A stretch of 64,000 nucleotides of DNA from a virus (taxonomy: Duplodnaviria > Caudoviricetes): the IMG/VR virus record IMGVR_UViG_3300024229_000651; one strand, 5' to 3'. The position numbers and the translations under genes were made by a program. Below the pieces are notes generated by a model, which worked only from the letters and a program-made list of their open reading frames with translations, did not search any database and was not told the DNA's origin. Shown in pieces: positions 1 through 64,000 of this stretch; within the stretch, counting starts at the first letter, position 1; every line of letters begins with the position of its first letter.

Positions 1-265
1 AAAATTTGGGGCTACCGATGACCTACAGCCAAAAACTTCAATCATTTCAAGCACTTAGCCGGTACCCCATGGTAATTATTGGAATTTTTATTTTTTTTTA
101 TTTTTTCAGTTTTTTCTGTTGACTGCACTGCCACAGTGTGCGCAACTTGGGGTCGCTGTGTATGTATGGTATACACTTACCACACTGGGTACCACACAGT
201 GCTATCCTCTCACTACAGTGTGTGAAGTCACTGGTGGTAACGGCTTTGCATATGCATATGATCAT

Positions 266-457
266 CTACTTGAAGTAACGCAGCACTAACAGGATCAGCA
301 CCAGCACACCTAACACATAACTCAGCGGCCAGTATAACATGATCCATAACAGTAATGCAATACCCACCACAGCAGGCAGTAAGCTGACTAGGCTTAATGT
401 GAGCTTGACTATCACATAAGCAAACAACAGTAACAGTGCTACAGTTAACAGTTCCAT
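266..457 (-). CDS. small hydrophobic membrane protein
   Basis: 63 aa, almost entirely hydrophobic; abuts the upstream ORF. Confidence 0.6.
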   Translation of the reverse strand: MELLTVALLLLFAYVIVKLTLSLVSLLPAVVGIALLLWIMLYWPLSYVLGVLVLILLVLRYFK

Positions 458-958
458 CTATACATCACACTGTGTAAAGTAGTCACTGAGTTCACTGTAC
501 TGTAGTGTCTCGCCTGTCACCATGACATAACTGTTGGTGTGACTGTTACGCTCACCATCGCGGCCCATTGTGAAAGTTTCAGTTTGGCTTTGGATCTCAG
601 AACGCATGTAGCCCATGTCACCGTTAAGTGTAACACGAGTGGCGCACCACAGTAACGATTCACTGTCGAAGGTTAACACATATGGGCTATCCCATTCCTC
701 ACACACATCAGTATGATCATCCTGGATCATCCAGTCAATGATGTACTCTTCGAACATTTCCGAGCGGCTTTCGATGAGGCATCTCAGCGTGGGGATGCCG
801 TCCACAGCAATCTTATCAATGCTGCGGCGGCTGAGGTTCTCCACAACGTAGGTGGCACCGCCCTTCATCTTCCAATATTGAGGACATGAACCCTCGCCAT
901 CCCAGTCGTGGGCGCCGTAGTTTTCGCGATGCTGTGTGAGGATAACCAACTTGCTCAT
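458..958 (-). CDS. hypothetical phage protein
   Basis: 166-aa ORF directly downstream of a consensus promoter. Confidence 0.7.
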   Translation of the reverse strand: MSKLVILTQHRENYGAHDWDGEGSCPQYWKMKGGATYVVENLSRRSIDKIAVDGIPTLRCLIESRSEMFEEYIIDWMIQDDHTDVCEEWDSPYVLTFDSESLLWCATRVTLNGDMGYMRSEIQSQTETFTMGRDGERNSHTNSYVMVTGETLQYSELSDYFTQCDV

Positions 959-993
959 ATGCTCTACTCTTGTTGCGCTAGTGTATGTGTTAC

Positions 994-1022
994 ATTATAC
1001 CGGATTTTGTGGTACAAGTCAA
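994..1022 (-). promoter_or_regulatory. sigma70-type early promoter
   Basis: minus strand TTGACT-17 bp-TATAAT. Confidence 0.85.
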
Positions 1023-1028
1023 CCTTTT

Positions 1029-1289
1029 TTACTGTGCTGCCAACATGCTGAGTGGTACATTGTACCGCTGTCCACCATTCATGCGCACAATGGCCTTCTT
1101 GATGTTCACCTTCTGCACCACACCAGGTGTACGCTTGGTCTTCTGCACAACCCATACAGTGTCACCAACACTGATGCTGCGCTTGCTGTTCTCAGTCTTC
1201 TGATTGATGCAGAACTGTGTGAGCAAACTGAGCTGCTCATTGTCCAGGTTCGCCGCTAGGATTGCACTTTGGATACTGTGTAAACTCAT
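1029..1289 (-). CDS. hypothetical protein, possible SH3/KOW-like C-terminus
   Basis: 86 aa; VGDTVWV...GVVQKVN pattern; has its own promoter. Confidence 0.6.
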   Translation of the reverse strand: MSLHSIQSAILAANLDNEQLSLLTQFCINQKTENSKRSISVGDTVWVVQKTKRTPGVVQKVNIKKAIVRMNGGQRYNVPLSMLAAQ

Positions 1290-1323
1290 ATTTTTCTGCT
1301 CTTTGATTGTTTAATATGTGTAT

Positions 1324-1352
1324 ATTATACTGGATTTTGCGGCACAAGTCAA
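1324..1352 (-). promoter_or_regulatory. sigma70-type early promoter
   Basis: TTGACT-17-TATAAT. Confidence 0.85.
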
Positions 1353-1357
1353 CCTTT

Positions 1358-1693
1358 TTAGCTGACTGCAGCAAAGGTGTTTATCACATCACCGTCCACG
1401 TCAAAGCTCACATAGTCATAACCCTGCATGCCCTGCTCACTGTAACTGGCTTCACCCACAATGCCAAGATCACTCAGTAGGTTATTAACACCCTTCACAA
1501 ACCCCGAATCTGTGTATATCAATCCGCTGGCTTCCACATCCCAAGTATCCTCATCAAAGTATACTCTCAGCTCACCATATTCACTACTAGTGTCAACATG
1601 TGATAACTCCACGCTGGTCACACGAACAGCACGTTTCTCACTAGTATACAAACCCTTACCATCTGTGTGTAACACTGCGTTCAACTTGATCAT
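1358..1693 (-). CDS. hypothetical acidic phage protein
   Basis: 111-aa ORF with its own promoter. Confidence 0.7.
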   Translation of the reverse strand: MIKLNAVLHTDGKGLYTSEKRAVRVTSVELSHVDTSSEYGELRVYFDEDTWDVEASGLIYTDSGFVKGVNNLLSDLGIVGEASYSEQGMQGYDYVSFDVDGDVINTFAAVS

Positions 1694-1728
1694 ATGTAGT
1701 AGTAACCTTTTGCTTAACTATGTATACT

Positions 1729-1756
1729 ATTATACTGATATCTAGACAGAAGTCAA
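1729..1756 (-). promoter_or_regulatory. sigma70-type early promoter
   Basis: TTGACT-16-TATAAT. Confidence 0.75.
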
Positions 1757-2319
1757 CCATTATTTCTGGTAGAAAAAAGCCATATATTTCATGGTGTTAC
1801 ACACTGTACAGTCACAATGTGGCATTATAGAAGTTTCCGCTGCAGCGAAATAGTTGGAGATACCATGCACACACTGTAACTGCATGATTTTGCTACAGTT
1901 TTTCAAAATTTGATTTGTTCCGGTATAGACGCTAAGTTTTCTGCACTGTGAGACACCCACAAAATACCCACACTGGGCGAATATTCTCCGAAAAACCACA
2001 CAATTCTGCACAATTCTACACTTTTCTACACCCTGCACGGTGCATAGTGCAGCAGTATTGTGGTATGTCTCAGTATGGTTCTGTGCTGTATACACATTGT
2101 GTTACTGTGTACTGCGTGGTGTGTAGTGCTGTGTATAATATCCACCTAAAACTGTTCACACAGTGATATTAATGTTATTGCCTTTGTATTGTTCAAGCAG
2201 TCTGTATCTACGTATGTACAATAACACATTGTGATCAGTCACGCCTCTGCTCACATTACCGTAGCTTAACTGTGAGGGTAGTGGGTATTTTTTGCGTTTT
2301 GCGCCGCGGGTCGCTTCGC

Positions 2320-3393
2320 TCATAAAGGGGTCACCTGGTTGCTCAATTGGTTGTATGCAGTATCATTAAGCTCACACCATGCACTGTTTAACTGTATTCT
2401 TTCAGTGGGTTTGCTGCTCAGTGTTGGCACACTTGTGTTCAGTTCAGTACTTATATGTGGGAACAGTTGTTGAGTTGGTGTGTGATGATGGTATGTGGTT
2501 AACTGCACATTATCGGGCAAAGTTTGTTGTGTCAGAGTGCTCAGTATGGGATAGTCACTGTACAGTTTGAATTGATGATCAATCCAGTTGCGCATCTGTT
2601 GACTGTGTGTGTTGGTATAACTGTGTTGCTTTACTAACTGAATCAGCTGTTCAACTTCACTTGGTTTCAACACAGCACTGAGATGATTGATCCAACTGTG
2701 CATTCGTTCTGTGGGGTTTCGCAAGCCTATTAACAGCTGCACACTGTGAAAGTTTCTGCTGAGTGCATTCACAAAGGTGATTAATTTGTGCTGTCTGTGC
2801 GGCACACTGTGAATCAGTTGAGCAGTTGTGGTGTGATGTTTCACAGTGTACTGCTGTTCATTGGTGAACATTCCGCCGTTTGTGAGTGTGGGTGCAAACG
2901 CCACTATGGGTAAATCACTTAATGTGTCATCACAGTCTCCCCACAATAATGTGTTTGGTTCAACACTGTGAGGGTAGTTCAACTCTGTGCTCAGCCAGGG
3001 TATGTGTTGTTGACAGTTGTGTGTCACACTGTAATGCTGAGGATTTATATCCAGTGTGTGGTTGTTCAGTCTGTTTAACCATAACTGTATCACACTGTCA
3101 ATGTGGGGATTTTCTGTTTGACTGTGTAATGGATGCCCTGTGGTGCTATGTGCATACAGTCTGTTCACTGAAGGATCTTCTTTGATGTTGTTGGCCAACA
3201 TGTAAATGCTGCCAGTTAGTGGATGGTTATGTGGTAACTTTCTGCTGAGTACCCACTGTAATAGCTGTATTTGACTGCGAGGAATGTTCATCTGAGTGCT
3301 CACACCAAACTGATTGTTGTGCAACAACAGATTGAACAGATAGGTGGTGCTGGTTCGTGTGGGGCCTAGATGCAGTATCAACTGTTTTTTCAT
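2320..3393 (-). CDS. sulfotransferase-like P-loop protein
   Basis: N-terminal LILHLGPTRTSTTYL resembles the 5'-PSB loop; later LLIGLRNPTER resembles the 3'-PB motif. Confidence 0.5.
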   Translation of the reverse strand: MKKQLILHLGPTRTSTTYLFNLLLHNNQFGVSTQMNIPRSQIQLLQWVLSRKLPHNHPLTGSIYMLANNIKEDPSVNRLYAHSTTGHPLHSQTENPHIDSVIQLWLNRLNNHTLDINPQHYSVTHNCQQHIPWLSTELNYPHSVEPNTLLWGDCDDTLSDLPIVAFAPTLTNGGMFTNEQQYTVKHHTTTAQLIHSVPHRQHKLITFVNALSRNFHSVQLLIGLRNPTERMHSWINHLSAVLKPSEVEQLIQLVKQHSYTNTHSQQMRNWIDHQFKLYSDYPILSTLTQQTLPDNVQLTTYHHHTPTQQLFPHISTELNTSVPTLSSKPTERIQLNSAWCELNDTAYNQLSNQVTPL

Positions 3394-3401
3394 TATAACT
3401 G

Positions 3402-3409
3402 TATTTATA
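3402..3409 (-). promoter_or_regulatory. T4-like late promoter TATAAATA
   Basis: exact TATAAATA 9 nt upstream of the 3393 start. Confidence 0.55.
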
Positions 3410-3480
3410 TGCCATAAAAAAATGCAGACGCTGAATAGCGGTCTGCATCTGAATCCTTTCTACACTTGCAACATTTGTTC

Positions 3481-4182
3481 TTATGGTTTTTCCAGTACAA
3501 TATTATTTATCAAACTGTTAACACTGTGAGCCAGTTGAACCAATTCAGTTGACAGTAGATGGTATTGATCTCCCACTGAACCATCCTCAATTGACTGTAA
3601 ATGATCAGCTATCATAGCCACACTGTGTGGGTTCCACTGTGTGTTAATTGTGGATTTTGCCCAACCGTAACACTGGCTGTGGTAACCTGACGTGTAGTCG
3701 TTTTCAGTGGAGAGATGTGCTTTCACATGGTTTATGCCTGGGTGTAGCAGTTGCCGTATGGGTCCTGCACCACCTAACACTATGGTTTTTCCTTGTGGTA
3801 ATGCCTGTTGCCACTCCGATTGAATTTTCTCACACCATTCTGTGTGCTGTTGTGGAGTGTAATCTTTGAACTTGTTGTGTAGTCGTTCGTGGTAACTGTG
3901 TGGGTCAGATGATGTTATCCATATACCATCCAGGCATTCTATCTCAGTGTTTAAGAAGATTCTGTAAGGACAAGTGGCGAACACAACCACACAATCATGC
4001 TGTTCGTGGGTCTGAGTTATGATGGTTTTACTCACATTCAAGCAGGTTGCTGGCTGGCAGTAATTGGTAACTGTGTGTCCGTGGCTGTTCAGTGCTTTAC
4101 AAAATTCACTGGGTGAGCTTGCGCTTCGAGGTCCTCTTGTCCAATCCCATGCCCAACTGTCGCCGTATACACCTATATTCAC
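3481..4182 (-). CDS. SGNH/GDSL-hydrolase-like protein
   Basis: N-terminal IGVYGDSW block and C-terminal DxxH (DQYH). Confidence 0.5.
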   Translation of the reverse strand: MNIGVYGDSWAWDWTRGPRSASSPSEFCKALNSHGHTVTNYCQPATCLNVSKTIITQTHEQHDCVVVFATCPYRIFLNTEIECLDGIWITSSDPHSYHERLHNKFKDYTPQQHTEWCEKIQSEWQQALPQGKTIVLGGAGPIRQLLHPGINHVKAHLSTENDYTSGYHSQCYGWAKSTINTQWNPHSVAMIADHLQSIEDGSVGDQYHLLSTELVQLAHSVNSLINNIVLEKP

Positions 4183-5567
4183 TGTGCATATTTCCGTATG
4201 TTGTTATAACTTTTTGTGACTTCTGCTAGTAGTTTTCTATTAAGTGGCGGCTGCTGATGAGGTAACAAAGGCCAATCAGCATTGGCTAATGATTTTTTAC
4301 CGAAATTATTTAAACTGTTCATATCATCGGGCATAATTTCGGAGAAAACACTTTTTACATACTGTTTGTCGTGTAGTCGATCAGTATCATATATTACCAA
4401 CTCACAGTTGGATGGCAGTGCACCCTTATCTAGTAATCGATCAAAGTGGCAATAACTTGCGTGAGTCATACACCACAAGTAATAGTATCTAATTTCGTCT
4501 CTGAGAGCATCAGTTATTTTGTTCCTATGCACGTTCATGAGACTGGTTATGCGTATGTCGTTCAGTTCAGCGTACTCTATATCTCTTAAAAGTTTTTCTA
4601 AGTCTTTTGTTTTTAAGATTTTGCTTTGCTTGATACGATTTATAATTTTTGTGTGGAATACTCTGCTGTCCAGACCTAATTGGCTTGTGTATCTTGCTTC
4701 AGGATCTCGCATGCCGATTACTAGTTTTACGTTGTCGTATTGACTGGATAAGCAATGTACTTGATCTAATAGTTGCTGTTGTTCAGCCGGAAGCCAATTT
4801 TCTAAATAGTCATCAATGCTGGCTTGCCCATTTTGTGTGTCTACATTAAATCTTGTGCTGCACAAATAAGCATCACCTGTTGCAATTGTTTTAACACTGT
4901 CGTCGTTACTGAAATCGAAACTCACACCTAAGTCACGCAATACTCCTCGCCAACTTGGCATTAACCTCAACTCCCACAGTTCTCTTTGTTCCCAATCACC
5001 ATCTACTTCAGGAGTAGGACTCTTGAGCGCATGAAAAATACTGTTGTTGCGAGACTGTATCTTGTCTTCAGAAAGGTGAGAAGTGGTGTGCGGCAATACA
5101 TGATGAAAGGCCGACATCACCGGAGCCATTCTTGCAAATGACTGTACTATATTAGATTGCACAGGCGGCAGTGTGTTAATCCACTGTTCCATTTTGGGCC
5201 ACGTGCCTAATTGGCTTTGGGTAGCCAACCTGTTTCTATAAAGTTGTTCAAATTCGATATATTTTTCTTTGTCTAGTACACCACCACGCATGCCTGTAGC
5301 AGACAACAGACTTCGTTGCCCAGCCAAATACATAGGAGGATCTTCTTTTGTCACTATGTTTAATGTAAACAACATAGCATCGAGCAGTTGTTTTTCTTGG
5401 TCGCTGGAGGGTATTGTGTTCCTAACTTTGTATATAAAGTCTAACCAGTCTTGACTGTGATTTACTTTTACAGTTTTATTATACAGTTGATTATCAATAA
5501 TAGTATCCCAAAGCCACGTAGTACCTGTTCTTGCAGGGCCCAGATGTAACATTAAGTTTCTATTCAT
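4179..5567 (-). CDS. sulfotransferase-like P-loop protein
   Basis: MLHLGPARTGTTWLW and LVIGMRDPEAR motifs; paralog of 2320..3393. Confidence 0.55.
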   Translation of the reverse strand: MNRNLMLHLGPARTGTTWLWDTIIDNQLYNKTVKVNHSQDWLDFIYKVRNTIPSSDQEKQLLDAMLFTLNIVTKEDPPMYLAGQRSLLSATGMRGGVLDKEKYIEFEQLYRNRLATQSQLGTWPKMEQWINTLPPVQSNIVQSFARMAPVMSAFHHVLPHTTSHLSEDKIQSRNNSIFHALKSPTPEVDGDWEQRELWELRLMPSWRGVLRDLGVSFDFSNDDSVKTIATGDAYLCSTRFNVDTQNGQASIDDYLENWLPAEQQQLLDQVHCLSSQYDNVKLVIGMRDPEARYTSQLGLDSRVFHTKIINRIKQSKILKTKDLEKLLRDIEYAELNDIRITSLMNVHRNKITDALRDEIRYYYLWCMTHASYCHFDRLLDKGALPSNCELVIYDTDRLHDKQYVKSVFSEIMPDDMNSLNNFGKKSLANADWPLLPHQQPPLNRKLLAEVTKSYNNIRKYAQ

Positions 5568-6597
5568 CGATAAGTTCTACTTTGGAACAAAAAGGATACT
5601 GTTGTAAGAAGTCTTTTAGGCTTTGGTATGTGTGGTTTAGTAGTTTTCCTACTGGTGCTCTGCCCAGTCTATGTTGAGGCTCATTAATATCGTAACCGTA
5701 CTTGCTAACGCCTATGCTGTTCGCCCACCCTTTATATAAATCATACGTGCTTATAGGTGGATCAGGTCTGTCTAGTTTACTGGTGTAGTCCCACATGTCG
5801 TCAAAGTCGTGTGGCTTACCAAAGAACATTTCACTGCAAGCAAATGCAGTACTGCCGCTTATCACAGTTTGGCTTTTTACTTCCTGTTTGCGTATCAACT
5901 CAGCATCTTTTGTGGAGTATGCTGCTTGCATGTCTTTGCCAACAGTAAAGTAGTCACTGAACAAGTCCCCATTCAGCGTGTTCTGTGAGAAACATTTATA
6001 TATTTCGTCAGTGCATTCAGGGAATAGATGCCTTACATGATCACTGCTGTGACGTATCACTGTGAAGCAGTCAGCCATCCATCGCTTACTGTCCACAGTC
6101 TTTTCTAGTTCGTGCACCAACTTGTTCAATCTTTCTAACACTATGAACAGTTGAGGCTCTGCGGTGAGTTGGACATGGTTGTCTTCTAGCACACTCTCAA
6201 ATGCAAAGTGTATTCTGTTCAGTCGATTAAGAAACTCCTCTGCAGATAGTTCATAATTCACTTTGTAACTGTCATCGAAGTCAATATAATTGTGTTCAAC
6301 ACACCAGTCCATATCACTGTGTAGTTGCTGTATATATTCTAATGCAGCATCGTCAGTTTTATAAACATTCTGATAATGATTCCAGCTGACCCAGCGTTTT
6401 GGGCTAGTGTTACTTTCGTCGCAATCATCCACAGCAAAAATCATTTGTGTGCTTTCCACAAATGCTTTGCCTGCAGCGCTGTTGATTATTTCCCATTCTA
6501 GATAAGTGTTGCTGATCCTTTCTTGCACAAAAGTGTTTGTGCCAGTGTGGTCAGTTTCGCCTATGGGGTCTGCACTAAAATAAACTCTGTACTTCAT
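5560..6597 (-). CDS. hypothetical protein
   Basis: 345-aa ORF overlapping the next gene; GATAAATA at 6604-6611 upstream. Confidence 0.7.
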   Translation of the reverse strand: MKYRVYFSADPIGETDHTGTNTFVQERISNTYLEWEIINSAAGKAFVESTQMIFAVDDCDESNTSPKRWVSWNHYQNVYKTDDAALEYIQQLHSDMDWCVEHNYIDFDDSYKVNYELSAEEFLNRLNRIHFAFESVLEDNHVQLTAEPQLFIVLERLNKLVHELEKTVDSKRWMADCFTVIRHSSDHVRHLFPECTDEIYKCFSQNTLNGDLFSDYFTVGKDMQAAYSTKDAELIRKQEVKSQTVISGSTAFACSEMFFGKPHDFDDMWDYTSKLDRPDPPISTYDLYKGWANSIGVSKYGYDINEPQHRLGRAPVGKLLNHTYQSLKDFLQQYPFCSKVELIDE

Positions 6598-6615
6598 GTA
6601 CAGTATTTATCGGTG

Positions 6616-6792
6616 TTATTTGTTTAGTACGACAGTAACTGAATTGGGTTCGTCTAAGAGAGGTTCACCGGTCTTATAAAGGAAGTCAAACATGGATGAT
6701 GCTCCATGTCTGACCCCTATTTTAAAACTAGTATAACCAGCTCCAACAATTACCATACTTAAAATTATAAAATGATATATGTTGTATTCCAT
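6616..6792 (-). CDS. small membrane protein (58 aa, not in ORF track)
   Basis: manual translation MEYNIYHFIILSMVIVGAGYTSFKIG...VLNK* fills the gap. Confidence 0.6.
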   Translation of the reverse strand: MEYNIYHFIILSMVIVGAGYTSFKIGVRHGASSMFDFLYKTGEPLLDEPNSVTVVLNK

Positions 6793-6805
6793 TGTTAATT
6801 ACCTA

Positions 6806-8920
6806 TTAATAACTAAGTTCGTCTAAGTCATATCCTAGTGAATTTAAGCCTGCAATGATTTGATTTGCATAAAATGTTGCATTGCCTGCCGCCTGTACAT
6901 CGTTAATTAAGAATGTTTGAGCTTCATTGAAATCACTCAATCCTGCTGTACCTGAATAGCTACCAGTACCATTGTATACAGCTTGAGTCATTTGCTTAAA
7001 GCCTGAGAAGGAGTTTGGTCCAGTGTTAATCTGGAACAAGATTGATCTATAATAGTCAGTACCTTCTGCGCTGTTTGATGTTGAAACTGCACTTCTTAAT
7101 GCTGAAATATCACCAGACAACGTACCGTTTGGCGTTGCTGGGTAACTGCCAACAGCCGCATACGGTGAGTTCTCATCTGCAAACACCAAGTTAATAACTC
7201 TAGTTGCATTTGCACTGCCCATTGTGGCTAATTGATCAAACACTCTTTCTGTGCTTATTGATGTAATAGTTACCGCTGCATTGTATGCTGCGCTGTCGTT
7301 ATCATAGAACGGCTCTAGTGCTGTTCTCAACACACCATCTCTCATTGTTTCTAATGGACTTAGTGTGCTGTCCATGCTACCACTGCTGTCAAAGAAGATA
7401 TTGATTTCTGTCGTCTCGTCAATCTCTTGTGTGGTTGGAGCATATGTTGTGCTGTAGTCGAAGAAGTATATAGCACTGTCATCATCAAAGTTATAGATAC
7501 CTGGTGTAAAGTCTTTTTGGTACACCTCTACATTACCTGATGTTTGGTTAGTTAATATGTTTGCAGACCCGTCCTTCAATGTCCAACCTGTTGTGCTAAC
7601 TGCGTTCCACTCGTCGTTTCTGACCATGTATACAGTTGTAGCAGGAATATTCCAGCTTACTGTACCGTTGTTAATATCAGTAACCATAGGATTGCCGTCT
7701 AAGTAACTAGGTAAGTTCTGTAGTTCTACATAGCTGCTACCGCTTGACGTAATTGCTGTGCCGTTACTTGACGATACAATAGTGTTATTACTTGTGCCGC
7801 TAATAACAGGATCTGGTGCAACGTATGTGCCAATGCCACCTATTCCAGTTATGCCACCGCCCATAGAAACATATGTCTTAGAAGCAGCTGCCTCTAACAG
7901 TACAGTACATGTGATTGTAGCAGTACCCGAAGTTGCTCCATCAGCATTAACATACGCAGTTACATTCGATGCTTCTTCATATATCTTTCTGTATTCACTT
8001 GAAAACTTGTCCGACTGAGTTAGGTCTGCTTCACTTGCACCAAACAGATTGTCTGTGGAAGCGGAACTACTACTTCGTTTTTGTACTGAAAGATTTGAAA
8101 ATTCTGTTGTACCGTGCGGTCCTACTCTCATTACAAGTGCTAATTTACTCGCGCCTGAAGCAATAGTAGTGTTTGTTGAATATGACCCTGTGTTCGGATA
8201 ACTGATTGATGTCGGAGTTAAACCGTTTTGCGGATGCACACTTAGTTGTACTATTTGAAGTATTGGATCCACTTGCCCAGTATGAGTGCTGGCAGTGCCA
8301 ACCTCATCTATATCTACTGAAATATCATATATGTCTCCTGCAGAGACATCGAACATTGTACCGTATACGTTTGCGTTACCAAAGTAATCAGCGGCTATGT
8401 TAGCATGTCCTACTACAAACTTGCCTGTAGTTGGTTCTGTTATACCGTAACTACCATAGTAACTGATGTTTCCTGTGGCAGCACTGGAGTTAGTCCAGTC
8501 ACTTAAACTTACATTGGCACCGATATCTGGATTGGAGTTCGCACTCCCGGATCCGTCTCCGATACTTATGCTGGTGCTGTTTGTTGCATTGACCCACGAG
8601 CTTGGTATGTCTACTGTAATGGAATAGATCATACTGTTAGCTGGCGCCTCAAATAATGCTACGTTACCATCGGTATATGATACTTCAGTAGTCACAATGT
8701 TTAAAACACCTTCGCCGTATGTATAGTCCAATTGGGCTTTAGTGATTAAGGAGTCAGCCACGGTTGCATTAGCACCATGAACTTGCACTTCCGTATATCC
8801 ATTGTATGTAGCAACACGGAAATTACCGTCTTGGTGTTCGGCTTCTAGTCTGGGGCCTTTCTTACCAAAGCCAACTAGCTTTCCTAAACCTTTTTGTGCA
8901 AAGTTGAATATGTCTGCCAT
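6806..8920 (-). CDS. virion structural/fibre protein with C-terminal vWA-like domain
   Basis: 704 aa, S/T/G/N-rich; IFFDSSGS MIDAS-like motif near the C-terminus; GATAAATA at 8958-8965. Confidence 0.6.
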   Translation of the reverse strand: MADIFNFAQKGLGKLVGFGKKGPRLEAEHQDGNFRVATYNGYTEVQVHGANATVADSLITKAQLDYTYGEGVLNIVTTEVSYTDGNVALFEAPANSMIYSITVDIPSSWVNATNSTSISIGDGSGSANSNPDIGANVSLSDWTNSSAATGNISYYGSYGITEPTTGKFVVGHANIAADYFGNANVYGTMFDVSAGDIYDISVDIDEVGTASTHTGQVDPILQIVQLSVHPQNGLTPTSISYPNTGSYSTNTTIASGASKLALVMRVGPHGTTEFSNLSVQKRSSSSASTDNLFGASEADLTQSDKFSSEYRKIYEEASNVTAYVNADGATSGTATITCTVLLEAAASKTYVSMGGGITGIGGIGTYVAPDPVISGTSNNTIVSSSNGTAITSSGSSYVELQNLPSYLDGNPMVTDINNGTVSWNIPATTVYMVRNDEWNAVSTTGWTLKDGSANILTNQTSGNVEVYQKDFTPGIYNFDDDSAIYFFDYSTTYAPTTQEIDETTEINIFFDSSGSMDSTLSPLETMRDGVLRTALEPFYDNDSAAYNAAVTITSISTERVFDQLATMGSANATRVINLVFADENSPYAAVGSYPATPNGTLSGDISALRSAVSTSNSAEGTDYYRSILFQINTGPNSFSGFKQMTQAVYNGTGSYSGTAGLSDFNEAQTFLINDVQAAGNATFYANQIIAGLNSLGYDLDELSY

Positions 8921-9004
8921 GTTATTAAGTTCCTATTAGGGTTAGTTATATAACATGTATTTATCTTGTTTTGGATAATGTCCAGGGGTTACCAATCGGA
9001 AAAA

Positions 9005-9190
9005 CTAGGACCGATTTCGCTTGGGTAACACTTTGCCCACTGTTTGCTCAAATGCTGTCCCGGCTGCTTTTGTGAGCGCATCAATGTAAGCAGTATAGAG
9101 TGTAGAAGCAAACTCTTTTTGTTTATCTGAGGGTATAAACAAGTCCTGTGCTTCATCGGGACTTAGCTCTAACTCAACTTTAATTTTCAT
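9005..9190 (-). CDS. hypothetical protein
   Basis: start reassigned to MKIKVEL, overlapping the upstream stop. Confidence 0.55.
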   Translation of the reverse strand: MKIKVELELSPDEAQDLFIPSDKQKEFASTLYTAYIDALTKAAGTAFEQTVGKVLPKRNRS

Positions 9191-9341
9191 TTGAATCTCC
9201 CTCAGAATCTTTAAGTAAGTCCCAGTATGCCTGTTCATTGTCCCAATGACTTCTGCTTTTAATCATGTGGGGGTGTTGGATACGTTCTTTGCGTTCACGT
9301 TCCTTCTTCTTATCTTCAGTGTCGTCCCACTCGTTTTTCAT
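9180..9341 (-). CDS. small charged hypothetical protein
   Basis: start reassigned to MKNEW. Confidence 0.45.
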   Translation of the reverse strand: MKNEWDDTEDKKKERERKERIQHPHMIKSRSHWDNEQAYWDLLKDSEGDSNEN

Positions 9342-9357
9342 AGCATCAACCCTGATC

Positions 9358-9567
9358 TTAGTATGATGTGGGAGGCTGTGCAACAAAGTCCAAGCCTACT
9401 CTACTAGCTCTAAACTCTTGCAGTTTGCTATCCCATTGCATGTTGAGGTCCATGCCTCCCATGTCCACAGTCATGTACTGACCTGAAGCATAAGCCTTAA
9501 CCTCACCTTCCACGACTCTTCCATTATCTTCGCAAAGAATCTCAACTGGCTTATAGTAACCTATCAT
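9358..9567 (-). CDS. hypothetical protein
   Basis: 69 aa; ATGA overlap with the ligase stop. Confidence 0.65.
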   Translation of the reverse strand: MIGYYKPVEILCEDNGRVVEGEVKAYASGQYMTVDMGGMDLNMQWDSKLQEFRASRVGLDFVAQPPTSY

Positions 9568-10832
9568 AGTTTTTCTCCTGGCACAAAGCCTCTAAATGTT
9601 TTAAAACGTGGGAATCTTAAACTGTATGCTGAGTTGTCTTGACTGATTGTAACAGCATCAGCTCGTATTTCAACTAATTGTCCGATAGCAGAATCTTTCA
9701 CAGCCCATACATCTTTACGCATGTCATCGGTAAGCCCACTGCCCACGTTAAGGTGAAAGAACTTTCCGTCGTCTTCACCTTCAACAACCAACGCACCTAA
9801 CATGTCAGCATTCTTACCAGTACCTTCTTCTACACCCACTACTTCGAGTGTTACCTCAATGAAGGGCTTGATCTTCAACCATGCATGACTTCGCTTGCAA
9901 TGGTACAAAGCATCCACAGGCTTTACCATAAGACCCTCGTAACCTTCGTCTAACGCACGTTTATTCATATCAGCAAATTGTGTACGTCCGTTGTCTGTGT
10001 CTAAGTCTACAAGAGTGGCATCCACTACACGGATTGTATCGTCGAGCAACTCTGTTAATGCTTCTAGTCTGTGCCTACGAATACCTGCATTCTCTTTGCT
10101 TACGCCTGCATGGAATTCGTCAATACTGATAAAGTCAAACAGTGCTAAGTATGCATCTTGTGTTTGAGCACCTTCCTTCCTATGCACCTGTTTCATAAGG
10201 GCCTGGAAGTTCTCGCTCATTACTTCTCCGTCGAAAACAATACCATTGAACTCTGTCTTGCTAAGGGCCTCTTCAATATGTGGGAAGTTGGAAAGTAGTT
10301 TCCCGTTGCGGCTATATAGTGTTGCGCAGCCATTTTGCACAATAGCAATAACACGCACACCATCATACTTGTATTCAACGAAGCATTTTCCTGCAATCTT
10401 CTTTTCATGTTTAGCTCCATCGTGCGCTAACATACAACCGAACAATGGAATAGTGTCCTTTTGTACTTTGTTAAACAGTTTAGCACCAGTACCACAGCGT
10501 AGGTCTTTGATAAGAATTCTACGATACCAATCGTTCCATTGTTCGATTGTGCTGTTGTCTGCCATTGTTTGAATAGCATCTCTTGCGGCATATCCTGTGA
10601 GCTCTCTTTTAACTAACTCATCAGCTAACGATTTGAAGTCGTCCCAACTAACCCCAGGACCTATAGTGTCTGTGGTAGGCACTTGTTTTACACCAAACGT
10701 TACAAGCGGATCGATGCACATAGTAGCACCTTCGATAAACTCAGCATTGTCGATGTTGTCTTTGAGTATTACTTGCTTTGCTAGAATGCTATTGTCTGCC
10801 TCTAGTGCCTGTATGATATTCCACGGATTCAT
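9564..10832 (-). CDS. lig: ATP-dependent DNA ligase
   Basis: EYKYDGVR (motif I), FDGEV, LFDF, EGLMVK, WLKIKP, LRFPRF. Confidence 0.95.
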   Translation of the reverse strand: MNPWNIIQALEADNSILAKQVILKDNIDNAEFIEGATMCIDPLVTFGVKQVPTTDTIGPGVSWDDFKSLADELVKRELTGYAARDAIQTMADNSTIEQWNDWYRRILIKDLRCGTGAKLFNKVQKDTIPLFGCMLAHDGAKHEKKIAGKCFVEYKYDGVRVIAIVQNGCATLYSRNGKLLSNFPHIEEALSKTEFNGIVFDGEVMSENFQALMKQVHRKEGAQTQDAYLALFDFISIDEFHAGVSKENAGIRRHRLEALTELLDDTIRVVDATLVDLDTDNGRTQFADMNKRALDEGYEGLMVKPVDALYHCKRSHAWLKIKPFIEVTLEVVGVEEGTGKNADMLGALVVEGEDDGKFFHLNVGSGLTDDMRKDVWAVKDSAIGQLVEIRADAVTISQDNSAYSLRFPRFKTFRGFVPGEKL

Positions 10833-11335
10833 TAAATGTTGCTCCAGCTGATAGTAGGACGAGTATCGCCCTTACCGTTCCAATCGATAGTGCAACCACA
10901 TTCCTCAATAATAGGAAGAATTGCTTTTAAATTCTTTACACCTGTCTTGTCACCATTAAAGCAGAATGTGCTGTCGTGCTGTGCTTCAGGAGTAAGGCAA
11001 GTAAACCCACCCACACTGTGGTCCAAGTCACGTTCGTCACCATCGTAACCTTCCATGTAGTAACCTTCACCATCGCACCGTTCGCATTCGAACCACTCAC
11101 CGGCTTCGTCTTCTTCGCCCATTTCGCCATGGCAACCCATGCAAGTTTCTTCTTCTAACTCTGCCTCACAATCCTGGCTGTGGTTAAACAACACCTTATC
11201 TAAATTAATTTCAGTGCCGTCTTCAAACTCGTCAGGTAATTCGTTCCATGCACAACTTTGGCAACAAGGCATGTTCCAGCCCACAAACCAACCTTCTTCA
11301 CGCAGGCGCTCCTGCATCTTTCTAAACCCGTTCAT
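10832..11335 (-). CDS. hypothetical protein with DnaJ-like CxxCxG zinc motifs
   Basis: CMGCHG and CERCDGEG; start at MNGFRK. Confidence 0.6.
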   Translation of the reverse strand: MNGFRKMQERLREEGWFVGWNMPCCQSCAWNELPDEFEDGTEINLDKVLFNHSQDCEAELEEETCMGCHGEMGEEDEAGEWFECERCDGEGYYMEGYDGDERDLDHSVGGFTCLTPEAQHDSTFCFNGDKTGVKNLKAILPIIEECGCTIDWNGKGDTRPTISWSNI

Positions 11336-11702
11336 TGCGATACTCCAACTCGTTCTGCATAGCAGTTTTGATTGCTTCGTTGATACTTGATACATTTTCC
11401 AATACTGCCTGAATATGATCGGTATCCATATCGCACAATCTTTTGTAAGTTAAAGGTTGATCACCTTTAATACCATACGTACCCCAAACACATTCCTCAC
11501 GTACTAGATCATGCGGATCATCTAGTGTGACAGTTATGTATTCTTCGTCACCATTAGCACTACAACGAATGTATTGAAGACCGCCGTCTATCATATACTC
11601 TTTGCCATTTGCATCCACGTGAGTAACATAGTCGTGCACATGTCGGCTACGAATAATTGTACCGTCAGGTGTTTTTAATGCGTTAGAAATTAAGTTGTTC
11701 AT
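11322..11702 (-). CDS. conserved hypothetical phage protein
   Basis: SRHVHDY...IDGG pattern; start at MNNLIS. Confidence 0.65.
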   Translation of the reverse strand: MNNLISNALKTPDGTIIRSRHVHDYVTHVDANGKEYMIDGGLQYIRCSANGDEEYITVTLDDPHDLVREECVWGTYGIKGDQPLTYKRLCDMDTDHIQAVLENVSSINEAIKTAMQNELEYRNERV

Positions 11703-11710
11703 AGTATCAA

Positions 11711-11929
11711 TCACCACCCTGATGTCCAATGCTTATATTCTTCCTTACAATGAAACGCACCACATATACATTCGCCTGGTTGCAGTTCTTCATTAGGATC
11801 AATGTGTCCTGCAGGATCGTCATTGAAAAATGACCAAGCAAACTCTTCTGCTTGATCATCTGACATACCCAGTGCAATCGCTTGCTCAAACTTGTCTTCG
11901 AGCAAAGTTTCGTTGTAGTGGTTGCTCAT
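11711..11929 (-). CDS. small acidic hypothetical protein with C-terminal Cys/His cluster
   Basis: 72 aa; CICGAFHC...H. Confidence 0.55.
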   Translation of the reverse strand: MSNHYNETLLEDKFEQAIALGMSDDQAEEFAWSFFNDDPAGHIDPNEELQPGECICGAFHCKEEYKHWTSGW

Positions 11930-11932
11930 CGC

Positions 11933-12277
11933 CTACGCTCCAGTGTGAGCGGCAATAGCAGCATGAACGGCCTCAACTGCCTGAGACTTAAAGCCTCCAA
12001 TATGCCAATTGTAGTCAGCACCACTTCGACTGCGCATGCCACCATCATAATCTTTCCAGTCGTAGACTGTAGCAAACACAGTTTCTACTTCGCCGAAGTC
12101 CTCAACTTCAAAACAAAGTTCCCACTCAGTGCTTACTTTTTCATCACCACTGGGAGTATCGTGATGAGGAGCACCAAAAACTTCAACTAGGGTGTCAAAG
12201 TCTACATCAATATACCCTTGTAGCGAAGACATGTTCTGGCGACCTTGGTCAACATTAAGAATTTTCATTACTAGCAT
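11933..12277 (-). CDS. hypothetical protein
   Basis: 114 aa; GGAGG RBS. Confidence 0.65.
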   Translation of the reverse strand: MLVMKILNVDQGRQNMSSLQGYIDVDFDTLVEVFGAPHHDTPSGDEKVSTEWELCFEVEDFGEVETVFATVYDWKDYDGGMRSRSGADYNWHIGGFKSQAVEAVHAAIAAHTGA

Positions 12278-12510
12278 CCTCCATTTTCAAAATTTATAAC
12301 TTCGCGACCTTCTGCAAACAGCATCAGCTCTGTGGCCACTACACGAGCCTCGTCACGAGTGAGCTGAACCTTGTTAAACATTTCCCCAGTGAAGTCAACT
12401 GCTTCGACTTTACGCTGAGTGATTTGAATACAAGTACCGCGGTCGCCCCCACCAAAAAAACGTGTTTGACTGATATCTGTTGTGGGGACGTTGCGTAGAT
12501 CTGTTGACAT
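12271..12510 (-). CDS. hypothetical protein
   Basis: 79 aa downstream of a promoter. Confidence 0.65.
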   Translation of the reverse strand: MSTDLRNVPTTDISQTRFFGGGDRGTCIQITQRKVEAVDFTGEMFNKVQLTRDEARVVATELMLFAEGREVINFENGGC

Positions 12511-12542
12511 ATTTTCTGCTCTTTATTGTTTAATATGTATAT

Positions 12543-12571
12543 ATTATACCGGAAAAAGTGGCTAAAGTCAA
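12543..12571 (-). promoter_or_regulatory. sigma70-type early promoter
   Basis: TTGACT-17-TATAAT. Confidence 0.85.
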
Positions 12572-12576
12572 CCTTT

Positions 12577-12984
12577 TTATGCCGACCAATATGACTCACT
12601 AAGTGGGCTCATGTAGTAAGGCTCGTTGATTGAAGCGGTGTGAGTGATCTCTTTGCCACTGCCAGGGCATATGCCTGTTGTGGTGATCATGGGTTCGATG
12701 AGAGCATACTCTTCTGAGTGCATTACACGATACCGAGCACGATCAGTGAGGTTACTCTTCTTTGCGTCACGAGCGGCGTTGTAGTTGCGAGCAGTGTAGT
12801 CCGGCTTACCTTGTGCTTCAACTTCAGCAACTTCGTCCAGTGCTTTTTGGTAGTACTTCACAGTGCGAGTGATACCAGCTTTGGCAGCACCTTCAGAAGC
12901 ATAACGATTTGATTCCCAACTTCTGCGTGAAGGCTCACGGTAAATTGAGTTGTTTTCAGTGTTAACGATTAAATATGAACCCAT
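12577..12984 (-). CDS. hypothetical phage protein
   Basis: 135 aa; AGAG RBS; has its own promoter. Confidence 0.7.
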   Translation of the reverse strand: MGSYLIVNTENNSIYREPSRRSWESNRYASEGAAKAGITRTVKYYQKALDEVAEVEAQGKPDYTARNYNAARDAKKSNLTDRARYRVMHSEEYALIEPMITTTGICPGSGKEITHTASINEPYYMSPLSESYWSA

Positions 12985-13017
12985 CTTTTTCTACTCTCTT
13001 TTTTAAACTATGCATAT

Positions 13018-13046
13018 ATTATACCAGAAATACTGGCAGAAGTCAA
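13018..13046 (-). promoter_or_regulatory. sigma70-type early promoter
   Basis: TTGACT-17-TATAAT. Confidence 0.85.
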
Positions 13047-13051
13047 CCTTT

Positions 13052-13339
13052 TTAGGCGTATGAATCGTTCTTTTTTAAGAACCAACGCTCTAAGATAGGA
13101 CCGCCTTCGTCCTCATCTACAATGATATAAGCCACGGTCTTCTTCACATTGGCAAATCGCCATCCGCTCATGCCAGCAATACCTTCGCCGCCAACCCATA
13201 CTTTATGTGGGTAGTTAAGGGCAAATCCAACAGGAGCACCTTCGTAAGTCTCGTCGTTGACACTGTACTCGAAGTAATTGCCTGTGTCCTTCTCAACGAA
13301 GCAACCGATTGGATCTTTGGTGTATGTGTAATATGCCAT
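13052..13339 (-). CDS. hypothetical phage protein
   Basis: 95 aa with its own promoter. Confidence 0.7.
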   Translation of the reverse strand: MAYYTYTKDPIGCFVEKDTGNYFEYSVNDETYEGAPVGFALNYPHKVWVGGEGIAGMSGWRFANVKKTVAYIIVDEDEGGPILERWFLKKNDSYA

Positions 13340-13371
13340 ATGCTCTGCCCTTTGCCCTAACTATGTATACT

Positions 13372-13399
13372 ATTATACTGGTTTTTGGGCAAAAGTCAA
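13372..13399 (-). promoter_or_regulatory. sigma70-type early promoter
   Basis: TTGACT-16-TATAAT. Confidence 0.8.
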
Positions 13400-13428
13400 C
13401 CTTTTTGCCAGAAAAAATGGTAAGAATT

Positions 13429-13480
13429 GTAAGTGCTTGTTTTTAATGAAGAAAAAATTCTAATAAAAACAAGCACTTAC
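13429..13480. repeat. perfect 17-bp inverted repeat of the TAAGTGCTTG motif
   Basis: GTAAGTGCTTGTTTTTA-18 nt-TAAAAACAAGCACTTAC. Confidence 0.9.
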
Positions 13481-13500
13481 ACACTTTGCTACAATCAGTC

Positions 13501-13522
13501 AAAAAAAAGCCCCCGAAGGGGC
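13501..13522 (-). terminator. intrinsic terminator
   Basis: GCCCC-TTCG-GGGGC followed by T8 on the minus strand. Confidence 0.9.
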
Positions 13523-13528
13523 AGTAGG

Positions 13529-13807
13529 TTAAAAATCACAGATCTTGTTTGCCAGCTCGTTACGGGCATCCCTTTCTGCCAGCTGTCGGTTAGCATATAA
13601 CCTTGCTTCAAATTCAGAACGTCCCATCTTTAAAGCAGCTTCAGTGTGGCTTTTGAGGAATCGTTCTCGTTCATTGTGGTAATCCTGTTCCATTTCATCC
13701 AGCAAATCGTCTAGGTTGCTTATCATGTTGTCAAATGCAGCATCGCTCTCATAGTATGCTTGATCACGTTGTGCTTTACGTGCGGTGAAATCAATTACAT
13801 TACTCAT
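13529..13807 (-). CDS. hypothetical protein
   Basis: MSNVIDF start with GGAG RBS. Confidence 0.65.
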   Translation of the reverse strand: MSNVIDFTARKAQRDQAYYESDAAFDNMISNLDDLLDEMEQDYHNERERFLKSHTEAALKMGRSEFEARLYANRQLAERDARNELANKICDF

Positions 13808-13817
13808 GTTATGCTCC

Positions 13818-14159
13818 TTATGCTGCAATCGCTGATTTTTTGATACTGTAAATAATGCCCTGCTTGCTGGCTTTGCGCTGCCATCCCTGACTTTCCAGAT
13901 AATCCACATAGTCAGTGTATTTGGCTACGTCCTGGATGTTACGGTTAAACACTTTGATACTTGCAAGCGTTTTACGGTAATTAAGTTTGGTTTCGCTATC
14001 AAAGTGCAACATGCTTAATACTTGCTCTGCACGTTCTAGTCTTAGTTGCAATTCTGCACTAAAGTGCGTTTTGTTTGCAGCGTTAGTGGTCTCTGCATTA
14101 AGTGCTGCAAAGTATTTTTGTTGAGCTGTTTCTGCTTCTACTGTGTTGATAAATTTCAT
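13818..14159 (-). CDS. hypothetical protein
   Basis: 113 aa; AGGAG RBS. Confidence 0.65.
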   Translation of the reverse strand: MKFINTVEAETAQQKYFAALNAETTNAANKTHFSAELQLRLERAEQVLSMLHFDSETKLNYRKTLASIKVFNRNIQDVAKYTDYVDYLESQGWQRKASKQGIIYSIKKSAIAA

Positions 14160-14479
14160 ATATTTTCTCCTGGCCTATTTCTGAGGCGGATTGTTTAAAA
14201 TTAATGTTTTAGGTTTGTGGATTGCGTTTTTAGTTATGTGTGTATACTAGCATGCATTTTGTAAGTGCAATACTTGCTACACAAAACAGTGTTGGTTGCT
14301 AGCCTTCTGTGTGCTAGTCGTTTGCCCTCTACTGTGCCCTAGCTTTAGGTTCTAGGTAACCTTATTACAGTGTTTATAATAGCAAAAGACACTAGATAAG
14401 TCAAATTTATGATGTGTTGTAAGTGCTTGATTTTATTGAAATTTTAAAAATAATGCAGATATTTGCACTAAAATACTGG

Positions 14480-14992
14480 TTAAAATATGAATTTTTCCCA
14501 GCTGGGATGCTTGATATGCACAGACATAGCGGTCTTGTTCTTTACTAGATCATAGTAACTTGGTGGGACAGGTTTCCTTGACGGCAAAGGAGTCAGGTCA
14601 TTTCCCTTATCACTGTTACACGGCTGACATGCTGTAACTACATTTTCAAAGGAAGTGTCTCCGCCTTTACTTACCGGAAGTACATGGTCTATGGTAGCAG
14701 TGCTGTAGGATAGATCTATATCACAATACTGGCATTTAAAACTGTCTCGTAGAAATACATTGTACTTGGAAAATCTAACTTTGGTGTTTTTCCTTACGTA
14801 TGTCTTTATCATTATCACGGCAGGAACTTTAGTTTCCCACGTGGGACTGCTGACCATCCATTCGTCATACCATTCTAGTACATGTACTTTGTCGAGCACC
14901 ATATACTTAACAGACTCTTGCCAACTAATTGCGCTAAGTGGAAGCACTGAGTAAGGTTTACCGTCTGCATTCAATACCAATGTGTCGCTCAC
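14480..14992 (-). CDS. HNH endonuclease
   Basis: RDSFKCQYC...TIDHVLPVSKGG...NVVTACQPCNSDK. Confidence 0.92.
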   Translation of the reverse strand: MSDTLVLNADGKPYSVLPLSAISWQESVKYMVLDKVHVLEWYDEWMVSSPTWETKVPAVIMIKTYVRKNTKVRFSKYNVFLRDSFKCQYCDIDLSYSTATIDHVLPVSKGGDTSFENVVTACQPCNSDKGNDLTPLPSRKPVPPSYYDLVKNKTAMSVHIKHPSWEKFIF

Positions 14993-15021
14993 GACAAACT
15001 CCTATTATCTAATAGTTTTAT

Positions 15022-16095
15022 TTACGCAAAGTCTGTGTAATTCTCTTTAAAACTGATTTCGAAACGGTCAGCAAGTTCTTTCATAAAGGTGCCACTACTA
15101 TGACTAGCGTCTCTACCAACTTCGTTGAATATGTCGGGACACCATTCTCTTTCAACAATCAATCCTTTCCTTTGATAATATTTGTAGGCATCATTGGGAT
15201 TTTCAGTATCATTGGCTAATATAGCTTGGGGTATCTTATAACTAGACTTCTCGTCTATTTGTTGAACCAGTGACTCATCATCGAACCCAGCCATTCGATC
15301 ATTGACATACTCTACTATCGGTACATTGTGCGCCCGGCATAATAAAATTAGGTATTCTCGCTTAATTAAAAACTCTGTTACTATATGCATTTCACTTTTC
15401 GCAAAGTGACCTTTAGCTACCAGTTTAACGTCTAGCGGCAGATCGTCTCTGGGGTCAGCAGGCGAAATCGGAAAAACATCTTTCGACAGTTTGTTCCCTG
15501 GAATACCATCGATAATTGTGGACATAATATCTTCCTCGACTCGACTAGCATTGTCTGATACTATTAATGTTCTATATAAATCGGGCCACCATACTGCTAC
15601 TGCCTTAGGTATGTACCCTTTATCGAAAAACGCTCTAGCAACCCATATGCAATAATCCACGCCTTGCCCACCAGAGCCTAAATTCCAATTAGGCAGGTTT
15701 AAAGCATTCGCTACACGTTGCGGCCAGGCTTCATGGTCTCTAACTCCTACACCAAATGTATGACTGCACCCTAGGCTCATTAGCCCGGGCATGCTTTTTT
15801 CAAAGTTGTCAGGTGTTCTAAAGTTTCTGTTGTTTGTGGTGTACAACATCTCGTCTGGATCGTTGTATGGCCTATGGGAATGCTGGTTTGATCTTATTTT
15901 TAATAAGTGTTGGTTACTTTCTCTACTCCAGTATTTTGGGTGATCCGACGGAACATATTGTACTTGATGGAAGCCATTAGGTAGTTTTTTTACAATGCCG
16001 TTACCACCTTCAATCCCATCGTGGTAGTCCATTAACCTCGGTAGCCTTGTTTGTGGGCCAATTGGTGGTATATGATTAAAGTTTGGTGAGGACAT
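15022..16095 (-). CDS. SGNH-like hypothetical protein
   Basis: LGCSHTFGVG, NLGSGGQG and DASH blocks. Confidence 0.5.
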   Translation of the reverse strand: MSSPNFNHIPPIGPQTRLPRLMDYHDGIEGGNGIVKKLPNGFHQVQYVPSDHPKYWSRESNQHLLKIRSNQHSHRPYNDPDEMLYTTNNRNFRTPDNFEKSMPGLMSLGCSHTFGVGVRDHEAWPQRVANALNLPNWNLGSGGQGVDYCIWVARAFFDKGYIPKAVAVWWPDLYRTLIVSDNASRVEEDIMSTIIDGIPGNKLSKDVFPISPADPRDDLPLDVKLVAKGHFAKSEMHIVTEFLIKREYLILLCRAHNVPIVEYVNDRMAGFDDESLVQQIDEKSSYKIPQAILANDTENPNDAYKYYQRKGLIVEREWCPDIFNEVGRDASHSSGTFMKELADRFEISFKENYTDFA

Positions 16096-16096
16096 G

Positions 16097-16471
16097 TTAA
16101 TCTAGATCTTTAGCAAATTTTTCTACACTGGAGTCAGACAGTTTAAGCCACATAGCATCGTCCCCATTGAATAGATATAGAAATTTCTTATCTAGGTAGT
16201 AAGGCCACTGCATTTTTTCATGCAGTTTGATTAATAGAGATTTTTGTAGACCGGAATCTCCTAACATAAATTTATACGCCTCATATCTTTTTGATAGTAC
16301 TTTGAAGCCTGTTGACGTTAATCTCAGACCTGACACAGTTGTGTCAGTATGTTGTAGATTTTTAAACATCATATAGCAGACCTCTTTGACTGTGAGAGGG
16401 GCCAATGCTTGGGTGTCTTGTTTTATTGCGCTACAAATTTGATATTGTATACTATTCTGCAATGTCGCCAT
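16097..16471 (-). CDS. hypothetical protein
   Basis: 124-aa ORF within an operon. Confidence 0.65.
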
Positions 16472-16766
16472 TGATCTTATTTTCTATAATCTCAACGCCT
16501 TCAGTTAATCTTACTACAGTAAACTCTTTTGTATTAAAAGTTTTGTTTAGCTTTTCTGCAAGATTAAATGCATGGCCACTATTGCTAAAGGACACCTTTT
16601 TATATTTAGGTCCAGGGTAAGATACTAATTTGTTGAGTGTGCGTAAATTAATTGGATTACCTTGGTAAAAGACGCTGTAGATAGCATCAGCTGCAAGAAT
16701 TTGCTCTGCTCTGTATGTATCTTTATAAACTGCTTCTAACAGTATCGTGGGCTTTGGTCTACTCAT
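16452..16766 (-). CDS. hypothetical protein
   Basis: 104 aa; GATAAATA at 16790-16797. Confidence 0.7.
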
Positions 16767-16827
16767 GAGTGTATAGTCTCCTATACACTTATTTATCTAA
16801 AAAACAGTTAAAGCAAGTTTTAATAAA

Positions 16828-17064
16828 TCAAACAATATCTTTTTCTTTTAGAATTGCCATGAACTGTGTATACCCTCCAATGCTTTCTCCGTCTACAACA
16901 ATCTGGGGGAATGTTTTTGCGTTAGGGAATTGCTCTAGAAGTTCGTCTCTATTATAGTCCACATCTAGTTTCTTGACCGTATAATCGAGGTCACAAGACT
17001 GTGCTGCGTACTCTGCTGCGTCACAGTAAGGGCACTGTGGCTTGCTATATATTGTTACTTTCAT
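16828..17064 (-). CDS. grx: glutaredoxin
   Basis: CPYC, TFPQI and IGGY motifs. Confidence 0.93.
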   Translation of the reverse strand: MKVTIYSKPQCPYCDAAEYAAQSCDLDYTVKKLDVDYNRDELLEQFPNAKTFPQIVVDGESIGGYTQFMAILKEKDIV

Positions 17065-17186
17065 TTATTTTTCCTCTTTCTTTGATACCGCAGTTTATGC
17101 ATAAGGTGCCTAGTATCTCGTGCCAGAACCAGCCAACTTGAAAAGTGTCTCTATTACATTTACTACAGTATCTATTTATTTTAGGC

Positions 17187-17378
17187 TTATTCACTAGTGA
17201 AGTTTCCGCCGCTAAAAACTACCTCACTATCTTCTTTAGGGTCTGTTGACTTTATAGTAGCGACTTCTTTGAGCACTTCATTTAAAAATGTTGTGCTCAA
17301 CTCTACTGTAGGAACACCAGCATCAATGAGCTTTTCAATATGTACTTGTAGTTTTTCTACGGCAGACATCTCAGACAT
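17187..17378 (-). CDS. hypothetical protein
   Basis: 63 aa, overlaps the upstream stop. Confidence 0.55.
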   Translation of the reverse strand: MSEMSAVEKLQVHIEKLIDAGVPTVELSTTFLNEVLKEVATIKSTDPKEDSEVVFSGGNFTSE

Positions 17379-17904
17379 CTTGGATCTCGAGCATTGTTCT
17401 CTTCTGCTTATTCAATTGCTTTAGCCGTTGCTTTACTTCTATTTTAGATTTAAATGGACCTTCGTAGCCGTATTGTAATAACGTGCTAACTTTAGGACAG
17501 TTACCGCTCTTCCAACCTTTTTCAAAGTTAATGCAGTACCAACCAGCAGCATAAAACACTGTGCTAGATTCTGTTTTTGCAAACAACGGAATGTCTGCCA
17601 TATAGTACTCAGACTCTTTGTCTACAGGAACAGGATTGGGATAGTCTACTGCATACCCCTTGATATAAAATGTACTAGGTTGCGTAATATCAATAGTGGT
17701 TTCATCATCAAAAACAAAACTATTGTTAAAGAAATCTTTAACGTCTTCGCTGTTATCAAACAGTATAGTTTCTGTTTTGTCCAAATAAGTATACTTGTCT
17801 TGCACAGTTCTATGCAGGATTCCCACGTGCCGCTCATCGTCGTTTACAATCCAAGCATCCTCGCTGATCTTTTGCAACTGTACTTGATCTTTAAATTTAA
17901 TCAT
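17371..17904 (-). CDS. hypothetical phage protein
   Basis: 177-aa ORF within an operon. Confidence 0.7.
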   Translation of the reverse strand: MIKFKDQVQLQKISEDAWIVNDDERHVGILHRTVQDKYTYLDKTETILFDNSEDVKDFFNNSFVFDDETTIDITQPSTFYIKGYAVDYPNPVPVDKESEYYMADIPLFAKTESSTVFYAAGWYCINFEKGWKSGNCPKVSTLLQYGYEGPFKSKIEVKQRLKQLNKQKRTMLEIQDV

Positions 17905-18091
17905 TTCGACTTTCTCCTTTCACTAAAATTCTAGGTTCGCTTGTACCAAATTGTCTGGCATAAACAGTTTTACCACCGTCTGGTGATTCGTAAATGTAAG
18001 GAACCTTTCCCTGAGTTCCGTATCTTCGTTGATAGTTTGGATTTTTCAACTTCTCAAACATCTCATCAATGTTACTGTCTAACTCGCCCAC
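17897..18091 (-). CDS. small hypothetical protein
   Basis: YIYESPDGGKTVYAR pattern; overlaps both neighbours. Confidence 0.5.
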   Translation of the reverse strand: MGELDSNIDEMFEKLKNPNYQRRYGTQGKVPYIYESPDGGKTVYARQFGTSEPRILVKGESRND

Positions 18092-19064
18092 CCAACATCT
18101 CCGAATACTGTGATGCGCTCTCGCCCATTCGCTGCAAGTTCCACTTACCGCAGAACTTCATAAAGTGCAGTCCGATAGTACCTACAGCATCCTTTGCTGA
18201 TTGTTCTTCTATAGCAAGTTTGCATCGTGTCTTTACTTCTTCTGGTTGCAACGTGAGGTCAATCAATATACGATTACGTTCGAAGTCATCCTTAACACGA
18301 TGTTCTACATCTTCGTGGTCTACCCAACGTTGTAACATAAAGTTATTGTAGTCAAACCCAGCATTCTTTCTATCTGCAAATGCCTCTGCAATACCAATCT
18401 TATTCTTACTGCCTTTCTTCCTAGCACCAGGGTACGCACTGAACACGTTGTCAGTCGCATCACCACGCACACACTTCTCAAACAGAATATACTCAGGATC
18501 GCCTAATACCTTGTCTTCTCCTGTCTTCTTGTCTTTAACTATCTTACCTGTTTTGAGATCTTTAAACCCTTCAAGACTAACAACTTGATCAGTAGTGCCG
18601 TTATACTGCGTTACATTGGGAGCAATGAGCTGATAAAAGTCGCTGTCAGTACTAATAATGTAATGATTATCGTCTGGCTTCTGTTGGATCCAAGATGCTA
18701 TCAAATCATCTGCTTCTGCTGTAGGACAGTGTAGCACGGAGCAATTAGTCCTGTCCTTAAAGAACTGTACCATATCGTCGTATGCTTCAAAGTACATTTC
18801 ATCGTCTTCCTGCTCGCGGACACTACGCTTGTCTGCAACTACTTTACGGTTTGCTTTGTAAGGTGTAAAAAAGTCCTTACGCCAGCTACGGCCTTCTAAA
18901 CATAGTACGATATGATCACCATCGAACTCTCTCCAACACTTGTTTAAACTGTTAAACATGATATGCATAGCCATGCCAATTTTAGTATCAATGTCCTGAC
19001 CACGCCCACCTACATGCTTTGCTCGCATAAACATGTTTAAGCCGTCAACTAACAAGTAATTCAT
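18072..19064 (-). CDS. rnh: T4-type RNase H / 5'-3' exonuclease
   Basis: LVDG, YKANR, EADD, STDSDFYQL, GDATDNV. Confidence 0.92.
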   Translation of the reverse strand: MNYLLVDGLNMFMRAKHVGGRGQDIDTKIGMAMHIMFNSLNKCWREFDGDHIVLCLEGRSWRKDFFTPYKANRKVVADKRSVREQEDDEMYFEAYDDMVQFFKDRTNCSVLHCPTAEADDLIASWIQQKPDDNHYIISTDSDFYQLIAPNVTQYNGTTDQVVSLEGFKDLKTGKIVKDKKTGEDKVLGDPEYILFEKCVRGDATDNVFSAYPGARKKGSKNKIGIAEAFADRKNAGFDYNNFMLQRWVDHEDVEHRVKDDFERNRILIDLTLQPEEVKTRCKLAIEEQSAKDAVGTIGLHFMKFCGKWNLQRMGESASQYSEMLGGRVRQ

Positions 19065-19073
19065 ACAAATATC

Positions 19074-19313
19074 CTATATTTCATTAATGATATCATCGAA
19101 CGGACTATCTTCTGTCCATTGCTTAGTGACTATTTTACGCTCTTTTGCGGCAATAGTCAAGTCTTTTATGAGATCAATATTCATGGTAGAAAATTGTTTT
19201 AGCAATTGTAGTAGTTCATCGTCAGTTAAATCATCCACAAATGTTTTGATGCTAGGAGAAAGTATCTCTTTGACGTACTTGGCTAGCTTGGTTTCAGCTG
19301 TCGTCTGAGTCAT
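19074..19313 (-). CDS. hypothetical protein
   Basis: 79-aa ORF within an operon. Confidence 0.55.
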   Translation of the reverse strand: MTQTTAETKLAKYVKEILSPSIKTFVDDLTDDELLQLLKQFSTMNIDLIKDLTIAAKERKIVTKQWTEDSPFDDIINEI

Positions 19314-19815
19314 CGTCTTTGTTCCTATAACGGATTACGTCACCATTCTTACCATATCCACCTTCCAAACCAAAGTCCATGTCAGCTTGTTCTTGTAATA
19401 ACACAGTCCTGCATACATCGTTAAACCACAGATTAACAATGTCTTCGTCGCTTTTACCCTTGTATCCTGTGTCCATTAACATTTTAACAAATTCGTCGTT
19501 CCAGTCTAGTTCCATGAATCCTTGTTTAGGATCTTCTGGATTCACGTCAACGTTTTTAACGTCAACCCAAGGCTCGTGTTTTAAATTAGCAGATGTTTTA
19601 TGATACTCGCTTTGTGTGATATCCTCATGCTTTAATTCAATCTCGAGTTTTGCTAATTTAGCACTAACATCATCTTCTGCATTTATCTCTGCCAGTCTGA
19701 GTTCTAAGTCCTTACCGTCATAGTAGTACTCTGCTTCAGCTGTTTGTCGTGTCTTTCCTGATAGTCCCCAGCTCGCCGGTAGTAATTTAAACGGTATTAG
19801 TTTTTTATGTTTCAT
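19294..19815 (-). CDS. hypothetical phage protein
   Basis: 173-aa ORF within an operon. Confidence 0.7.
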   Translation of the reverse strand: MKHKKLIPFKLLPASWGLSGKTRQTAEAEYYYDGKDLELRLAEINAEDDVSAKLAKLEIELKHEDITQSEYHKTSANLKHEPWVDVKNVDVNPEDPKQGFMELDWNDEFVKMLMDTGYKGKSDEDIVNLWFNDVCRTVLLQEQADMDFGLEGGYGKNGDVIRYRNKDDDSDDS

Positions 19816-19816
19816 A

Positions 19817-20704
19817 TTATTTTCCTATTGCGTTGCCATATATGTGTACGTGTACTCGGCTTGTGTAATTGTATCCACGTTGTATTGCTTCATCGGCTAT
19901 ACTTGCTTCTGTTTGTACCAAGCCTTCGAATGTACCGCCGACACCCATAATCCATACTGGGAAGTTACATCCTGCTTCTCTGAATAGTTTGGTATTTTCT
20001 TCTACTTCTCTCCAACTTTCATCAGTGCCATTTACTACAAATTTTAGTTGACCACGACTAGAGACTTCGGCATACTTACCTACCACTTCAGGCTGAATAG
20101 CCTTTTTAGATTTCTCACCAGCAGTGCTCCACAGTTTAGGACTGATACTCCAATACCATTCTTTGCCTTCACATCTAGTATAACAACGATTAATATAATC
20201 AGCAAACTCGTCAGTGATAGGTCTAGTACCATTTGTTTCTACAGTAACAAAGTTGGGCATATTATCTCTTTTAGCAAACTCGTCTAACACACCAATCATA
20301 CCTGGCTGTGTGTTCTTTAACATAGGCTCGCCACCTGTAAACACCATGTGCGTTTCTTGTAATGTTGCAGGATGAATAAAGCTACCGTGCGGCAGAAGGG
20401 CTGTAAGCTCGTCTACTGCATCCTTTACACTACGATCGGTAATGAGATGCTTAAACTTCTTACTCCACGTATACGAACTATCACATCCTTTGTCAAACAC
20501 AGGAAGATCAAACACATTATCGATGTGCGTGATATCAATTTTCTCATATGGTAAGTCGTATGTGCTAGGGTCAGTAGGATCTGTTTGACCAAAGCCATTG
20601 CATTGTAAATTACACAAAAAGAATCTCATCCACAGGCTAGGTATGCCTACATACTGCCCTTCTCCTTGTGCTGAATAAAATGTTTCGCTGTACTTTAAGT
20701 TCAT
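19817..20704 (-). CDS. queE: 7-carboxy-7-deazaguanine synthase (radical SAM)
   Basis: ETFYSAQGEG, CNLQC...CDS cluster, FTGGEP, VETNGT, ISPK, LKFVV, HVHIYGN. Confidence 0.88.
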   Translation of the reverse strand: MNLKYSETFYSAQGEGQYVGIPSLWMRFFLCNLQCNGFGQTDPTDPSTYDLPYEKIDITHIDNVFDLPVFDKGCDSSYTWSKKFKHLITDRSVKDAVDELTALLPHGSFIHPATLQETHMVFTGGEPMLKNTQPGMIGVLDEFAKRDNMPNFVTVETNGTRPITDEFADYINRCYTRCEGKEWYWSISPKLWSTAGEKSKKAIQPEVVGKYAEVSSRGQLKFVVNGTDESWREVEENTKLFREAGCNFPVWIMGVGGTFEGLVQTEASIADEAIQRGYNYTSRVHVHIYGNAIGK

Positions 20705-20967
20705 ATGTCTATGCCCTTTAACTTGAGATACACCATCTCATCTGGTGTAGCCCATTCTGTTCTGTTCAAGTGGTGTCTGGGGAATTGCGGCGGGTCTATT
20801 TTCATTTTCCTAGTTCTAGTGTAACCTACTCTAAACCAAATTAACGACTTATTAAAAGTAGACCTTCTTGGAAAAAGTACAAAGGTTTTCTTCCAATCAC
20901 TGTATATTAGGTTATCTGCAGAATAAATATAGTCTACAGCATTACCGCTCTCACCCGGAATGGGCAC
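20701..20967 (-). CDS. hypothetical protein
   Basis: 88 aa, translationally coupled to queE. Confidence 0.6.
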   Translation of the reverse strand: MPIPGESGNAVDYIYSADNLIYSDWKKTFVLFPRRSTFNKSLIWFRVGYTRTRKMKIDPPQFPRHHLNRTEWATPDEMVYLKLKGIDI

Positions 20968-21503
20968 TACATACCCATCCGTTCTTTTGTTTCTAAGTAT
21001 TCATCGTAGTCTAAGTCTTGGCGTGTGCGCTCAATATCAACTAACACATTGGGTATATTTCTTATTAGAGCACTGTTAACTAATGTTTCTATATCAGTTA
21101 GACTATGCTCTCCCCGTTCATGTAAGTCGATTATTCTTAGACAACAAACTCTCAATGCTAGGTTTACTAGTGTTGTAAAGGATTGTTTGTGCGGATAGTA
21201 CTGAAGCGAAGCTGCTAGTAGTTTCATATACGGAACTTGATGCAGCCTAGTAATTTCTATTACAACATCAAATTCATCTTTACCCACATTTATCAAGTCA
21301 AGTAACTGATCGTCTGGTGCTCCAGGTAACGTGGTATTTTCTGCATAAAAACTAATAGCATCCACAATGTCTTGCCTGTCCATCGATGGATAAAGTTCAT
21401 ACAATTTTTCAAATGTTGCCCCACTTGCAATCTTATCACAAATGCCATCGACTGGGACAAGCCCGTTTGTTACAACGAATGTGTTCTGTCTTTTCTCGAT
21501 CAT
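20967..21503 (-). CDS. DUF433-like N-terminal domain protein
   Basis: VPVDGICDKIASGATFEKLYELYPSMDRQDIVDAISFY pattern. Confidence 0.55.
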   Translation of the reverse strand: MIEKRQNTFVVTNGLVPVDGICDKIASGATFEKLYELYPSMDRQDIVDAISFYAENTTLPGAPDDQLLDLINVGKDEFDVVIEITRLHQVPYMKLLAASLQYYPHKQSFTTLVNLALRVCCLRIIDLHERGEHSLTDIETLVNSALIRNIPNVLVDIERTRQDLDYDEYLETKERMGM

Positions 21504-21513
21504 TGTTAGTGCC

Positions 21514-22191
21514 TTATTTAGATGAGTTTACAATGTTCATGAATTCAGCACGAACGTCTGGTTCGTTCTTAAAGCAACCTCCTAGCTTGCTAGTGATTGT
21601 TGAGGAGCCTGTGTCCTCGACACCTCGACTCTTAACGCAATAATGTTGTGCATCAACAATAACTCCAATATTGGGCGTATCTAATATATACGACAATGCA
21701 TGATAAACTTGTTCAGTTAATCTTTCTTGGATTTGTGGACGTTTAGCAAAATATTCAACAACTCTGTTAAGTTTACTAAGTCCTAGCACTCTTTCATTTG
21801 GGATGTAGCCCACTGTAGCAACACCATCAATTACAACAAAGTGATGCTCGCAGTTTGATTGAACATTAATGTTACGCTCAATAACCATTTCGTCGTACTT
21901 CATTTTATTGTCTACTGCTGTACACTTTGGGAATGCTTCGTAGTCAAGTCCCCAAAAGATTTCGTTAACATACATCTTTGCCACACGCTTAGGTGTGTCC
22001 ATAAGACTGTCATCTGAAAGGTCTAGCCCCATGACGTTCATGATGTTTTTAAAGTGTTCTTCGATTAGATCAATTTTATCTGTACGAGAAAACCCGTTGT
22101 TATCAACTGGTGTTTCAACACCCATCTTTACTAGATGTTCGTGTACTCTGCGACCCAGATCTGGGTCAGTTTTAGTCTTATTATAAGCCAT
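21514..22191 (-). CDS. folE: GTP cyclohydrolase I
   Basis: TPKRVAKM, CEHH, GLSKLNR, RPQIQERLT, HYCVKSRG. Confidence 0.96.
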   Translation of the reverse strand: MAYNKTKTDPDLGRRVHEHLVKMGVETPVDNNGFSRTDKIDLIEEHFKNIMNVMGLDLSDDSLMDTPKRVAKMYVNEIFWGLDYEAFPKCTAVDNKMKYDEMVIERNINVQSNCEHHFVVIDGVATVGYIPNERVLGLSKLNRVVEYFAKRPQIQERLTEQVYHALSYILDTPNIGVIVDAQHYCVKSRGVEDTGSSTITSKLGGCFKNEPDVRAEFMNIVNSSK

Positions 22192-22262
22192 TCGATTCTC
22201 CTTCCTAACGCGGATTTAAATTTTTGAATTGTGTTGCTACCTTTGTGTAGCATTTATATTTA

Positions 22263-22469
22263 TCAACTGTCAAGTTTGATAATACCATTTTCCCAATTTT
22301 CTACTACATCCTCAGCATAGTGGATGCTTTTATTGAGCAATGTACGTGTCTCTTTCATAACACCATCCTCGAACAAGTCGACGACATAAGTCATGTCAGG
22401 GCCTTTAGTACCATCGCTGATATATTTAACTTTTCTTATTTTTGCAATACGTTCCATTACTTCCACCAT
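22263..22469 (-). CDS. hypothetical protein
   Basis: 68 aa between the PRTase and folE. Confidence 0.55.
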   Translation of the reverse strand: MVEVMERIAKIRKVKYISDGTKGPDMTYVVDLFEDGVMKETRTLLNKSIHYAEDVVENWENGIIKLDS

Positions 22470-22921
22470 TCCTCATAAGGAAAAACGATCCAATTGTTAT
22501 CCTCAAGTTCAATTTCTTCTGCATAATAGTCTACACCATCGAACGAACTTGATTGCTTGTTAAATATTGTAGCATATCTGATGTCAGAATACAAGCTATT
22601 ATTTTTATTAATAGCTTCAGATATACCAGACAGAGTGCTACCAGTGTCGTTGATATCATCGATAACAAGAATATCTGTGTTACTATGATTGCTTAAAATA
22701 CTTTGTAGTTGTTCAGCATCTTCGAAATCACCATCCCTTGTTTGCCAGTTGAATCCTTCGAACGGAACGTTTAAATAGTGACTGAGCATTACACCGGGTA
22801 TATATCCTCCTCTACCAGGCCCAATTACTACACCTGGATTAAACGAGTCCAAGGAAATCATACGCACCAAATCAGCAAGGTATGATTCTAAATCATCCCA
22901 TGTATAAAATTTCTTCATCAC
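22457..22921 (-). CDS. purine (xanthine-guanine-type) phosphoribosyltransferase
   Basis: YTWDD, VLVIDDINDTGST PRPP loop, WIVFPYE. Confidence 0.88.
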   Translation of the reverse strand: MMKKFYTWDDLESYLADLVRMISLDSFNPGVVIGPGRGGYIPGVMLSHYLNVPFEGFNWQTRDGDFEDAEQLQSILSNHSNTDILVIDDINDTGSTLSGISEAINKNNSLYSDIRYATIFNKQSSSFDGVDYYAEEIELEDNNWIVFPYEEWWK

Positions 22922-23901
22922 GTTTTCCTTTTAGATTTTGCAGATTGCCATTTGATCTCATCTCTGATAATATCTTCAATAGACATAGCAGGACTCCATC
23001 CTAATACTTTAGCGGCTTTGCTATTATCTGCAAAAGTACCTACCATATCACCCGGTCGCCTAGGCGTAATAGATGTATCAATCTCTGTGTCTAGTTCTTT
23101 TGCAACCAGATCAACAAGTTGTTTTGTGCTGACAGGATTGCTACTACCAATGTTTAATGTAGTTGAATCGCCACCGTCACTCAAGTAGTTAACAGCGGAT
23201 TGGAACGCTCTTGCAACGTCACTCACGTGGGTATAGTCACGAATGTTTGTTCCGTCTACAGTGTCGTAGTCGTCGCCGTTAATCTCAAACCCTTCGTTCT
23301 CCATAGCTTTTCGTGTAAGTATGGGAAGAACATGAACAAGCGGATCTTTTTGATAACCGTATCGGCCATTAGCACTGCCTGCAACATTAAACAGTCTCAA
23401 GTTAACAAAGTTAAAATCGTTTGCCGTTGCATAGTCTTGGATAATTTGCTCACAGATCATTTTTGATCTGCCATATGGATTGATTGGACTTAGGCTATCG
23501 TCTTCTTTGAACATACCATTGTCTTGTTGGCTTGTACCGTATACACTACTACTTGATGCAAATATAAAGTTCTTTACACCAGCGTCAGCGCAGTTATTAA
23601 GCAAGTTGATTGTTTGATAGACATTTTGTGTGTACGTGGTCGCCGGGTCCTTCATACTAGCTGGTACACTGTTATTTGCCGCTATATGAATAACTACATC
23701 AGGTTTAAGTAACTTTAATATACCGTTAACTTGTTTGTTATCAACCTCAAACGGGTATTGGGTTACACCTTCTAATGTGCGTTTGCTTTTATCAATGTTA
23801 ACAACATTGTATCCGCTGTCTGATAACAATCGACAAACGTTACTTCCAATAAAGCCGCTGCCTCCCGTTACAACCACAGATTTTTCTGTTATGTTATTCA
23901 C
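22918..23901 (-). CDS. galE: NAD-dependent nucleotide-sugar epimerase (GalE-like)
   Basis: VTGGSGFIG, SSSSVYG, YGRSK, RDYTHV; GTG start at 23901 with GAGGA RBS. Confidence 0.88.
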   Translation of the reverse strand: MNNITEKSVVVTGGSGFIGSNVCRLLSDSGYNVVNIDKSKRTLEGVTQYPFEVDNKQVNGILKLLKPDVVIHIAANNSVPASMKDPATTYTQNVYQTINLLNNCADAGVKNFIFASSSSVYGTSQQDNGMFKEDDSLSPINPYGRSKMICEQIIQDYATANDFNFVNLRLFNVAGSANGRYGYQKDPLVHVLPILTRKAMENEGFEINGDDYDTVDGTNIRDYTHVSDVARAFQSAVNYLSDGGDSTTLNIGSSNPVSTKQLVDLVAKELDTEIDTSITPRRPGDMVGTFADNSKAAKVLGWSPAMSIEDIIRDEIKWQSAKSKRKT

Positions 23902-24952
23902 TTGTGTGTCCTCTAATAATTGTGTACAGTTTCTCACCACTGAAAAACTCTTTTCTTAAATTGCTTTCCAAATCTTGTATTCGATTATCTCGTTCGTAAC
24001 TAGGAGTAAGAACTGCTTGTATGTATTCAACTATCTTATCCTTGTGGTTCAAATAGCTGTCCCAATCCTCTGTCCATGCACTTGGATATTTAAAGTAGTC
24101 ATCGTACATCTCTGTATAACTAAGTCTGTCTGGAACAATAGGTTGAGCACCTACAATGGCTCCTTCGTAACAACTGATGCCTAATGTTTCTTGTGTGTTA
24201 GCACTGAACACTGCTTTGGCTTTACCAAGTAGATCATGATACTCGTCTTTGGTTAGCGTTTGTTCCTGACAAACAATAAAGTCTGTGTCTGGAAAGCTGT
24301 TAGCTAAGTCTTTGAAAATATCAACTTGTTTTTCAGGTGCGACCCGATGAGGGAATAGTACAATATCTTCTTTGTCGGCAGAAGTATGTGTGTCTAATAA
24401 TCCCTTCATGTACTCCATTGGCCAACCCACTTTGTGAATTTTATTTAAATCCACATCTGGGAATGCCTCTAAAAATAATTCTATATGAAAGTCGGTAGCA
24501 TAAAAATTATCATCGAAGGCATTGAACATTGCAAGTTCTGTGTGTCTGCACCATGGAGCGTTACCTATCAGCCTTCCTAAAAAGTCTGCTGGGTCATAAC
24601 TACCGGCATGCCACATGCCTCCGATTTTAATTTTTACATCAAGTAATTCAGCCATATACTTTAATTGAAGAACTGTAGGGTTCCAAGCATCAGTGTATAA
24701 GAAGTAGTCTCCGTCTTGTACAGTACCGTCTGCAAACATCTGGCTAATTGTTTTCAGTTGCTCGCTTTTCCAGTAATTAGTTCCACTGAAGTTTAAAAAT
24801 GCTCCCGGAGTTGTGTCTTGAGGAGCATCAGCTGGTCCCTCTATAACATGTACCTCTAGCCCAGCATCACGCATTTGCTGAGGCAAATGCTTTTTCCACT
24901 GCGCAGTGTATCTTGTTTCTACAGGTTCTATTTCAACTAAGTATACTTTCAT
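23894..24952 (-). CDS. GT-B (GT4-like) glycosyltransferase
   Basis: FPHRVAPEK and QETLGISCYEG (E-x7-E) motifs. Confidence 0.75.
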   Translation of the reverse strand: MKVYLVEIEPVETRYTAQWKKHLPQQMRDAGLEVHVIEGPADAPQDTTPGAFLNFSGTNYWKSEQLKTISQMFADGTVQDGDYFLYTDAWNPTVLQLKYMAELLDVKIKIGGMWHAGSYDPADFLGRLIGNAPWCRHTELAMFNAFDDNFYATDFHIELFLEAFPDVDLNKIHKVGWPMEYMKGLLDTHTSADKEDIVLFPHRVAPEKQVDIFKDLANSFPDTDFIVCQEQTLTKDEYHDLLGKAKAVFSANTQETLGISCYEGAIVGAQPIVPDRLSYTEMYDDYFKYPSAWTEDWDSYLNHKDKIVEYIQAVLTPSYERDNRIQDLESNLRKEFFSGEKLYTIIRGHTSE

Positions 24953-24954
24953 AA

Positions 24955-25137
24955 TTACATGCTGTTCTTTTTATCTTGAATTTCTGCACGTCTAGTCTTA
25001 GCTAGTTTACCTAAATCGCCTAATGCTTTACGAGCACGAGCTGATGCAGCTTTCACACCCTTTGATTCGAATTTTTCACTCTCCTCTAAGTATGTTTCCA
25101 TTGCCGCTTTGATTTGTAAATGTGTTTCTGAACTCAT
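24955..25137 (-). CDS. histone H1-like Hc1-family DNA-binding protein
   Basis: KGVKAASARARKALGDLGKLAKTRRAEIQ signature. Confidence 0.8.
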   Translation of the reverse strand: MSSETHLQIKAAMETYLEESEKFESKGVKAASARARKALGDLGKLAKTRRAEIQDKKNSM

Positions 25138-25153
25138 AGTTCTCTCCTTAGTG

Positions 25154-26188
25154 TTATTCCGTATTTGATACGGATTCGATTATGGCACCATAATTTTTTT
25201 GATATTCCATTAGGGTGTCGTAATTATGTTGTAATATTTCTGCAGTTTCTAGTGAATACATATCGATATGCATTTGTTTAATGGACAGTCCTTTTAGCTG
25301 TTCCAGCACATGATTCATTCTCTTGTCGTCATCGAGCGAATCGTATCTTTCGTCAAATATGTGTGGGAAGGTTTTAAATCCCATTTTGCGTAACTCTTTC
25401 AATGAATTTTTATTACCGATAAGTAAGAAAGGTCTCTTATTATATATGCTTCGGAATATCTTCTCACTGAAAAATACTGGTTCCCAATGCGCTAATTGTG
25501 CACAATGAAACTGATCATGGAAATAAAATGTTTCAGGGACCAAGTCGAAGTAAGTTCTATCGTAAATATCAAAAAACTCTTTCCCTGGATCTTGAAAGGT
25601 TCTGCGCTCCATTACAGTTTTGTGTCCCTCAGCAGACTTTGGAACTTTGTCGTGAAACCATGGATGTAACTCTTCCTTAAAGTCGTTTATCCATGTCCAT
25701 TCGCAACTGTCAATGAGATTATTTTCGTAGATATAATTCATTGCTTCGATACGATGGTCTCTTGGCTCTCCGCACAAGTATGTGAATAACTTTTCTCTGT
25801 GGGTATTGTTTCGTAATACCTCATATTGTGCATGGTAATCAGTTGTGTTTGTGACAAGTACGGATGCCCAAATTGGATAGTATGCTACAGTTAGTCTACT
25901 ACTTGGGTTGTTTTCTTTGCACCACATATCGTATAGATCTTGGACATTAACATTACCCCACCATAGTGTTACTAAACTGGGGTCAACGGATGCAATACTG
26001 CACTGCTCGTATATAACAGTAAACAAGTCCATGCCACGAGAAGTGTGAGTAGATTGCCTATCCGGATCTATAAAAAGCCCGCCCTCAGTGATTAAGTCCA
26101 TTGAGATAGTCTCGCCAGCTGGCATCAGGGCTAACTCTTCGTGCAAAGTTTCGCCTGGGTAACCTGAATACAGCTGGATATGATTCAT
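25154..26188 (-). CDS. putative glycosyltransferase-like protein
   Basis: YFDLVPET...FFSEK...RPF C-terminal block resembles GT10-type motifs. Confidence 0.4.
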   Translation of the reverse strand: MNHIQLYSGYPGETLHEELALMPAGETISMDLITEGGLFIDPDRQSTHTSRGMDLFTVIYEQCSIASVDPSLVTLWWGNVNVQDLYDMWCKENNPSSRLTVAYYPIWASVLVTNTTDYHAQYEVLRNNTHREKLFTYLCGEPRDHRIEAMNYIYENNLIDSCEWTWINDFKEELHPWFHDKVPKSAEGHKTVMERRTFQDPGKEFFDIYDRTYFDLVPETFYFHDQFHCAQLAHWEPVFFSEKIFRSIYNKRPFLLIGNKNSLKELRKMGFKTFPHIFDERYDSLDDDKRMNHVLEQLKGLSIKQMHIDMYSLETAEILQHNYDTLMEYQKNYGAIIESVSNTE

Positions 26189-26556
26189 TCCTGATACTCT
26201 ATTTCACAACCATTTTCGTTGTCTTCTGCAACAGATATCTTTAGCCAGCGGTCTGGGTACTTGGCTTGTACATGCTCCGCTAAATCATCTGCGATCATTT
26301 CACAGCTCTTGTAATCCAACTGCAATGTGTCTTGTGTGTACAGTCTTTCCATCCAGCGTTTAAACTGAATAAACTCCACGTCTCTGTCATTGTGGAACAC
26401 TTCAAGCCAAACTTTAAAATGGAATATATGTCGGTGGGGATATCCTAAAAAAGATACGTCATCCCAATCGCCTGTTGCTAGATTGGGATCAGTATCAGCG
26501 CCTGGATACTTGTGTACACCTTCCTTTTGAAACGTTACCCAAATACTTCTCATCAA
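26185..26556 (-). CDS. QueD-like T-fold protein (DpdL candidate)
   Basis: LGYPHRHIF, RDVEFI, SCEMIA, EDNENG. Confidence 0.65.
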   Translation of the reverse strand: MMRSIWVTFQKEGVHKYPGADTDPNLATGDWDDVSFLGYPHRHIFHFKVWLEVFHNDRDVEFIQFKRWMERLYTQDTLQLDYKSCEMIADDLAEHVQAKYPDRWLKISVAEDNENGCEIEYQE

Positions 26557-26626
26557 TCGTCCTCAGTTTTTATTACTATCCAAACTACTAGTATACTAAA
26601 CAATATTCCTGCAAATGCATATTCCA

Positions 26627-27103
26627 TTACGCATCACTACCAAACGTATCGATATACTCTGCTAGGTCTTTGATGTCATCCTCTGACAACATACCTGCTT
26701 GCCCCCACATAAGTGCACTCTGTGCCCCTACTGTTTCTCCTGCTTTGTAACTACGTAAACGATCTACGATATATTCCACAGTCTGTCCTGCAAGCATGGG
26801 ACCAACTCCGCCTTGCCCACGTGCTCCGTGACAAGCACCACAAGAAGCATATTTTGCTTGCCCGGGCATAACATCAGCAGATGCTAATTGCACTCCGGCG
26901 CTTACAACATAGGCACTTGCTGACCCAGTAAAGTTTGCAGGTTCAGCAGATACGTGAACTACACCGAAGCCTTTGATTCTTTCTTCGATGCCTGCTAGTT
27001 GTTCTTTTGTAGTATCAGTACGTTTTGCTGCGAACACAGCTTGCTCGCCACAGCCGCCAATGAACAGTGTTGCTGCTAAGATTGTTGTTGTTAATAGTTT
27101 CAT
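26627..27103 (-). CDS. class I c-type cytochrome (c553/c4-like) with export signal
   Basis: CGACH heme motif, GPMLAGQ, distal Met (ALM); N-terminal signal/lipobox-like LFIGGC. Confidence 0.88.
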   Translation of the reverse strand: MKLLTTTILAATLFIGGCGEQAVFAAKRTDTTKEQLAGIEERIKGFGVVHVSAEPANFTGSASAYVVSAGVQLASADVMPGQAKYASCGACHGARGQGGVGPMLAGQTVEYIVDRLRSYKAGETVGAQSALMWGQAGMLSEDDIKDLAEYIDTFGSDA

Positions 27104-27333
27104 GTGTTATCTCCGTCAAAATATTTAACATCACTTTTATTAAAAGGTTTATTATCGTCGCCTTTGACCAAAGAAACTAGTCGGGCGATCTCGTCTTTAA
27201 CCTTGAGTTTGGTTTTCTTAAGAAAGTTTACTCGCATATCACCTTCATAGTTTTCACTTGCAAGCTCAATTTGACTATCAAGTCTTTTGTGTTTTGTTTT
27301 AAGAACTTCAATTCTATCTTTCATTGTAGTCAT
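27100..27333 (-). CDS. DUF465/YdcH-like protein
   Basis: LKTKHKRLDSQI...LKKTKLKVKDEI. Confidence 0.65.
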   Translation of the reverse strand: MTTMKDRIEVLKTKHKRLDSQIELASENYEGDMRVNFLKKTKLKVKDEIARLVSLVKGDDNKPFNKSDVKYFDGDNT

Positions 27334-27511
27334 CTTCTTCTCCTCCTAAGCACTTTCTGTCTTCAGGTTCAATTGGATTATCGTAATAATCGTGCGTTCC
27401 TGCTCTGTACCTTGCTTTCTTTTCGCTGACTAGAACACAACTCATATATGCCATCCATCCCATGCCCGCAAGAAAAATCAAACTGAATATAGTTTGTATT
27501 ACTTCAATCAT
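27314..27511 (-). CDS. small membrane protein
   Basis: N-terminal TM helix. Confidence 0.55.
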   Translation of the reverse strand: MIEVIQTIFSLIFLAGMGWMAYMSCVLVSEKKARYRAGTHDYYDNPIEPEDRKCLGGEEDDYNER

Positions 27512-27629
27512 CGGATAGCTCTGCCGTTGTGTTATAAAGACCTTTCATACTTTCGATAACTGCAATAATCTCTTCGACTTCGTCAGCATCATCTTTAGTA
27601 TCAATTTCTATTTCAATTTTAATTTTCAT
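27504..27629 (-). CDS. 41-aa acidic protein (not in ORF track)
   Basis: manual translation MKIKIEIEIDTKDDADEVEE...; TTGACT-17-TATAAT at 27636-27664 directly upstream. Confidence 0.5.
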   Translation of the reverse strand: MKIKIEIEIDTKDDADEVEEIIAVIESMKGLYNTTAELSDD

Positions 27630-27653
27630 AATAATATTATACTGTATATAGGA

Positions 27654-28100
27654 TCAATAGTCAACCATTTTATTTGGCGTATCACCCCTTTGCTCCCTCA
27701 AATTCACCTTTTCCAAACTAAGTTTATCCTTCAAACTCAATACATATGCACTCGCAGCAAGTATAGCAATACCTGTTGTTTCATAAAGTATAAATTCAGG
27801 CTCAGTTCCTTTAGTTGTTAATACAATCATTCTAGTCAGTGCTGTGATTGCAATAATGATAGGTAGTGTGACTGGTATTCTATGATCTTTATAAAATGCA
27901 CCAACCATACCTAATATTTCTGCGTAAATAAACAATAGGAATAAGTCGGCCAATGCCATCTTTCCGCTTGTTGTGAACATATGCAAAATATCAAACCCAG
28001 CTGCCCATACTGTACCTGCTACAATAAACAATAGCAATGCTTTTTCCATATGCATAATAATTCTATGGACAGAGTTCTTATATTTTCTACTGAATGACAT
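27654..28100 (-). CDS. psiE: phosphate-starvation-inducible PsiE-family membrane protein
   Basis: LADLFLLFIYAEI...IPVTLPIIIAITALTR. Confidence 0.85.
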   Translation of the reverse strand: MSFSRKYKNSVHRIIMHMEKALLLFIVAGTVWAAGFDILHMFTTSGKMALADLFLLFIYAEILGMVGAFYKDHRIPVTLPIIIAITALTRMIVLTTKGTEPEFILYETTGIAILAASAYVLSLKDKLSLEKVNLREQRGDTPNKMVDY

Positions 28101-28630
28101 TACTCTATTACCTCGTCGCCCACATATTCAGTCCAATCGGTGTACTTGGATCTGTCTTTGAGGTCGTGTAAACTGTGGCACCAAACACCTGTGTTTGTTC
28201 CTTTGAATGATTTATCATCTAGTTTGAGTGTTGTATTGTAGTTAAACAATTTGATATTCGGAAGTCGAACAGCAATCATAGGGATAAATTTATTGTAGTC
28301 AGTCCAGCCGTTATCGTGAAACCATTCGTGATTAGCATAGGAGCTGTCGAAATCAAGTGTGACCCATACATCAGCGTCTAACAGTTGCGTAATAATGTAA
28401 TCCCATTCTGCCCACGAGTTCGAATCATCTTGTGGCTGAAATGAGTCAGCACATCCTAAGTACACATGATCAATTTTGTTGTTTAGACATCTTGCTAAAA
28501 TCTCCTTAACATTTTGTCTACCAATAACAAACAACGTTTTTTTGCCATACAGAGGAGTATGCTCAACTTCAGTACCAATAAAGAACTTTGGATCGTCTCC
28601 AAAGTTGGTCCTACCTTCTACTGTTGCCAT
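28100..28630 (-). CDS. hypothetical protein in the dpdA operon
   Basis: 176 aa; overlaps both neighbours; GTEVEHTP...TLFV and GVWCH motifs. Confidence 0.7.
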   Translation of the reverse strand: MATVEGRTNFGDDPKFFIGTEVEHTPLYGKKTLFVIGRQNVKEILARCLNNKIDHVYLGCADSFQPQDDSNSWAEWDYIITQLLDADVWVTLDFDSSYANHEWFHDNGWTDYNKFIPMIAVRLPNIKLFNYNTTLKLDDKSFKGTNTGVWCHSLHDLKDRSKYTDWTEYVGDEVIE

Positions 28631-29508
28631 GTTAAATATGTCCTGTTCTTGTCTATGCTTGTTGTTCTGTTGTTAAATGCAGTACCGGCTTCTGTAGTAG
28701 GATACTCGGCGCCCCACATATCGTCAACGTTAATGATATTCTTTTGTACTAATAAGTTTGCCTTAACCATACTGTTATAAAACGTTTTTGTTCTCGGACT
28801 AGGAAAATCCGTTCTAATCGATTTCCATAGAAACGGAGCAAAGTCTACATCACCGTGCTTCTCTGCACACATTAAATAGTGACCATTGTTATTAAGTATG
28901 TCGGCAGTAAAATACTTTATATGACTCGACAAGTCGACAACTACATCATACTGATCAGATAGATTATGTTCTCGCCTAGCACCTTTATCATCCCACCAGT
29001 CAGAGTATGCTTTACCTGTTACTGTAACATTACGTAATCTGCTTTTGTTATTGTACTCTAACACTTCATATATTACTCTTGCTAAGAAGCCTGTGCCTAT
29101 CATTAGCAATGACCTATTACCTAATTTACCAATTATGTCTGCAATGTTTACAGCACATGCCACAGGCTCTAGTATATATTTAGGCATTGCCGCTGGAACA
29201 ACAACAAATTCTCCGTCTCTAACATTATAGTAGTCTGCAAATGCAGGCTCTCCTCTAGTGGCTACAATGTCGCCTACCTTTGCAGTACTTACATTTTTGC
29301 CAACAGACATAACTTCGCCTAGCCCTTCATGCCCGTGCATGTTATCAGGCAACATGTTCATGTCACCATTAAACATGGCTACGTCACTACTGCATATACC
29401 TGTGTATATAGACTTAACTACTATTTGGTCTTCGGTGTGTTCAGGTTTATCCCACTCGATATGAGATATTGTCTTATCGCTGTTCACTTTAATTAAATTA
29501 CATTTCAT
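28618..29508 (-). CDS. zinc-binding (MDR) dehydrogenase-like protein
   Basis: GICSSD, GHEGLGEV, GDIV, EPVAC. Confidence 0.85.
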   Translation of the reverse strand: MKCNLIKVNSDKTISHIEWDKPEHTEDQIVVKSIYTGICSSDVAMFNGDMNMLPDNMHGHEGLGEVMSVGKNVSTAKVGDIVATRGEPAFADYYNVRDGEFVVVPAAMPKYILEPVACAVNIADIIGKLGNRSLLMIGTGFLARVIYEVLEYNNKSRLRNVTVTGKAYSDWWDDKGARREHNLSDQYDVVVDLSSHIKYFTADILNNNGHYLMCAEKHGDVDFAPFLWKSIRTDFPSPRTKTFYNSMVKANLLVQKNIINVDDMWGAEYPTTEAGTAFNNRTTSIDKNRTYLTWQQ

Positions 29509-30379
29509 TTTCGTGGTACCTTTCTAGCTGACTATGTATCCATAGATCCATATCAATGTGGTCTTGGTAACTATCTTTCTCTGAACGTGCTATCATTCTT
29601 CCGTATGCGTCATTAGGGCATAACCCAAACCGCCATTCGTATGTGCTGTCTTCTGTGTATACTTTTACACTCTGATCATCAATGCCAGTCTTCCATCCTG
29701 CTTTTATTGTAACAGGCACATTGTTCCAAGTCCAATGCTCTTCGGCATAGTCACACACATCATATACACCTTCTGCATTTACATTACCGTAGTTTGTTGA
29801 TAATAATTCTTCTAGTTCCCACTGTCTTGTTTTAGTATGGCTCACAAAAGACATCTCTGTTAACGGAACAATTTTACTTAGGTTACAATATAAGTGTGGG
29901 AACAAATCTAAAGCCACTCCACCCCATGCAAGTTTTTTATTTGTGAACCAACTACCCGGACTAGGAACACGATTTGCATTCAACCATGATACTTCAATCT
30001 TGGTTGGTCTTATACTCTTATTCAACAGATCGTCTAGTGCGCCGTATGATGTTCGATATAGATTATTTTTACACATGATGTACTTTGTATCAGTGTATCT
30101 ATTCTGCAGGCGTGTTAATGCTTCCACACTGGGTAAACCAGGCTTTTCAATAAACACAGTTTTGCAATACATACCAACTTTTTCGGCAATAGGAAGGTGT
30201 GTAAAATTAGGCGTACAAATAACAGCAACATCAAATTCTCCACGAACATCGTCGACGTTGTTATAATTTGCTGTAACAACTTGCTGATCCACAGTTGTGA
30301 CTGTGTACCCTAACTGAGTTAACTCAGGTAAGTAAACGTTAGACCCTATACCCCCTAGACCAACAAGTAATGCTCTCAT
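29498..30379 (-). CDS. Gfo/Idh/MocA-family oxidoreductase
   Basis: VGLGGIG, ICTPNFTH, EKP, GGVALDLFPH. Confidence 0.85.
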   Translation of the reverse strand: MRALLVGLGGIGSNVYLPELTQLGYTVTTVDQQVVTANYNNVDDVRGEFDVAVICTPNFTHLPIAEKVGMYCKTVFIEKPGLPSVEALTRLQNRYTDTKYIMCKNNLYRTSYGALDDLLNKSIRPTKIEVSWLNANRVPSPGSWFTNKKLAWGGVALDLFPHLYCNLSKIVPLTEMSFVSHTKTRQWELEELLSTNYGNVNAEGVYDVCDYAEEHWTWNNVPVTIKAGWKTGIDDQSVKVYTEDSTYEWRFGLCPNDAYGRMIARSEKDSYQDHIDMDLWIHSQLERYHENEM

Positions 30380-31911
30380 AGTTCTCCTACTAGCTCTCCG
30401 AGTGCCTCTTCTTGAATAGCATCAAACTCTCCTTCGACTTGTTGCTCTACTTCCTCATCGAAGAACATACTAGCAGCACTAGTCTTAAATGCAGTATCAT
30501 GATCTTTGTGTTTGTTATTGCTAACGTCATTTAGGAATTCATGCGCATCATCTAACAATTGGTGAGGATTGTCGCTTTGGAATAACTCTTCAACAAACGT
30601 GTTAAACATCAGTAAGTTTCTAGGAGTGTATAAACTCTCTTGATTGAGTTTCTTACCCTTCTTCTGCCAGCTTCTCCAATCCAACTTGTAGTTTTCAAAC
30701 TCAATAGTTGCTAGACTATTTGCTTCCTGTACTGCTCTAATATGCATGTAAACATTGTGTGCCATCAGCATACCATACGTAAAACTATCCCAAGAAGTTT
30801 TACCTTCTTTGTTGATCTTGTTTAACATACCGGGAGCATACCAATTAACATCACCAGTTACAAGCCTACTACCAATCTCACTCTCCCACGGGAAAGGATT
30901 AGCAGACAAGTTACCAGGACTAAAGTGTGAGTTCGCTTTATTGTCGAAGCACTTCTCCATTATGTAACTCATTTGTTCACTGGTAATTTTATTACGTGTG
31001 TATACTAATCCATTAGCACTACTGATATATGGACTAGCACAATCAAAACTAACTGTGATGTTTGGATTAACATGCTCTCTGAGTTGTCGTTGCACACTTG
31101 TAAGCATAACTGCCCACTCTAGTTTACTTGTACCCAAGAAGTGAATCCAATCTCGATCCTGTAGTTTTTCATCATCACGTAAAGTAATGATACGTTTCAG
31201 TGCCATGTGCATGTCACGGATATTATTACCACCCATGCCCCAGCCTTCTGTGTCGTAGTCCTTAACTTTTTGATACCATTCTTCTGCATCTTCCCAATAG
31301 GTTCCTTGCAGTACATTCAAGAACTTTGTCTTGCCTTGTCTATGATCCATAAACCAATCTAAGTTGTATGCAGTACACTTCAAGCACTCATCAAAGTTCT
31401 GTAGTCCAGTCTTCTCTCTAAAGCCCGGCTTACATGCCCAGCTAGGAACATCAAACGTCATACTCCAGTCTGCTGTGTGTTCTAGCCAGTTAAGGATCTT
31501 GCCCCTAACTTTGTCAGCATCGCCTTTGTATCCAACATCGCCAGGCTTCTCAAAGAAGTTTTCCCAGTCAAACTTAATAACACCTTTACCAATCTGGAAA
31601 CCACCTGAATCCCCTACGATAGTTGTGTTAGCTCTGTCTCTATGTTGTATGATGTGTTCCATTACCTTACTCTTCTCTATGTCCAAGTAAGCATGTCCAG
31701 CACTATACAACCCTTTGTTATAGTAGTAGTAACCCTTCTCTTTGTCCAAGAAGTTCATGCCCTCAAAGCCATGTTCGAAGCCTTTGGGTACTCGACCGTC
31801 CGGAATATATCCATCCACACTGTTGCATCTGCCTAGTAGCTCTGTCATAAAGCCACTAATAGCTGGGAGGAAAGTTGCGTAATCGCTATGCTTGGAGGAT
31901 AGATCTCTCAT
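30376..31911 (-). CDS. dpdA: TGT-fold transglycosylase, probable DNA 7-deazaguanine insertase
   Basis: DSGGFQ, MTFDVP, NVLQG, GMGG, IHFLG, SFDCAS; queE/folE nearby. Confidence 0.8.
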   Translation of the reverse strand: MRDLSSKHSDYATFLPAISGFMTELLGRCNSVDGYIPDGRVPKGFEHGFEGMNFLDKEKGYYYYNKGLYSAGHAYLDIEKSKVMEHIIQHRDRANTTIVGDSGGFQIGKGVIKFDWENFFEKPGDVGYKGDADKVRGKILNWLEHTADWSMTFDVPSWACKPGFREKTGLQNFDECLKCTAYNLDWFMDHRQGKTKFLNVLQGTYWEDAEEWYQKVKDYDTEGWGMGGNNIRDMHMALKRIITLRDDEKLQDRDWIHFLGTSKLEWAVMLTSVQRQLREHVNPNITVSFDCASPYISSANGLVYTRNKITSEQMSYIMEKCFDNKANSHFSPGNLSANPFPWESEIGSRLVTGDVNWYAPGMLNKINKEGKTSWDSFTYGMLMAHNVYMHIRAVQEANSLATIEFENYKLDWRSWQKKGKKLNQESLYTPRNLLMFNTFVEELFQSDNPHQLLDDAHEFLNDVSNNKHKDHDTAFKTSAASMFFDEEVEQQVEGEFDAIQEEALGELVGEL

Positions 31912-31912
31912 C

Positions 31913-32680
31913 TTAACTCCTAGCCGGTAGTAAGTATGTGTAGTTGCCTAAGCCACTGTCTACAGTTAGTTGAAGTAAGCCTTGATTATTAAAGCTCATA
32001 CTAACATTTGAGCTATCACCTAATCGAAGAATCTTTAATACAACTTCAAGAGGCCAATTCCATTCTGTAGTGATGTCTCCACTAACATTGTTATCAATAA
32101 GAATCTTAGTTCGGTTGCTACCCAATGTGCCTACGTAGAAATATAATGCACCGTTCTCAGTTTTTGGCATAAAGTTTGCTTCATAAGAACCTAATACTCC
32201 AGTGAAGTAGCCCAAATCTTGTAGCATCTTCTTAGTAGGAGAAATAGTTACATCAAATGCTGCACCTTTAAACTTAATGTCTTTTAACTGCTGATTGATA
32301 ACATCAGCTAACATAAATCTGTAATGAGCATCCGTACCTTCTGTAGTCTTAAATTCTACTTCAACAGGTACTTCTTCATCGTTTCGAGTTTGCTTTAGTA
32401 CTTGTATAGTTGCACTCTCATCGTCAAAGCCAGGATACTGTAAGTAACCCTTCAGTACGTTCATAGTACTTAGACCCACAGTTGAACCTGCAAAGTCTAC
32501 AACAGGGTTAGCTGTCTCGCCCTTAAAGATAACTGTTTTGTCTGCGTCTACAGTTTCTACTACAGTTTCTGATGTAGTACCTTTGATCTTTACCATTTCG
32601 AATATACCCAGGTCGTGAGTGTGTCTCACAACATCTTTCAGCACATCTTTAATATAATTGTTACTCATAGTTTCCTCCAA
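31913..32680 (-). CDS. probable DNA polymerase sliding clamp (gp45-like)
   Basis: 255 aa, adjacent to polB, alpha/beta pattern; called from context and size. Confidence 0.65.
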   Translation of the reverse strand: MEETMSNNYIKDVLKDVVRHTHDLGIFEMVKIKGTTSETVVETVDADKTVIFKGETANPVVDFAGSTVGLSTMNVLKGYLQYPGFDDESATIQVLKQTRNDEEVPVEVEFKTTEGTDAHYRFMLADVINQQLKDIKFKGAAFDVTISPTKKMLQDLGYFTGVLGSYEANFMPKTENGALYFYVGTLGSNRTKILIDNNVSGDITTEWNWPLEVVLKILRLGDSSNVSMSFNNQGLLQLTVDSGLGNYTYLLPARS

Positions 32681-32723
32681 ATAGAACTAGTTGTGTGTAT
32701 TGTATATGATATATTTAGAAAAG

Positions 32724-32981
32724 TCAAGCTGATTCCGAGTCTTTTCTTCGATTTCTTTTTTCAAAATATAATCTCATGTATGTTTTTCTTGCTATTGCTA
32801 CTACTGTGAATATGATTGTAAAGAAAATGGTTGTTAATAGCACAGACATTTCGTATGTTCTTGCAATAACAATCAGTCCCATGTTTAACGGAAAGTTAAT
32901 TAATAATGCAATGCCAGTGTCTGCTACTGCCTCTTTAAACGCCGCAAATTTAGAATTCAAAGAATGCCTCCAGTGTTTCAC
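32724..32981 (+). CDS. small membrane protein
   Basis: two hydrophobic helices; fills the gap on the opposite strand. Confidence 0.55.
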
Positions 32982-35643
32982 TTTCGTTAGCTCTATTAAG
33001 ATCCCATCCCATAATGCCGATCACATTACCAATCTTCTTATCTAGTACAGCCTTTTCCATAGCCTCTTCATCGAACGGCAAATCTTTAAACCATTGAGGC
33101 AACTGAAGTTCGTCTGTAGGATATGCTATGCTGGCATAGTTCATTGCATTATTCTTCAAGCGGCAAACGACTACCTTAGCACCATCCATAATTGATGTGC
33201 TATAGTTATCGCTGTTCGCAAATTTTAGATTGTTGTAATTAATACTAGCACGTACATGTCCTGGTATCATTTTGTTTTCTTTTTCTTCCTTTAACGCATT
33301 TAACTTATACAAACGTTCATGCCCACCTGGGCCTTTGATTTGTTTGTTATACTTTTTTGTGTATGTAGTCAAATTGTTCACACGCTTAGGCATACCTTTA
33401 CGCCAAGGATCCATTGAGCGAAACTCCTTCTTGAACTCTTTGATTTTTAAGATAACATCATCTTCGGTAAAGCCTTCTAATGCATCATCGAGGATCTCTT
33501 CTAGGAAGTCTTGTACGAACTCAGGCGTGTCTGAACGCTTAATGTCCATACCCATGATCTTTAGTTTGCCGCCTTCTGGCTGCCAGCCTTCTAAGTCTAG
33601 CACCTTAATAGCATAACGCTTCTTAGTAATAAACACACCTGACTTTCCAACTACTTCTCTACCTGCCTTCATTACAGCGCCAGCTGACAGCGGAACATTA
33701 AATGTATCGTGTAACCATTGTGGGAAAGTATCACTAACAGTATCTGAAACATGGTCGTACAATTTAATAGCACCTTCCATATCTAGCGTTTGTCCTTCTG
33801 GCAACGCCGGAACAGCACTAAAATACACAGAGTCAGTATCACCGTATATCATACAGTCTCCTGTGTGATCATACTTACCTGTGAACAGTTCGTTTGTTTT
33901 CGCCCCCATATGTTTCGTGATTGCTCTGCCAGTGAGCGTTGTACTTTGCCCAATGCGCTTATCGTAAAACCTACAACCCGGATTAAGAATAGCACCATAC
34001 AAACTGTTCAAGTTAATCTTCTTAACCAACTGTCTTTTATCCCAAAATGCAATCTGCTCAGGGTCAGTGGCTTCTTTCTTCTTTGCTTGCAGTTCTTGCC
34101 GCTCTGCATACCAACGCTCTAGTAGTCCTGGCACAATGCCTTGGAAGTCTGTTCTAAAGATAGTACCGTTAGCACTAATGTTCCAAGGTTGCCCAGAGTT
34201 AAAAATTAAATTATACACGTCAGCGCCTGTAGTTTCTACGCTACCACCAGTCTCCATATCCAATATTAGAGGCTTGTTTATGTCCTTATCCATCACAAGC
34301 TCATATTCGTTGCTTCCGAACTTGCCTAACCATGCGTCAGCAAATGAGCTTTTCTCAAGTTTCATTTTACTATCAATTTCTTCGTCAGTATAGACAGGCT
34401 TGAGCTGACCTACTATAGTCTCCGGAGCCATGTTAAGTGCTCTAAACACACTAGGATACAGTGAATTCAAATCCATACTGCCAATCCATTTGTGGAAACC
34501 TTTCTTAGGGAATGCAACATACGCACCAGCTGCTTGTGTACTTTCACCCGGATCGCTACGCCTTCTGTCAGGGACTACATATCCACGCCGGTGTGCTTCG
34601 TTAATGATTGCTTGCTCTGTGGTTGCTACAGCACCCATCGTAGTAAACAGCAATACAGTGTTATCGTGAGCGATAGTATTTGCTAAGTCGATGAACTGTA
34701 ATTTTTTATCTAACTTGTCCAGCAACATAACGTCTTGGATATTATATTCAATGAACTTAGCATAGTCATGATTATAAAGACGATCTAATGATCCTTCGTA
34801 TGCAACTTTCTTTTCGCCTACTTCGATCTCGCCGATAAAGTCTAGTCTGTAACTGTGTCGCTCTTCATAATTGAACTTTCTATACAATTGCATATAGTCC
34901 AAATGCACACGCCCTACTAGGTCATAGCTCTGTCGTTCCTCACCGAAGTTATCATACGTCCTATCTTTTGGAAGTTGATCAAATAAGCACAGTTTTCGAG
35001 TTTCTGCCTTGCCTAGTACTTTGATAATACGATTAACAGTATACGGAATATCATATCCTTCACTGTTCCATCCACTTAGAATGTCTGCATCATCTATCAA
35101 TTGCAAAAAGACTTTAAGCATTTCGGCTTCGTCTTTGAACAACAACACTTCTTTATACTGACTGCCAATGGCTTGGGCTTGCTCCCAAGTAAGTGTCTTA
35201 GGTGGGACTGTTAAACACACCATTGCGTCCATCCACTGCAAGTAAACACCGATAGCTGTGATAGGCATGAATGCTTCTTCGGGTGAACTAAAACCTCTTA
35301 CTGGGTCAAAGTCCACCTCAATATCAAACATACATGTATGTAGCTTTGGCGGCTCTACTCCGTTATAATGTAATGCAAGTGTCTTGTTCAGAGGCTTAAT
35401 ATCAGTCTCGAATAGTTTTCCACTTTTTCTAGCAATAGCTACATTCTTTCTGAAATCTTTGAAGTTTTTGCATGATACTTCAGTGACTTTGTCACCATAC
35501 ACGCTTTGTGATTTGCCCTTAGGATCTGGGTAATAAAAATTGTACACCGGCTTATGCTCAGTGATAATTCGCTTGCCGTCAACACGCTCTGACACATGTA
35601 TGACATCGCGACTCTTGTCATGATGTGCATCAACATAACTCAT
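32950..35643 (-). CDS. polB: B-family DNA polymerase with 3'-5' exonuclease
   Basis: DIEV, GWNSEGYD, DLNSLYPS, KINLNSLYG, YGDTDS; no intein visible. Confidence 0.97.
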   Translation of the reverse strand: MSYVDAHHDKSRDVIHVSERVDGKRIITEHKPVYNFYYPDPKGKSQSVYGDKVTEVSCKNFKDFRKNVAIARKSGKLFETDIKPLNKTLALHYNGVEPPKLHTCMFDIEVDFDPVRGFSSPEEAFMPITAIGVYLQWMDAMVCLTVPPKTLTWEQAQAIGSQYKEVLLFKDEAEMLKVFLQLIDDADILSGWNSEGYDIPYTVNRIIKVLGKAETRKLCLFDQLPKDRTYDNFGEERQSYDLVGRVHLDYMQLYRKFNYEERHSYRLDFIGEIEVGEKKVAYEGSLDRLYNHDYAKFIEYNIQDVMLLDKLDKKLQFIDLANTIAHDNTVLLFTTMGAVATTEQAIINEAHRRGYVVPDRRRSDPGESTQAAGAYVAFPKKGFHKWIGSMDLNSLYPSVFRALNMAPETIVGQLKPVYTDEEIDSKMKLEKSSFADAWLGKFGSNEYELVMDKDINKPLILDMETGGSVETTGADVYNLIFNSGQPWNISANGTIFRTDFQGIVPGLLERWYAERQELQAKKKEATDPEQIAFWDKRQLVKKINLNSLYGAILNPGCRFYDKRIGQSTTLTGRAITKHMGAKTNELFTGKYDHTGDCMIYGDTDSVYFSAVPALPEGQTLDMEGAIKLYDHVSDTVSDTFPQWLHDTFNVPLSAGAVMKAGREVVGKSGVFITKKRYAIKVLDLEGWQPEGGKLKIMGMDIKRSDTPEFVQDFLEEILDDALEGFTEDDVILKIKEFKKEFRSMDPWRKGMPKRVNNLTTYTKKYNKQIKGPGGHERLYKLNALKEEKENKMIPGHVRASINYNNLKFANSDNYSTSIMDGAKVVVCRLKNNAMNYASIAYPTDELQLPQWFKDLPFDEEAMEKAVLDKKIGNVIGIMGWDLNRANESETLEAFFEF

Positions 35644-35706
35644 TGTTTCTCCTTCTTCAATGCGCCACTTGTGGCTGGCGCAATACCCGCATAAATAATT
35701 AGCTTG

Positions 35707-35970
35707 TTAAAGCGTTCTGCCAACAGTTTCTAGGATAGTCTCTAGTTGATCAAACTTGTCTGACTCTTCACCAAAACTCGCTTTGTGTGCAATCTTAATT
35801 GCTTTGTTAAGCACACCGGGTTTTAGGTCCATTTCTTCTGCAATAGCCTTTACTGTTTCTCTGAGTCCAGTCTGCAACAAATCAACCTCTGCCAGTACCT
35901 GCTCACCTTCCTGAATGAGCCGCTTTAACCTAGCTTGCTCTTCGCCGTTAAAACTTCTGTTAAATGCCAT
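35707..35970 (-). CDS. DsbA/GapR-like small dsDNA-binding protein
   Basis: helical 87 aa, LRETVKAIAEEMDLKPGVLNKAIK; GGAGG RBS. Confidence 0.55.
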   Translation of the reverse strand: MAFNRSFNGEEQARLKRLIQEGEQVLAEVDLLQTGLRETVKAIAEEMDLKPGVLNKAIKIAHKASFGEESDKFDQLETILETVGRTL

Positions 35971-36070
35971 ATAGCCTCCTGTGAATGTATTTACGTTAAC
36001 ATAGTGTAGTATAGCATCTTTTGTGGAGCAGTCAAGTGATAAATACAATTATATACTGTAGGAGTACAAC

Positions 36071-36397
36071 ATGACAGAAGAAGTAAAACCAACGACACAC
36101 CATCCTGCAGATTCAAATGGAGATGGTAAAGTGTCTAAACAAGAAGAAACAATGTTCCTCGAGTTCAAACGTAAAGAGCTAGAAGATGCAGATGCGATGC
36201 GAGATGCCCAGCGTAAGATGGCTTGGTTCTCATTGTTCGGTATGTTATTATACCCTTTCGCAGTAGTTGTCGCCAGCCTAGCAGGTTTAAGTGAAGCACA
36301 AGCAACGCTTGGATCAATGGCACCAACATACTTTGTAGCCGTTGCGGGTATTGTAGCCGCATTCTTTGGCGCTCAAGCGTTTAGCAAAGGTAAGTAG
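36071..36397 (+). CDS. two-TM membrane protein with EF-hand-like loop (holin-like)
   Basis: DSNGDGKVS followed by two TM helices; GATAAATA at 36038-36045, AGGAG RBS. Confidence 0.6.
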   Translation: MTEEVKPTTHHPADSNGDGKVSKQEETMFLEFKRKELEDADAMRDAQRKMAWFSLFGMLLYPFAVVVASLAGLSEAQATLGSMAPTYFVAVAGIVAAFFGAQAFSKGK

Positions 36398-36401
36398 TTA
36401 T

Positions 36402-36710
36402 ATGTTCACCAAACACTTCACCCGACTCGTATCAAGAGAGCAACTTGACAACGATGATGTAGAGCTTTTCTACGACATCGTGCAGAGTGTTGTCTCAACA
36501 AAAGTAGTAACAGCATATGACACAGACAAAGATGAAGTGTCTGTGGATGTAATAGCATATGAAGACTCAGACGAGGACGGTGATTTGTTTGTGTACGAAA
36601 TAGTCTTATCAGAAGAGATAGCTCCATCAGAAGGCGATGAGATAGCCGGCTTGATATTTGATGAGTTTGATAGCGAGAGTATCACATTCGAGGCAAGTAT
36701 CGAGATATAG
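36402..36710 (+). CDS. highly acidic small protein
   Basis: about 29 D/E versus 5 K/R in 102 aa. Confidence 0.65.
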   Translation: MFTKHFTRLVSREQLDNDDVELFYDIVQSVVSTKVVTAYDTDKDEVSVDVIAYEDSDEDGDLFVYEIVLSEEIAPSEGDEIAGLIFDEFDSESITFEASIEI

Positions 36711-36711
36711 T

Positions 36712-37521
36712 ATGGCATTAGATCGCCTTGGCATACCTTTCCATCCTGCAGAATACGATCCTGATTTCCCAAGGGTAAAGTGCAAAGTTTGCAACCTAAT
36801 GAATAGTTGCACACACGGTCAACAAGAGATGGTACCATGGTACCCTAGACTCCCTATATTATTAGACGGCGGCATGATAACTTCCGTACCAGAAAACAAC
36901 AGGTACTTTCATGAGTACACCTTGTGGAGTATAGAAAAAATTGCTAATGCTAATATTATAAATCACAAACTGATAATAGAAGATTTTATACACCCAGAGC
37001 TTCTTGCTGACTTGCTGGATTCATGGCCAAATGAAATGCCAGAAGATGAGGATGTTCCAGGCAGGTTCTTTCACAGCAATGATATTTCTGCTTATAGACA
37101 ACTAGAAGAAACTGTGTTCGGAAACTGGTACATACAATGTGCATTGGTAGATAAGTTTGATCTACATATAGAATATAAAAGCACACAGTTTTGGTTATGG
37201 AAGGACACAGATGTGTTCAGCATTAATGATGTGCATGTAGACTACACTGATTTTGAAATGACGTTTGGATTGTATTTACCTGGTAACAACAAGATCGCCA
37301 ATTACGGAACTCAATTTTGGAAACCGTTGATAGATGTATCCGAAATATGGGATAAAGATATGAGTATCAACAGAGAGGACTGCGTACTAACTGAGCAAGC
37401 TCCTTTTACTAACGGCACTTGCTACTTTATGCCTAGGTCTATCCATAGTTGGCATAGTAGTCCTATAATAGATAAGCCAATGGACAGGAAACATGTTTAC
37501 GGATTTTATAAAACAGTTTGA
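36712..37521 (+). CDS. 2OG-Fe(II) oxygenase-like protein
   Basis: HVD...FGLYL...YGT...WHS...RK; start reassigned to 36712. Confidence 0.65.
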   Translation: MALDRLGIPFHPAEYDPDFPRVKCKVCNLMNSCTHGQQEMVPWYPRLPILLDGGMITSVPENNRYFHEYTLWSIEKIANANIINHKLIIEDFIHPELLADLLDSWPNEMPEDEDVPGRFFHSNDISAYRQLEETVFGNWYIQCALVDKFDLHIEYKSTQFWLWKDTDVFSINDVHVDYTDFEMTFGLYLPGNNKIANYGTQFWKPLIDVSEIWDKDMSINREDCVLTEQAPFTNGTCYFMPRSIHSWHSSPIIDKPMDRKHVYGFYKTV

Positions 37522-38206
37522 TCATATAGCAGAAAGAGTGAAAGCCACAACTTTATCTACAGAGCCGTGGGATCATCTGTATGTTCGTAATATTTTTGAG
37601 GAAGATTTTTATGAAGAGATGATTAAATTTCCTCAGTGGCAAGAAACACAGTTATGTCTGGATGCAAATGCACAAGAGCTTGGCCGGCAAACGACTATAT
37701 TCAATACAGAAAATAATGTGTATCGAAATAATTTAGAAGAGTTTAATGACAAAACTAACATGTTATTTCATTTGTTAACAGATAAGTTTTCTGAGACAGA
37801 ATATCGGGATGACTATGTCACATGTACTTCGAATTTTTGGGAAGACACAAATGCGTTGGTCATTCAGGATATACATACTGATGCATTCTTTGACACACGT
37901 TTTTCATTAAGTGGGCAGTTTTATCTACCACCTTTAAACGACCAGTCACAAATAGATTACGGTACTTCGTTATACAAATATATAGGTGACGATATATCTA
38001 AGCACTCTCAACAGAATGAGGGACTGCTACACCCATCCTTAGTTTTCGAAGAGCATGAGTGTTATTATGAGAATTCGCTAACAGTGCCTTTCGAATCGAA
38101 TAGTGCGTTGTTCACAATCAACAAAGCGAATACATGGCATCGAGCACCCAGGAATATAAAGCCCAGCGACATACGTAAAAGTATGATGTTTCGTTGGAAA
38201 GTTTAG
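37493..38206 (+). CDS. 2OG-Fe(II) oxygenase-like protein
   Basis: HTD...QFYLP...YGT...TWH...RKS. Confidence 0.7.
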   Translation: MFTDFIKQFDHIAERVKATTLSTEPWDHLYVRNIFEEDFYEEMIKFPQWQETQLCLDANAQELGRQTTIFNTENNVYRNNLEEFNDKTNMLFHLLTDKFSETEYRDDYVTCTSNFWEDTNALVIQDIHTDAFFDTRFSLSGQFYLPPLNDQSQIDYGTSLYKYIGDDISKHSQQNEGLLHPSLVFEEHECYYENSLTVPFESNSALFTINKANTWHRAPRNIKPSDIRKSMMFRWKV

Positions 38207-38215
38207 TTTATGCTT

Positions 38216-39952
38216 TTAGTACGACAACGTACTAATTGATGTATATCCCAAGTTGTTTAATGCACCGATAACTTGGTTAGCATAATACGTAGCATTACTT
38301 GCAGCAATAACATCAGTCTCTACAGATATTGTAGCAGTCATATCACTAAGCCCTGCAGTCCCATTGTAGTTCCCTGTGCCGTTAATCACAGCACTAACAT
38401 ACTCTTTGTAACCGGAATAAGTTCCGGGACCAGTGTTTATCTGGAACAACACACCTCTAAAGTAGGCACTTCCGTTTGTGGATAGTGCAGAGTTCACGTC
38501 ACTGCGTAGAGCAGCAATATCTGTATTGTGTTGAGTAGTAGGAAGCGTTGGATAGTTTTGTACAGCACCGTACGGTGAGTTCTCATCTGAGAATACTAAG
38601 TTAATAACTTGCGTAATGTTAGCATTACTGCCCATAGTATTCATTTGATCCCAAACTTTCTCGTCGGGCTTTTCAAAGAATGTTACGTTTTCATCGTAGA
38701 TATCACCATCATTATTATAGAATGGTAGCAATGCATTTTTAAGTACATTAGTCTTCATTGTTTGCATAGGAGTTAGTGACGTATTCATACTGCCGCTTGT
38801 ATCGAAGAATATATTAATTTCAGTGTTTGTGTCAATAGTAACTTCTGCTTCTTCTTCTTCGGTCTCATCGCATGGGCAAGTTGCATCACTGTCACCAGCA
38901 ATACCGTTGTCTGATACTCTTCTCCAATTGGTCCCGTCAAATACAACAATAGTCGGTCCAAACGGATCGTTTACACAAAAAACAAATGTACCTGCACTTA
39001 TGTTTATAGTAGGTAGTTCTACAACACGATATGTAGGCATCATAGGTAAACCACTATCTGTGACTACAAAACCTTGATCCACAATAGCACCAGTTCTGCT
39101 AGTAATAGAACCCAAGTCACTTCTGATCTCGTCACTACCCACAATCAAGTCATAGTCTGTGAACTGTTCAAACGACACACTTCTAACTAAGCCTGTGGTG
39201 AGATGTCCCGTGTTCCGCTGGTATGTTAAGCCAGGCGTTCCATGAAATGCGCCACTATTGTTAAATTGTATTTCTGTATTGCTACCGCCAGGAGAGATAT
39301 TAAAATTAGCAAAAGTTAAATTACCTTGGCCATCTGTAGTTAATATTTGATCAGCGGTGCCATCTGCTGTAGGGAAACTGTATGCATTAGTTACTGATAG
39401 TGATCCTGCACTAATAGTGTTACCTTCAATAACGTTCGGAGAACCGTTAGGTCTAATACTACCTATGACATTGCCGTGCAAGTCGCCAACAAAGCCGCCT
39501 GCTACTAATGTTTCAGTGCCTAGTGTCCACTCACCTTCTGACTCGTCCCACAAGAAAGTAACATTAGGCTCATCGCCTCTGTTCATTTCTATGCCACCAT
39601 CACTAACATTGTCAGCACCAGAGAAGTCGCTGTTTAGAACAACAATGTTGTCCTCAACTTCTAACACGTTTGTGCTGATTGTAGTTTGATTGCCTGTAAC
39701 AGTTAGATTGCCTGTTACTGTGAGGTCTTGCGTTGTGGCATTACTGCCAGCTACTATTAAGTCGTTCCACGTTACTACACCATTTGATATTTCGGCAATT
39801 TTGATAGCAGCATTAGTGCTATCTAGCCATATATCACCTGCTGTAACATTTGCGTCAATAGGTGTGGATGTTGAGCCAAAGACTTTACCACCGCGTTTAC
39901 CAAACTGAAAGTTTGAATTGGTGGTTCCTTTGGCATTCATGTAAACTGCCAT
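38216..39952 (-). CDS. virion structural/fibre protein with C-terminal vWA-like domain
   Basis: tail-fibre-like TVTGNLTVTG...WDES segment; IFFDTSGS; paralog of 6806..8920; GATAAATA at 40021. Confidence 0.65.
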   Translation of the reverse strand: MAVYMNAKGTTNSNFQFGKRGGKVFGSTSTPIDANVTAGDIWLDSTNAAIKIAEISNGVVTWNDLIVAGSNATTQDLTVTGNLTVTGNQTTISTNVLEVEDNIVVLNSDFSGADNVSDGGIEMNRGDEPNVTFLWDESEGEWTLGTETLVAGGFVGDLHGNVIGSIRPNGSPNVIEGNTISAGSLSVTNAYSFPTADGTADQILTTDGQGNLTFANFNISPGGSNTEIQFNNSGAFHGTPGLTYQRNTGHLTTGLVRSVSFEQFTDYDLIVGSDEIRSDLGSITSRTGAIVDQGFVVTDSGLPMMPTYRVVELPTINISAGTFVFCVNDPFGPTIVVFDGTNWRRVSDNGIAGDSDATCPCDETEEEEAEVTIDTNTEINIFFDTSGSMNTSLTPMQTMKTNVLKNALLPFYNNDGDIYDENVTFFEKPDEKVWDQMNTMGSNANITQVINLVFSDENSPYGAVQNYPTLPTTQHNTDIAALRSDVNSALSTNGSAYFRGVLFQINTGPGTYSGYKEYVSAVINGTGNYNGTAGLSDMTATISVETDVIAASNATYYANQVIGALNNLGYTSISTLSY

Positions 39953-40030
39953 ATGTAATATACTCCGATCTGCTAATAAAGCAGTCTAGGGCAGTATGCC
40001 CTAGCTCTAAGTTATATTACTATTTATCTT

Positions 40031-40729
40031 TTATTGATCGAAGGTGACTCGATTTACAAACGTTTCTTTGCACTTACTGTAATCAGACACTTCGTGGCTT
40101 TTAACGAATGCTGAGAACTCCATTTTTGTGCCTACTGAAAAGTCTTCAACTGTGTTTTTGTGAAAACGTGACATATCCAAGAAACACTTTACAATGTTTT
40201 CATCCTCTGTCAGCACGGCAACTAGCACACTGTGGCTCCGGGCAATGTATCTACTCATTGCTATAGTGCCGTTGAAGTGCCCACGCTTGCCTAGTTCTCC
40301 CTCAAAATCAGCTGTCTTGCGCAAACTACGCTCTTTATCAGACCATACATCGTGCTTGATGTTGTTACGGTACATGTTGGGCAAGCTAGGGGCTACAGCG
40401 AGCCTATCGTCCCTACCGTTGACATTGATATCTTCGGCTTTGATTAGGTCAACAATTTTCTGCTCAAAGTCGCTGAGGTTGCGCTGAATAGCCTTAAATA
40501 TCAATCCCTGAAAGTAATCGATAATTTCGCTGGCTTTTTCATTGTGAGCATCAGTCACTTGCAAATCTCTATTACCACGCAAACACTCGAGCAGAATATG
40601 GAAGTTTGCTTCTTCGCCTTCTTCCTTTTCTCGAGACTTCACATAGCGAAATCCTTGATGTTCGTCAACTGCCACACAAAGGCTAAGAATTTCCTTAGCA
40701 TCATACACTGATCTTTTTGAATCCTTCAT
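40031..40729 (-). CDS. hypothetical phage protein
   Basis: 232-aa ORF. Confidence 0.7.
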   Translation of the reverse strand: MKDSKRSVYDAKEILSLCVAVDEHQGFRYVKSREKEEGEEANFHILLECLRGNRDLQVTDAHNEKASEIIDYFQGLIFKAIQRNLSDFEQKIVDLIKAEDINVNGRDDRLAVAPSLPNMYRNNIKHDVWSDKERSLRKTADFEGELGKRGHFNGTIAMSRYIARSHSVLVAVLTEDENIVKCFLDMSRFHKNTVEDFSVGTKMEFSAFVKSHEVSDYSKCKETFVNRVTFDQ

Positions 40730-40739
40730 AGTATAATCC

Positions 40740-41063
40740 TTAGTCTAACCGTGAGCGTGAAAACAGTTTAACTTCTGGTAGATACTTGTTAACAGTATCC
40801 ACATAAGCATCAGTACCAGCCATCTTAGCACTCATGTCTTGAGTATAGCTACCGCTTGGGTTCCATAACTTGTACCCGCCTTCGTAACTTTTATCAAAGC
40901 CCTGAGCAATAAAACTCTTGCCTACTCTGGTGTTGCCTTTTTCGTAACAGGACACCCATGCAAATCCACAGTTACCTGGATGCTCGCCGTGAGCCTTAAT
41001 ATAGTTGTCTGTGGCTTGCGCCGCATTAAGAAGTGCTTCGTTGTGAATTTGTTCTGTTAACAT
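40740..41063 (-). CDS. hypothetical phage protein
   Basis: start at MLTEQI; has its own promoter. Confidence 0.7.
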   Translation of the reverse strand: MLTEQIHNEALLNAAQATDNYIKAHGEHPGNCGFAWVSCYEKGNTRVGKSFIAQGFDKSYEGGYKLWNPSGSYTQDMSAKMAGTDAYVDTVNKYLPEVKLFSRSRLD

Positions 41064-41094
41064 ATTTTCTACCCTTTGCTTAATTATGTATACA

Positions 41095-41123
41095 ATTATA
41101 CCGGAAAAAGTGGCGCAAGTCAA
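41095..41123 (-). promoter_or_regulatory. sigma70-type early promoter
   Basis: TTGACT-17-TATAAT, nearly identical to 12543-12571. Confidence 0.85.
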
Positions 41124-41128
41124 CCTTT

Positions 41129-41416
41129 TTAGGCAGACTCGACCACAGAAACTCTTTCGTCATATTCCATCATGCTAACTTGAAATGGAACAAAACCTGT
41201 GTCGCCTTGGCGAACGTTGTCACTACACTCAGTGACTTCGATAGTGTATCCATCGCACAGATAAATCTCACGTCCCAGCTCTGGTTCAAAACGATGAATT
41301 GGACCTTTCTCAATAACCTTACCAACTAGGAAACTGTCCTCACGACCTTCCATTGGCTTAAAATCAAACGCTTTGATTACGTCACCAACTTTAGCCGTCT
41401 CTGCAAATTTCAACAT
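41129..41416 (-). CDS. hypothetical phage protein
   Basis: 95 aa with its own promoter. Confidence 0.7.
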   Translation of the reverse strand: MLKFAETAKVGDVIKAFDFKPMEGREDSFLVGKVIEKGPIHRFEPELGREIYLCDGYTIEVTECSDNVRQGDTGFVPFQVSMMEYDERVSVVESA

Positions 41417-41448
41417 ATCTTCTACCCTTTTGCTTAATTATGTATACT

Positions 41449-41476
41449 ATTATACTGGTTTTTGGGGAGAAGTCAA
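41449..41476 (-). promoter_or_regulatory. sigma70-type early promoter
   Basis: TTGACT-16-TATAAT. Confidence 0.8.
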
Positions 41477-41548
41477 GTTTTGGAAACGCTGTAAGTCGTT
41501 GATTTTGTTAGGTTTTTAAAATAATTTCCAGAAATTCCGGCATGTTTT

Positions 41549-41598
41549 TAAGTGCTTGATTACACTAGAGTTTTTTCTGTATGTAAATCAAGCACTTA
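41549..41598. repeat. 13-bp inverted repeat of TAAGTGCTTGATT
   Basis: TAAGTGCTTGATT-24 nt-AATCAAGCACTTA. Confidence 0.85.
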
Positions 41599-41599
41599 G

Positions 41600-43222
41600 T
41601 TAAAATAGGCAAATATCTGGGTGAGTTTGGATGCTAAACGCTGGAGATTGGGTACGTATTATATTGTGATTCAATTCGTGTAACTGACTCATCAGCCATC
41701 GGGTACGTTGGATTGTATTGGTGTTGTTGGTGGGAGGAGGTTGTTCCTCCTTTCCATCTAAGCAAAAGCAACCACCATCAGTGCCCAGCTGTACTGACTG
41801 CCCCGTTTCAGGAATTATGCACGTTGAATTAGGATCAGAGAATCTACCTGTAGATAAGTCTGCATAACTCATGATAGTTCCGTACCCACCGTACGTACCA
41901 GCATAGTTCGGATTGTCTGATTGTAAGTCAAACCCGGGAAGATTATATCCATAGGAGTGTTCGAACAGCCCGGGCGTATCAGTGTCATTCCATTCGTGTG
42001 CCGCACCAAGTAAGTGTCCTACTTCGTGTGCAAATGTTTCGTTCGCACGTTGATAGTAACGTGTACTCGCAGTTGATTTAAATTGACTGTTATGGTAGCA
42101 CTGTGTGATCCCCCGTGTTTTATCCAAGCCCCGACTAGCATCTAAACTGGCTACCCCACATGCAATAGCATCGCTGGGTTTTGCTTTAAACAAGAATGCC
42201 ATATCTGCATTGGCATCACGTTGCCAGTTATCTAATCCTTGAAACTCGTAACGTCCATTAAAGAATGCCGCATACTGCCTATACAAATCGCCTGGCTGTA
42301 CGTCAACAATTTTGATGTCAGCTACACGTAACAAAGTGTACACACCTGATATCATGTATATATGGTTAGCGTCAAAAAATTGTTTGTCCACAAACTCTTC
42401 TATGGTCATCCCGTCGAGTTGCTCATCGCTGATGTTGGAATCAAAAACTACTAGCATATCAATAACAGCTCTGCCTGCATCGGCTGTGACAGGCTGGTAA
42501 GGGAAGTTTACATCCGACTTTTGCAGTATACCATCGCATGTCATGTAGTTGTATCTGGTGTCAATTCCTGCAGAGAAATCTGTTGGGCATTCGTCTGGCT
42601 TCGCCATTTGTATAAAGCATGATTGATCAATGTGTACAACTCGATCAGTATAAGTTCCGCCCTCACCGTCAGCAAAGTCCTGTAACCTATCCTCAGACAA
42701 TAAGTGATTTATACTGTCCTTGTGCTGGTCAAATTCTTCCTGTGTAACAGTATTTGCGCAGTACGATTCTCCTATAGGAGTTCCTTCTTCTGGCTCTTCG
42801 CTGGCTCCGCAATCTGTAGATTCTGATTCTACAATCTCTGTGTACACACCTCCAATGCCGTTAGCGAAGTCCTGTACTTTATCATGCTGTCTTAGTTGCG
42901 TAAGAATAGCAAGGAGAGTGTTAAACACTGTTTGTGTTTTGTTTGCGCAGTATGCACTGCCAATTGGAGTGCCGTATTGGGGAGGATCTTCGTAGCCGCA
43001 TGCCTCTGAATTCTCAGTCTGCGTTTCCGTTGATCCGCCTAGCCCATCGGCAATTACTTCTATAAGAGTTGTATCGGAACAGCGTTGTTCGAGTACTGTG
43101 CCTTGTGAGGGGTTATTGGGAGTTGTTGCTACTACTGTGGGAGGCGTAGCTTCTTCAGTAGAACTTGAGCCTCCACAGCTAGATAGAATCAGAATGGTTG
43201 AGATTAAAATTGCGTGTTTCAT
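41600..43222 (-). CDS. lipoprotein metzincin (reprolysin/M12B-like) metalloprotease
   Basis: lipobox LSSC; HEVGHLLGAAH; Met-turn TIMSY; three N-terminal Cys repeats. Confidence 0.85.
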   Translation of the reverse strand: MKHAILISTILILSSCGGSSSTEEATPPTVVATTPNNPSQGTVLEQRCSDTTLIEVIADGLGGSTETQTENSEACGYEDPPQYGTPIGSAYCANKTQTVFNTLLAILTQLRQHDKVQDFANGIGGVYTEIVESESTDCGASEEPEEGTPIGESYCANTVTQEEFDQHKDSINHLLSEDRLQDFADGEGGTYTDRVVHIDQSCFIQMAKPDECPTDFSAGIDTRYNYMTCDGILQKSDVNFPYQPVTADAGRAVIDMLVVFDSNISDEQLDGMTIEEFVDKQFFDANHIYMISGVYTLLRVADIKIVDVQPGDLYRQYAAFFNGRYEFQGLDNWQRDANADMAFLFKAKPSDAIACGVASLDASRGLDKTRGITQCYHNSQFKSTASTRYYQRANETFAHEVGHLLGAAHEWNDTDTPGLFEHSYGYNLPGFDLQSDNPNYAGTYGGYGTIMSYADLSTGRFSDPNSTCIIPETGQSVQLGTDGGCFCLDGKEEQPPPTNNTNTIQRTRWLMSQLHELNHNIIRTQSPAFSIQTHPDICLF

Positions 43223-43300
43223 TATGGCTCCTTGTGTACATCATAATCACAATGAGTGCATAATACCGCCTTGAGTCCACTCTATTAGTTTACTGTTTTG

Positions 43301-43957
43301 CTATTTTTTCTTTCTAGATCTTGCTACATGTTTAAGCATGTTTCTACTTGCAACGTCAAATGTTGTTAACATCTCTTCATCAGAAGAAAACGTGCAATTA
43401 ATAACTTGCTCTGCTATGTTATAGTCCTTATTTTCCATCAAATCAATTAGTGCAAACGCAGCTGCTTCTTCACCAATAAGATCTTCAGTTTGGTTGATTG
43501 TTTTGTTAGTGTTTGTAATTAACGGTGTAGCAACAAAGCCGAAGCTAATACAATGTATACGACATTTGTTAGCCCACGGATAGTTGAAGCTGTTTCTAAT
43601 GCAAAACTCTGACAACGCTCGCTTATCATTAACATAGTCACTGTCGTCATTAAGCAGTATACCTTTCAAGTATCCGCTAATTGATCCTGTGTTTATTATA
43701 ATCTTATCGCGATCGGACCATTTTTCATACAGTGTTTCTAGAATCTTGTTTTGTATTCCAGGATAGTATGCATTGTTAAAAACAACATCGGGATCGTAGT
43801 CGAGGATAGTGTCAATGATTGATTCACCATTATCGTCTGCAATATTGAACCCGTTGCTTTTAGAAAACCCACGAACTTCATGCTTACTAGTAAGCGATAG
43901 TACAGTGTCTAATGATAGACCAATTCCGCTACTATTACCAGTGATCGCTATTTTCAT
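43301..43957 (-). CDS. short-chain dehydrogenase/reductase-like protein
   Basis: IAITGNSSGIG, NNA, INTGS, YxxxK (YVNDK). Confidence 0.8.
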   Translation of the reverse strand: MKIAITGNSSGIGLSLDTVLSLTSKHEVRGFSKSNGFNIADDNGESIIDTILDYDPDVVFNNAYYPGIQNKILETLYEKWSDRDKIIINTGSISGYLKGILLNDDSDYVNDKRALSEFCIRNSFNYPWANKCRIHCISFGFVATPLITNTNKTINQTEDLIGEEAAAFALIDLMENKDYNIAEQVINCTFSSDEEMLTTFDVASRNMLKHVARSRKKK

Positions 43958-43966
43958 TATGAACCT

Positions 43967-44293
43967 TTAGTCGAAAAACTTATCCAACATAGAGCCAACT
44001 TTGCTGTCGACAGCTCGTTCTATTTTCCGAACGTCGACAACAATGCTGACTTTACTAACGTTGGAGAACGCTTTTATCATTGTTTGCCATGTTTTGTTGG
44101 GTGACGTGGGAAGCGGTTCATTGAGCTCTTTATGATTCATAATAGCCTGTTGACCGTCTTTGAATTCCAACACTACTTTGTCGATTATATCAAGAGGTAT
44201 CTCACTAGGAAAAATTTCCTTGAGTAACTCCTCAAAATCTCCATTGTTACTGTTCTTTGCTACCAAAAGTATTCTTACATCATTAGATGCCAC
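43967..44293 (-). CDS. hypothetical protein
   Basis: 108-aa ORF. Confidence 0.65.
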   Translation of the reverse strand: MASNDVRILLVAKNSNNGDFEELLKEIFPSEIPLDIIDKVVLEFKDGQQAIMNHKELNEPLPTSPNKTWQTMIKAFSNVSKVSIVVDVRKIERAVDSKVGSMLDKFFD

Positions 44294-44332
44294 GTCATCT
44301 CCTACAAATTTTGTGATATACTATTACTTATA

Positions 44333-44953
44333 TCAGATATTATCAATGGTAGCTTTTTGGGGCCTACCTGGCCCTTTCTTGGGTCTTAGACCTGGATCCA
44401 TTTCGTATGCTTCATTACGCTTACGTTCTGCATCCTCAACCAAAGACTTAGCATCTTGCTCAAGTAACGATGCTTGTGTAAGCAAGTTCTTAGCAATATC
44501 GCTAGGCTCTGATGATGTATTAGCCGTAGTACCCTCAATCTGTGCTGTAGTAACTCGGGTCTCAGGAGAATCAGTTTTCAGCGGAGGATTTGTTCCCTCT
44601 GCGATCTTTTTGATTTCCTTATTAATATCACCCAATGGTACAGATTGATTTGGAGCAGGAGTTAACTGCACCATACTGACCGGAACTTTTTGCAACTTGC
44701 CACGTGCATGTAATGCAGACAACATGTTTTCGCCGTCGGACAACATTCTGCGATGTAGTACTTCGCTGATGTCTTGCGCACTTTGTGCTTCATGACTATC
44801 AACTACGTTCATAACGTCATCGTGCAATTGACCTTCTAGTGTATTACTAGGTACAATCAATGCCGAGTCGTTGTCGTCTGGCAATTCTCTAAACACTATG
44901 ACACAAGGCTTACCGCCATATGTGCCTACGTGTTTCATGATTTTAGTAGACAT
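44333..44953 (-). CDS. hypothetical phage protein
   Basis: 206 aa; C-terminal AT-hook-like KKGPGRP. Confidence 0.7.
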   Translation of the reverse strand: MSTKIMKHVGTYGGKPCVIVFRELPDDNDSALIVPSNTLEGQLHDDVMNVVDSHEAQSAQDISEVLHRRMLSDGENMLSALHARGKLQKVPVSMVQLTPAPNQSVPLGDINKEIKKIAEGTNPPLKTDSPETRVTTAQIEGTTANTSSEPSDIAKNLLTQASLLEQDAKSLVEDAERKRNEAYEMDPGLRPKKGPGRPQKATIDNI

Positions 44954-44955
44954 AT

Positions 44956-45243
44956 TTACTCACCTTCGGATGCTTCTGCACCCTCTTCTGTTTCAGCAGA
45001 CTCTGCTTCAGCCGCCGCTTGTTGTTGTGACTGTACATATGATAGGAATGCTACCAATTTGTTATAAAGTGCTCCAACAACTTCTAGTTCACCTGCTCGG
45101 TATGCACCACGCTGGCTTCCCAAGTCAATTACTTGTGCCAATTGATCCAATTCACGCAGGGTTAAATTCTCTGGTGCAACTTGCTCTGCTGCATCGTTGT
45201 TTACAATCTCAGTTTCACCTGAGGTAGTAGCTTCTTCGCTCAT
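44956..45243 (-). CDS. hypothetical acidic protein
   Basis: 95 aa; GGAG RBS; TATAAATA at 45285-45292. Confidence 0.65.
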   Translation of the reverse strand: MSEEATTSGETEIVNNDAAEQVAPENLTLRELDQLAQVIDLGSQRGAYRAGELEVVGALYNKLVAFLSYVQSQQQAAAEAESAETEEGAEASEGE

Positions 45244-45298
45244 TTTTTAATTCTCCGTTAGTTAGTGTGTTTTTAACACAGTTTTATTTATATAGTGG

Positions 45299-46033
45299 TT
45301 ATTTAAAGCTGATACTTTCTTGGTACTTTGCTTCGTTATCTAGCACTACAGCTGATACAAAACCGCCCTTGCCACCACCAGTATCGGTAAAAATGGCTGT
45401 GCCGCCTTGCACATTCTTGTTAACACTTACCTTTGTTATGTTCTTATCAAAGGTAGGTATTGTTTCAAATGGGCTTCGATCGTGCCCTACAACAACTGTC
45501 TTGTCTTCGGGTATTCCTAAAGTCCAATCATATAATCTGCTGGGATACTCTTGCCCTCGCAACATTATTTTTTTAGTTCTGTCTGGATTTATTTCTCCAT
45601 ATAAGAACCCACGCTGAGTTTTTTTAGTATCTTTCTCACCTTCCCAAAACTCAGGTAGTACTGCCCCGTGAGTCAAAACAGTGTTGCTTATTTCAACGTA
45701 AGGCACCATGTTAGCATACAAACTAAAGAATGCATCCTTGACTACTGGATCTTCTAATGCGCTGATAGTTGTATCCATAGCCGGCGGGTACAGTTTAACA
45801 TCGTTGCCCTGGGCCCACCGGTAAATTTTGTTGTCATGGTTACCTTCAACAAATAAAGCCTTGCCTGTTTCTGCTAGGTACGAAGCAAACAATATAGTAT
45901 TAGCTGGATCAGGGCCATAATCCACAATGTCACCAAGGAAGATTGGCGTTGCCCGTAGCTCAACACTCTTGTTATATGCCGCTAACAAGGACCTATAATC
46001 GTTATGTACGTCACTGATCGCTAAATAAGTCAT
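45299..46033 (-). CDS. calcineurin-like metallophosphoesterase
   Basis: SDVH, GDIVDYG, GNHD, THG, GHD. Confidence 0.92.
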   Translation of the reverse strand: MTYLAISDVHNDYRSLLAAYNKSVELRATPIFLGDIVDYGPDPANTILFASYLAETGKALFVEGNHDNKIYRWAQGNDVKLYPPAMDTTISALEDPVVKDAFFSLYANMVPYVEISNTVLTHGAVLPEFWEGEKDTKKTQRGFLYGEINPDRTKKIMLRGQEYPSRLYDWTLGIPEDKTVVVGHDRSPFETIPTFDKNITKVSVNKNVQGGTAIFTDTGGGKGGFVSAVVLDNEAKYQESISFK

Positions 46034-46059
46034 AGTGTTTCTGCACTGTTTAATAGTAT

Positions 46060-46088
46060 ATTATACTGAAAACCACAAGTAAAGTCAA
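46060..46088 (-). promoter_or_regulatory. sigma70-type promoter
   Basis: TTGACT-17-TATAAT. Confidence 0.8.
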
Positions 46089-46091
46089 GAA

Positions 46092-47162
46092 TTAATATGA
46101 TTCTAGGGTGCCTTCTCGCACTAAATCACAGCTCACACAGTGAGGTCCGCCAGCTAATGTACGCATATGACGCATTCTAACGGGCACTGCGTTGACTCCG
46201 TGTTTCTCTATTTCACGTATCAAACCCACTTCTTCTTGGGGCACTATGACGCTGTCAGGGCTTATACTGAGCACATTCATGCCTATCCATTCACTTGCAG
46301 GAGCATAGTCTTCCAAGCAGGGCTGTCCCACGCACATTTCTTCAGTGTACCAGATTTTATCCCAGTCCTTAAAGATAGATGGGATCTTGTCCTTATCGAC
46401 TCTACTAGCATTAAGTATTACCAGACCAGGACGCAAAGGCATAATAGTGCTATCAACGTGAGCCCAACTGTATAAGTCGTGCATTTCGTGAACCCTAAAC
46501 TGTGGGCCGAGCGTGTTACGAAGCCATTGAGCTCCTTTAGCATTTCCTGTATTAGATATAAGATAAAGGATGTCATAGCCGCACCTAATTAAGTTTGCTG
46601 GATCGAGTATAGGCTCATTGTTGTTTACACTTGGGTCTCTGCCTGGTTGCAGTTTAAACAAATTATCTTGCAACATAGGTTTAGGCATAGGTAACCAACG
46701 AGCACCCTGCATCATCTTGTCCTGAAATAACTGATTGAACAAGAACGTTTCGTGATAGCGAGCCCTAAGACTCATAGCACCCTCGATAATTGCGTCACCT
46801 ATTACTGTGACACTATCCCTGGGGCAGTATGCTTCATATTGATCAGACTGCCATAATCCATTGGAAACGTTACTAGCGAAGTCTACGGCAGTCATGTCGG
46901 GTCTGTGAACTTTAACACCTTCCCCTTCTAACACATCTATCATGCCTGCTAAGTCTTCTTCAGCTTCTTCGTATACGTGAGCAGGATATCTGCCCTTGGG
47001 TACGTTAGCATACTCTTCTGGAGTAAGATTTGCATAATTAGTAGCATGGTGGCTTAGATCACCGTGAGGTATATTTGCACCAGTTGCTGTACCAATTATA
47101 ATTTCTTTTAACGGATCCCATTCATTGGGAGACCATATAGGTTTAGTTTGATTCATGTACAA
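46092..47162 (-). CDS. amidinotransferase (glycine/inosamine-phosphate amidinotransferase family)
   Basis: NEWDPLKEIIIG, CPRD, DPAN, HVDST, GGPHC (Asp-His-Cys triad). Confidence 0.88.
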   Translation of the reverse strand: MYMNQTKPIWSPNEWDPLKEIIIGTATGANIPHGDLSHHATNYANLTPEEYANVPKGRYPAHVYEEAEEDLAGMIDVLEGEGVKVHRPDMTAVDFASNVSNGLWQSDQYEAYCPRDSVTVIGDAIIEGAMSLRARYHETFLFNQLFQDKMMQGARWLPMPKPMLQDNLFKLQPGRDPSVNNNEPILDPANLIRCGYDILYLISNTGNAKGAQWLRNTLGPQFRVHEMHDLYSWAHVDSTIMPLRPGLVILNASRVDKDKIPSIFKDWDKIWYTEEMCVGQPCLEDYAPASEWIGMNVLSISPDSVIVPQEEVGLIREIEKHGVNAVPVRMRHMRTLAGGPHCVSCDLVREGTLESY

Positions 47163-47436
47163 TATTTATAGAATGGATTGGTGGTTGGCTTACAGTATCT
47201 GAACCGTTTGAGTACTGATTTGCTAAGTGTGCATCCTCTAGGCTTTCGAAGTATAAAATATATCCTTCACCGTGCACAATGCAACACCACTGACAAATAG
47301 CAGATTGTTCTAAGTGTCGAACCACATCGGGATCATCTGTATAAAATTTGTTAGAAAGCATACTTGCTAATTTCTCTGTGCCTTTTAACAATACAATTTC
47401 ATCTTCGGTTAGTCTGTTAAATCTTCTAAATGTCAT
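47143..47436 (-). CDS. hypothetical protein
   Basis: 97 aa, overlaps both neighbours. Confidence 0.65.
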   Translation of the reverse strand: MTFRRFNRLTEDEIVLLKGTEKLASMLSNKFYTDDPDVVRHLEQSAICQWCCIVHGEGYILYFESLEDAHLANQYSNGSDTVSQPPIHSINIVHESN

Positions 47437-48014
47437 CGTTTTACTAATACCTGTCTTTCGCTAAGTTGTTCAAGGGTTAGATTATTTGAGGATACAAATT
47501 CATTTACAGCCTGCATAACTTCAGGCCATGCATCATCGCAATCATCAAATACTATGATCCCATCCTTCTTTAAATACTTGAGTGCAAACTTTGCATCGTT
47601 AAGCACACTCAGGTATCTGTGAGTTCCGTCGATGTATACCATGTCGTACATAATCTGCAGATGTTTCATTACTGCAATGCCGTACTGGTTATAGTATCTT
47701 ATCTTGGGGAACGATTTTAATCGATTGTCAGCATATTCATCTATGCCTTGCTTGGGGTCTATACCTGCTGTATGTATAAAACTCTCAGGATGCTTACATA
47801 TATGGGTGTTCATCCACTCTGCACTAGATCCTATGCCTGTCCCTATCTCCATGATAATAACAGGCTGTGTAGTATCCAAATGTGCGCCTATGATCTTTTC
47901 CTTCCATACTTCCGCATGGGAGGAGTCGCCGAAGTACTCATATTGCTTCAGCAACTCCTCCAAAGACAACTGGGTGTCTTGTGAAAATATCAAATCATCT
48001 GGCTTAAATTCCAC
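47433..48014 (-). CDS. class I SAM methyltransferase (Methyltransf_24-like)
   Basis: MEIGTGIGSS, YIDGTH, IVFDD. Confidence 0.85.
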   Translation of the reverse strand: MEFKPDDLIFSQDTQLSLEELLKQYEYFGDSSHAEVWKEKIIGAHLDTTQPVIIMEIGTGIGSSAEWMNTHICKHPESFIHTAGIDPKQGIDEYADNRLKSFPKIRYYNQYGIAVMKHLQIMYDMVYIDGTHRYLSVLNDAKFALKYLKKDGIIVFDDCDDAWPEVMQAVNEFVSSNNLTLEQLSERQVLVKR

Positions 48015-49349
48015 TTACGCAGCATCTCTCTCGTAAGGAACAGTTATACCGAAAGGTGCTTCTGGTACTTTGTTACCAAAGCCACCTCCGTGTACAATAA
48101 ACAGCGTATCACAGTAGCTCTCATCTCCCCAACTGTTCCAAGGGTAACCGTCTGTGAACATGATAAACTTCTTGGGTTGAATACCTTGCTCTTTCATGTA
48201 ATCGAAACAGCAATCAAAGTCAGTGCCACCGCCTCCAGCTGTTTCGTAATCCATAAACTCTTCCATGTTGTGCTCAGTGAACACTTGCGGATTGTGTACT
48301 TCTGTGTCAAAGCAGAACAAGTGAATTTTAAAGTCACTGTATTGATCCATACAGCCCTTAACCTCACTGAGTATGTCTCTGCACATAGCATCAGTCATTG
48401 AACCTGACGTGTCAATACCAATAGCAACATCGATCGTTTGTTCACGATCCATTCCAGGTAACCAAATACCTTGGTCCATACCTTTTCTACTGGGACGGCT
48501 AAACGTGTAGTCACTTCTAATAATACTTTGAATTTGCTGTGGTAACAATTCTTTCCAGCTGAGTTGTGGATTAACAAGTGAATCGATCAGTCGCTTGATT
48601 CCTTTGGGAGTATTGGCAGCGCCAGAACTTTTTGCTGCTTGGATCGTTGCGTTCTTAAACTTCTCACGAATTTCACGCTTTTGATCAGCAGTGTATTTTT
48701 CTGGGCCTTGCCCTTCTTTACCTTCAGCATCTTTGTTACCATTGCTCGGAGCACCAGCGCCTTCGTCATCAGATGAGTCGTCCATGTCCAAGTGAACATC
48801 TAATGTAGACATGTCAATGACTCTGCCTTCCTCCTCCGCTTGTTTGAACAAGTCGTCATACACCTCGTCTGAAGTATAGTCTCTATATTTCCAGTCAAAG
48901 CAGATGTCAACTAACTTAATTTTCTCACCAACCTTACCTTCTACTAGATCCATGTTAACCACATAGTCATTGGCAACATTCCATAGGATAGGGTTGCGGT
49001 CACCACGTCGACCCATATGGTCATAAACACAGTGCTCTACTTCATGACCCCATAAGAACACCAGTTCCTGATTGCTCAGTGCGGCAACAAAGTTGCGGTT
49101 GTAATAAAAGTATCTGCCATCAGTAGCGGCTGTGGGGCACCAGTCGGTAGCGTCTCTAATGTCTAACTGACATGCTAGATTACCGTAGAACGGAGTGTGC
49201 AGAAGCATACTGATTCTTGCTGTTATTAGTTTGTCTTCAATCTCCGCGGTAGTCAGCGTTGTTTCTGGAATGGCTTCTAACGCCTTGTGGGCAGTATCAT
49301 TGGGTGTCCCGGATATTTTGGGGGATTTAGCGTGTACTATATCGGCCAT
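48015..49349 (-). CDS. DUF2201-type metallopeptidase-like + vWA domain protein
   Basis: TAATDG, HEVEH (HExxH), IDTSGS, GGGTDF, FTDG. Confidence 0.88.
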   Translation of the reverse strand: MADIVHAKSPKISGTPNDTAHKALEAIPETTLTTAEIEDKLITARISMLLHTPFYGNLACQLDIRDATDWCPTAATDGRYFYYNRNFVAALSNQELVFLWGHEVEHCVYDHMGRRGDRNPILWNVANDYVVNMDLVEGKVGEKIKLVDICFDWKYRDYTSDEVYDDLFKQAEEEGRVIDMSTLDVHLDMDDSSDDEGAGAPSNGNKDAEGKEGQGPEKYTADQKREIREKFKNATIQAAKSSGAANTPKGIKRLIDSLVNPQLSWKELLPQQIQSIIRSDYTFSRPSRKGMDQGIWLPGMDREQTIDVAIGIDTSGSMTDAMCRDILSEVKGCMDQYSDFKIHLFCFDTEVHNPQVFTEHNMEEFMDYETAGGGGTDFDCCFDYMKEQGIQPKKFIMFTDGYPWNSWGDESYCDTLFIVHGGGFGNKVPEAPFGITVPYERDAA

Positions 49350-49381
49350 TTCTCTGTCCTATTTGCTAATTTATACATACT

Positions 49382-49409
49382 ATTATACTGATTTTGAGTC
49401 AGAAGTCAA
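49382..49409 (-). promoter_or_regulatory. sigma70-type promoter
   Basis: TTGACT-16-TATAAT. Confidence 0.75.
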
Positions 49410-49419
49410 GTTTTTTATG

Positions 49420-49443
49420 AAAAAAACCCCGCCGAAGCGGGGT
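49420..49443 (-). terminator. intrinsic terminator
   Basis: ACCCCGC-TTCG-GCGGGGT followed by a T-run. Confidence 0.88.
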
Positions 49444-49504
49444 GAAAAATTGGATGCAGCTGTTGTAGGAGTAACATTGTAGGATACAGCAACCAATTTT
49501 ATTA

Positions 49505-50596
49505 CTACGCCGCCGGGAATAGGTATTTCCAGTAGCGATCTTTGAACTCCTTTTTACTTTGGAGTTTTCTCGGTTTTATATCAATATCGTGATCACTGAG
49601 CACTGTTTTTGCACTGTATATCACTAGCTCGGGCTGGAAGTTGTTGATGATAAAGTCGAAGAAGTAATCAACACCTTTATCAAATAACTTCTCATCAGTA
49701 GTCGATAACTCAGCAAGCTCGTAGCATAGTCCTACAGCGAACGAGTATTGTGCACTTCGCTCCTTGATTTCTAGCTTCTTGACCTTACCGTTGAGCACAT
49801 CTTCTGGGTTGGGCAGTTTGGACGCAATCTTTCGATGCTCAACAAACTTCATAGCCATGCCCTCCCCTACAGCAGATGCGATCTCTGCCTTCTGCTCAAA
49901 CTCGGGTGCAGAGTCAAAGCCATCAGTGTAAAGTATATCGCTAACACCGTTAACCCACGAACGAGGTGTAGCAAATGCCGTGCTGTTAGACTTAGGATCA
50001 AAGTCAAATAGATCTGCCTTAGCATAAGTCAAGTAACCAACTACATCAGGGTGAACACGGTTCTCAGATGCCCAAGAGCTCCAATCATCAAAGTTCACAG
50101 TCATGTATACGTGTCGAAACCTGTTAGCCAACGGTGCTGGCATTCTGTATGTAACACCACGATCCGTCTCACGGTTACCAGCCGCTACAATTCTTACATT
50201 GTTTGGCATCACATACTGACCAATGCGCCCGTTCAGTATCAACTGATACGCCGCAGCCTGTACACTTGGCGGAGCACTGTTAAGCTCGTCTAGGAACAAC
50301 ACAATTGTGTCGTATTGATCAGCCGTTTCTTGGCTAGGAAGATCAGCTGGGGGAGCCCATTCCATTTGGTTTGTTTCCGGGTTACGGAAAGGATAGCCAC
50401 GAAGATCGGTTGGCTCCATAAGTGCCAATCGCATGTCTATCATTAGGTTATTACCGGGCATGTCATTAACAATGCTCTGCACTAGATCTGACTTACCAAT
50501 ACCAGGAGCACCCCATACAAAGATAGGACGCTTGCCTGTTAATGCCCGACCTACAATATTGCGGGTCTCTGTGGGGCGAATTTGTAAAGTTTCCAT
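49505..50596 (-). CDS. MoxR/dynein-related AAA+ ATPase
   Basis: GAPGIGKS, LFLDE, AAGNR, LANRF, TPRSW. Confidence 0.92.
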   Translation of the reverse strand: METLQIRPTETRNIVGRALTGKRPIFVWGAPGIGKSDLVQSIVNDMPGNNLMIDMRLALMEPTDLRGYPFRNPETNQMEWAPPADLPSQETADQYDTIVLFLDELNSAPPSVQAAAYQLILNGRIGQYVMPNNVRIVAAGNRETDRGVTYRMPAPLANRFRHVYMTVNFDDWSSWASENRVHPDVVGYLTYAKADLFDFDPKSNSTAFATPRSWVNGVSDILYTDGFDSAPEFEQKAEIASAVGEGMAMKFVEHRKIASKLPNPEDVLNGKVKKLEIKERSAQYSFAVGLCYELAELSTTDEKLFDKGVDYFFDFIINNFQPELVIYSAKTVLSDHDIDIKPRKLQSKKEFKDRYWKYLFPAA

Positions 50597-50633
50597 ACGT
50601 TTCTCCTACGTGTTTTTGTAACCTACAAGTACT

Positions 50634-50661
50634 ATTATACTTCTTTACAGCCTAAAGTCAA
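50634..50661 (-). promoter_or_regulatory. sigma70-type promoter
   Basis: TTGACT-16-TATAAT. Confidence 0.75.
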
Positions 50662-51083
50662 CCTTTATTTAAGGTGTTGTATCCCTCAACAACCTTACCT
50701 AATGCTTCATTTAGAAACATTAGGTTCTTATTTTCTAAATCTGCATAGCATTGGGCAGTAATATAGATCAATCCAATTAAATTACCCATAGTCCCCTGAT
50801 ATGAATGCTCTAGCTCTTCTATCTGAGAAGCAATCTTATCAACGTCTATTTGAATGTCTTCAAAACGTACCCCATCTGACTCGCCAAACATTTTCATTGC
50901 AAGCTCAGGGTGTTTCTCCCACAGAAATTCTTTGAATTGACCTTGATCATCCTCACTGAGAGCAGCAAACAGATCATGCATTGCAGTGTCAACGAGATTT
51001 GATACTTTTAGAAAGTCTGTTTTTCTTTTCTTAGTCTTTGAAAAGATATCTATGACTTTCCCTTTGTCATTCTCATCGGTCAT
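50658..51083 (-). CDS. hypothetical protein
   Basis: 141-aa ORF. Confidence 0.65.
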   Translation of the reverse strand: MTDENDKGKVIDIFSKTKKRKTDFLKVSNLVDTAMHDLFAALSEDDQGQFKEFLWEKHPELAMKMFGESDGVRFEDIQIDVDKIASQIEELEHSYQGTMGNLIGLIYITAQCYADLENKNLMFLNEALGKVVEGYNTLNKG

Positions 51084-51084
51084 A

Positions 51085-51591
51085 TTATTGTACTCGAAGG
51101 CTTACAGGAATATAATCGCCTACACTTGGTGCAAACGGTCGGTTAACAACAAACGTGGAACCTTCCATCTCAACGGTAATACGATAGCTGCTGATCTCTT
51201 GTGTTCGGTACGGCTCTCTGCGCTCAACATCTTCGAACTCACATTGTGATCGACGATTGTTTGCAACATTGTTACCAATCTTGTTACCAATCAGTCCACC
51301 GATAATCTTTGCAGCATCGTTTCCACGTCCACCGCCAATCTTATCGCCAATCGCAACACCAACCCCAGCGCCGATCAACCCTTCAGTGCTACCAAATCCG
51401 CCATCTACTACACGCTCTAATAGACCACTGGAACGATTTTCACGATAACAAACTTTGCGAGTTTCCACTACTGTGTGATATCGTGTAACGTCTCGCATTA
51501 CAGGATCAACGTCAAGTACACGAAGCTCGACGCCTTGTGCTAATACCGTTGTTGATGCGCTAAGTGCTAGTGCTAGTACAGTCTTTTTCAT
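51085..51591 (-). CDS. exported glycine-zipper (YcfJ-like) protein
   Basis: signal peptide; GAGVGVAIGDKIGGGRGN...GGLIGNKIG. Confidence 0.8.
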   Translation of the reverse strand: MKKTVLALALSASTTVLAQGVELRVLDVDPVMRDVTRYHTVVETRKVCYRENRSSGLLERVVDGGFGSTEGLIGAGVGVAIGDKIGGGRGNDAAKIIGGLIGNKIGNNVANNRRSQCEFEDVERREPYRTQEISSYRITVEMEGSTFVVNRPFAPSVGDYIPVSLRVQ

Positions 51592-51626
51592 AAATGCTCC
51601 AATGCATTAATTGTTAATATGTATAT

Positions 51627-51655
51627 ATTATACCGGTTTTTCCGGCTAGAGTCAA
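51627..51655 (-). promoter_or_regulatory. sigma70-type early promoter
   Basis: TTGACT-17-TATAAT. Confidence 0.85.
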
Positions 51656-51872
51656 CCTTTTTGTGATTTGTAAGTGCTTGATTACATTGAGAATTGTAAA
51701 AAAATGCTAGATTTTTGTGTTTTTTGGGGTATTTTTGGGCTGAACACCCATGGATTTTAGGTATTCTACCTTGTCTGATTGAGGTAATACGACTAATTCA
51801 ACAGGCTGATCGTTATACCACCATTGTCCCTCGCTATCCTGTTTAGGATAAATCCAGTTGTTAGGATTATAA

Positions 51873-52418
51873 TTAGTCCCAGAGGTTTTCATAGTATTTT
51901 CCAAATAACTTAAACCCGTTTGTGATACGCTCTTGGTATGCTCTAAGTCCTTCCCAATCAATTTCAAATGTATCGTTAGGTCCTTTAACCAGTTCGCCTA
52001 GGCCTTCACTTTCCGGTACTTCAATCCACTGCACATCGTGTTCGCCTGAGCGAAACTGTTCTTCCCAGTCGTTATGTTTGCTCTCAAAGGCAAAGATCAT
52101 TTCATCCATTACCCAATCCCAACGCTCAAAGAACTTGCTATCAGTCTCACCATTTTTAGTGTATGCTGTTAGTTCTTTCTTAGTAGGACGCAACTCTGCA
52201 GGAACATCCTCTGGGTACACATAAGGAGCACCATGCTTGGTTAGTTTGAGTTGCTTGAGCATTGGCTCAATAATATACGAGAGGGTGTGATCCATGCTCC
52301 AAGTATCAAAGTCGTCTATGTGCACAGATACTTTAGGCTCATTACCGATACCAAACTTCTCGTATAGAAAGTTATGATACCAACGATGCTTGGGGTATGG
52401 TCCTATTTTAATTTTCAT
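51873..52418 (-). CDS. hypothetical phage protein
   Basis: start MKIKIGPY via ATGA overlap. Confidence 0.7.
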   Translation of the reverse strand: MKIKIGPYPKHRWYHNFLYEKFGIGNEPKVSVHIDDFDTWSMDHTLSYIIEPMLKQLKLTKHGAPYVYPEDVPAELRPTKKELTAYTKNGETDSKFFERWDWVMDEMIFAFESKHNDWEEQFRSGEHDVQWIEVPESEGLGELVKGPNDTFEIDWEGLRAYQERITNGFKLFGKYYENLWD

Positions 52419-52756
52419 ACTAACTCCATCCAATCTGTATCTTCAGGCATCAATTGAATTTGACCTCCGAACTCCTGCTTTTCTATCAACTGATTATAGA
52501 TACCAGCAGTACTCATTCTAAGTCCGTAGGCTCCTTTAGGACATCTGTAGACTGACCCACTTTCACCATAGAAATGAACTTCATCCTCGTGATCAAACGT
52601 AAGAGTAATACCACTGTTCATTCTCCAACTATCACCGCTTAGATAACCACCGCTCCATCCTGCGAGAACTTTGTAGAAAGGGAATGCGCCTTTACCTGGC
52701 TTGATCTTTAATACTACCCAACTGTCAGGGCTATAATCCACTGTTCCACTCCCCAA
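52415..52756 (-). CDS. hypothetical phage protein
   Basis: 113 aa; GWSGGYL...WRMNSGI. Confidence 0.7.
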   Translation of the reverse strand: MGSGTVDYSPDSWVVLKIKPGKGAFPFYKVLAGWSGGYLSGDSWRMNSGITLTFDHEDEVHFYGESGSVYRCPKGAYGLRMSTAGIYNQLIEKQEFGGQIQLMPEDTDWMELV

Positions 52757-52940
52757 ATATGTTAGGTGCCTGTTCAGCCGCTTCTTCCATATAGTATTCG
52801 CCTGGGTAATGCTTTAAGCAACGATATGCTTCTTTGCGTATAGCACTTGGCACCCTAGGTGTCTTCTTAGGATCCATTAAGTCTACCAGGAACTGCCTAG
52901 TATAGTTAACAGCATTTCGTCTTTCATTTGGCATTGTCAT
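52731..52940 (-). CDS. hypothetical phage protein
   Basis: 69 aa; PKKTPRVP...LKHYP. Confidence 0.65.
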   Translation of the reverse strand: MTMPNERRNAVNYTRQFLVDLMDPKKTPRVPSAIRKEAYRCLKHYPGEYYMEEAAEQAPNIFGEWNSGL

Positions 52941-52976
52941 TGCGATACTCCAACTCGCTGTGCATAGTAGTTAATT

Positions 52977-53007
52977 TGGTGGGCCCTGTTGGATTTGAAC
53001 CAACGAT
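52977..53007 (-). pseudogene. tRNA 3' fragment (T-arm, acceptor strand and CCA)
   Basis: GTTGG-TTCAAAT-CCAAC-AGGGCCC-A-CCA; the 5' half is absent. Confidence 0.8.
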
Positions 53008-53034
53008 GCTTGGGGTATGGTCCTATTTTAATTT

Positions 53035-53430
53035 TCATATAAACACCTTAGATAAATTCATACATACGGCTGTGCCTGTGATAGCACTACCGATCATAAT
53101 TGCTTTGTCATTCCAGCAATGTCCTACATATGTCCACGCTATAGAACTTAACGCATATGCCACTTTGCCAGCAAGCATGAACTCTGCACTCTGTAAAAAT
53201 ACACCAACAACTGCAAAGATAGTTGCTATCCATTTGATGCGGCTGTCAATGGTGCCAGTTGGTGTGGACGGTGTTAGTTCGTCTACTAGGTCTTGAATAT
53301 CATCTAGTTCCTGACGCAATCTATTTCGTTCTGTCCTGACACGCATTATGCTTTTGCTGCTTTCGCTCATGGCGCTGTCTTTAAACTGCTCGGATACCTC
53401 TGCTTGTATTTCTTCTGATTTATTTTTCAC
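53035..53430 (-). CDS. membrane protein
   Basis: coiled-coil N-terminus plus 3 TM helices. Confidence 0.65.
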   Translation of the reverse strand: MKNKSEEIQAEVSEQFKDSAMSESSKSIMRVRTERNRLRQELDDIQDLVDELTPSTPTGTIDSRIKWIATIFAVVGVFLQSAEFMLAGKVAYALSSIAWTYVGHCWNDKAIMIGSAITGTAVCMNLSKVFI

Positions 53431-54554
53431 TTGTTAACCTTCTCGAACACATATACGCCTTCGTATTTTTCAACACCTTCTTGCTTTCCGTTGCCTGCTC
53501 CGGGTCGAGTGTTTAGCATCATCTTTAATGTTTCTGTGTGTTTAAAACCTATTTTTTCCGCTGTACTTATCCATCTGTCTACAACCTTGAACTCTTCTTT
53601 TGGCGTTTTATAATCTGCAATGTTTGTTGCAAACACACCTTCTGAGTTTAGTCCTGTGTGTATGTTTTGCATAGTAGGTGCAACGTATCCCTCAAACCAT
53701 TCATCTATACTGTTGAACTGATTCATACACTGCGTGGGTTCGTCTGAATACTTCTCTAGGTTAAAGTATGGTGGGCTACTAAATGCACAATCAATGTTCT
53801 CAGGCACAAACTCTTCGCTTACACTTTGATGTATTTCTCCTGGACGTCCACCAGCTTGTTCTATAAAACTGTTTAATAATTTTAAGTTCTCAACAGTTTC
53901 CGTGTTAGGATCTACGCCTACGTATTCAAGTTGAAGATTGCTACTGGTTACGCCTAATAATCTTCCGCCGTAACCACAACTATAATCGTACACTCGCCCC
54001 CACAGCACAGGACAACAATACTCTACTATTGCCCTAGCATTTTGAGACTTAAAGTTCTGTATGTTTTCTCCTGTGACTAGCTCTAGTGATCTGCGAATAG
54101 CAGTGGGGTGCACAAGATTATTACCTTCTCTGAATTCAAAGCAAATTCGGATAGCTCTACGTAATTTAGTGTCGTTGTAGAATCTGTCCCTAAGGCTATT
54201 TGATCCTCTGCCCTTGGGTTCTGCAGTCATCATGTTTGTAAACAAGAAACGGTTTATCGATTGGCCTTTGTTATTACCTAAACCTATACGTCCTAAACTT
54301 ACATTGTTATAACTGGAACGCTTAAAATCTTTTATTGCTTGTATTAAGCCGCTGTCTGTGAAGTAAACAATAGGCACAAGATTAATACTACGGTATAAAT
54401 CAAACACTTCCTCAATTGTTTTTTCTGGGTCTTCATTGTAAACTTCCTTAGTGTATTTTGCTAGTTGCGGATATAGTGATTCGTACCCAGTGAACTCATC
54501 ACCGGATATATGATCTGCTTCTATTTCCCAAAATTTATATATACGTTCAAGCAT
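53427..54554 (-). CDS. amino (N6A/N4C) DNA methyltransferase-like protein
   Basis: YDYSCGYGGR SAM motif preceding SPPY; start moved to MLERI because the track start lies inside tRNA-Trp. Confidence 0.75.
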   Translation of the reverse strand: MLERIYKFWEIEADHISGDEFTGYESLYPQLAKYTKEVYNEDPEKTIEEVFDLYRSINLVPIVYFTDSGLIQAIKDFKRSSYNNVSLGRIGLGNNKGQSINRFLFTNMMTAEPKGRGSNSLRDRFYNDTKLRRAIRICFEFREGNNLVHPTAIRRSLELVTGENIQNFKSQNARAIVEYCCPVLWGRVYDYSCGYGGRLLGVTSSNLQLEYVGVDPNTETVENLKLLNSFIEQAGGRPGEIHQSVSEEFVPENIDCAFSSPPYFNLEKYSDEPTQCMNQFNSIDEWFEGYVAPTMQNIHTGLNSEGVFATNIADYKTPKEEFKVVDRWISTAEKIGFKHTETLKMMLNTRPGAGNGKQEGVEKYEGVYVFEKVNK

Positions 54555-54575
54555 ATTTAATACACTGTGCATAAA

Positions 54576-54650
54576 TGGCAGGCGAGCAGGGATTCGAACC
54601 CCAACCAACGGTTTTGGAGACCGCCATGCTACCGTTAACACCACTCACCT
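54576..54650 (-). tRNA. trnW: tRNA-Trp(CCA)
   Basis: cloverleaf, CT-CCA-AA loop, GTTCGAATC, encoded CCA. Confidence 0.93.
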
Positions 54651-54756
54651 AAAAACGACTTCACTTCACCATTCTTTGCATGTTCCCAATAAACATGCAC
54701 AAAGATCCGCCTACCTACTCGTTCTCAGTATAACTAAACACTTCAAACTCATGTAC

Positions 54757-54784
54757 ATTATATATGACATTGTACGAATGTCAA
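54757..54784 (-). promoter_or_regulatory. sigma70-type promoter
   Basis: TTGACA-16-TATAAT upstream of tRNA-Trp. Confidence 0.7.
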
Positions 54785-55416
54785 GTTTTTATTTTAGTAA
54801 AAACACGCCAATCATACTTCGCAAGCGGAATTTCTGTATAGTCATATCTAGGTACAATGTTATCGCATACAAAATTCACAGCCGCAATAGTAGATTCTTC
54901 CTGTGACATTCTGGGATAAATGGTACTATAATCACATGGTAAGTCTCTTTGAGCATTCCAATTGGTATCATCGAAAATTATCATTCCGCCTGGGGCTGTG
55001 AGCTTGTCAACTAAAGTAAAGGCTAATGCGCTAGTTGGGAAGTCGTGTCCACCATCAATATAACATAAATCGTATATTGGTGTACTATTCTGCTCAACCA
55101 ACTTACCCAACTCCCACAAGAAACATTTCTCCGCTCTTGTAATTGTTACTAGCTCTTGTAAATCAAGTTTAGATAGTACTTGATCTATATTAGGCTTTAC
55201 TAGATTAGTTTTACGATCAAAGGTGTGGACTTTGCCAAAACCTTGTTCTTTAAGTATAGAGGCAAAGTATGCTGTGCCTTTACCGTGATAGAAACCTAGT
55301 TCACAGATACTCGAGTACTCGTTATCCATTATAACATCACGCAACCATGCAGCTTGCTCGTGCGACATATAACTTAAATTTTCGTACTCTTGTGTTACAG
55401 TATCTATTAGTGACAC
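54781..55416 (-). CDS. class I SAM methyltransferase (Methyltransf_24-like)
   Basis: ELGFYHGKG, YIDGGH, IIFDD; GTG start with AGAGGAG RBS. Confidence 0.85.
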   Translation of the reverse strand: MSLIDTVTQEYENLSYMSHEQAAWLRDVIMDNEYSSICELGFYHGKGTAYFASILKEQGFGKVHTFDRKTNLVKPNIDQVLSKLDLQELVTITRAEKCFLWELGKLVEQNSTPIYDLCYIDGGHDFPTSALAFTLVDKLTAPGGMIIFDDTNWNAQRDLPCDYSTIYPRMSQEESTIAAVNFVCDNIVPRYDYTEIPLAKYDWRVFTKIKT

Positions 55417-55436
55417 AGTATCTCCTCTAACTAATA

Positions 55437-55513
55437 TGGTGGGCCCAGTAGGACTTGAACCTACGACCAATCGATTATGAGTCGAGTGCTCTGACCAACT
55501 GAGCTATGGGCCC
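55437..55513 (-). tRNA. tRNA with CAT anticodon (probably Ile2; Met not excluded)
   Basis: GGGCCCATAGCTCAGTTGG...CT-CAT-AA...GGGCCCACCA; no C1 mismatch, so not an initiator. Confidence 0.9.
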
Positions 55514-55519
55514 AAAACT

Positions 55520-55876
55520 TCAATCTTTATCTTTTGTAATAATTATGCTGCTATCTTCGCGACTTACTGTAACAGAATCGCCTGGGGATAATCCAACAGC
55601 TTCACATGCCTCTTGGGGTATAGTGAGCTGTACATTGCTGTCGTCGCCCGGTATATCCTCAAACAAGCTGTCTGCACTGTATGTTTGATTAAACTGTACT
55701 CGACGAGCATTTTGTTGTCGCTGTGACACTGCCCTTTGCTGCCTACGGTTGACCATTGTTTCCTCTTTTACTAGATCACTGAAGTCTAGATCATCTTTAA
55801 TATACCTGTATACACTAATACAGGACCACACAAATATAACAGTACACAACCCAACTAAAATATATATACTTTCCAT
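55520..55876 (-). CDS. N-terminal TM plus C-terminal AbrB/SpoVT-like domain protein
   Basis: IPQEACEAVGLSPGDSVTV; start moved out of tRNA-Pro. Confidence 0.55.
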   Translation of the reverse strand: MESIYILVGLCTVIFVWSCISVYRYIKDDLDFSDLVKEETMVNRRQQRAVSQRQQNARRVQFNQTYSADSLFEDIPGDDSNVQLTIPQEACEAVGLSPGDSVTVSREDSSIIITKDKD

Positions 55877-55890
55877 ACATATCTCCTTAA

Positions 55891-55967
55891 TGGTCGGAGT
55901 ACAAGGATTCGAACCTTGGACCTCTGCCTCCCAAAGGCAGCGCACTACCAGGCTGTGCTATACTCCG
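55891..55967 (-). tRNA. trnP: tRNA-Pro(TGG)
   Basis: CGGAGTA...TT-TGG-GA...GTTCGAATC...CCA. Confidence 0.93.
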
Positions 55968-55972
55968 TTAAC

Positions 55973-56048
55973 TGGCTCCGCAACTTGGGCTCGAACCAAG
56001 GACCCACAGATTAACAGTCTGTTGCTCTACCAACTGAGCTATTGCGGA
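55973..56048 (-). tRNA. trnN: tRNA-Asn(GTT)
   Basis: TCCGCAA...CT-GTT-AA...GCCA. Confidence 0.93.
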
Positions 56049-56096
56049 ATAAATTGTTGGCTCTCTTTTTTACCCTGGGAGAGCCAAACCAGAATG

Positions 56097-56183
56097 TGGT
56101 ACCCGGAGACGGACTTGAACCGTCATGCCATTGCTGGCGAGGGATTTTAAGTCCCTTGTGTCTACCAATTCCACCACCCGGGC
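56097..56183 (-). tRNA. trnL: tRNA-Leu(TAA)
   Basis: long variable arm, CT-TAA-AA loop, ACCA end. Confidence 0.93.
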
Positions 56184-56189
56184 ATTATT

Positions 56190-56381
56190 CTATATATTAA
56201 GACTTAACTGACCACTATCAATATCTTTACCGTGGAATTCAACTGCATCATTTAAAGATTCTGTCAATGCAGTAGTAATACCTATTTTTGCAAAAAAATT
56301 AATCGCTTCAGAATCCATGTCAAACGATATTGTTGCTCCACCACCATCAGACTCAATATAATCCAATACGTCTATTTTCAT
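56190..56381 (-). CDS. small acidic hypothetical protein
   Basis: start at MKIDVLDY. Confidence 0.55.
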   Translation of the reverse strand: MKIDVLDYIESDGGGATISFDMDSEAINFFAKIGITTALTESLNDAVEFHGKDIDSGQLSLNI

Positions 56382-56414
56382 TGTGTTTCTTTCCTTTCTC
56401 TTATTTACTTCCTT

Positions 56415-56502
56415 TGAAAAGGCCCCGCTCTCAATATTGAATGAGTTGTACATAAACTGTACTGCACCTCACGACCCCGAATACTTTGGGACCGCCTTTT
56501 CA
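56415..56502 (-). ncRNA. candidate structured small RNA in the tRNA cluster
   Basis: 9-bp closing stem TGAAAAGGC/GCCTTTTCA with internal hairpins. Confidence 0.4.
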
Positions 56503-56565
56503 CGCCCTCTAACTAATACCCTCTTTTAACTGGTTGGAGTTATCCAAACTCCTTAAACATTGTAA

Positions 56566-56642
<77 letters not shown>

Positions 56643-56661
56643 ATAAACTTGTTGCACTTCT

Positions 56662-57078
56662 TTAATCCTTATCAAACTCTAGAACTAACTTATTTTGTAA
56701 ACGCCGTGCTTCTTTCTCCCACGGCTGATCCCAATATGCAATATGGTCTACATACCTGTTGCTTTTCCATCTGGACATGCAGGGGTCTAGTTCGCTATTA
56801 GCAAATTGCTTTACATGAACCATTTCATGTGCAAGAGTGCTCAGCCAATTACCAAATAGTGCTACATCGATAACAAAGTTTCGATTATCGACTGCTTCGC
56901 AGAGACCCATACTGTTTTCTTTATCAACAAAAAGATTGTTATGAATTTTAATATGCAGATTTGTATGCAGGCGACTAATACCTAATTGCTTTGCAAAACT
57001 TTTGACAGCTAACGTTGCATATGCTTGTAAGCCAATATCCAACTCAGCACCACGTGGACCAGTAACAGAAATATTCAA
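56662..57078 (-). CDS. small HExxH metallopeptidase-like protein
   Basis: LAHEMVHVKQ...WEKEA; TTGACA-17-TATAAT at 57108-57136. Confidence 0.75.
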   Translation of the reverse strand: MNISVTGPRGAELDIGLQAYATLAVKSFAKQLGISRLHTNLHIKIHNNLFVDKENSMGLCEAVDNRNFVIDVALFGNWLSTLAHEMVHVKQFANSELDPCMSRWKSNRYVDHIAYWDQPWEKEARRLQNKLVLEFDKD

Positions 57079-57238
57079 ACGTATTCTCCTACGTAAACAA
57101 TGTGGATATTATAGTTGAAATGACCAGTCATGTCAACCGAAATAATTGTAGTGGACAAAGGTACACTTAGGGAATTTACAAGGATACATCCTAACCCAAT
57201 TTACGAAATACCAGCCGCTTTGCCCAACTACAATACGT

Positions 57239-57266
57239 ATTATAATGATATTTGGGCTAAAGTCAA
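57239..57266 (-). promoter_or_regulatory. sigma70-type promoter
   Basis: TTGACT-16-TATAAT. Confidence 0.7.
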
Positions 57267-57328
57267 CCTTTTTTTTGTGTTTGCTAAGTGCTTGTTTTTG
57301 TTACGGTTTTTGTACGGAAGTTAAGAGA

Positions 57329-57703
57329 TCAAACGAGTTTGTGCCACGGATCTCCAGGTTCTAGCCCGCTTACGTACAAAAAAGTGTACCCTATGCGTTC
57401 TAGTTGTTGTTTGGTTTTTACTGAAGTTTGCCTGTTATCGAGTATATAATTACCTGATGCACAAACTAAGTGCATCTCACCAGTTTCGCATTTACATACC
57501 ACTAATCTACTATCAAGCTCTTCCTTACGAATTTTAGTCCTACATGCAATAGCAAACCCATCGCAGTCATCCTTAATGTCTGACATATCATCGGGAAATT
57601 GCCAATGCTCATTCATACCATGCATTTCAGTGTCAGTTTTATATGTGAACGCTTTGCTAATATCAGTATGGATCTGGTCGACTATTTCTTTTATATCTTT
57701 CAT
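57329..57703 (-). CDS. bacterial transglutaminase-like cysteine proteinase (BTLCP)
   Basis: DDCDGFA...HLV...ILDN triad pattern. Confidence 0.8.
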   Translation of the reverse strand: MKDIKEIVDQIHTDISKAFTYKTDTEMHGMNEHWQFPDDMSDIKDDCDGFAIACRTKIRKEELDSRLVVCKCETGEMHLVCASGNYILDNRQTSVKTKQQLERIGYTFLYVSGLEPGDPWHKLV

Positions 57704-57906
57704 TAGCAGTCTGCCTCCTCATTACGCTCCTTCCAATCCTCACATCCTTTTATTGTTACTTCTTCACCGAGGTTACCCCAAGTGTCTGCATCATTCTGAT
57801 AATTGCCCGGAGCAACATATTGCTCGTTACCTTGCTCTACGACTTGATCTGTATCGCTACATGCTATTAGTAGTGACATACCTACCACGATTAGTATATT
57901 CTTCAT
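57703..57906 (-). CDS. small lipoprotein
   Basis: MKNILIVVGMSLLIAC lipobox. Confidence 0.65.
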   Translation of the reverse strand: MKNILIVVGMSLLIACSDTDQVVEQGNEQYVAPGNYQNDADTWGNLGEEVTIKGCEDWKERNEEADC

Positions 57907-57949
57907 ATGAATTCTCCTTTTGCAACATGTATTTGTATTTATTACAGCC

Positions 57950-57975
57950 AAAAAAATAGGGCCCGTAGGCCCTAT
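57950..57975 (-). terminator. intrinsic terminator
   Basis: ATAGGGCC-TACG-GGCCCTAT followed by a T-run. Confidence 0.88.
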
Positions 57976-57996
57976 CTTCTATTTTTCTAACTTCTA

Positions 57997-60900
57997 TTAA
58001 TTAGAGAAGTTGTACTCAACTGTTACTGTTACAGCGCCTGAAGTAGGAGCACTGCTAGAATCGCTAGTGTCCTTAAAGGATGCTGTTACAGTTGCACCAG
58101 ATGCAATTGCTTCTGCACCGAGGTCAACTACATAAGTGCCTGCACTTGTTGGATCAGTTAATGCATTGCTTACTAATGTGTTTGTACCATCAGATATAAC
58201 AATTGCGTCAACGTCAGCACCAGCAAATGGAGTTGAAACTTTAACAATGACTCTTGAGCCAATGTAAGTTCTACCCGCTGTGCTTGGCATTGTACCTACT
58301 GTGAAGCTGCTTGCAGAACTGTCTGCTGTGAAAGCTGCTCTAAGTATAGTATCGTCAACTTGACTTACTTGTGCGTCAACGTATGCTTTAACAGATTGCT
58401 GTGTTGGAACATGAGTAGCACTGTCTGACGCTAGGTCGTCTTCATCTTTGAAGCCAGCCAATGTCAATGTACCATCGCTTAATGAACCAAACTGTACAGT
58501 ACCAGAAGCAGTTACAGTTGCACCGTTTAGGTCACCAGTTACATCACCAGTTAAATCACCAGTTACGTTACCTGTTACGTTACCTGTTACGTTACCAACT
58601 ACTGCACCAGTATGTGTACCAGCACTGTCACCAGTTAAATCACCAGTTACATCGCCTGTTACATTACCAGTTACGTTACCAGTTAAATCACCAGTTACGT
58701 TACCAGTTACGTTACCTGTTACATCACCAGTTAAATCACCAGTTACGTCACCTGTTACGTTACCTGTTACACTACCAGTAAAGCTATCTGCTTTAACGCC
58801 TTCAGAACCAAAGTCCCACTCACTACCAACTGTTGTATAAAGGATCTGCTTGACACCGCTAGCTGTATTAGCTTCAAAACCTGCGTCAGTTGCAGCACCA
58901 TTTGCGTTAGTGCGGAAAATTGAATCGTTAGTCTGAACTGTTGTTGAGTTAACGATTGTCTGAGTACCTTGTACTGTTAAGTTACCAGTAATAGTAGCGT
59001 CACCGTCGATGCTGATCTGTGAAGATGTAATATCGTCGGATGTGAACGTACCAGTTACACTCAAGTTTGCAATGCTTGCACCGTCAACAATGCCGATTTC
59101 AACTTTGTTGTCAGTTACAGTTGTTTCCAACTGATTTGCAGTACCAGTAAACTCTAAAGTTTGACCGCCTGCTACAGCATCGTTTGTGCCGTTGTCGCCA
59201 GCAATATCGAAACCAGTTGCGATTGTTGCTGTTGAAGTCGAAGTAACACGACCTTGTGCGTCAATTGTTAAGATTGGCACAGCAGTTGTACTACCAACAG
59301 TACCAGCAGTTACGCCAGTAGCTGGCATGCTGATCTGTCCGCCTGTCTTGCTCAAAGTAGAATCTACAGTGATCAAGCCTTGTACTTCTGCGTCAGTTCT
59401 TTCTGTGAAGCTTATTACGCCAGTTGCACTATCGTAACTTAGATCACCACTTGCTGATACTAAACCACGTACTTCTGCGTCTGTGCGCTCTGTGAAGCTC
59501 ATAACACCTGTAGCACTATCGTAACTTAAATCACCACCTGCGCTAACAGCACCACGTGCTCTTGCAGTTGTGTGGTATAAGTTAGTGCCTTCTGATAAAT
59601 CAGTTGTGCTATGGTTGCTGATGTCGCTAACTGTACCTGTTACAGAACCTGTGAACACTGCATCAGTGCCATCAGTACCGTTGTCAAGTACTTTAGTACC
59701 GTTTGTTGCAAATACATCACCTGTCAAAGATGTTGCTTCTGCACCAGTAACTTCAACTGCTAGTGTAACATCGCCTGAACCGTCAATGCTTACATTACCA
59801 GCGGCATCGCCAGATAGTGTAATAGTTCTTGCAGTTGCCCATGCACTTGCTGTGTCAGCGTTACCTGTTACATCACCAGTTACATCACCTGTTACGTTAC
59901 CTGTTACGTTACCAGTTAAATCACCAGTTACATCACCAGTTACATCACCAGTTACATCACCAGTTAAATCACCTGTATACGATTGACCAGCTGCAATTGA
60001 AACGCTGTTAAACGTTACGTCAGCAGTTGTGCCAACATCTTGACCAATTGCAATAGCGCCTGCACCACTTACAGATACACCAGTACCGCCACTAATGTGT
60101 GCTAGTACTTCTGCTTGACTTGGGCCAGTGTATGTTAATACGCCAGTGCCACTATCGTATGCTAATGAACCGTCGCCGCCTGCATCTGTTACACTGATTG
60201 CACTACGTGCTCTAGCATCAGTGAAGTATAAGTTGCTTGAACCTTCTGACAATGCATCCGTATCATGGTTTGCAATGCTAGAAACTTGACCAGTTACATC
60301 ACCAGTGATGTCACCAGTAAAGCTGTCTGCTTTAACGCCTTCAGAACCGAAGTCCCATTCGCCGCCAACAGATGTATAAAGAATCTGCTTAACGCCGCTT
60401 GCAGTGTTAGCTTCGAAACCAGCGTCAGTGTCTGAACCGTTGCTGTTTGTTCTAAAGATAGCGTCTGCTGTTTCTACAGTTGTCGAATTAACTGTTGTTT
60501 GTGTACCTTGTACTGTTAAGTTACCAGTAATAGTTGCATCACCATCAATACTAATTTGACTAGATGTAATGTCATCACTTGTAAATGTGCCAGTTACGCT
60601 CAAGTTTGCAATGCTTGCACCATCAACGATACCAATTTCAACTTTGTTGTCAGAAATTGTTGTTTCGATTTGGTTAGCTGTGCCTTCGAATGTAATAGTC
60701 TCGCCACCAGCTACTGAGTCAGCTGAACCATTGTCGCCTGCTAAACCGAAGCCAGTTGCAATAGTTGCTGTTGTAGCTGCTGTGATACGACCTTTTGCGT
60801 CTACTGTTAAAACAGGAACCGCTGTTGAGCCACCAACTACGCCAGCTGTTACACCACTGTTTGCTAATGTTAGGTCTAGTGTTAAGTTACCTGAACCATC

Positions 60901-61503
60901 GAAAAACTCATCAGGTGCAGTTGCATCGCCGATGATGTTGAAGGTACGTTGTGTAGCAAGTTTGGTTGCTGTATCTGCATTACCAGTTACATCACCAGTT
61001 ACATCACCAGTTACGTCACCAGTTAAGTTACCAGTGAAGCCTGATGAAGCTGCTAACGTTGTGAATGAGCCAGCTGCTGCTGTTGATCCACCAATTACGA
61101 CATTGTCTAACGTGCCGCCTGTTAATGCAATAGCATTAGCATTTTGTGTTGCTACTGAGCCTAAGCCCAATGTTGTTCTACCTGCTGCAGCATCAGCTGA
61201 ACCCAATAAGGATATGCCTGTTGCAGTTATATCAGTGGTACCAAATGTATCAGCGCCAGTTGTGTAAAGGATCTTGTCAGCCGCTACAGTAGACAAACCA
61301 GTACCACCATAGGTGACACCAATTGTTGAACCTTGCCAAGTACCAGCTTCTACAGTTGCAAACTGTACGTTCTCTAATGAAGAGCCGCTGTCCTTGAATT
61401 CAAATCTACCGTTAGCAGAATCGTATACTACGAAGCCGCCGCCTTTACCCATTTGTACGTCTGAGGCAATACCTTTGATTCCAAAGTTTTTAATATTAGC
61501 CAT
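57997..61503 (-). CDS. long tail-fibre-like virion protein
   Basis: 1168 aa, G/T/A/S-rich; (V/L)TG(D/N) repeats, LSEGxNLY repeats, internal duplication; GATAAATA at 61580. Confidence 0.8.
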   Translation of the reverse strand: MANIKNFGIKGIASDVQMGKGGGFVVYDSANGRFEFKDSGSSLENVQFATVEAGTWQGSTIGVTYGGTGLSTVAADKILYTTGADTFGTTDITATGISLLGSADAAAGRTTLGLGSVATQNANAIALTGGTLDNVVIGGSTAAAGSFTTLAASSGFTGNLTGDVTGDVTGDVTGNADTATKLATQRTFNIIGDATAPDEFFDGSGNLTLDLTLANSGVTAGVVGGSTAVPVLTVDAKGRITAATTATIATGFGLAGDNGSADSVAGGETITFEGTANQIETTISDNKVEIGIVDGASIANLSVTGTFTSDDITSSQISIDGDATITGNLTVQGTQTTVNSTTVETADAIFRTNSNGSDTDAGFEANTASGVKQILYTSVGGEWDFGSEGVKADSFTGDITGDVTGQVSSIANHDTDALSEGSSNLYFTDARARSAISVTDAGGDGSLAYDSGTGVLTYTGPSQAEVLAHISGGTGVSVSGAGAIAIGQDVGTTADVTFNSVSIAAGQSYTGDLTGDVTGDVTGDVTGDLTGNVTGNVTGDVTGDVTGNADTASAWATARTITLSGDAAGNVSIDGSGDVTLAVEVTGAEATSLTGDVFATNGTKVLDNGTDGTDAVFTGSVTGTVSDISNHSTTDLSEGTNLYHTTARARGAVSAGGDLSYDSATGVMSFTERTDAEVRGLVSASGDLSYDSATGVISFTERTDAEVQGLITVDSTLSKTGGQISMPATGVTAGTVGSTTAVPILTIDAQGRVTSTSTATIATGFDIAGDNGTNDAVAGGQTLEFTGTANQLETTVTDNKVEIGIVDGASIANLSVTGTFTSDDITSSQISIDGDATITGNLTVQGTQTIVNSTTVQTNDSIFRTNANGAATDAGFEANTASGVKQILYTTVGSEWDFGSEGVKADSFTGSVTGNVTGDVTGDLTGDVTGNVTGNVTGDLTGNVTGNVTGDVTGDLTGDSAGTHTGAVVGNVTGNVTGNVTGDLTGDVTGDLNGATVTASGTVQFGSLSDGTLTLAGFKDEDDLASDSATHVPTQQSVKAYVDAQVSQVDDTILRAAFTADSSASSFTVGTMPSTAGRTYIGSRVIVKVSTPFAGADVDAIVISDGTNTLVSNALTDPTSAGTYVVDLGAEAIASGATVTASFKDTSDSSSAPTSGAVTVTVEYNFSN
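58530..58780 (-). repeat. 12-bp tandem coding repeats (VTGD/LTGD/VTGN); further arrays at ~59865-59975 and ~60985-61035
   Basis: recurring ACCAGTTACATC / ACCTGTTACGTT units. Confidence 0.9.
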
Positions 61504-61609
61504 TTATATTACTCCTAGGATTGTTAATTAAATTCCTTTCTTATAAGAATACATGCAGAACAATTTAGTCTGCACTCTTTATTTATCAGTTTTTCTGGTT
61601 AGTGTGTGG

Positions 61610-63634
61610 TTAGACGTAAGTTACTGACACAGTAAATTCGCCCTGTAATGCGTTTCTATGTGTGATTCGTGCTTTGATTTGTAAATCTGTTGTTTGTGTT
61701 TCTGGGTATAGATAATTGGGAGATGCACTGTATGTTGCTGCTTCTTCCAAATCTGATTCTTCACCGGTCATAAATTGATCTATGTCATTTGTTACGCCGA
61801 CTTCTACTATGGGAGGGTTGCCATTATAACTTCCCATGGGAGTTACAACTTCTACAACAATTTCTACTATTCGACAACCAGGTGAAATGTTGCCTAAGTT
61901 AATAGTTTCTATTCCGTTCAATCCTCCACCTGGTGTTGTGTACGTTGTTGTTAATGTTTGCGCATCTGTTGCAGCACTGTCTTGGTTACCTACTTCGACC
62001 CAGCCGCCGCCATCATATATAAACAAACCCCACTCACCGCCGCCTGCATCTGTTACATATGCCATGTCGCCGCCTTGTGAACTGAGATTGTCTCTTGCTG
62101 TTACTGAATTAACAACAACAATACCACCTGTTTTAACACCGTGCTCAATATAAAGTGCTAGTGGAAATTGTCCGTTGTGTACGCTATAAATCTCTAAGTC
62201 TGTGGTAGGAGTCCCAACTCTGTTTCTTAAATCTATCGGTCCTCCATCTGACCTAGTTAACTTCATTAATTCTAATGTTGATGACCCGGTACTTGTTGCT
62301 AATCCGGTTACACTACCCGAACCTGCAAATGGTGTTCCGTTTGTGTCGTTGTTAATATTGAATATGGTTACTGCATTACCTTCTGATTCTGTTAATTCTA
62401 TTTCACCTGATCCTAATACAATAGCAGATAAATTTGTTATTCCAGCACTGTTAATTGAAGTTACGATGTCATTTGCATCAGCAATACCTGCGCCATAAGC
62501 AACAGAACCAGATGCATCACTGTTAAAATTAATTGTTGTATTTCCGCTACCACTGTCTATAGCAGCAGAGAACGGTATAAAACCGCCCGCTAGACCGTAC
62601 AGATAGTCGCCAGTTGAACTTGTTACTTTTGCTACATCTAACACTACTGATGCAACAACATTTGTGTTTGCAGCAGTTATATCGCTTACGACAGTAGATA
62701 TGTTGCCGCCTGTAAGTGTTACATTTGTATCATTAACTTCTAGTACACTATTAACATTAGCCAATGCACTTGAGTTTCCGCTTATTAATGTTGTTGGTAT
62801 ACTGTCTTTAATTTTTAGAAACAGTACTTTGTTTGTGGTATACGATGTAGTTAAGTCACCATCTGTATCAGCGTAAATATAATCACCAGCAACACCTGGT
62901 ATCGCTGGATTAAAATCAATAATTCTATTCTGAGGCATAAGCATAAATTGATCCGGGCCTGGGCCAGTCACACTTACTACACCAATAGTTCGTGCCACTG
63001 TTGAAGCATTTGCTTTGTCAAACTCCCCAGTTTCTGTACACACAATAACATCTCCACGAGCAAATCCGTGGCTTGTTTTTTGTAATCTAAAGTTCTCTGC
63101 CGGGTTAAAATATTCAAATCTACTTGTGATATTAGGGAAGAAGTCTGTGCTTACGACACTTGCTGGCAAAGGATCAAGCAATGGCTTACCAGTTTCATTT
63201 ACTGTAAACACAATTGCAGTTCCTGGAACGGAAAATAAAGGAGAACCTGTAGCACTTCTAAATGTATTATATCTTAACACATCTTCCACTACACAAGTTA
63301 CTTCCGTTTCCGTTTTAGCAGTAACACTAATTATCTGCATGCACTTACCGTCTTGAGAACCTGCTATCCAATCACCTACTGCAATGTCTAAGCCGTTGTA
63401 TTTACGTGGATCTCTAGTCTTGTGTGAGCCATGCGTATAAGTGGATACAGTAAAAGTAATACTGTATTGATAAAACTTTGGACTCGAGGAGCCAGACCAC
63501 CATGGATCATTTTCTCCGTCGTCAAATGGCCAAGTTCTTTCACCTGTTGAGCTAGTTACTGTGCACTGTAAAACCTTTGCTGGTTTATAAATGTCAAGTA
63601 CCGGGGAGGCACTTTTGTTTATAGTATTGCTCAT
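61610..63634 (-). CDS. virion structural (tail/baseplate-associated) protein
   Basis: 674 aa, beta-rich, between structural genes. Confidence 0.6.
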   Translation of the reverse strand: MSNTINKSASPVLDIYKPAKVLQCTVTSSTGERTWPFDDGENDPWWSGSSSPKFYQYSITFTVSTYTHGSHKTRDPRKYNGLDIAVGDWIAGSQDGKCMQIISVTAKTETEVTCVVEDVLRYNTFRSATGSPLFSVPGTAIVFTVNETGKPLLDPLPASVVSTDFFPNITSRFEYFNPAENFRLQKTSHGFARGDVIVCTETGEFDKANASTVARTIGVVSVTGPGPDQFMLMPQNRIIDFNPAIPGVAGDYIYADTDGDLTTSYTTNKVLFLKIKDSIPTTLISGNSSALANVNSVLEVNDTNVTLTGGNISTVVSDITAANTNVVASVVLDVAKVTSSTGDYLYGLAGGFIPFSAAIDSGSGNTTINFNSDASGSVAYGAGIADANDIVTSINSAGITNLSAIVLGSGEIELTESEGNAVTIFNINNDTNGTPFAGSGSVTGLATSTGSSTLELMKLTRSDGGPIDLRNRVGTPTTDLEIYSVHNGQFPLALYIEHGVKTGGIVVVNSVTARDNLSSQGGDMAYVTDAGGGEWGLFIYDGGGWVEVGNQDSAATDAQTLTTTYTTPGGGLNGIETINLGNISPGCRIVEIVVEVVTPMGSYNGNPPIVEVGVTNDIDQFMTGEESDLEEAATYSASPNYLYPETQTTDLQIKARITHRNALQGEFTVSVTYV

Positions 63635-63637
63635 GTA

Positions 63638-64000
63638 TTATGATCCCATCGTAAAGTAAATCCAAGCATGCGACACTTGTCCAAATGTACTACTAGCGCC
63701 AGTTTCACCTCTAGTTAAGCTCATAGTGATCCCTGCAGAAGCAAGTGCACCGTGTGGGTTACTACCTGCGTCTAGCTTTAGTGTTGTACTAACGTCTACC
63801 AAACTTGGTTGTTTAATGTTGTATTCTGCAGTAGCCTGAGACAAACCGTATGACATCATGCCAATTGGTGGGAAGCTATAGTTTCCGCCAAAGTCTACCT
63901 CAATCTCACAACTGTTTGAAGAGGCATTATTTACTGATACATTGCCTAATCCTGAACTCATATCTGATATGCCGTTTGTTCCTTGTGAAGTATCAATGCC
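63638..64000 (-). CDS. C-terminal part of a structural protein truncated by the window edge
   Basis: the frame stays open from 63961 to 64000 (GIDTSQGTNGISD). Confidence 0.6.
   Translation of the reverse strand, partial: GIDTSQGTNGISDMSSGLGNVSVNNASSNSCEIEVDFGGNYSFPPIGMMSYGLSQATAEYNIKQPSLVDVSTTLKLDAGSNPHGALASAGITMSLTRGETGASSTFGQVSHAWIYFTMGS

Follow-up and report, generated by a model that had tools for sequence, protein, structure and literature searches.

A predicted StrB1/AGAT-family amidinotransferase of a marine jumbo phage and the amine it may modify

Why would a phage carry a gene for an enzyme expected to transfer an amidino group from arginine to an amine, and what might that amine be? 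The question is raised by an uninterrupted open reading frame at positions 46092–47162 of the window, i.e. the whole 64,000-nucleotide stretch of viral DNA considered here; the frame lies on the minus strand, as do the codons, adjoining genes and promoter-like elements of this locus that are described below. The host replicon is a 340-kb uncultured marine jumbo phage (genome G000). Amidinotransferase genes of phages have been annotated in earlier publications, and the window copy is not linked to the DNA-modification oxidoreductases nearby in its genome. To our knowledge, no virus-encoded amidinotransferase has an established substrate. A preliminary description of this locus had assigned the gene to the glycine/inosamine-phosphate amidinotransferase family and proposed that an amino-sugar, a base or a protein is guanidinylated. 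Here we ask which of these proposals comparative evidence favors.

The gene, its family and its active site

Where does the protein begin, and what is it? Read from the TTG at 47162, the frame encodes 356 residues; the ATG at 47154–47156, two codons in, is the likelier start, because a database protein that is 100% identical to the window protein (P0001) has 354 residues. A phmmer search against PDB sequences matches StrB1 (1bwd) over its full length (E 4.3e-87; ~41% identity), with query residues 12–356 aligned to residues 7–346 of the chain through three short gaps, and also finds HsvA (5wpi, 2.6e-54), SxtG (6u1r, 8.7e-53) and human AGAT (1jdw, 2e-46). These full-length matches to four solved transamidinases bear out the family assignment of the preliminary description, and the distinction that it drew from archaeosine synthases holds. 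At least 210 database relatives are found at E ≤ 1e-20, and homologues are spread over at least 58 IMG/VR loci, 114 metagenome stretches, Campylobacter phages and one cultured cyanophage; a megablast of the window region against the phage collection returned no match.

Could the protein instead be a hydrolase of the same superfamily, of the arginine deiminase or DDAH type? In favor of such a reading, all that Pfam and NCBIfam detect are matches to the C-terminal part of arginine deiminase models. These matches, however, are limited to the C-terminal ~55 residues of the protein and score 28 bits against an NCBIfam cut-off of 414, whereas the whole protein aligns to the four transamidinases at E 1e-46 to 1e-87. 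The partial match reflects library models that cover the amidinotransferase family poorly, and we regard hydrolysis as scarcely credible.

The gene is also strongly conserved. Its dN (0.135–0.157) is the lowest among the neighboring genes, dS being saturated for the amidinotransferase and part of its neighbors and conservation having been compared by dN, and its identity in one related contig (L001) is 82%, where the backbone AAA and DUF2201 genes are down to 52%. Its G+C content is that of the genome. With StrB1 matched at E 4e-87, at least 210 relatives and the lowest local dN, the identity of this amidinotransferase gene is far beyond chance.

Members of this family follow a ping-pong mechanism in which a cysteine accepts the amidino group from arginine, ornithine is freed and the group passes to an amine. 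All the residues that this chemistry is expected to need have counterparts in the window protein. In the 1bwd alignment, StrB1 D108, D179, H227, D229, R246, S280 and C332 correspond to D116, D187, H235, D237, R254, S290 and C342, and six of these seven are invariant in a 25-sequence family alignment (A1), the exception being D187, which is conserved in at least 90%. The preliminary description had seen an intact Asp-His-Cys triad, and indeed D116 (codon at 46815–46817), H235 and C342 are all present and invariant. Cys342, encoded by TGT at 46137–46139, is the predicted amidino-carrying nucleophile, and His235-Val-Asp237 (46452–46460) directly follows the flap DLYSWA. D187 is encoded at 46602–46604. 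R254 (46401–46403) and S290 (46293–46295), both invariant, are the counterparts of StrB1 R246 and S280, which in this family grip the carboxylate end of the arginine donor. The protein is predicted to be an active, L-arginine-dependent amidinotransferase: Cys342 would take the amidino group from arginine with release of ornithine, His235 and the aspartates would assist, and the group would then pass to a primary amine.

The flap before the catalytic histidine differs between clades of the family. It has the aromatic form Y-S-[WFY]-[AM]-H in the window protein and in every sugar- or radical SAM-associated clade; the same position holds small residues in the StrB1, Dap, cyanobacterial and OrnDC clades. 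In trees, the window protein falls into a separate clade of 21–23 viral and metagenomic sequences, whose sister is a bacterial PVC/Binatia clade (SH-aLRT 89), and the actinobacterial StrB1 clade lies apart, with the sequences of Streptomyces griseocarneus and S. rameus placed elsewhere in the tree. StrB1 orthology was rejected on this tree position. Judged by sequence, the gene is not a StrB1 orthologue, and ~41% identity to StrB1 leaves the acceptor unfixed. Reading the acceptor from similarity to StrB1 was likewise rejected, as bacterial homologues that are 42–44% identical sit in an SbnA/SbnB-like and NRPS-like (Dap) operon; others at the same level of identity adjoin Orn/DAP decarboxylase genes. 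The preliminary description had pointed to StrB1 of the streptidine route, which also uses a Gfo/Idh/MocA dehydrogenase; the window gene is not its orthologue, and a link with the Gfo gene is not supported.

A single gene between conserved neighbors

What do the adjoining genes say about function? The amidinotransferase closes a transcription unit that is opened by a gene for a DUF2201 metallopeptidase-like and VWA-like protein (48015–49349; domain search and synteny). Ahead of the latter, a consensus scan alone places a terminator-like hairpin (49443–49426) followed by a sigma-70-like promoter, TTGACT-N16-TATAAT (49409–49382; the whole element at 49382–49443). Within the unit lie a Methyltransf_24 methyltransferase (47433–48014; PF13578, E 1.7e-13) and a 97-aa open reading frame with no assigned function (47143–47436; synteny), whose stop overlaps the amidinotransferase start. 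The short frame has no match in Pfam or PHROG and is kept in relatives at 43–51% identity, including those that have no amidinotransferase. The methyltransferase at this position is unique to the window (0 of the 17 close relatives compared); as a GAMT-like partner it was rejected, given its Methyltransf_24 family and its absence from these relatives.

On the other side, the 58-nt gap past the amidinotransferase stop holds a second sigma-70-like promoter (TTGACT-N17-TATAAT, 46060–46088; 11 of 12 consensus positions), which suggests that the downstream gene for a calcineurin-like (PrpE/ApaH-like) metallophosphoesterase (45299–46033; domain search and synteny) begins its own unit. The phosphoesterase adjoins the amidinotransferase in all clade members and is present too in siblings without it. 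A role as a StrO-like partner was considered and rejected: the gene has its own promoter-like site and is retained, together with the 97-aa frame, in the amidinotransferase-less sibling contigs L231 and L232. Single-sequence pattern scans of viral contigs for the phosphoesterase and the Gfo gene yielded nothing.

The amidinotransferase is a single-gene insertion or deletion between conserved neighbors, and most clade members have no partner gene beside it. Its absence from the closely related L231 and L232, contigs that are only 10–32% complete, suggests that the phage can do without it and that it may be an accessory ("moron") gene sufficient in itself.

Which amine receives the amidino group?

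The comparative context points away from the immediate neighbors and toward enzymes encoded elsewhere in the genome. In other phage clades, a ~300-aa gene that we call c1 lies no more than two genes upstream of the amidinotransferase, usually overlapping, in 46 of 47 loci; 37 of the 47 have a radical SAM gene at a distance of up to four genes. The radical SAM partner scores at the cut-off of NF033640 (N_Twi). The predicted c1 structure (AF2 pLDDT 80.8) has the fold of a fold-type I PLP aminotransferase (Foldseek: HisC, aromatic aminotransferase and CobD, probability 1.0), with an invariant lysine (SLSK) and aspartate (DCAY); its identity is known through fold search alone, since nothing significant emerged from a profile search of the PDB sequences (best E 0.02). 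Within the window clade, two members (L147 and L226) have an N_Twi-like radical SAM gene directly upstream that overlaps the amidinotransferase start by 4 nt; the amidinotransferase operon of the window has no radical SAM gene.

The window phage nevertheless encodes these partners at a distance. Its genome carries c1 at 3524–4510 and about nine radical SAM genes (10 NF033640 N_Twi matches), and its sugar-tailoring island (1–17 kb and 327–340 kb) further includes a UDP-sugar dehydrogenase, a 2OG oxygenase, a methyltransferase and a carbamoyltransferase. The amidinotransferase lies 68 kb from this island without a biosynthetic neighbor. Amidinotransferase and c1 are both present in G000 and G016 and both absent from six complete related genomes, few and related as these genomes are. 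In one genome (G024), represented by a 28%-complete fragment, the amidinotransferase is present and c1 is not, two loci (L352 and L356) have c1 without the amidinotransferase, and radical SAM arrays occur without it in G013 and others; thus, neither c1 nor the radical SAM array needs the amidinotransferase. Among bacteria, the PVC/Binatia homologues variously adjoin genes for a DegT aminotransferase, a 4,6-dehydratase, an APH-like kinase or an ArnT-like transferase, or radical SAM genes and GT9, and in the phages S-SCSM2R and CP220 glycosyltransferases or proteins with glycosyltransferase-like domains are annotated beside the enzyme.

From this setting we favor, at about even weight, arginine-dependent guanidinylation of an amino-sugar or cyclitol-type intermediate. 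The acceptor would be an amino group of such an intermediate, the amine being supplied by the c1 aminotransferase-like and N_Twi-type radical SAM enzymes of the phage's own island. The order would be to oxidize, transaminate and then amidinate, as in streptidine synthesis, giving a guanidino-bearing product. Because the gene is inserted on its own as the last of the DUF2201 unit, the amidinotransferase would act in trans with the island, a link that we infer from co-occurrence in few, related genomes. Of the three acceptors in the preliminary description, the amino-sugar is the one that the comparative context favors, and the modified base and the protein are kept as lesser rivals.

How do other explanations fare? 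It is possible, if unlikely, that the gene is a stand-alone auxiliary metabolic gene whose product works apart from the radical SAM island and amidinates a metabolite that is free in the host. Glycine, for example, would give guanidinoacetate, lysine would give homoarginine, and putrescine or spermidine would give guanidino-polyamines; diaminopropionate is a further candidate. Such an enzyme would serve the handling of nitrogen, the condensation of DNA or the making of a small bioactive molecule. The single-gene indel and the lack of a partner gene in most clade members speak for such a role, as do the 42–44%-identical bacterial homologues whose genes belong to a Dap/NRPS-type operon or adjoin genes for Orn/DAP decarboxylase; the solved relative HsvA (E 2.6e-54) prefers polyamines. 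Acceptor choice is flexible in this family (PMC4887976), and ocean viruses have been reported with the creatine-pathway methyltransferase GAMT (PMC11360552), which invites comparison with the methyltransferase co-transcribed with the window gene. That methyltransferase, however, is of the Methyltransf_24 family rather than GAMT and occurs in 0 of 17 close relatives. Furthermore, by its flap motif and tree position the enzyme belongs with sugar- or radical SAM-associated clades rather than with the Dap, OrnDC or AGAT types, in two clade members a radical SAM gene is translationally coupled to it, and no polyamine or Dap genes were seen nearby.

Peptide or protein tailoring, in which radical SAM maturases and the amidinotransferase would act together on ornithine or lysine in a ribosomal peptide or virion protein to give side chains of the arginine or homoarginine type, strikes us as very doubtful. 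The partners that recur beside the gene are SPASM/twitch-domain radical SAM enzymes, and many relatives of these mature peptides; yet the partner genes are of sugar type (UDP-sugar dehydrogenases, 4,6-dehydratase/epimerases, DegT aminotransferases, glycosyltransferases and a carbamoyltransferase), and an aminotransferase directly upstream, by which a keto group would be turned into the acceptor amine, follows a small-molecule logic. No member of the StrB1/AGAT family is known to act on a peptide.

A role in 7-deazaguanine DNA hypermodification, with an amine on the modified base or on an attached sugar being guanidinylated, is quite unlikely in our estimation. In its favor, about 15–30 IMG/VR loci carry a radical SAM–c3–c1–amidinotransferase cassette between DpdA3-like/epimerase and PRTase/FolE/QueE blocks, in two contigs (L001 and L002) the window-type gene follows FolE and QueE at a distance of ~8 kb downstream, every Campylobacter phage record with an amidinotransferase is of Firehammervirus size, and the DNA of one such phage, CP220, is fully dADG-substituted (PMC10516641). 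Among five complete genomes, moreover, Gfo and amidinotransferase occur together in that of the window phage only. On the other hand, four complete genomes carry the DpdA3-like gene but no amidinotransferase, many cassettes lie away from deazaguanine genes (L018, L020, L030, L036 and L043–48), and the bacterial and cyanophage contexts indicate glycan-type chemistry. The link to the oxidoreductases at 28.6–30.4 kb, raised as a possibility in the preliminary description, did not survive the co-occurrence analysis proposed there. The Gfo/Idh/MocA gene lies 16 kb from the amidinotransferase, and among 80 viral loci with a Gfo/Idh/MocA homologue the DpdA3-like gene adjoins it in 78, as does an ADH-like gene (78/80), while an amidinotransferase lies within 10 kb in three; Gfo and ADH travel with the DpdA3-like gene whether or not the amidinotransferase is present. 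Large Gfo-positive records with an amidinotransferase number 2 of 15, neither of the two records rated 100% complete has one, and the two closest amidinotransferase-less sibling contigs retain Gfo. The genome also has no QueF, the sole match being a T-fold cross-match inside FolE, and hence no phage-made preQ1 amine; preQ1, one of the acceptors suggested earlier for assay, was accordingly rejected as unlikely. Highly unlikely, in turn, is the combined case of a guanidino group on a sugar that decorates 7-deazaguanine-substituted DNA, i.e. a guanidino-glycosylated, positively charged purine, with the amidinotransferase cassette as an optional last tailoring step; such a step would account for the cassette lying so often inside the deazaguanine gene block in related phages.

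What would guanidinylation of a sugar or cyclitol amine mean? Taken alone, the window gene adds a further copy, in an unusual place, of a type of enzyme that had been annotated before. Should the acceptor be an amino sugar, these phages would be makers of glycans with guanidino groups, a chemistry known mainly from aminoglycoside antibiotics, and a fixed positive charge would be put onto whatever the radical SAM island decorates, be it host envelope, virion or DNA; a guanidino-glycosylated purine would be a DNA hypermodification of a kind that has yet to be described. As the sole island-linked enzyme with a predictable and easily assayed type of reaction, the amidinotransferase offers a practical way into an enigmatic island, and homologues are at hand in the cultured phages CP220/CPt10 and S-SCSM2R.

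Comparison with known systems

StrB1 of Streptomyces griseus, the L-arginine:scyllo-inosamine-4-phosphate amidinotransferase, shares fold and length with the window protein in a nearly gap-free alignment, and both are free of the insertions that HsvA, SxtG and AGAT bear after query residue ~170. The likeness would extend to pathway logic, in which an aminotransferase makes the amine and amidination comes next. StrB1 differs in its sequence (~41% identity) and in its flap, LYtSTH against DLYSWAH in the window protein, and the streptidine partners (inositol dehydrogenase, StsC-type aminotransferase, kinase and phosphatase) do not adjoin the window gene; its neighbors are instead the DUF2201 gene, the methyltransferase, the 97-aa frame and the PrpE-like phosphoesterase. 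The closest cellular relatives are the proteins of PVC/Binatia MAGs (Planctomycetota, Lentisphaerota, Kiritimatiellota and Binatia; 44–48% identity), which have the motifs GGPHC...DLVRE and the aromatic flap residue in common with the window protein; their genes, unlike the phage gene, are cellular and have the aminotransferase, dehydratase, kinase, GT9 or radical SAM neighbors described above. These homologues carry the annotation "inosamine-phosphate amidinotransferase 1".

Among phages, three settings invite comparison. In the Campylobacter phages CP220 and CPt10, the amidinotransferase lies among radical SAM genes (Timms et al. 2010, PMC2853527). This module, with its "glycine amidinotransferase", and the marine radical SAM–c3–c1–amidinotransferase cassette involve the same enzyme family in large T4-like phages, and the window phage resembles them in also holding aminotransferase-like and N_Twi radical SAM genes, as do L147 and L226 with their upstream radical SAM gene. 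The window protein is 23–27% identical to the Campylobacter proteins and 37–41% to the marine cassette clade, and, unlike theirs, its gene stands outside the island, 68 kb off, as a single-gene insertion after DUF2201. The third is the Synechococcus phage S-SCSM2R, whose ORF309, an "inosamine amidinotransferase", is likewise phage-encoded and StrB1-like (38% identity), annotated but uncharacterized, and taken by its authors for an antibiotic-synthesis gene (PMC12801897). ORF309 belongs to another clade than the window gene, sister to a Pseudobdellovibrionaceae gene, and is set among glycosyltransferases, a radical SAM gene, 2OG oxygenases and an aminotransferase-like gene.

The amidinotransferase gene and its putative operon

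The amidinotransferase ORF (46092-47162) is intact and lies on the minus strand, as do nearly all genes of the window, which corresponds to positions 25549-89548 of the whole virus record (G000; 339,794 bp, CheckV completeness 91%). It starts at TTG, although an identical database protein of 354 residues favours the ATG at 47154-47156 as the start. The preliminary description had proposed an amidinotransferase with an intact active site, and this is borne out: when PDB sequences are searched with phmmer, the inosamine-phosphate amidinotransferase StrB1 (1bwd) is matched over its full length, almost without gaps (E 4.3e-87; ∼41% identity counted on the phmmer alignment), with StrB1 residues D108, D179, H227, D229, R246, S280 and C332 falling on D116, D187, H235, D237, R254, S290 and C342. 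HsvA, SxtG and human AGAT give weaker matches, also full-length. Across 25 aligned family members, phage and bacterial, six of these seven residues never vary, and D187 is kept in at least 90%. The 'arginine deiminase' matches of Pfam and NCBIfam are confined to the C-terminal ∼55 residues and stem from the common superfamily. The gene has the G+C content of the genome and the lowest dN among local genes; in locus L001, it is still 82% identical, whereas the backbone AAA and DUF2201 genes are down to 52%. It is a resident, constrained gene and, judged from its sequence, a real and functional one.

Transcription on the minus strand would run from an AAA_5 ATPase (50596-49505) through a DUF2201 metallopeptidase/VWA protein (49349-48015), a Methyltransf_24 methyltransferase (48014-47433), a 97-aa ORF (ORF97; 47436-47143) and the amidinotransferase to a PrpE/ApaH-like metallophosphoesterase (46033-45299). 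Consensus scans find three near-identical promoter-like sites (TTGACT-N16/17-TATAAT, each 11/12 to the sigma-70 consensus), all on this strand and each just before a gene start: ahead of the AAA gene (50634-50661), ahead of DUF2201 (49382-49409), just after a strong GC-rich terminator-like hairpin (49443-49426), and within the 58 nt between amidinotransferase and phosphoesterase (46060-46088). These pattern matches, which are no proof of function, resemble one family of early promoters of host type. Should they be genuine, the amidinotransferase would close a DUF2201-methyltransferase-ORF97-amidinotransferase unit, and the phosphoesterase would open a new one. Among the loci compared, the methyltransferase at 47433-48014 occupies this operon position in this window only; the window holds a paralogous Methyltransf_24 gene at 54781-55470. 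Additionally, a zinc metallopeptidase domain of the reprolysin-like (M12B) type, unusual in phage, is encoded at 41600-43222 within a 540-aa protein.

Clade and synteny of the window-type gene

Relatives comprise at least 210 database proteins at E <= 1e-20, 58 IMG/VR loci and 114 confirmed metagenome stretches, from which trees of 175 (FastTree) and 62 sequences (IQ-TREE) were built. The window protein belongs with 21-23 viral and metagenomic sequences, 68-94% identical to it, in a clade with good support. Separate from this clade are the main phage clade (37-41% identity), the Campylobacter phage proteins (23-27%), the clade of cyanophage S-SCSM2R and the actinobacterial StrB1 clade. Its sister is bacterial, from MAGs of Planctomycetota, Lentisphaerota, Kiritimatiellota and Binatia, with an SH-aLRT of 89 that is not decisive.

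The order AAA-DUF2201-ORF97-amidinotransferase-phosphoesterase-w45.0-w44.3 is common to 17 loci. In two close siblings (L231 and L232; DUF2201 72% identical), the phosphoesterase directly follows ORF97, and no amidinotransferase is found anywhere on these 49-54 kb contigs; both genes are missing from more distant relatives. This synteny marks the amidinotransferase as a single-gene insertion or deletion, and ORF97 and the phosphoesterase are independent of it. Two members of the clade (L147 and L226) carry a radical SAM gene of 394-407 aa between ORF97 and the amidinotransferase, overlapping the start of the latter by 4 nt, an approximate length given that genes in the loci are longest-ORF calls. 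Its product has a CxxxCxxC motif and 30% identity (E 1e-44 to 1e-49) to the radical SAM genes of the N_Twi type in G000.

Partner genes in other phages and the island of G000

In other phage clades, the amidinotransferase has recurrent partners, usually in the order radical SAM (c2)-c3-c1-amidinotransferase. The 300-aa c1 lies at most two genes upstream, mostly overlapping, in 46 of the 47 informative IMG/VR loci, and a radical SAM gene lies within four genes in 37 of them. c2 makes the curated NCBIfam threshold for NF033640 (N_Twi_rSAM) by a narrow margin, and c3 gives a weak lead to small Asp/Arg-hydroxylase-type oxygenases. c1 has no family match; its AlphaFold model (pLDDT 80.8) resembles the fold-type I PLP aminotransferases HisC, aromatic aminotransferase and CobD at a Foldseek probability of 1.0, the lysine of SLSK and the aspartate of DCAY are invariant in its alignment, and the G000 copy scores borderline for Pfam Aminotran_1_2. 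Genes for a 'sporadic carbohydrate cluster' 2OG oxygenase, for SAM synthetase and for UDP-glucose dehydrogenase also recur nearby.

Cultured phages show comparable settings. The amidinotransferase gene of S-SCSM2R has five glycosyltransferases, 2OG oxygenases, a radical SAM gene and an aminotransferase-like gene around it (PMC12801897). That of Campylobacter phages CP220 and CPt10 belongs to a known module of five radical SAM genes downstream of baseplate genes, with a PAP2 phosphatase near (PMC2853527); the CP220 module has two annotated glycosyltransferase-like domain proteins, and the CPt10 stretch lists none. A second 'glycine amidinotransferase' of the Synechococcus phage S-SCSM2R, ORF266, was detected in the purified virion proteome (PMC12801897); tblastn of its genome (PQ898602.1) with the window protein finds one place only, ORF266 being too distant. 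In a 110-kb viral fragment (G024, the L368 record), at least four ORFs belong to the amidinotransferase family (best E 6.6e-61); they lie at 28-29 kb and 96-102 kb, and three cluster within 7 kb. This fragment has a single N_Twi radical SAM gene and no c1.

G000 has a single amidinotransferase and a c1 homologue (G000 3524-4510; 33-37% identical, invariant Lys and Asp present), next to a 2OG oxygenase and the first of ∼9 N_Twi radical SAM genes. This sugar-tailoring island also holds a UDP-sugar dehydrogenase, a methyltransferase, a desaturase-like protein and a carbamoyltransferase. The slot right after c1, taken by the amidinotransferase in related phages, holds a radical SAM gene in G000, and the amidinotransferase is 68 kb off. 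Six complete related genomes (G006-G009, G013 and G014) have neither amidinotransferase nor c1, the record G016 has both, clustered, and radical SAM arrays of 9-12 genes occur without either gene too (G013 and others). These counts come from related, not independent, genomes; the distribution makes the pair an optional add-on to the island rather than a core part, and within G000 we infer the link between enzyme and island. At two other loci, c1 is directly followed by GTP cyclohydrolase I (L352:16632-18313 and L356:17270-18951), and the 2-3 kb left of each locus hold no amidinotransferase.

Deazaguanine genes, acceptor and proposed mechanism

A possible tie to the oxidoreductases at 28.6-30.4 kb, suggested earlier, does not hold up. 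Viral relatives of the Gfo/Idh/MocA gene (29498-30379) number at least 310; of the best 80 loci, 78 have a DpdA3-like gene adjacent, 78 an adjacent ADH-like gene, and three an amidinotransferase within 10 kb. Co-occurrence points the same way: an amidinotransferase is present in 2 of 15 large Gfo-positive records and in neither of the two rated 100% complete, and siblings L231 and L232 keep the Gfo gene without the enzyme. The DpdA3-like gene also occurs in four complete genomes that lack an amidinotransferase. The oxidoreductase pair goes with the deazaguanine genes, not with the amidinotransferase. A DNA-linked product is nevertheless retained as a minor, unlikely rival, and would be the most novel outcome, because the cassette of the other phage clade is often inserted within the deazaguanine block.

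In the window, that block (19817-31911) encodes a QueE-like radical SAM protein, GTP cyclohydrolase I, a small phosphoribosyltransferase, an NAD epimerase/dehydratase, a 511-aa DpdA3-like protein and the Gfo/Idh/MocA and ADH-like proteins, with no Pfam TGT match; two genes placed among these (26627-28100) encode a 158-aa protein with a cytochrome c domain and a 148-aa membrane protein of the phosphate-starvation-inducible PsiE family. QueD is distant (G000 151014-151394), a weak QueC-like match lies at G000 113990-114166, and QueF was not found in the G000 genome.

What type of acceptor do the bacterial relatives suggest? Downstream of the Pseudobdellovibrionaceae gene come a UDP-sugar dehydrogenase, an epimerase/dehydratase, a DegT aminotransferase and a GT2. 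Within the sister clade, a DegT aminotransferase adjoins it in L065; two radical SAM genes flank it in L101, with a GT9 near, a context seen in L074 on the downstream side; and an APH-like kinase, a Zn-ADH, a 4,6-dehydratase and an ArnT-like transferase are near in L063. The most frequent bacterial context among 80 genome loci differs, consisting of an SbnA-like PALP, an SbnB-like cyclodeaminase, the amidinotransferase, a 1,440-aa A-T NRPS-like protein, a PPTase and an S41 peptidase, and points to diaminopropionate as the acceptor there. Since bacterial homologues occur in this context, an identity of 42-47% does not fix the acceptor. The operon itself (L066-L139, e.g. L094:1-8000) is conserved, with ∼30 genomes carrying it among Alphaproteobacteria, Acidobacteriota, Verrucomicrobiota and Halieaceae. 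A guanidino-diaminopropionate unit is its probable product; its amidinotransferase is StrB1-like, its NRPS-like protein is A-T-hexapeptide, its SbnB-like protein is of the ornithine cyclodeaminase type, and we know of no described product.

Amidinotransferases of this family work by Cys-amidino covalent catalysis with release of ornithine. For the window enzyme, the acceptor would be an amine put by an aminotransferase onto a sugar- or cyclitol-type intermediate first oxidised by radical SAM, 2OG or dehydrogenase enzymes, and the product would be a guanidino group. The flap before the catalytic His governs acceptor specificity in AGAT, AmtA and CyrA (PMC4887976). The pattern Y-S-[W/F/Y]-[A/M]-H is common to the window clade and every clade associated with sugar or radical SAM genes, and the StrB1, Dap, cyanobacterial and OrnDC clades carry small residues at this place; this pattern lends modest support to a common acceptor type for the window and the sugar/radical SAM clades.

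Phage amidinotransferases were annotated in 2010 (PMC2853527) and again in 2025 (PMC12801897), and our literature search found none that has been characterised. What is distinctive here is that the enzyme belongs to a separate clade and is sited outside the island as a single-gene insertion.
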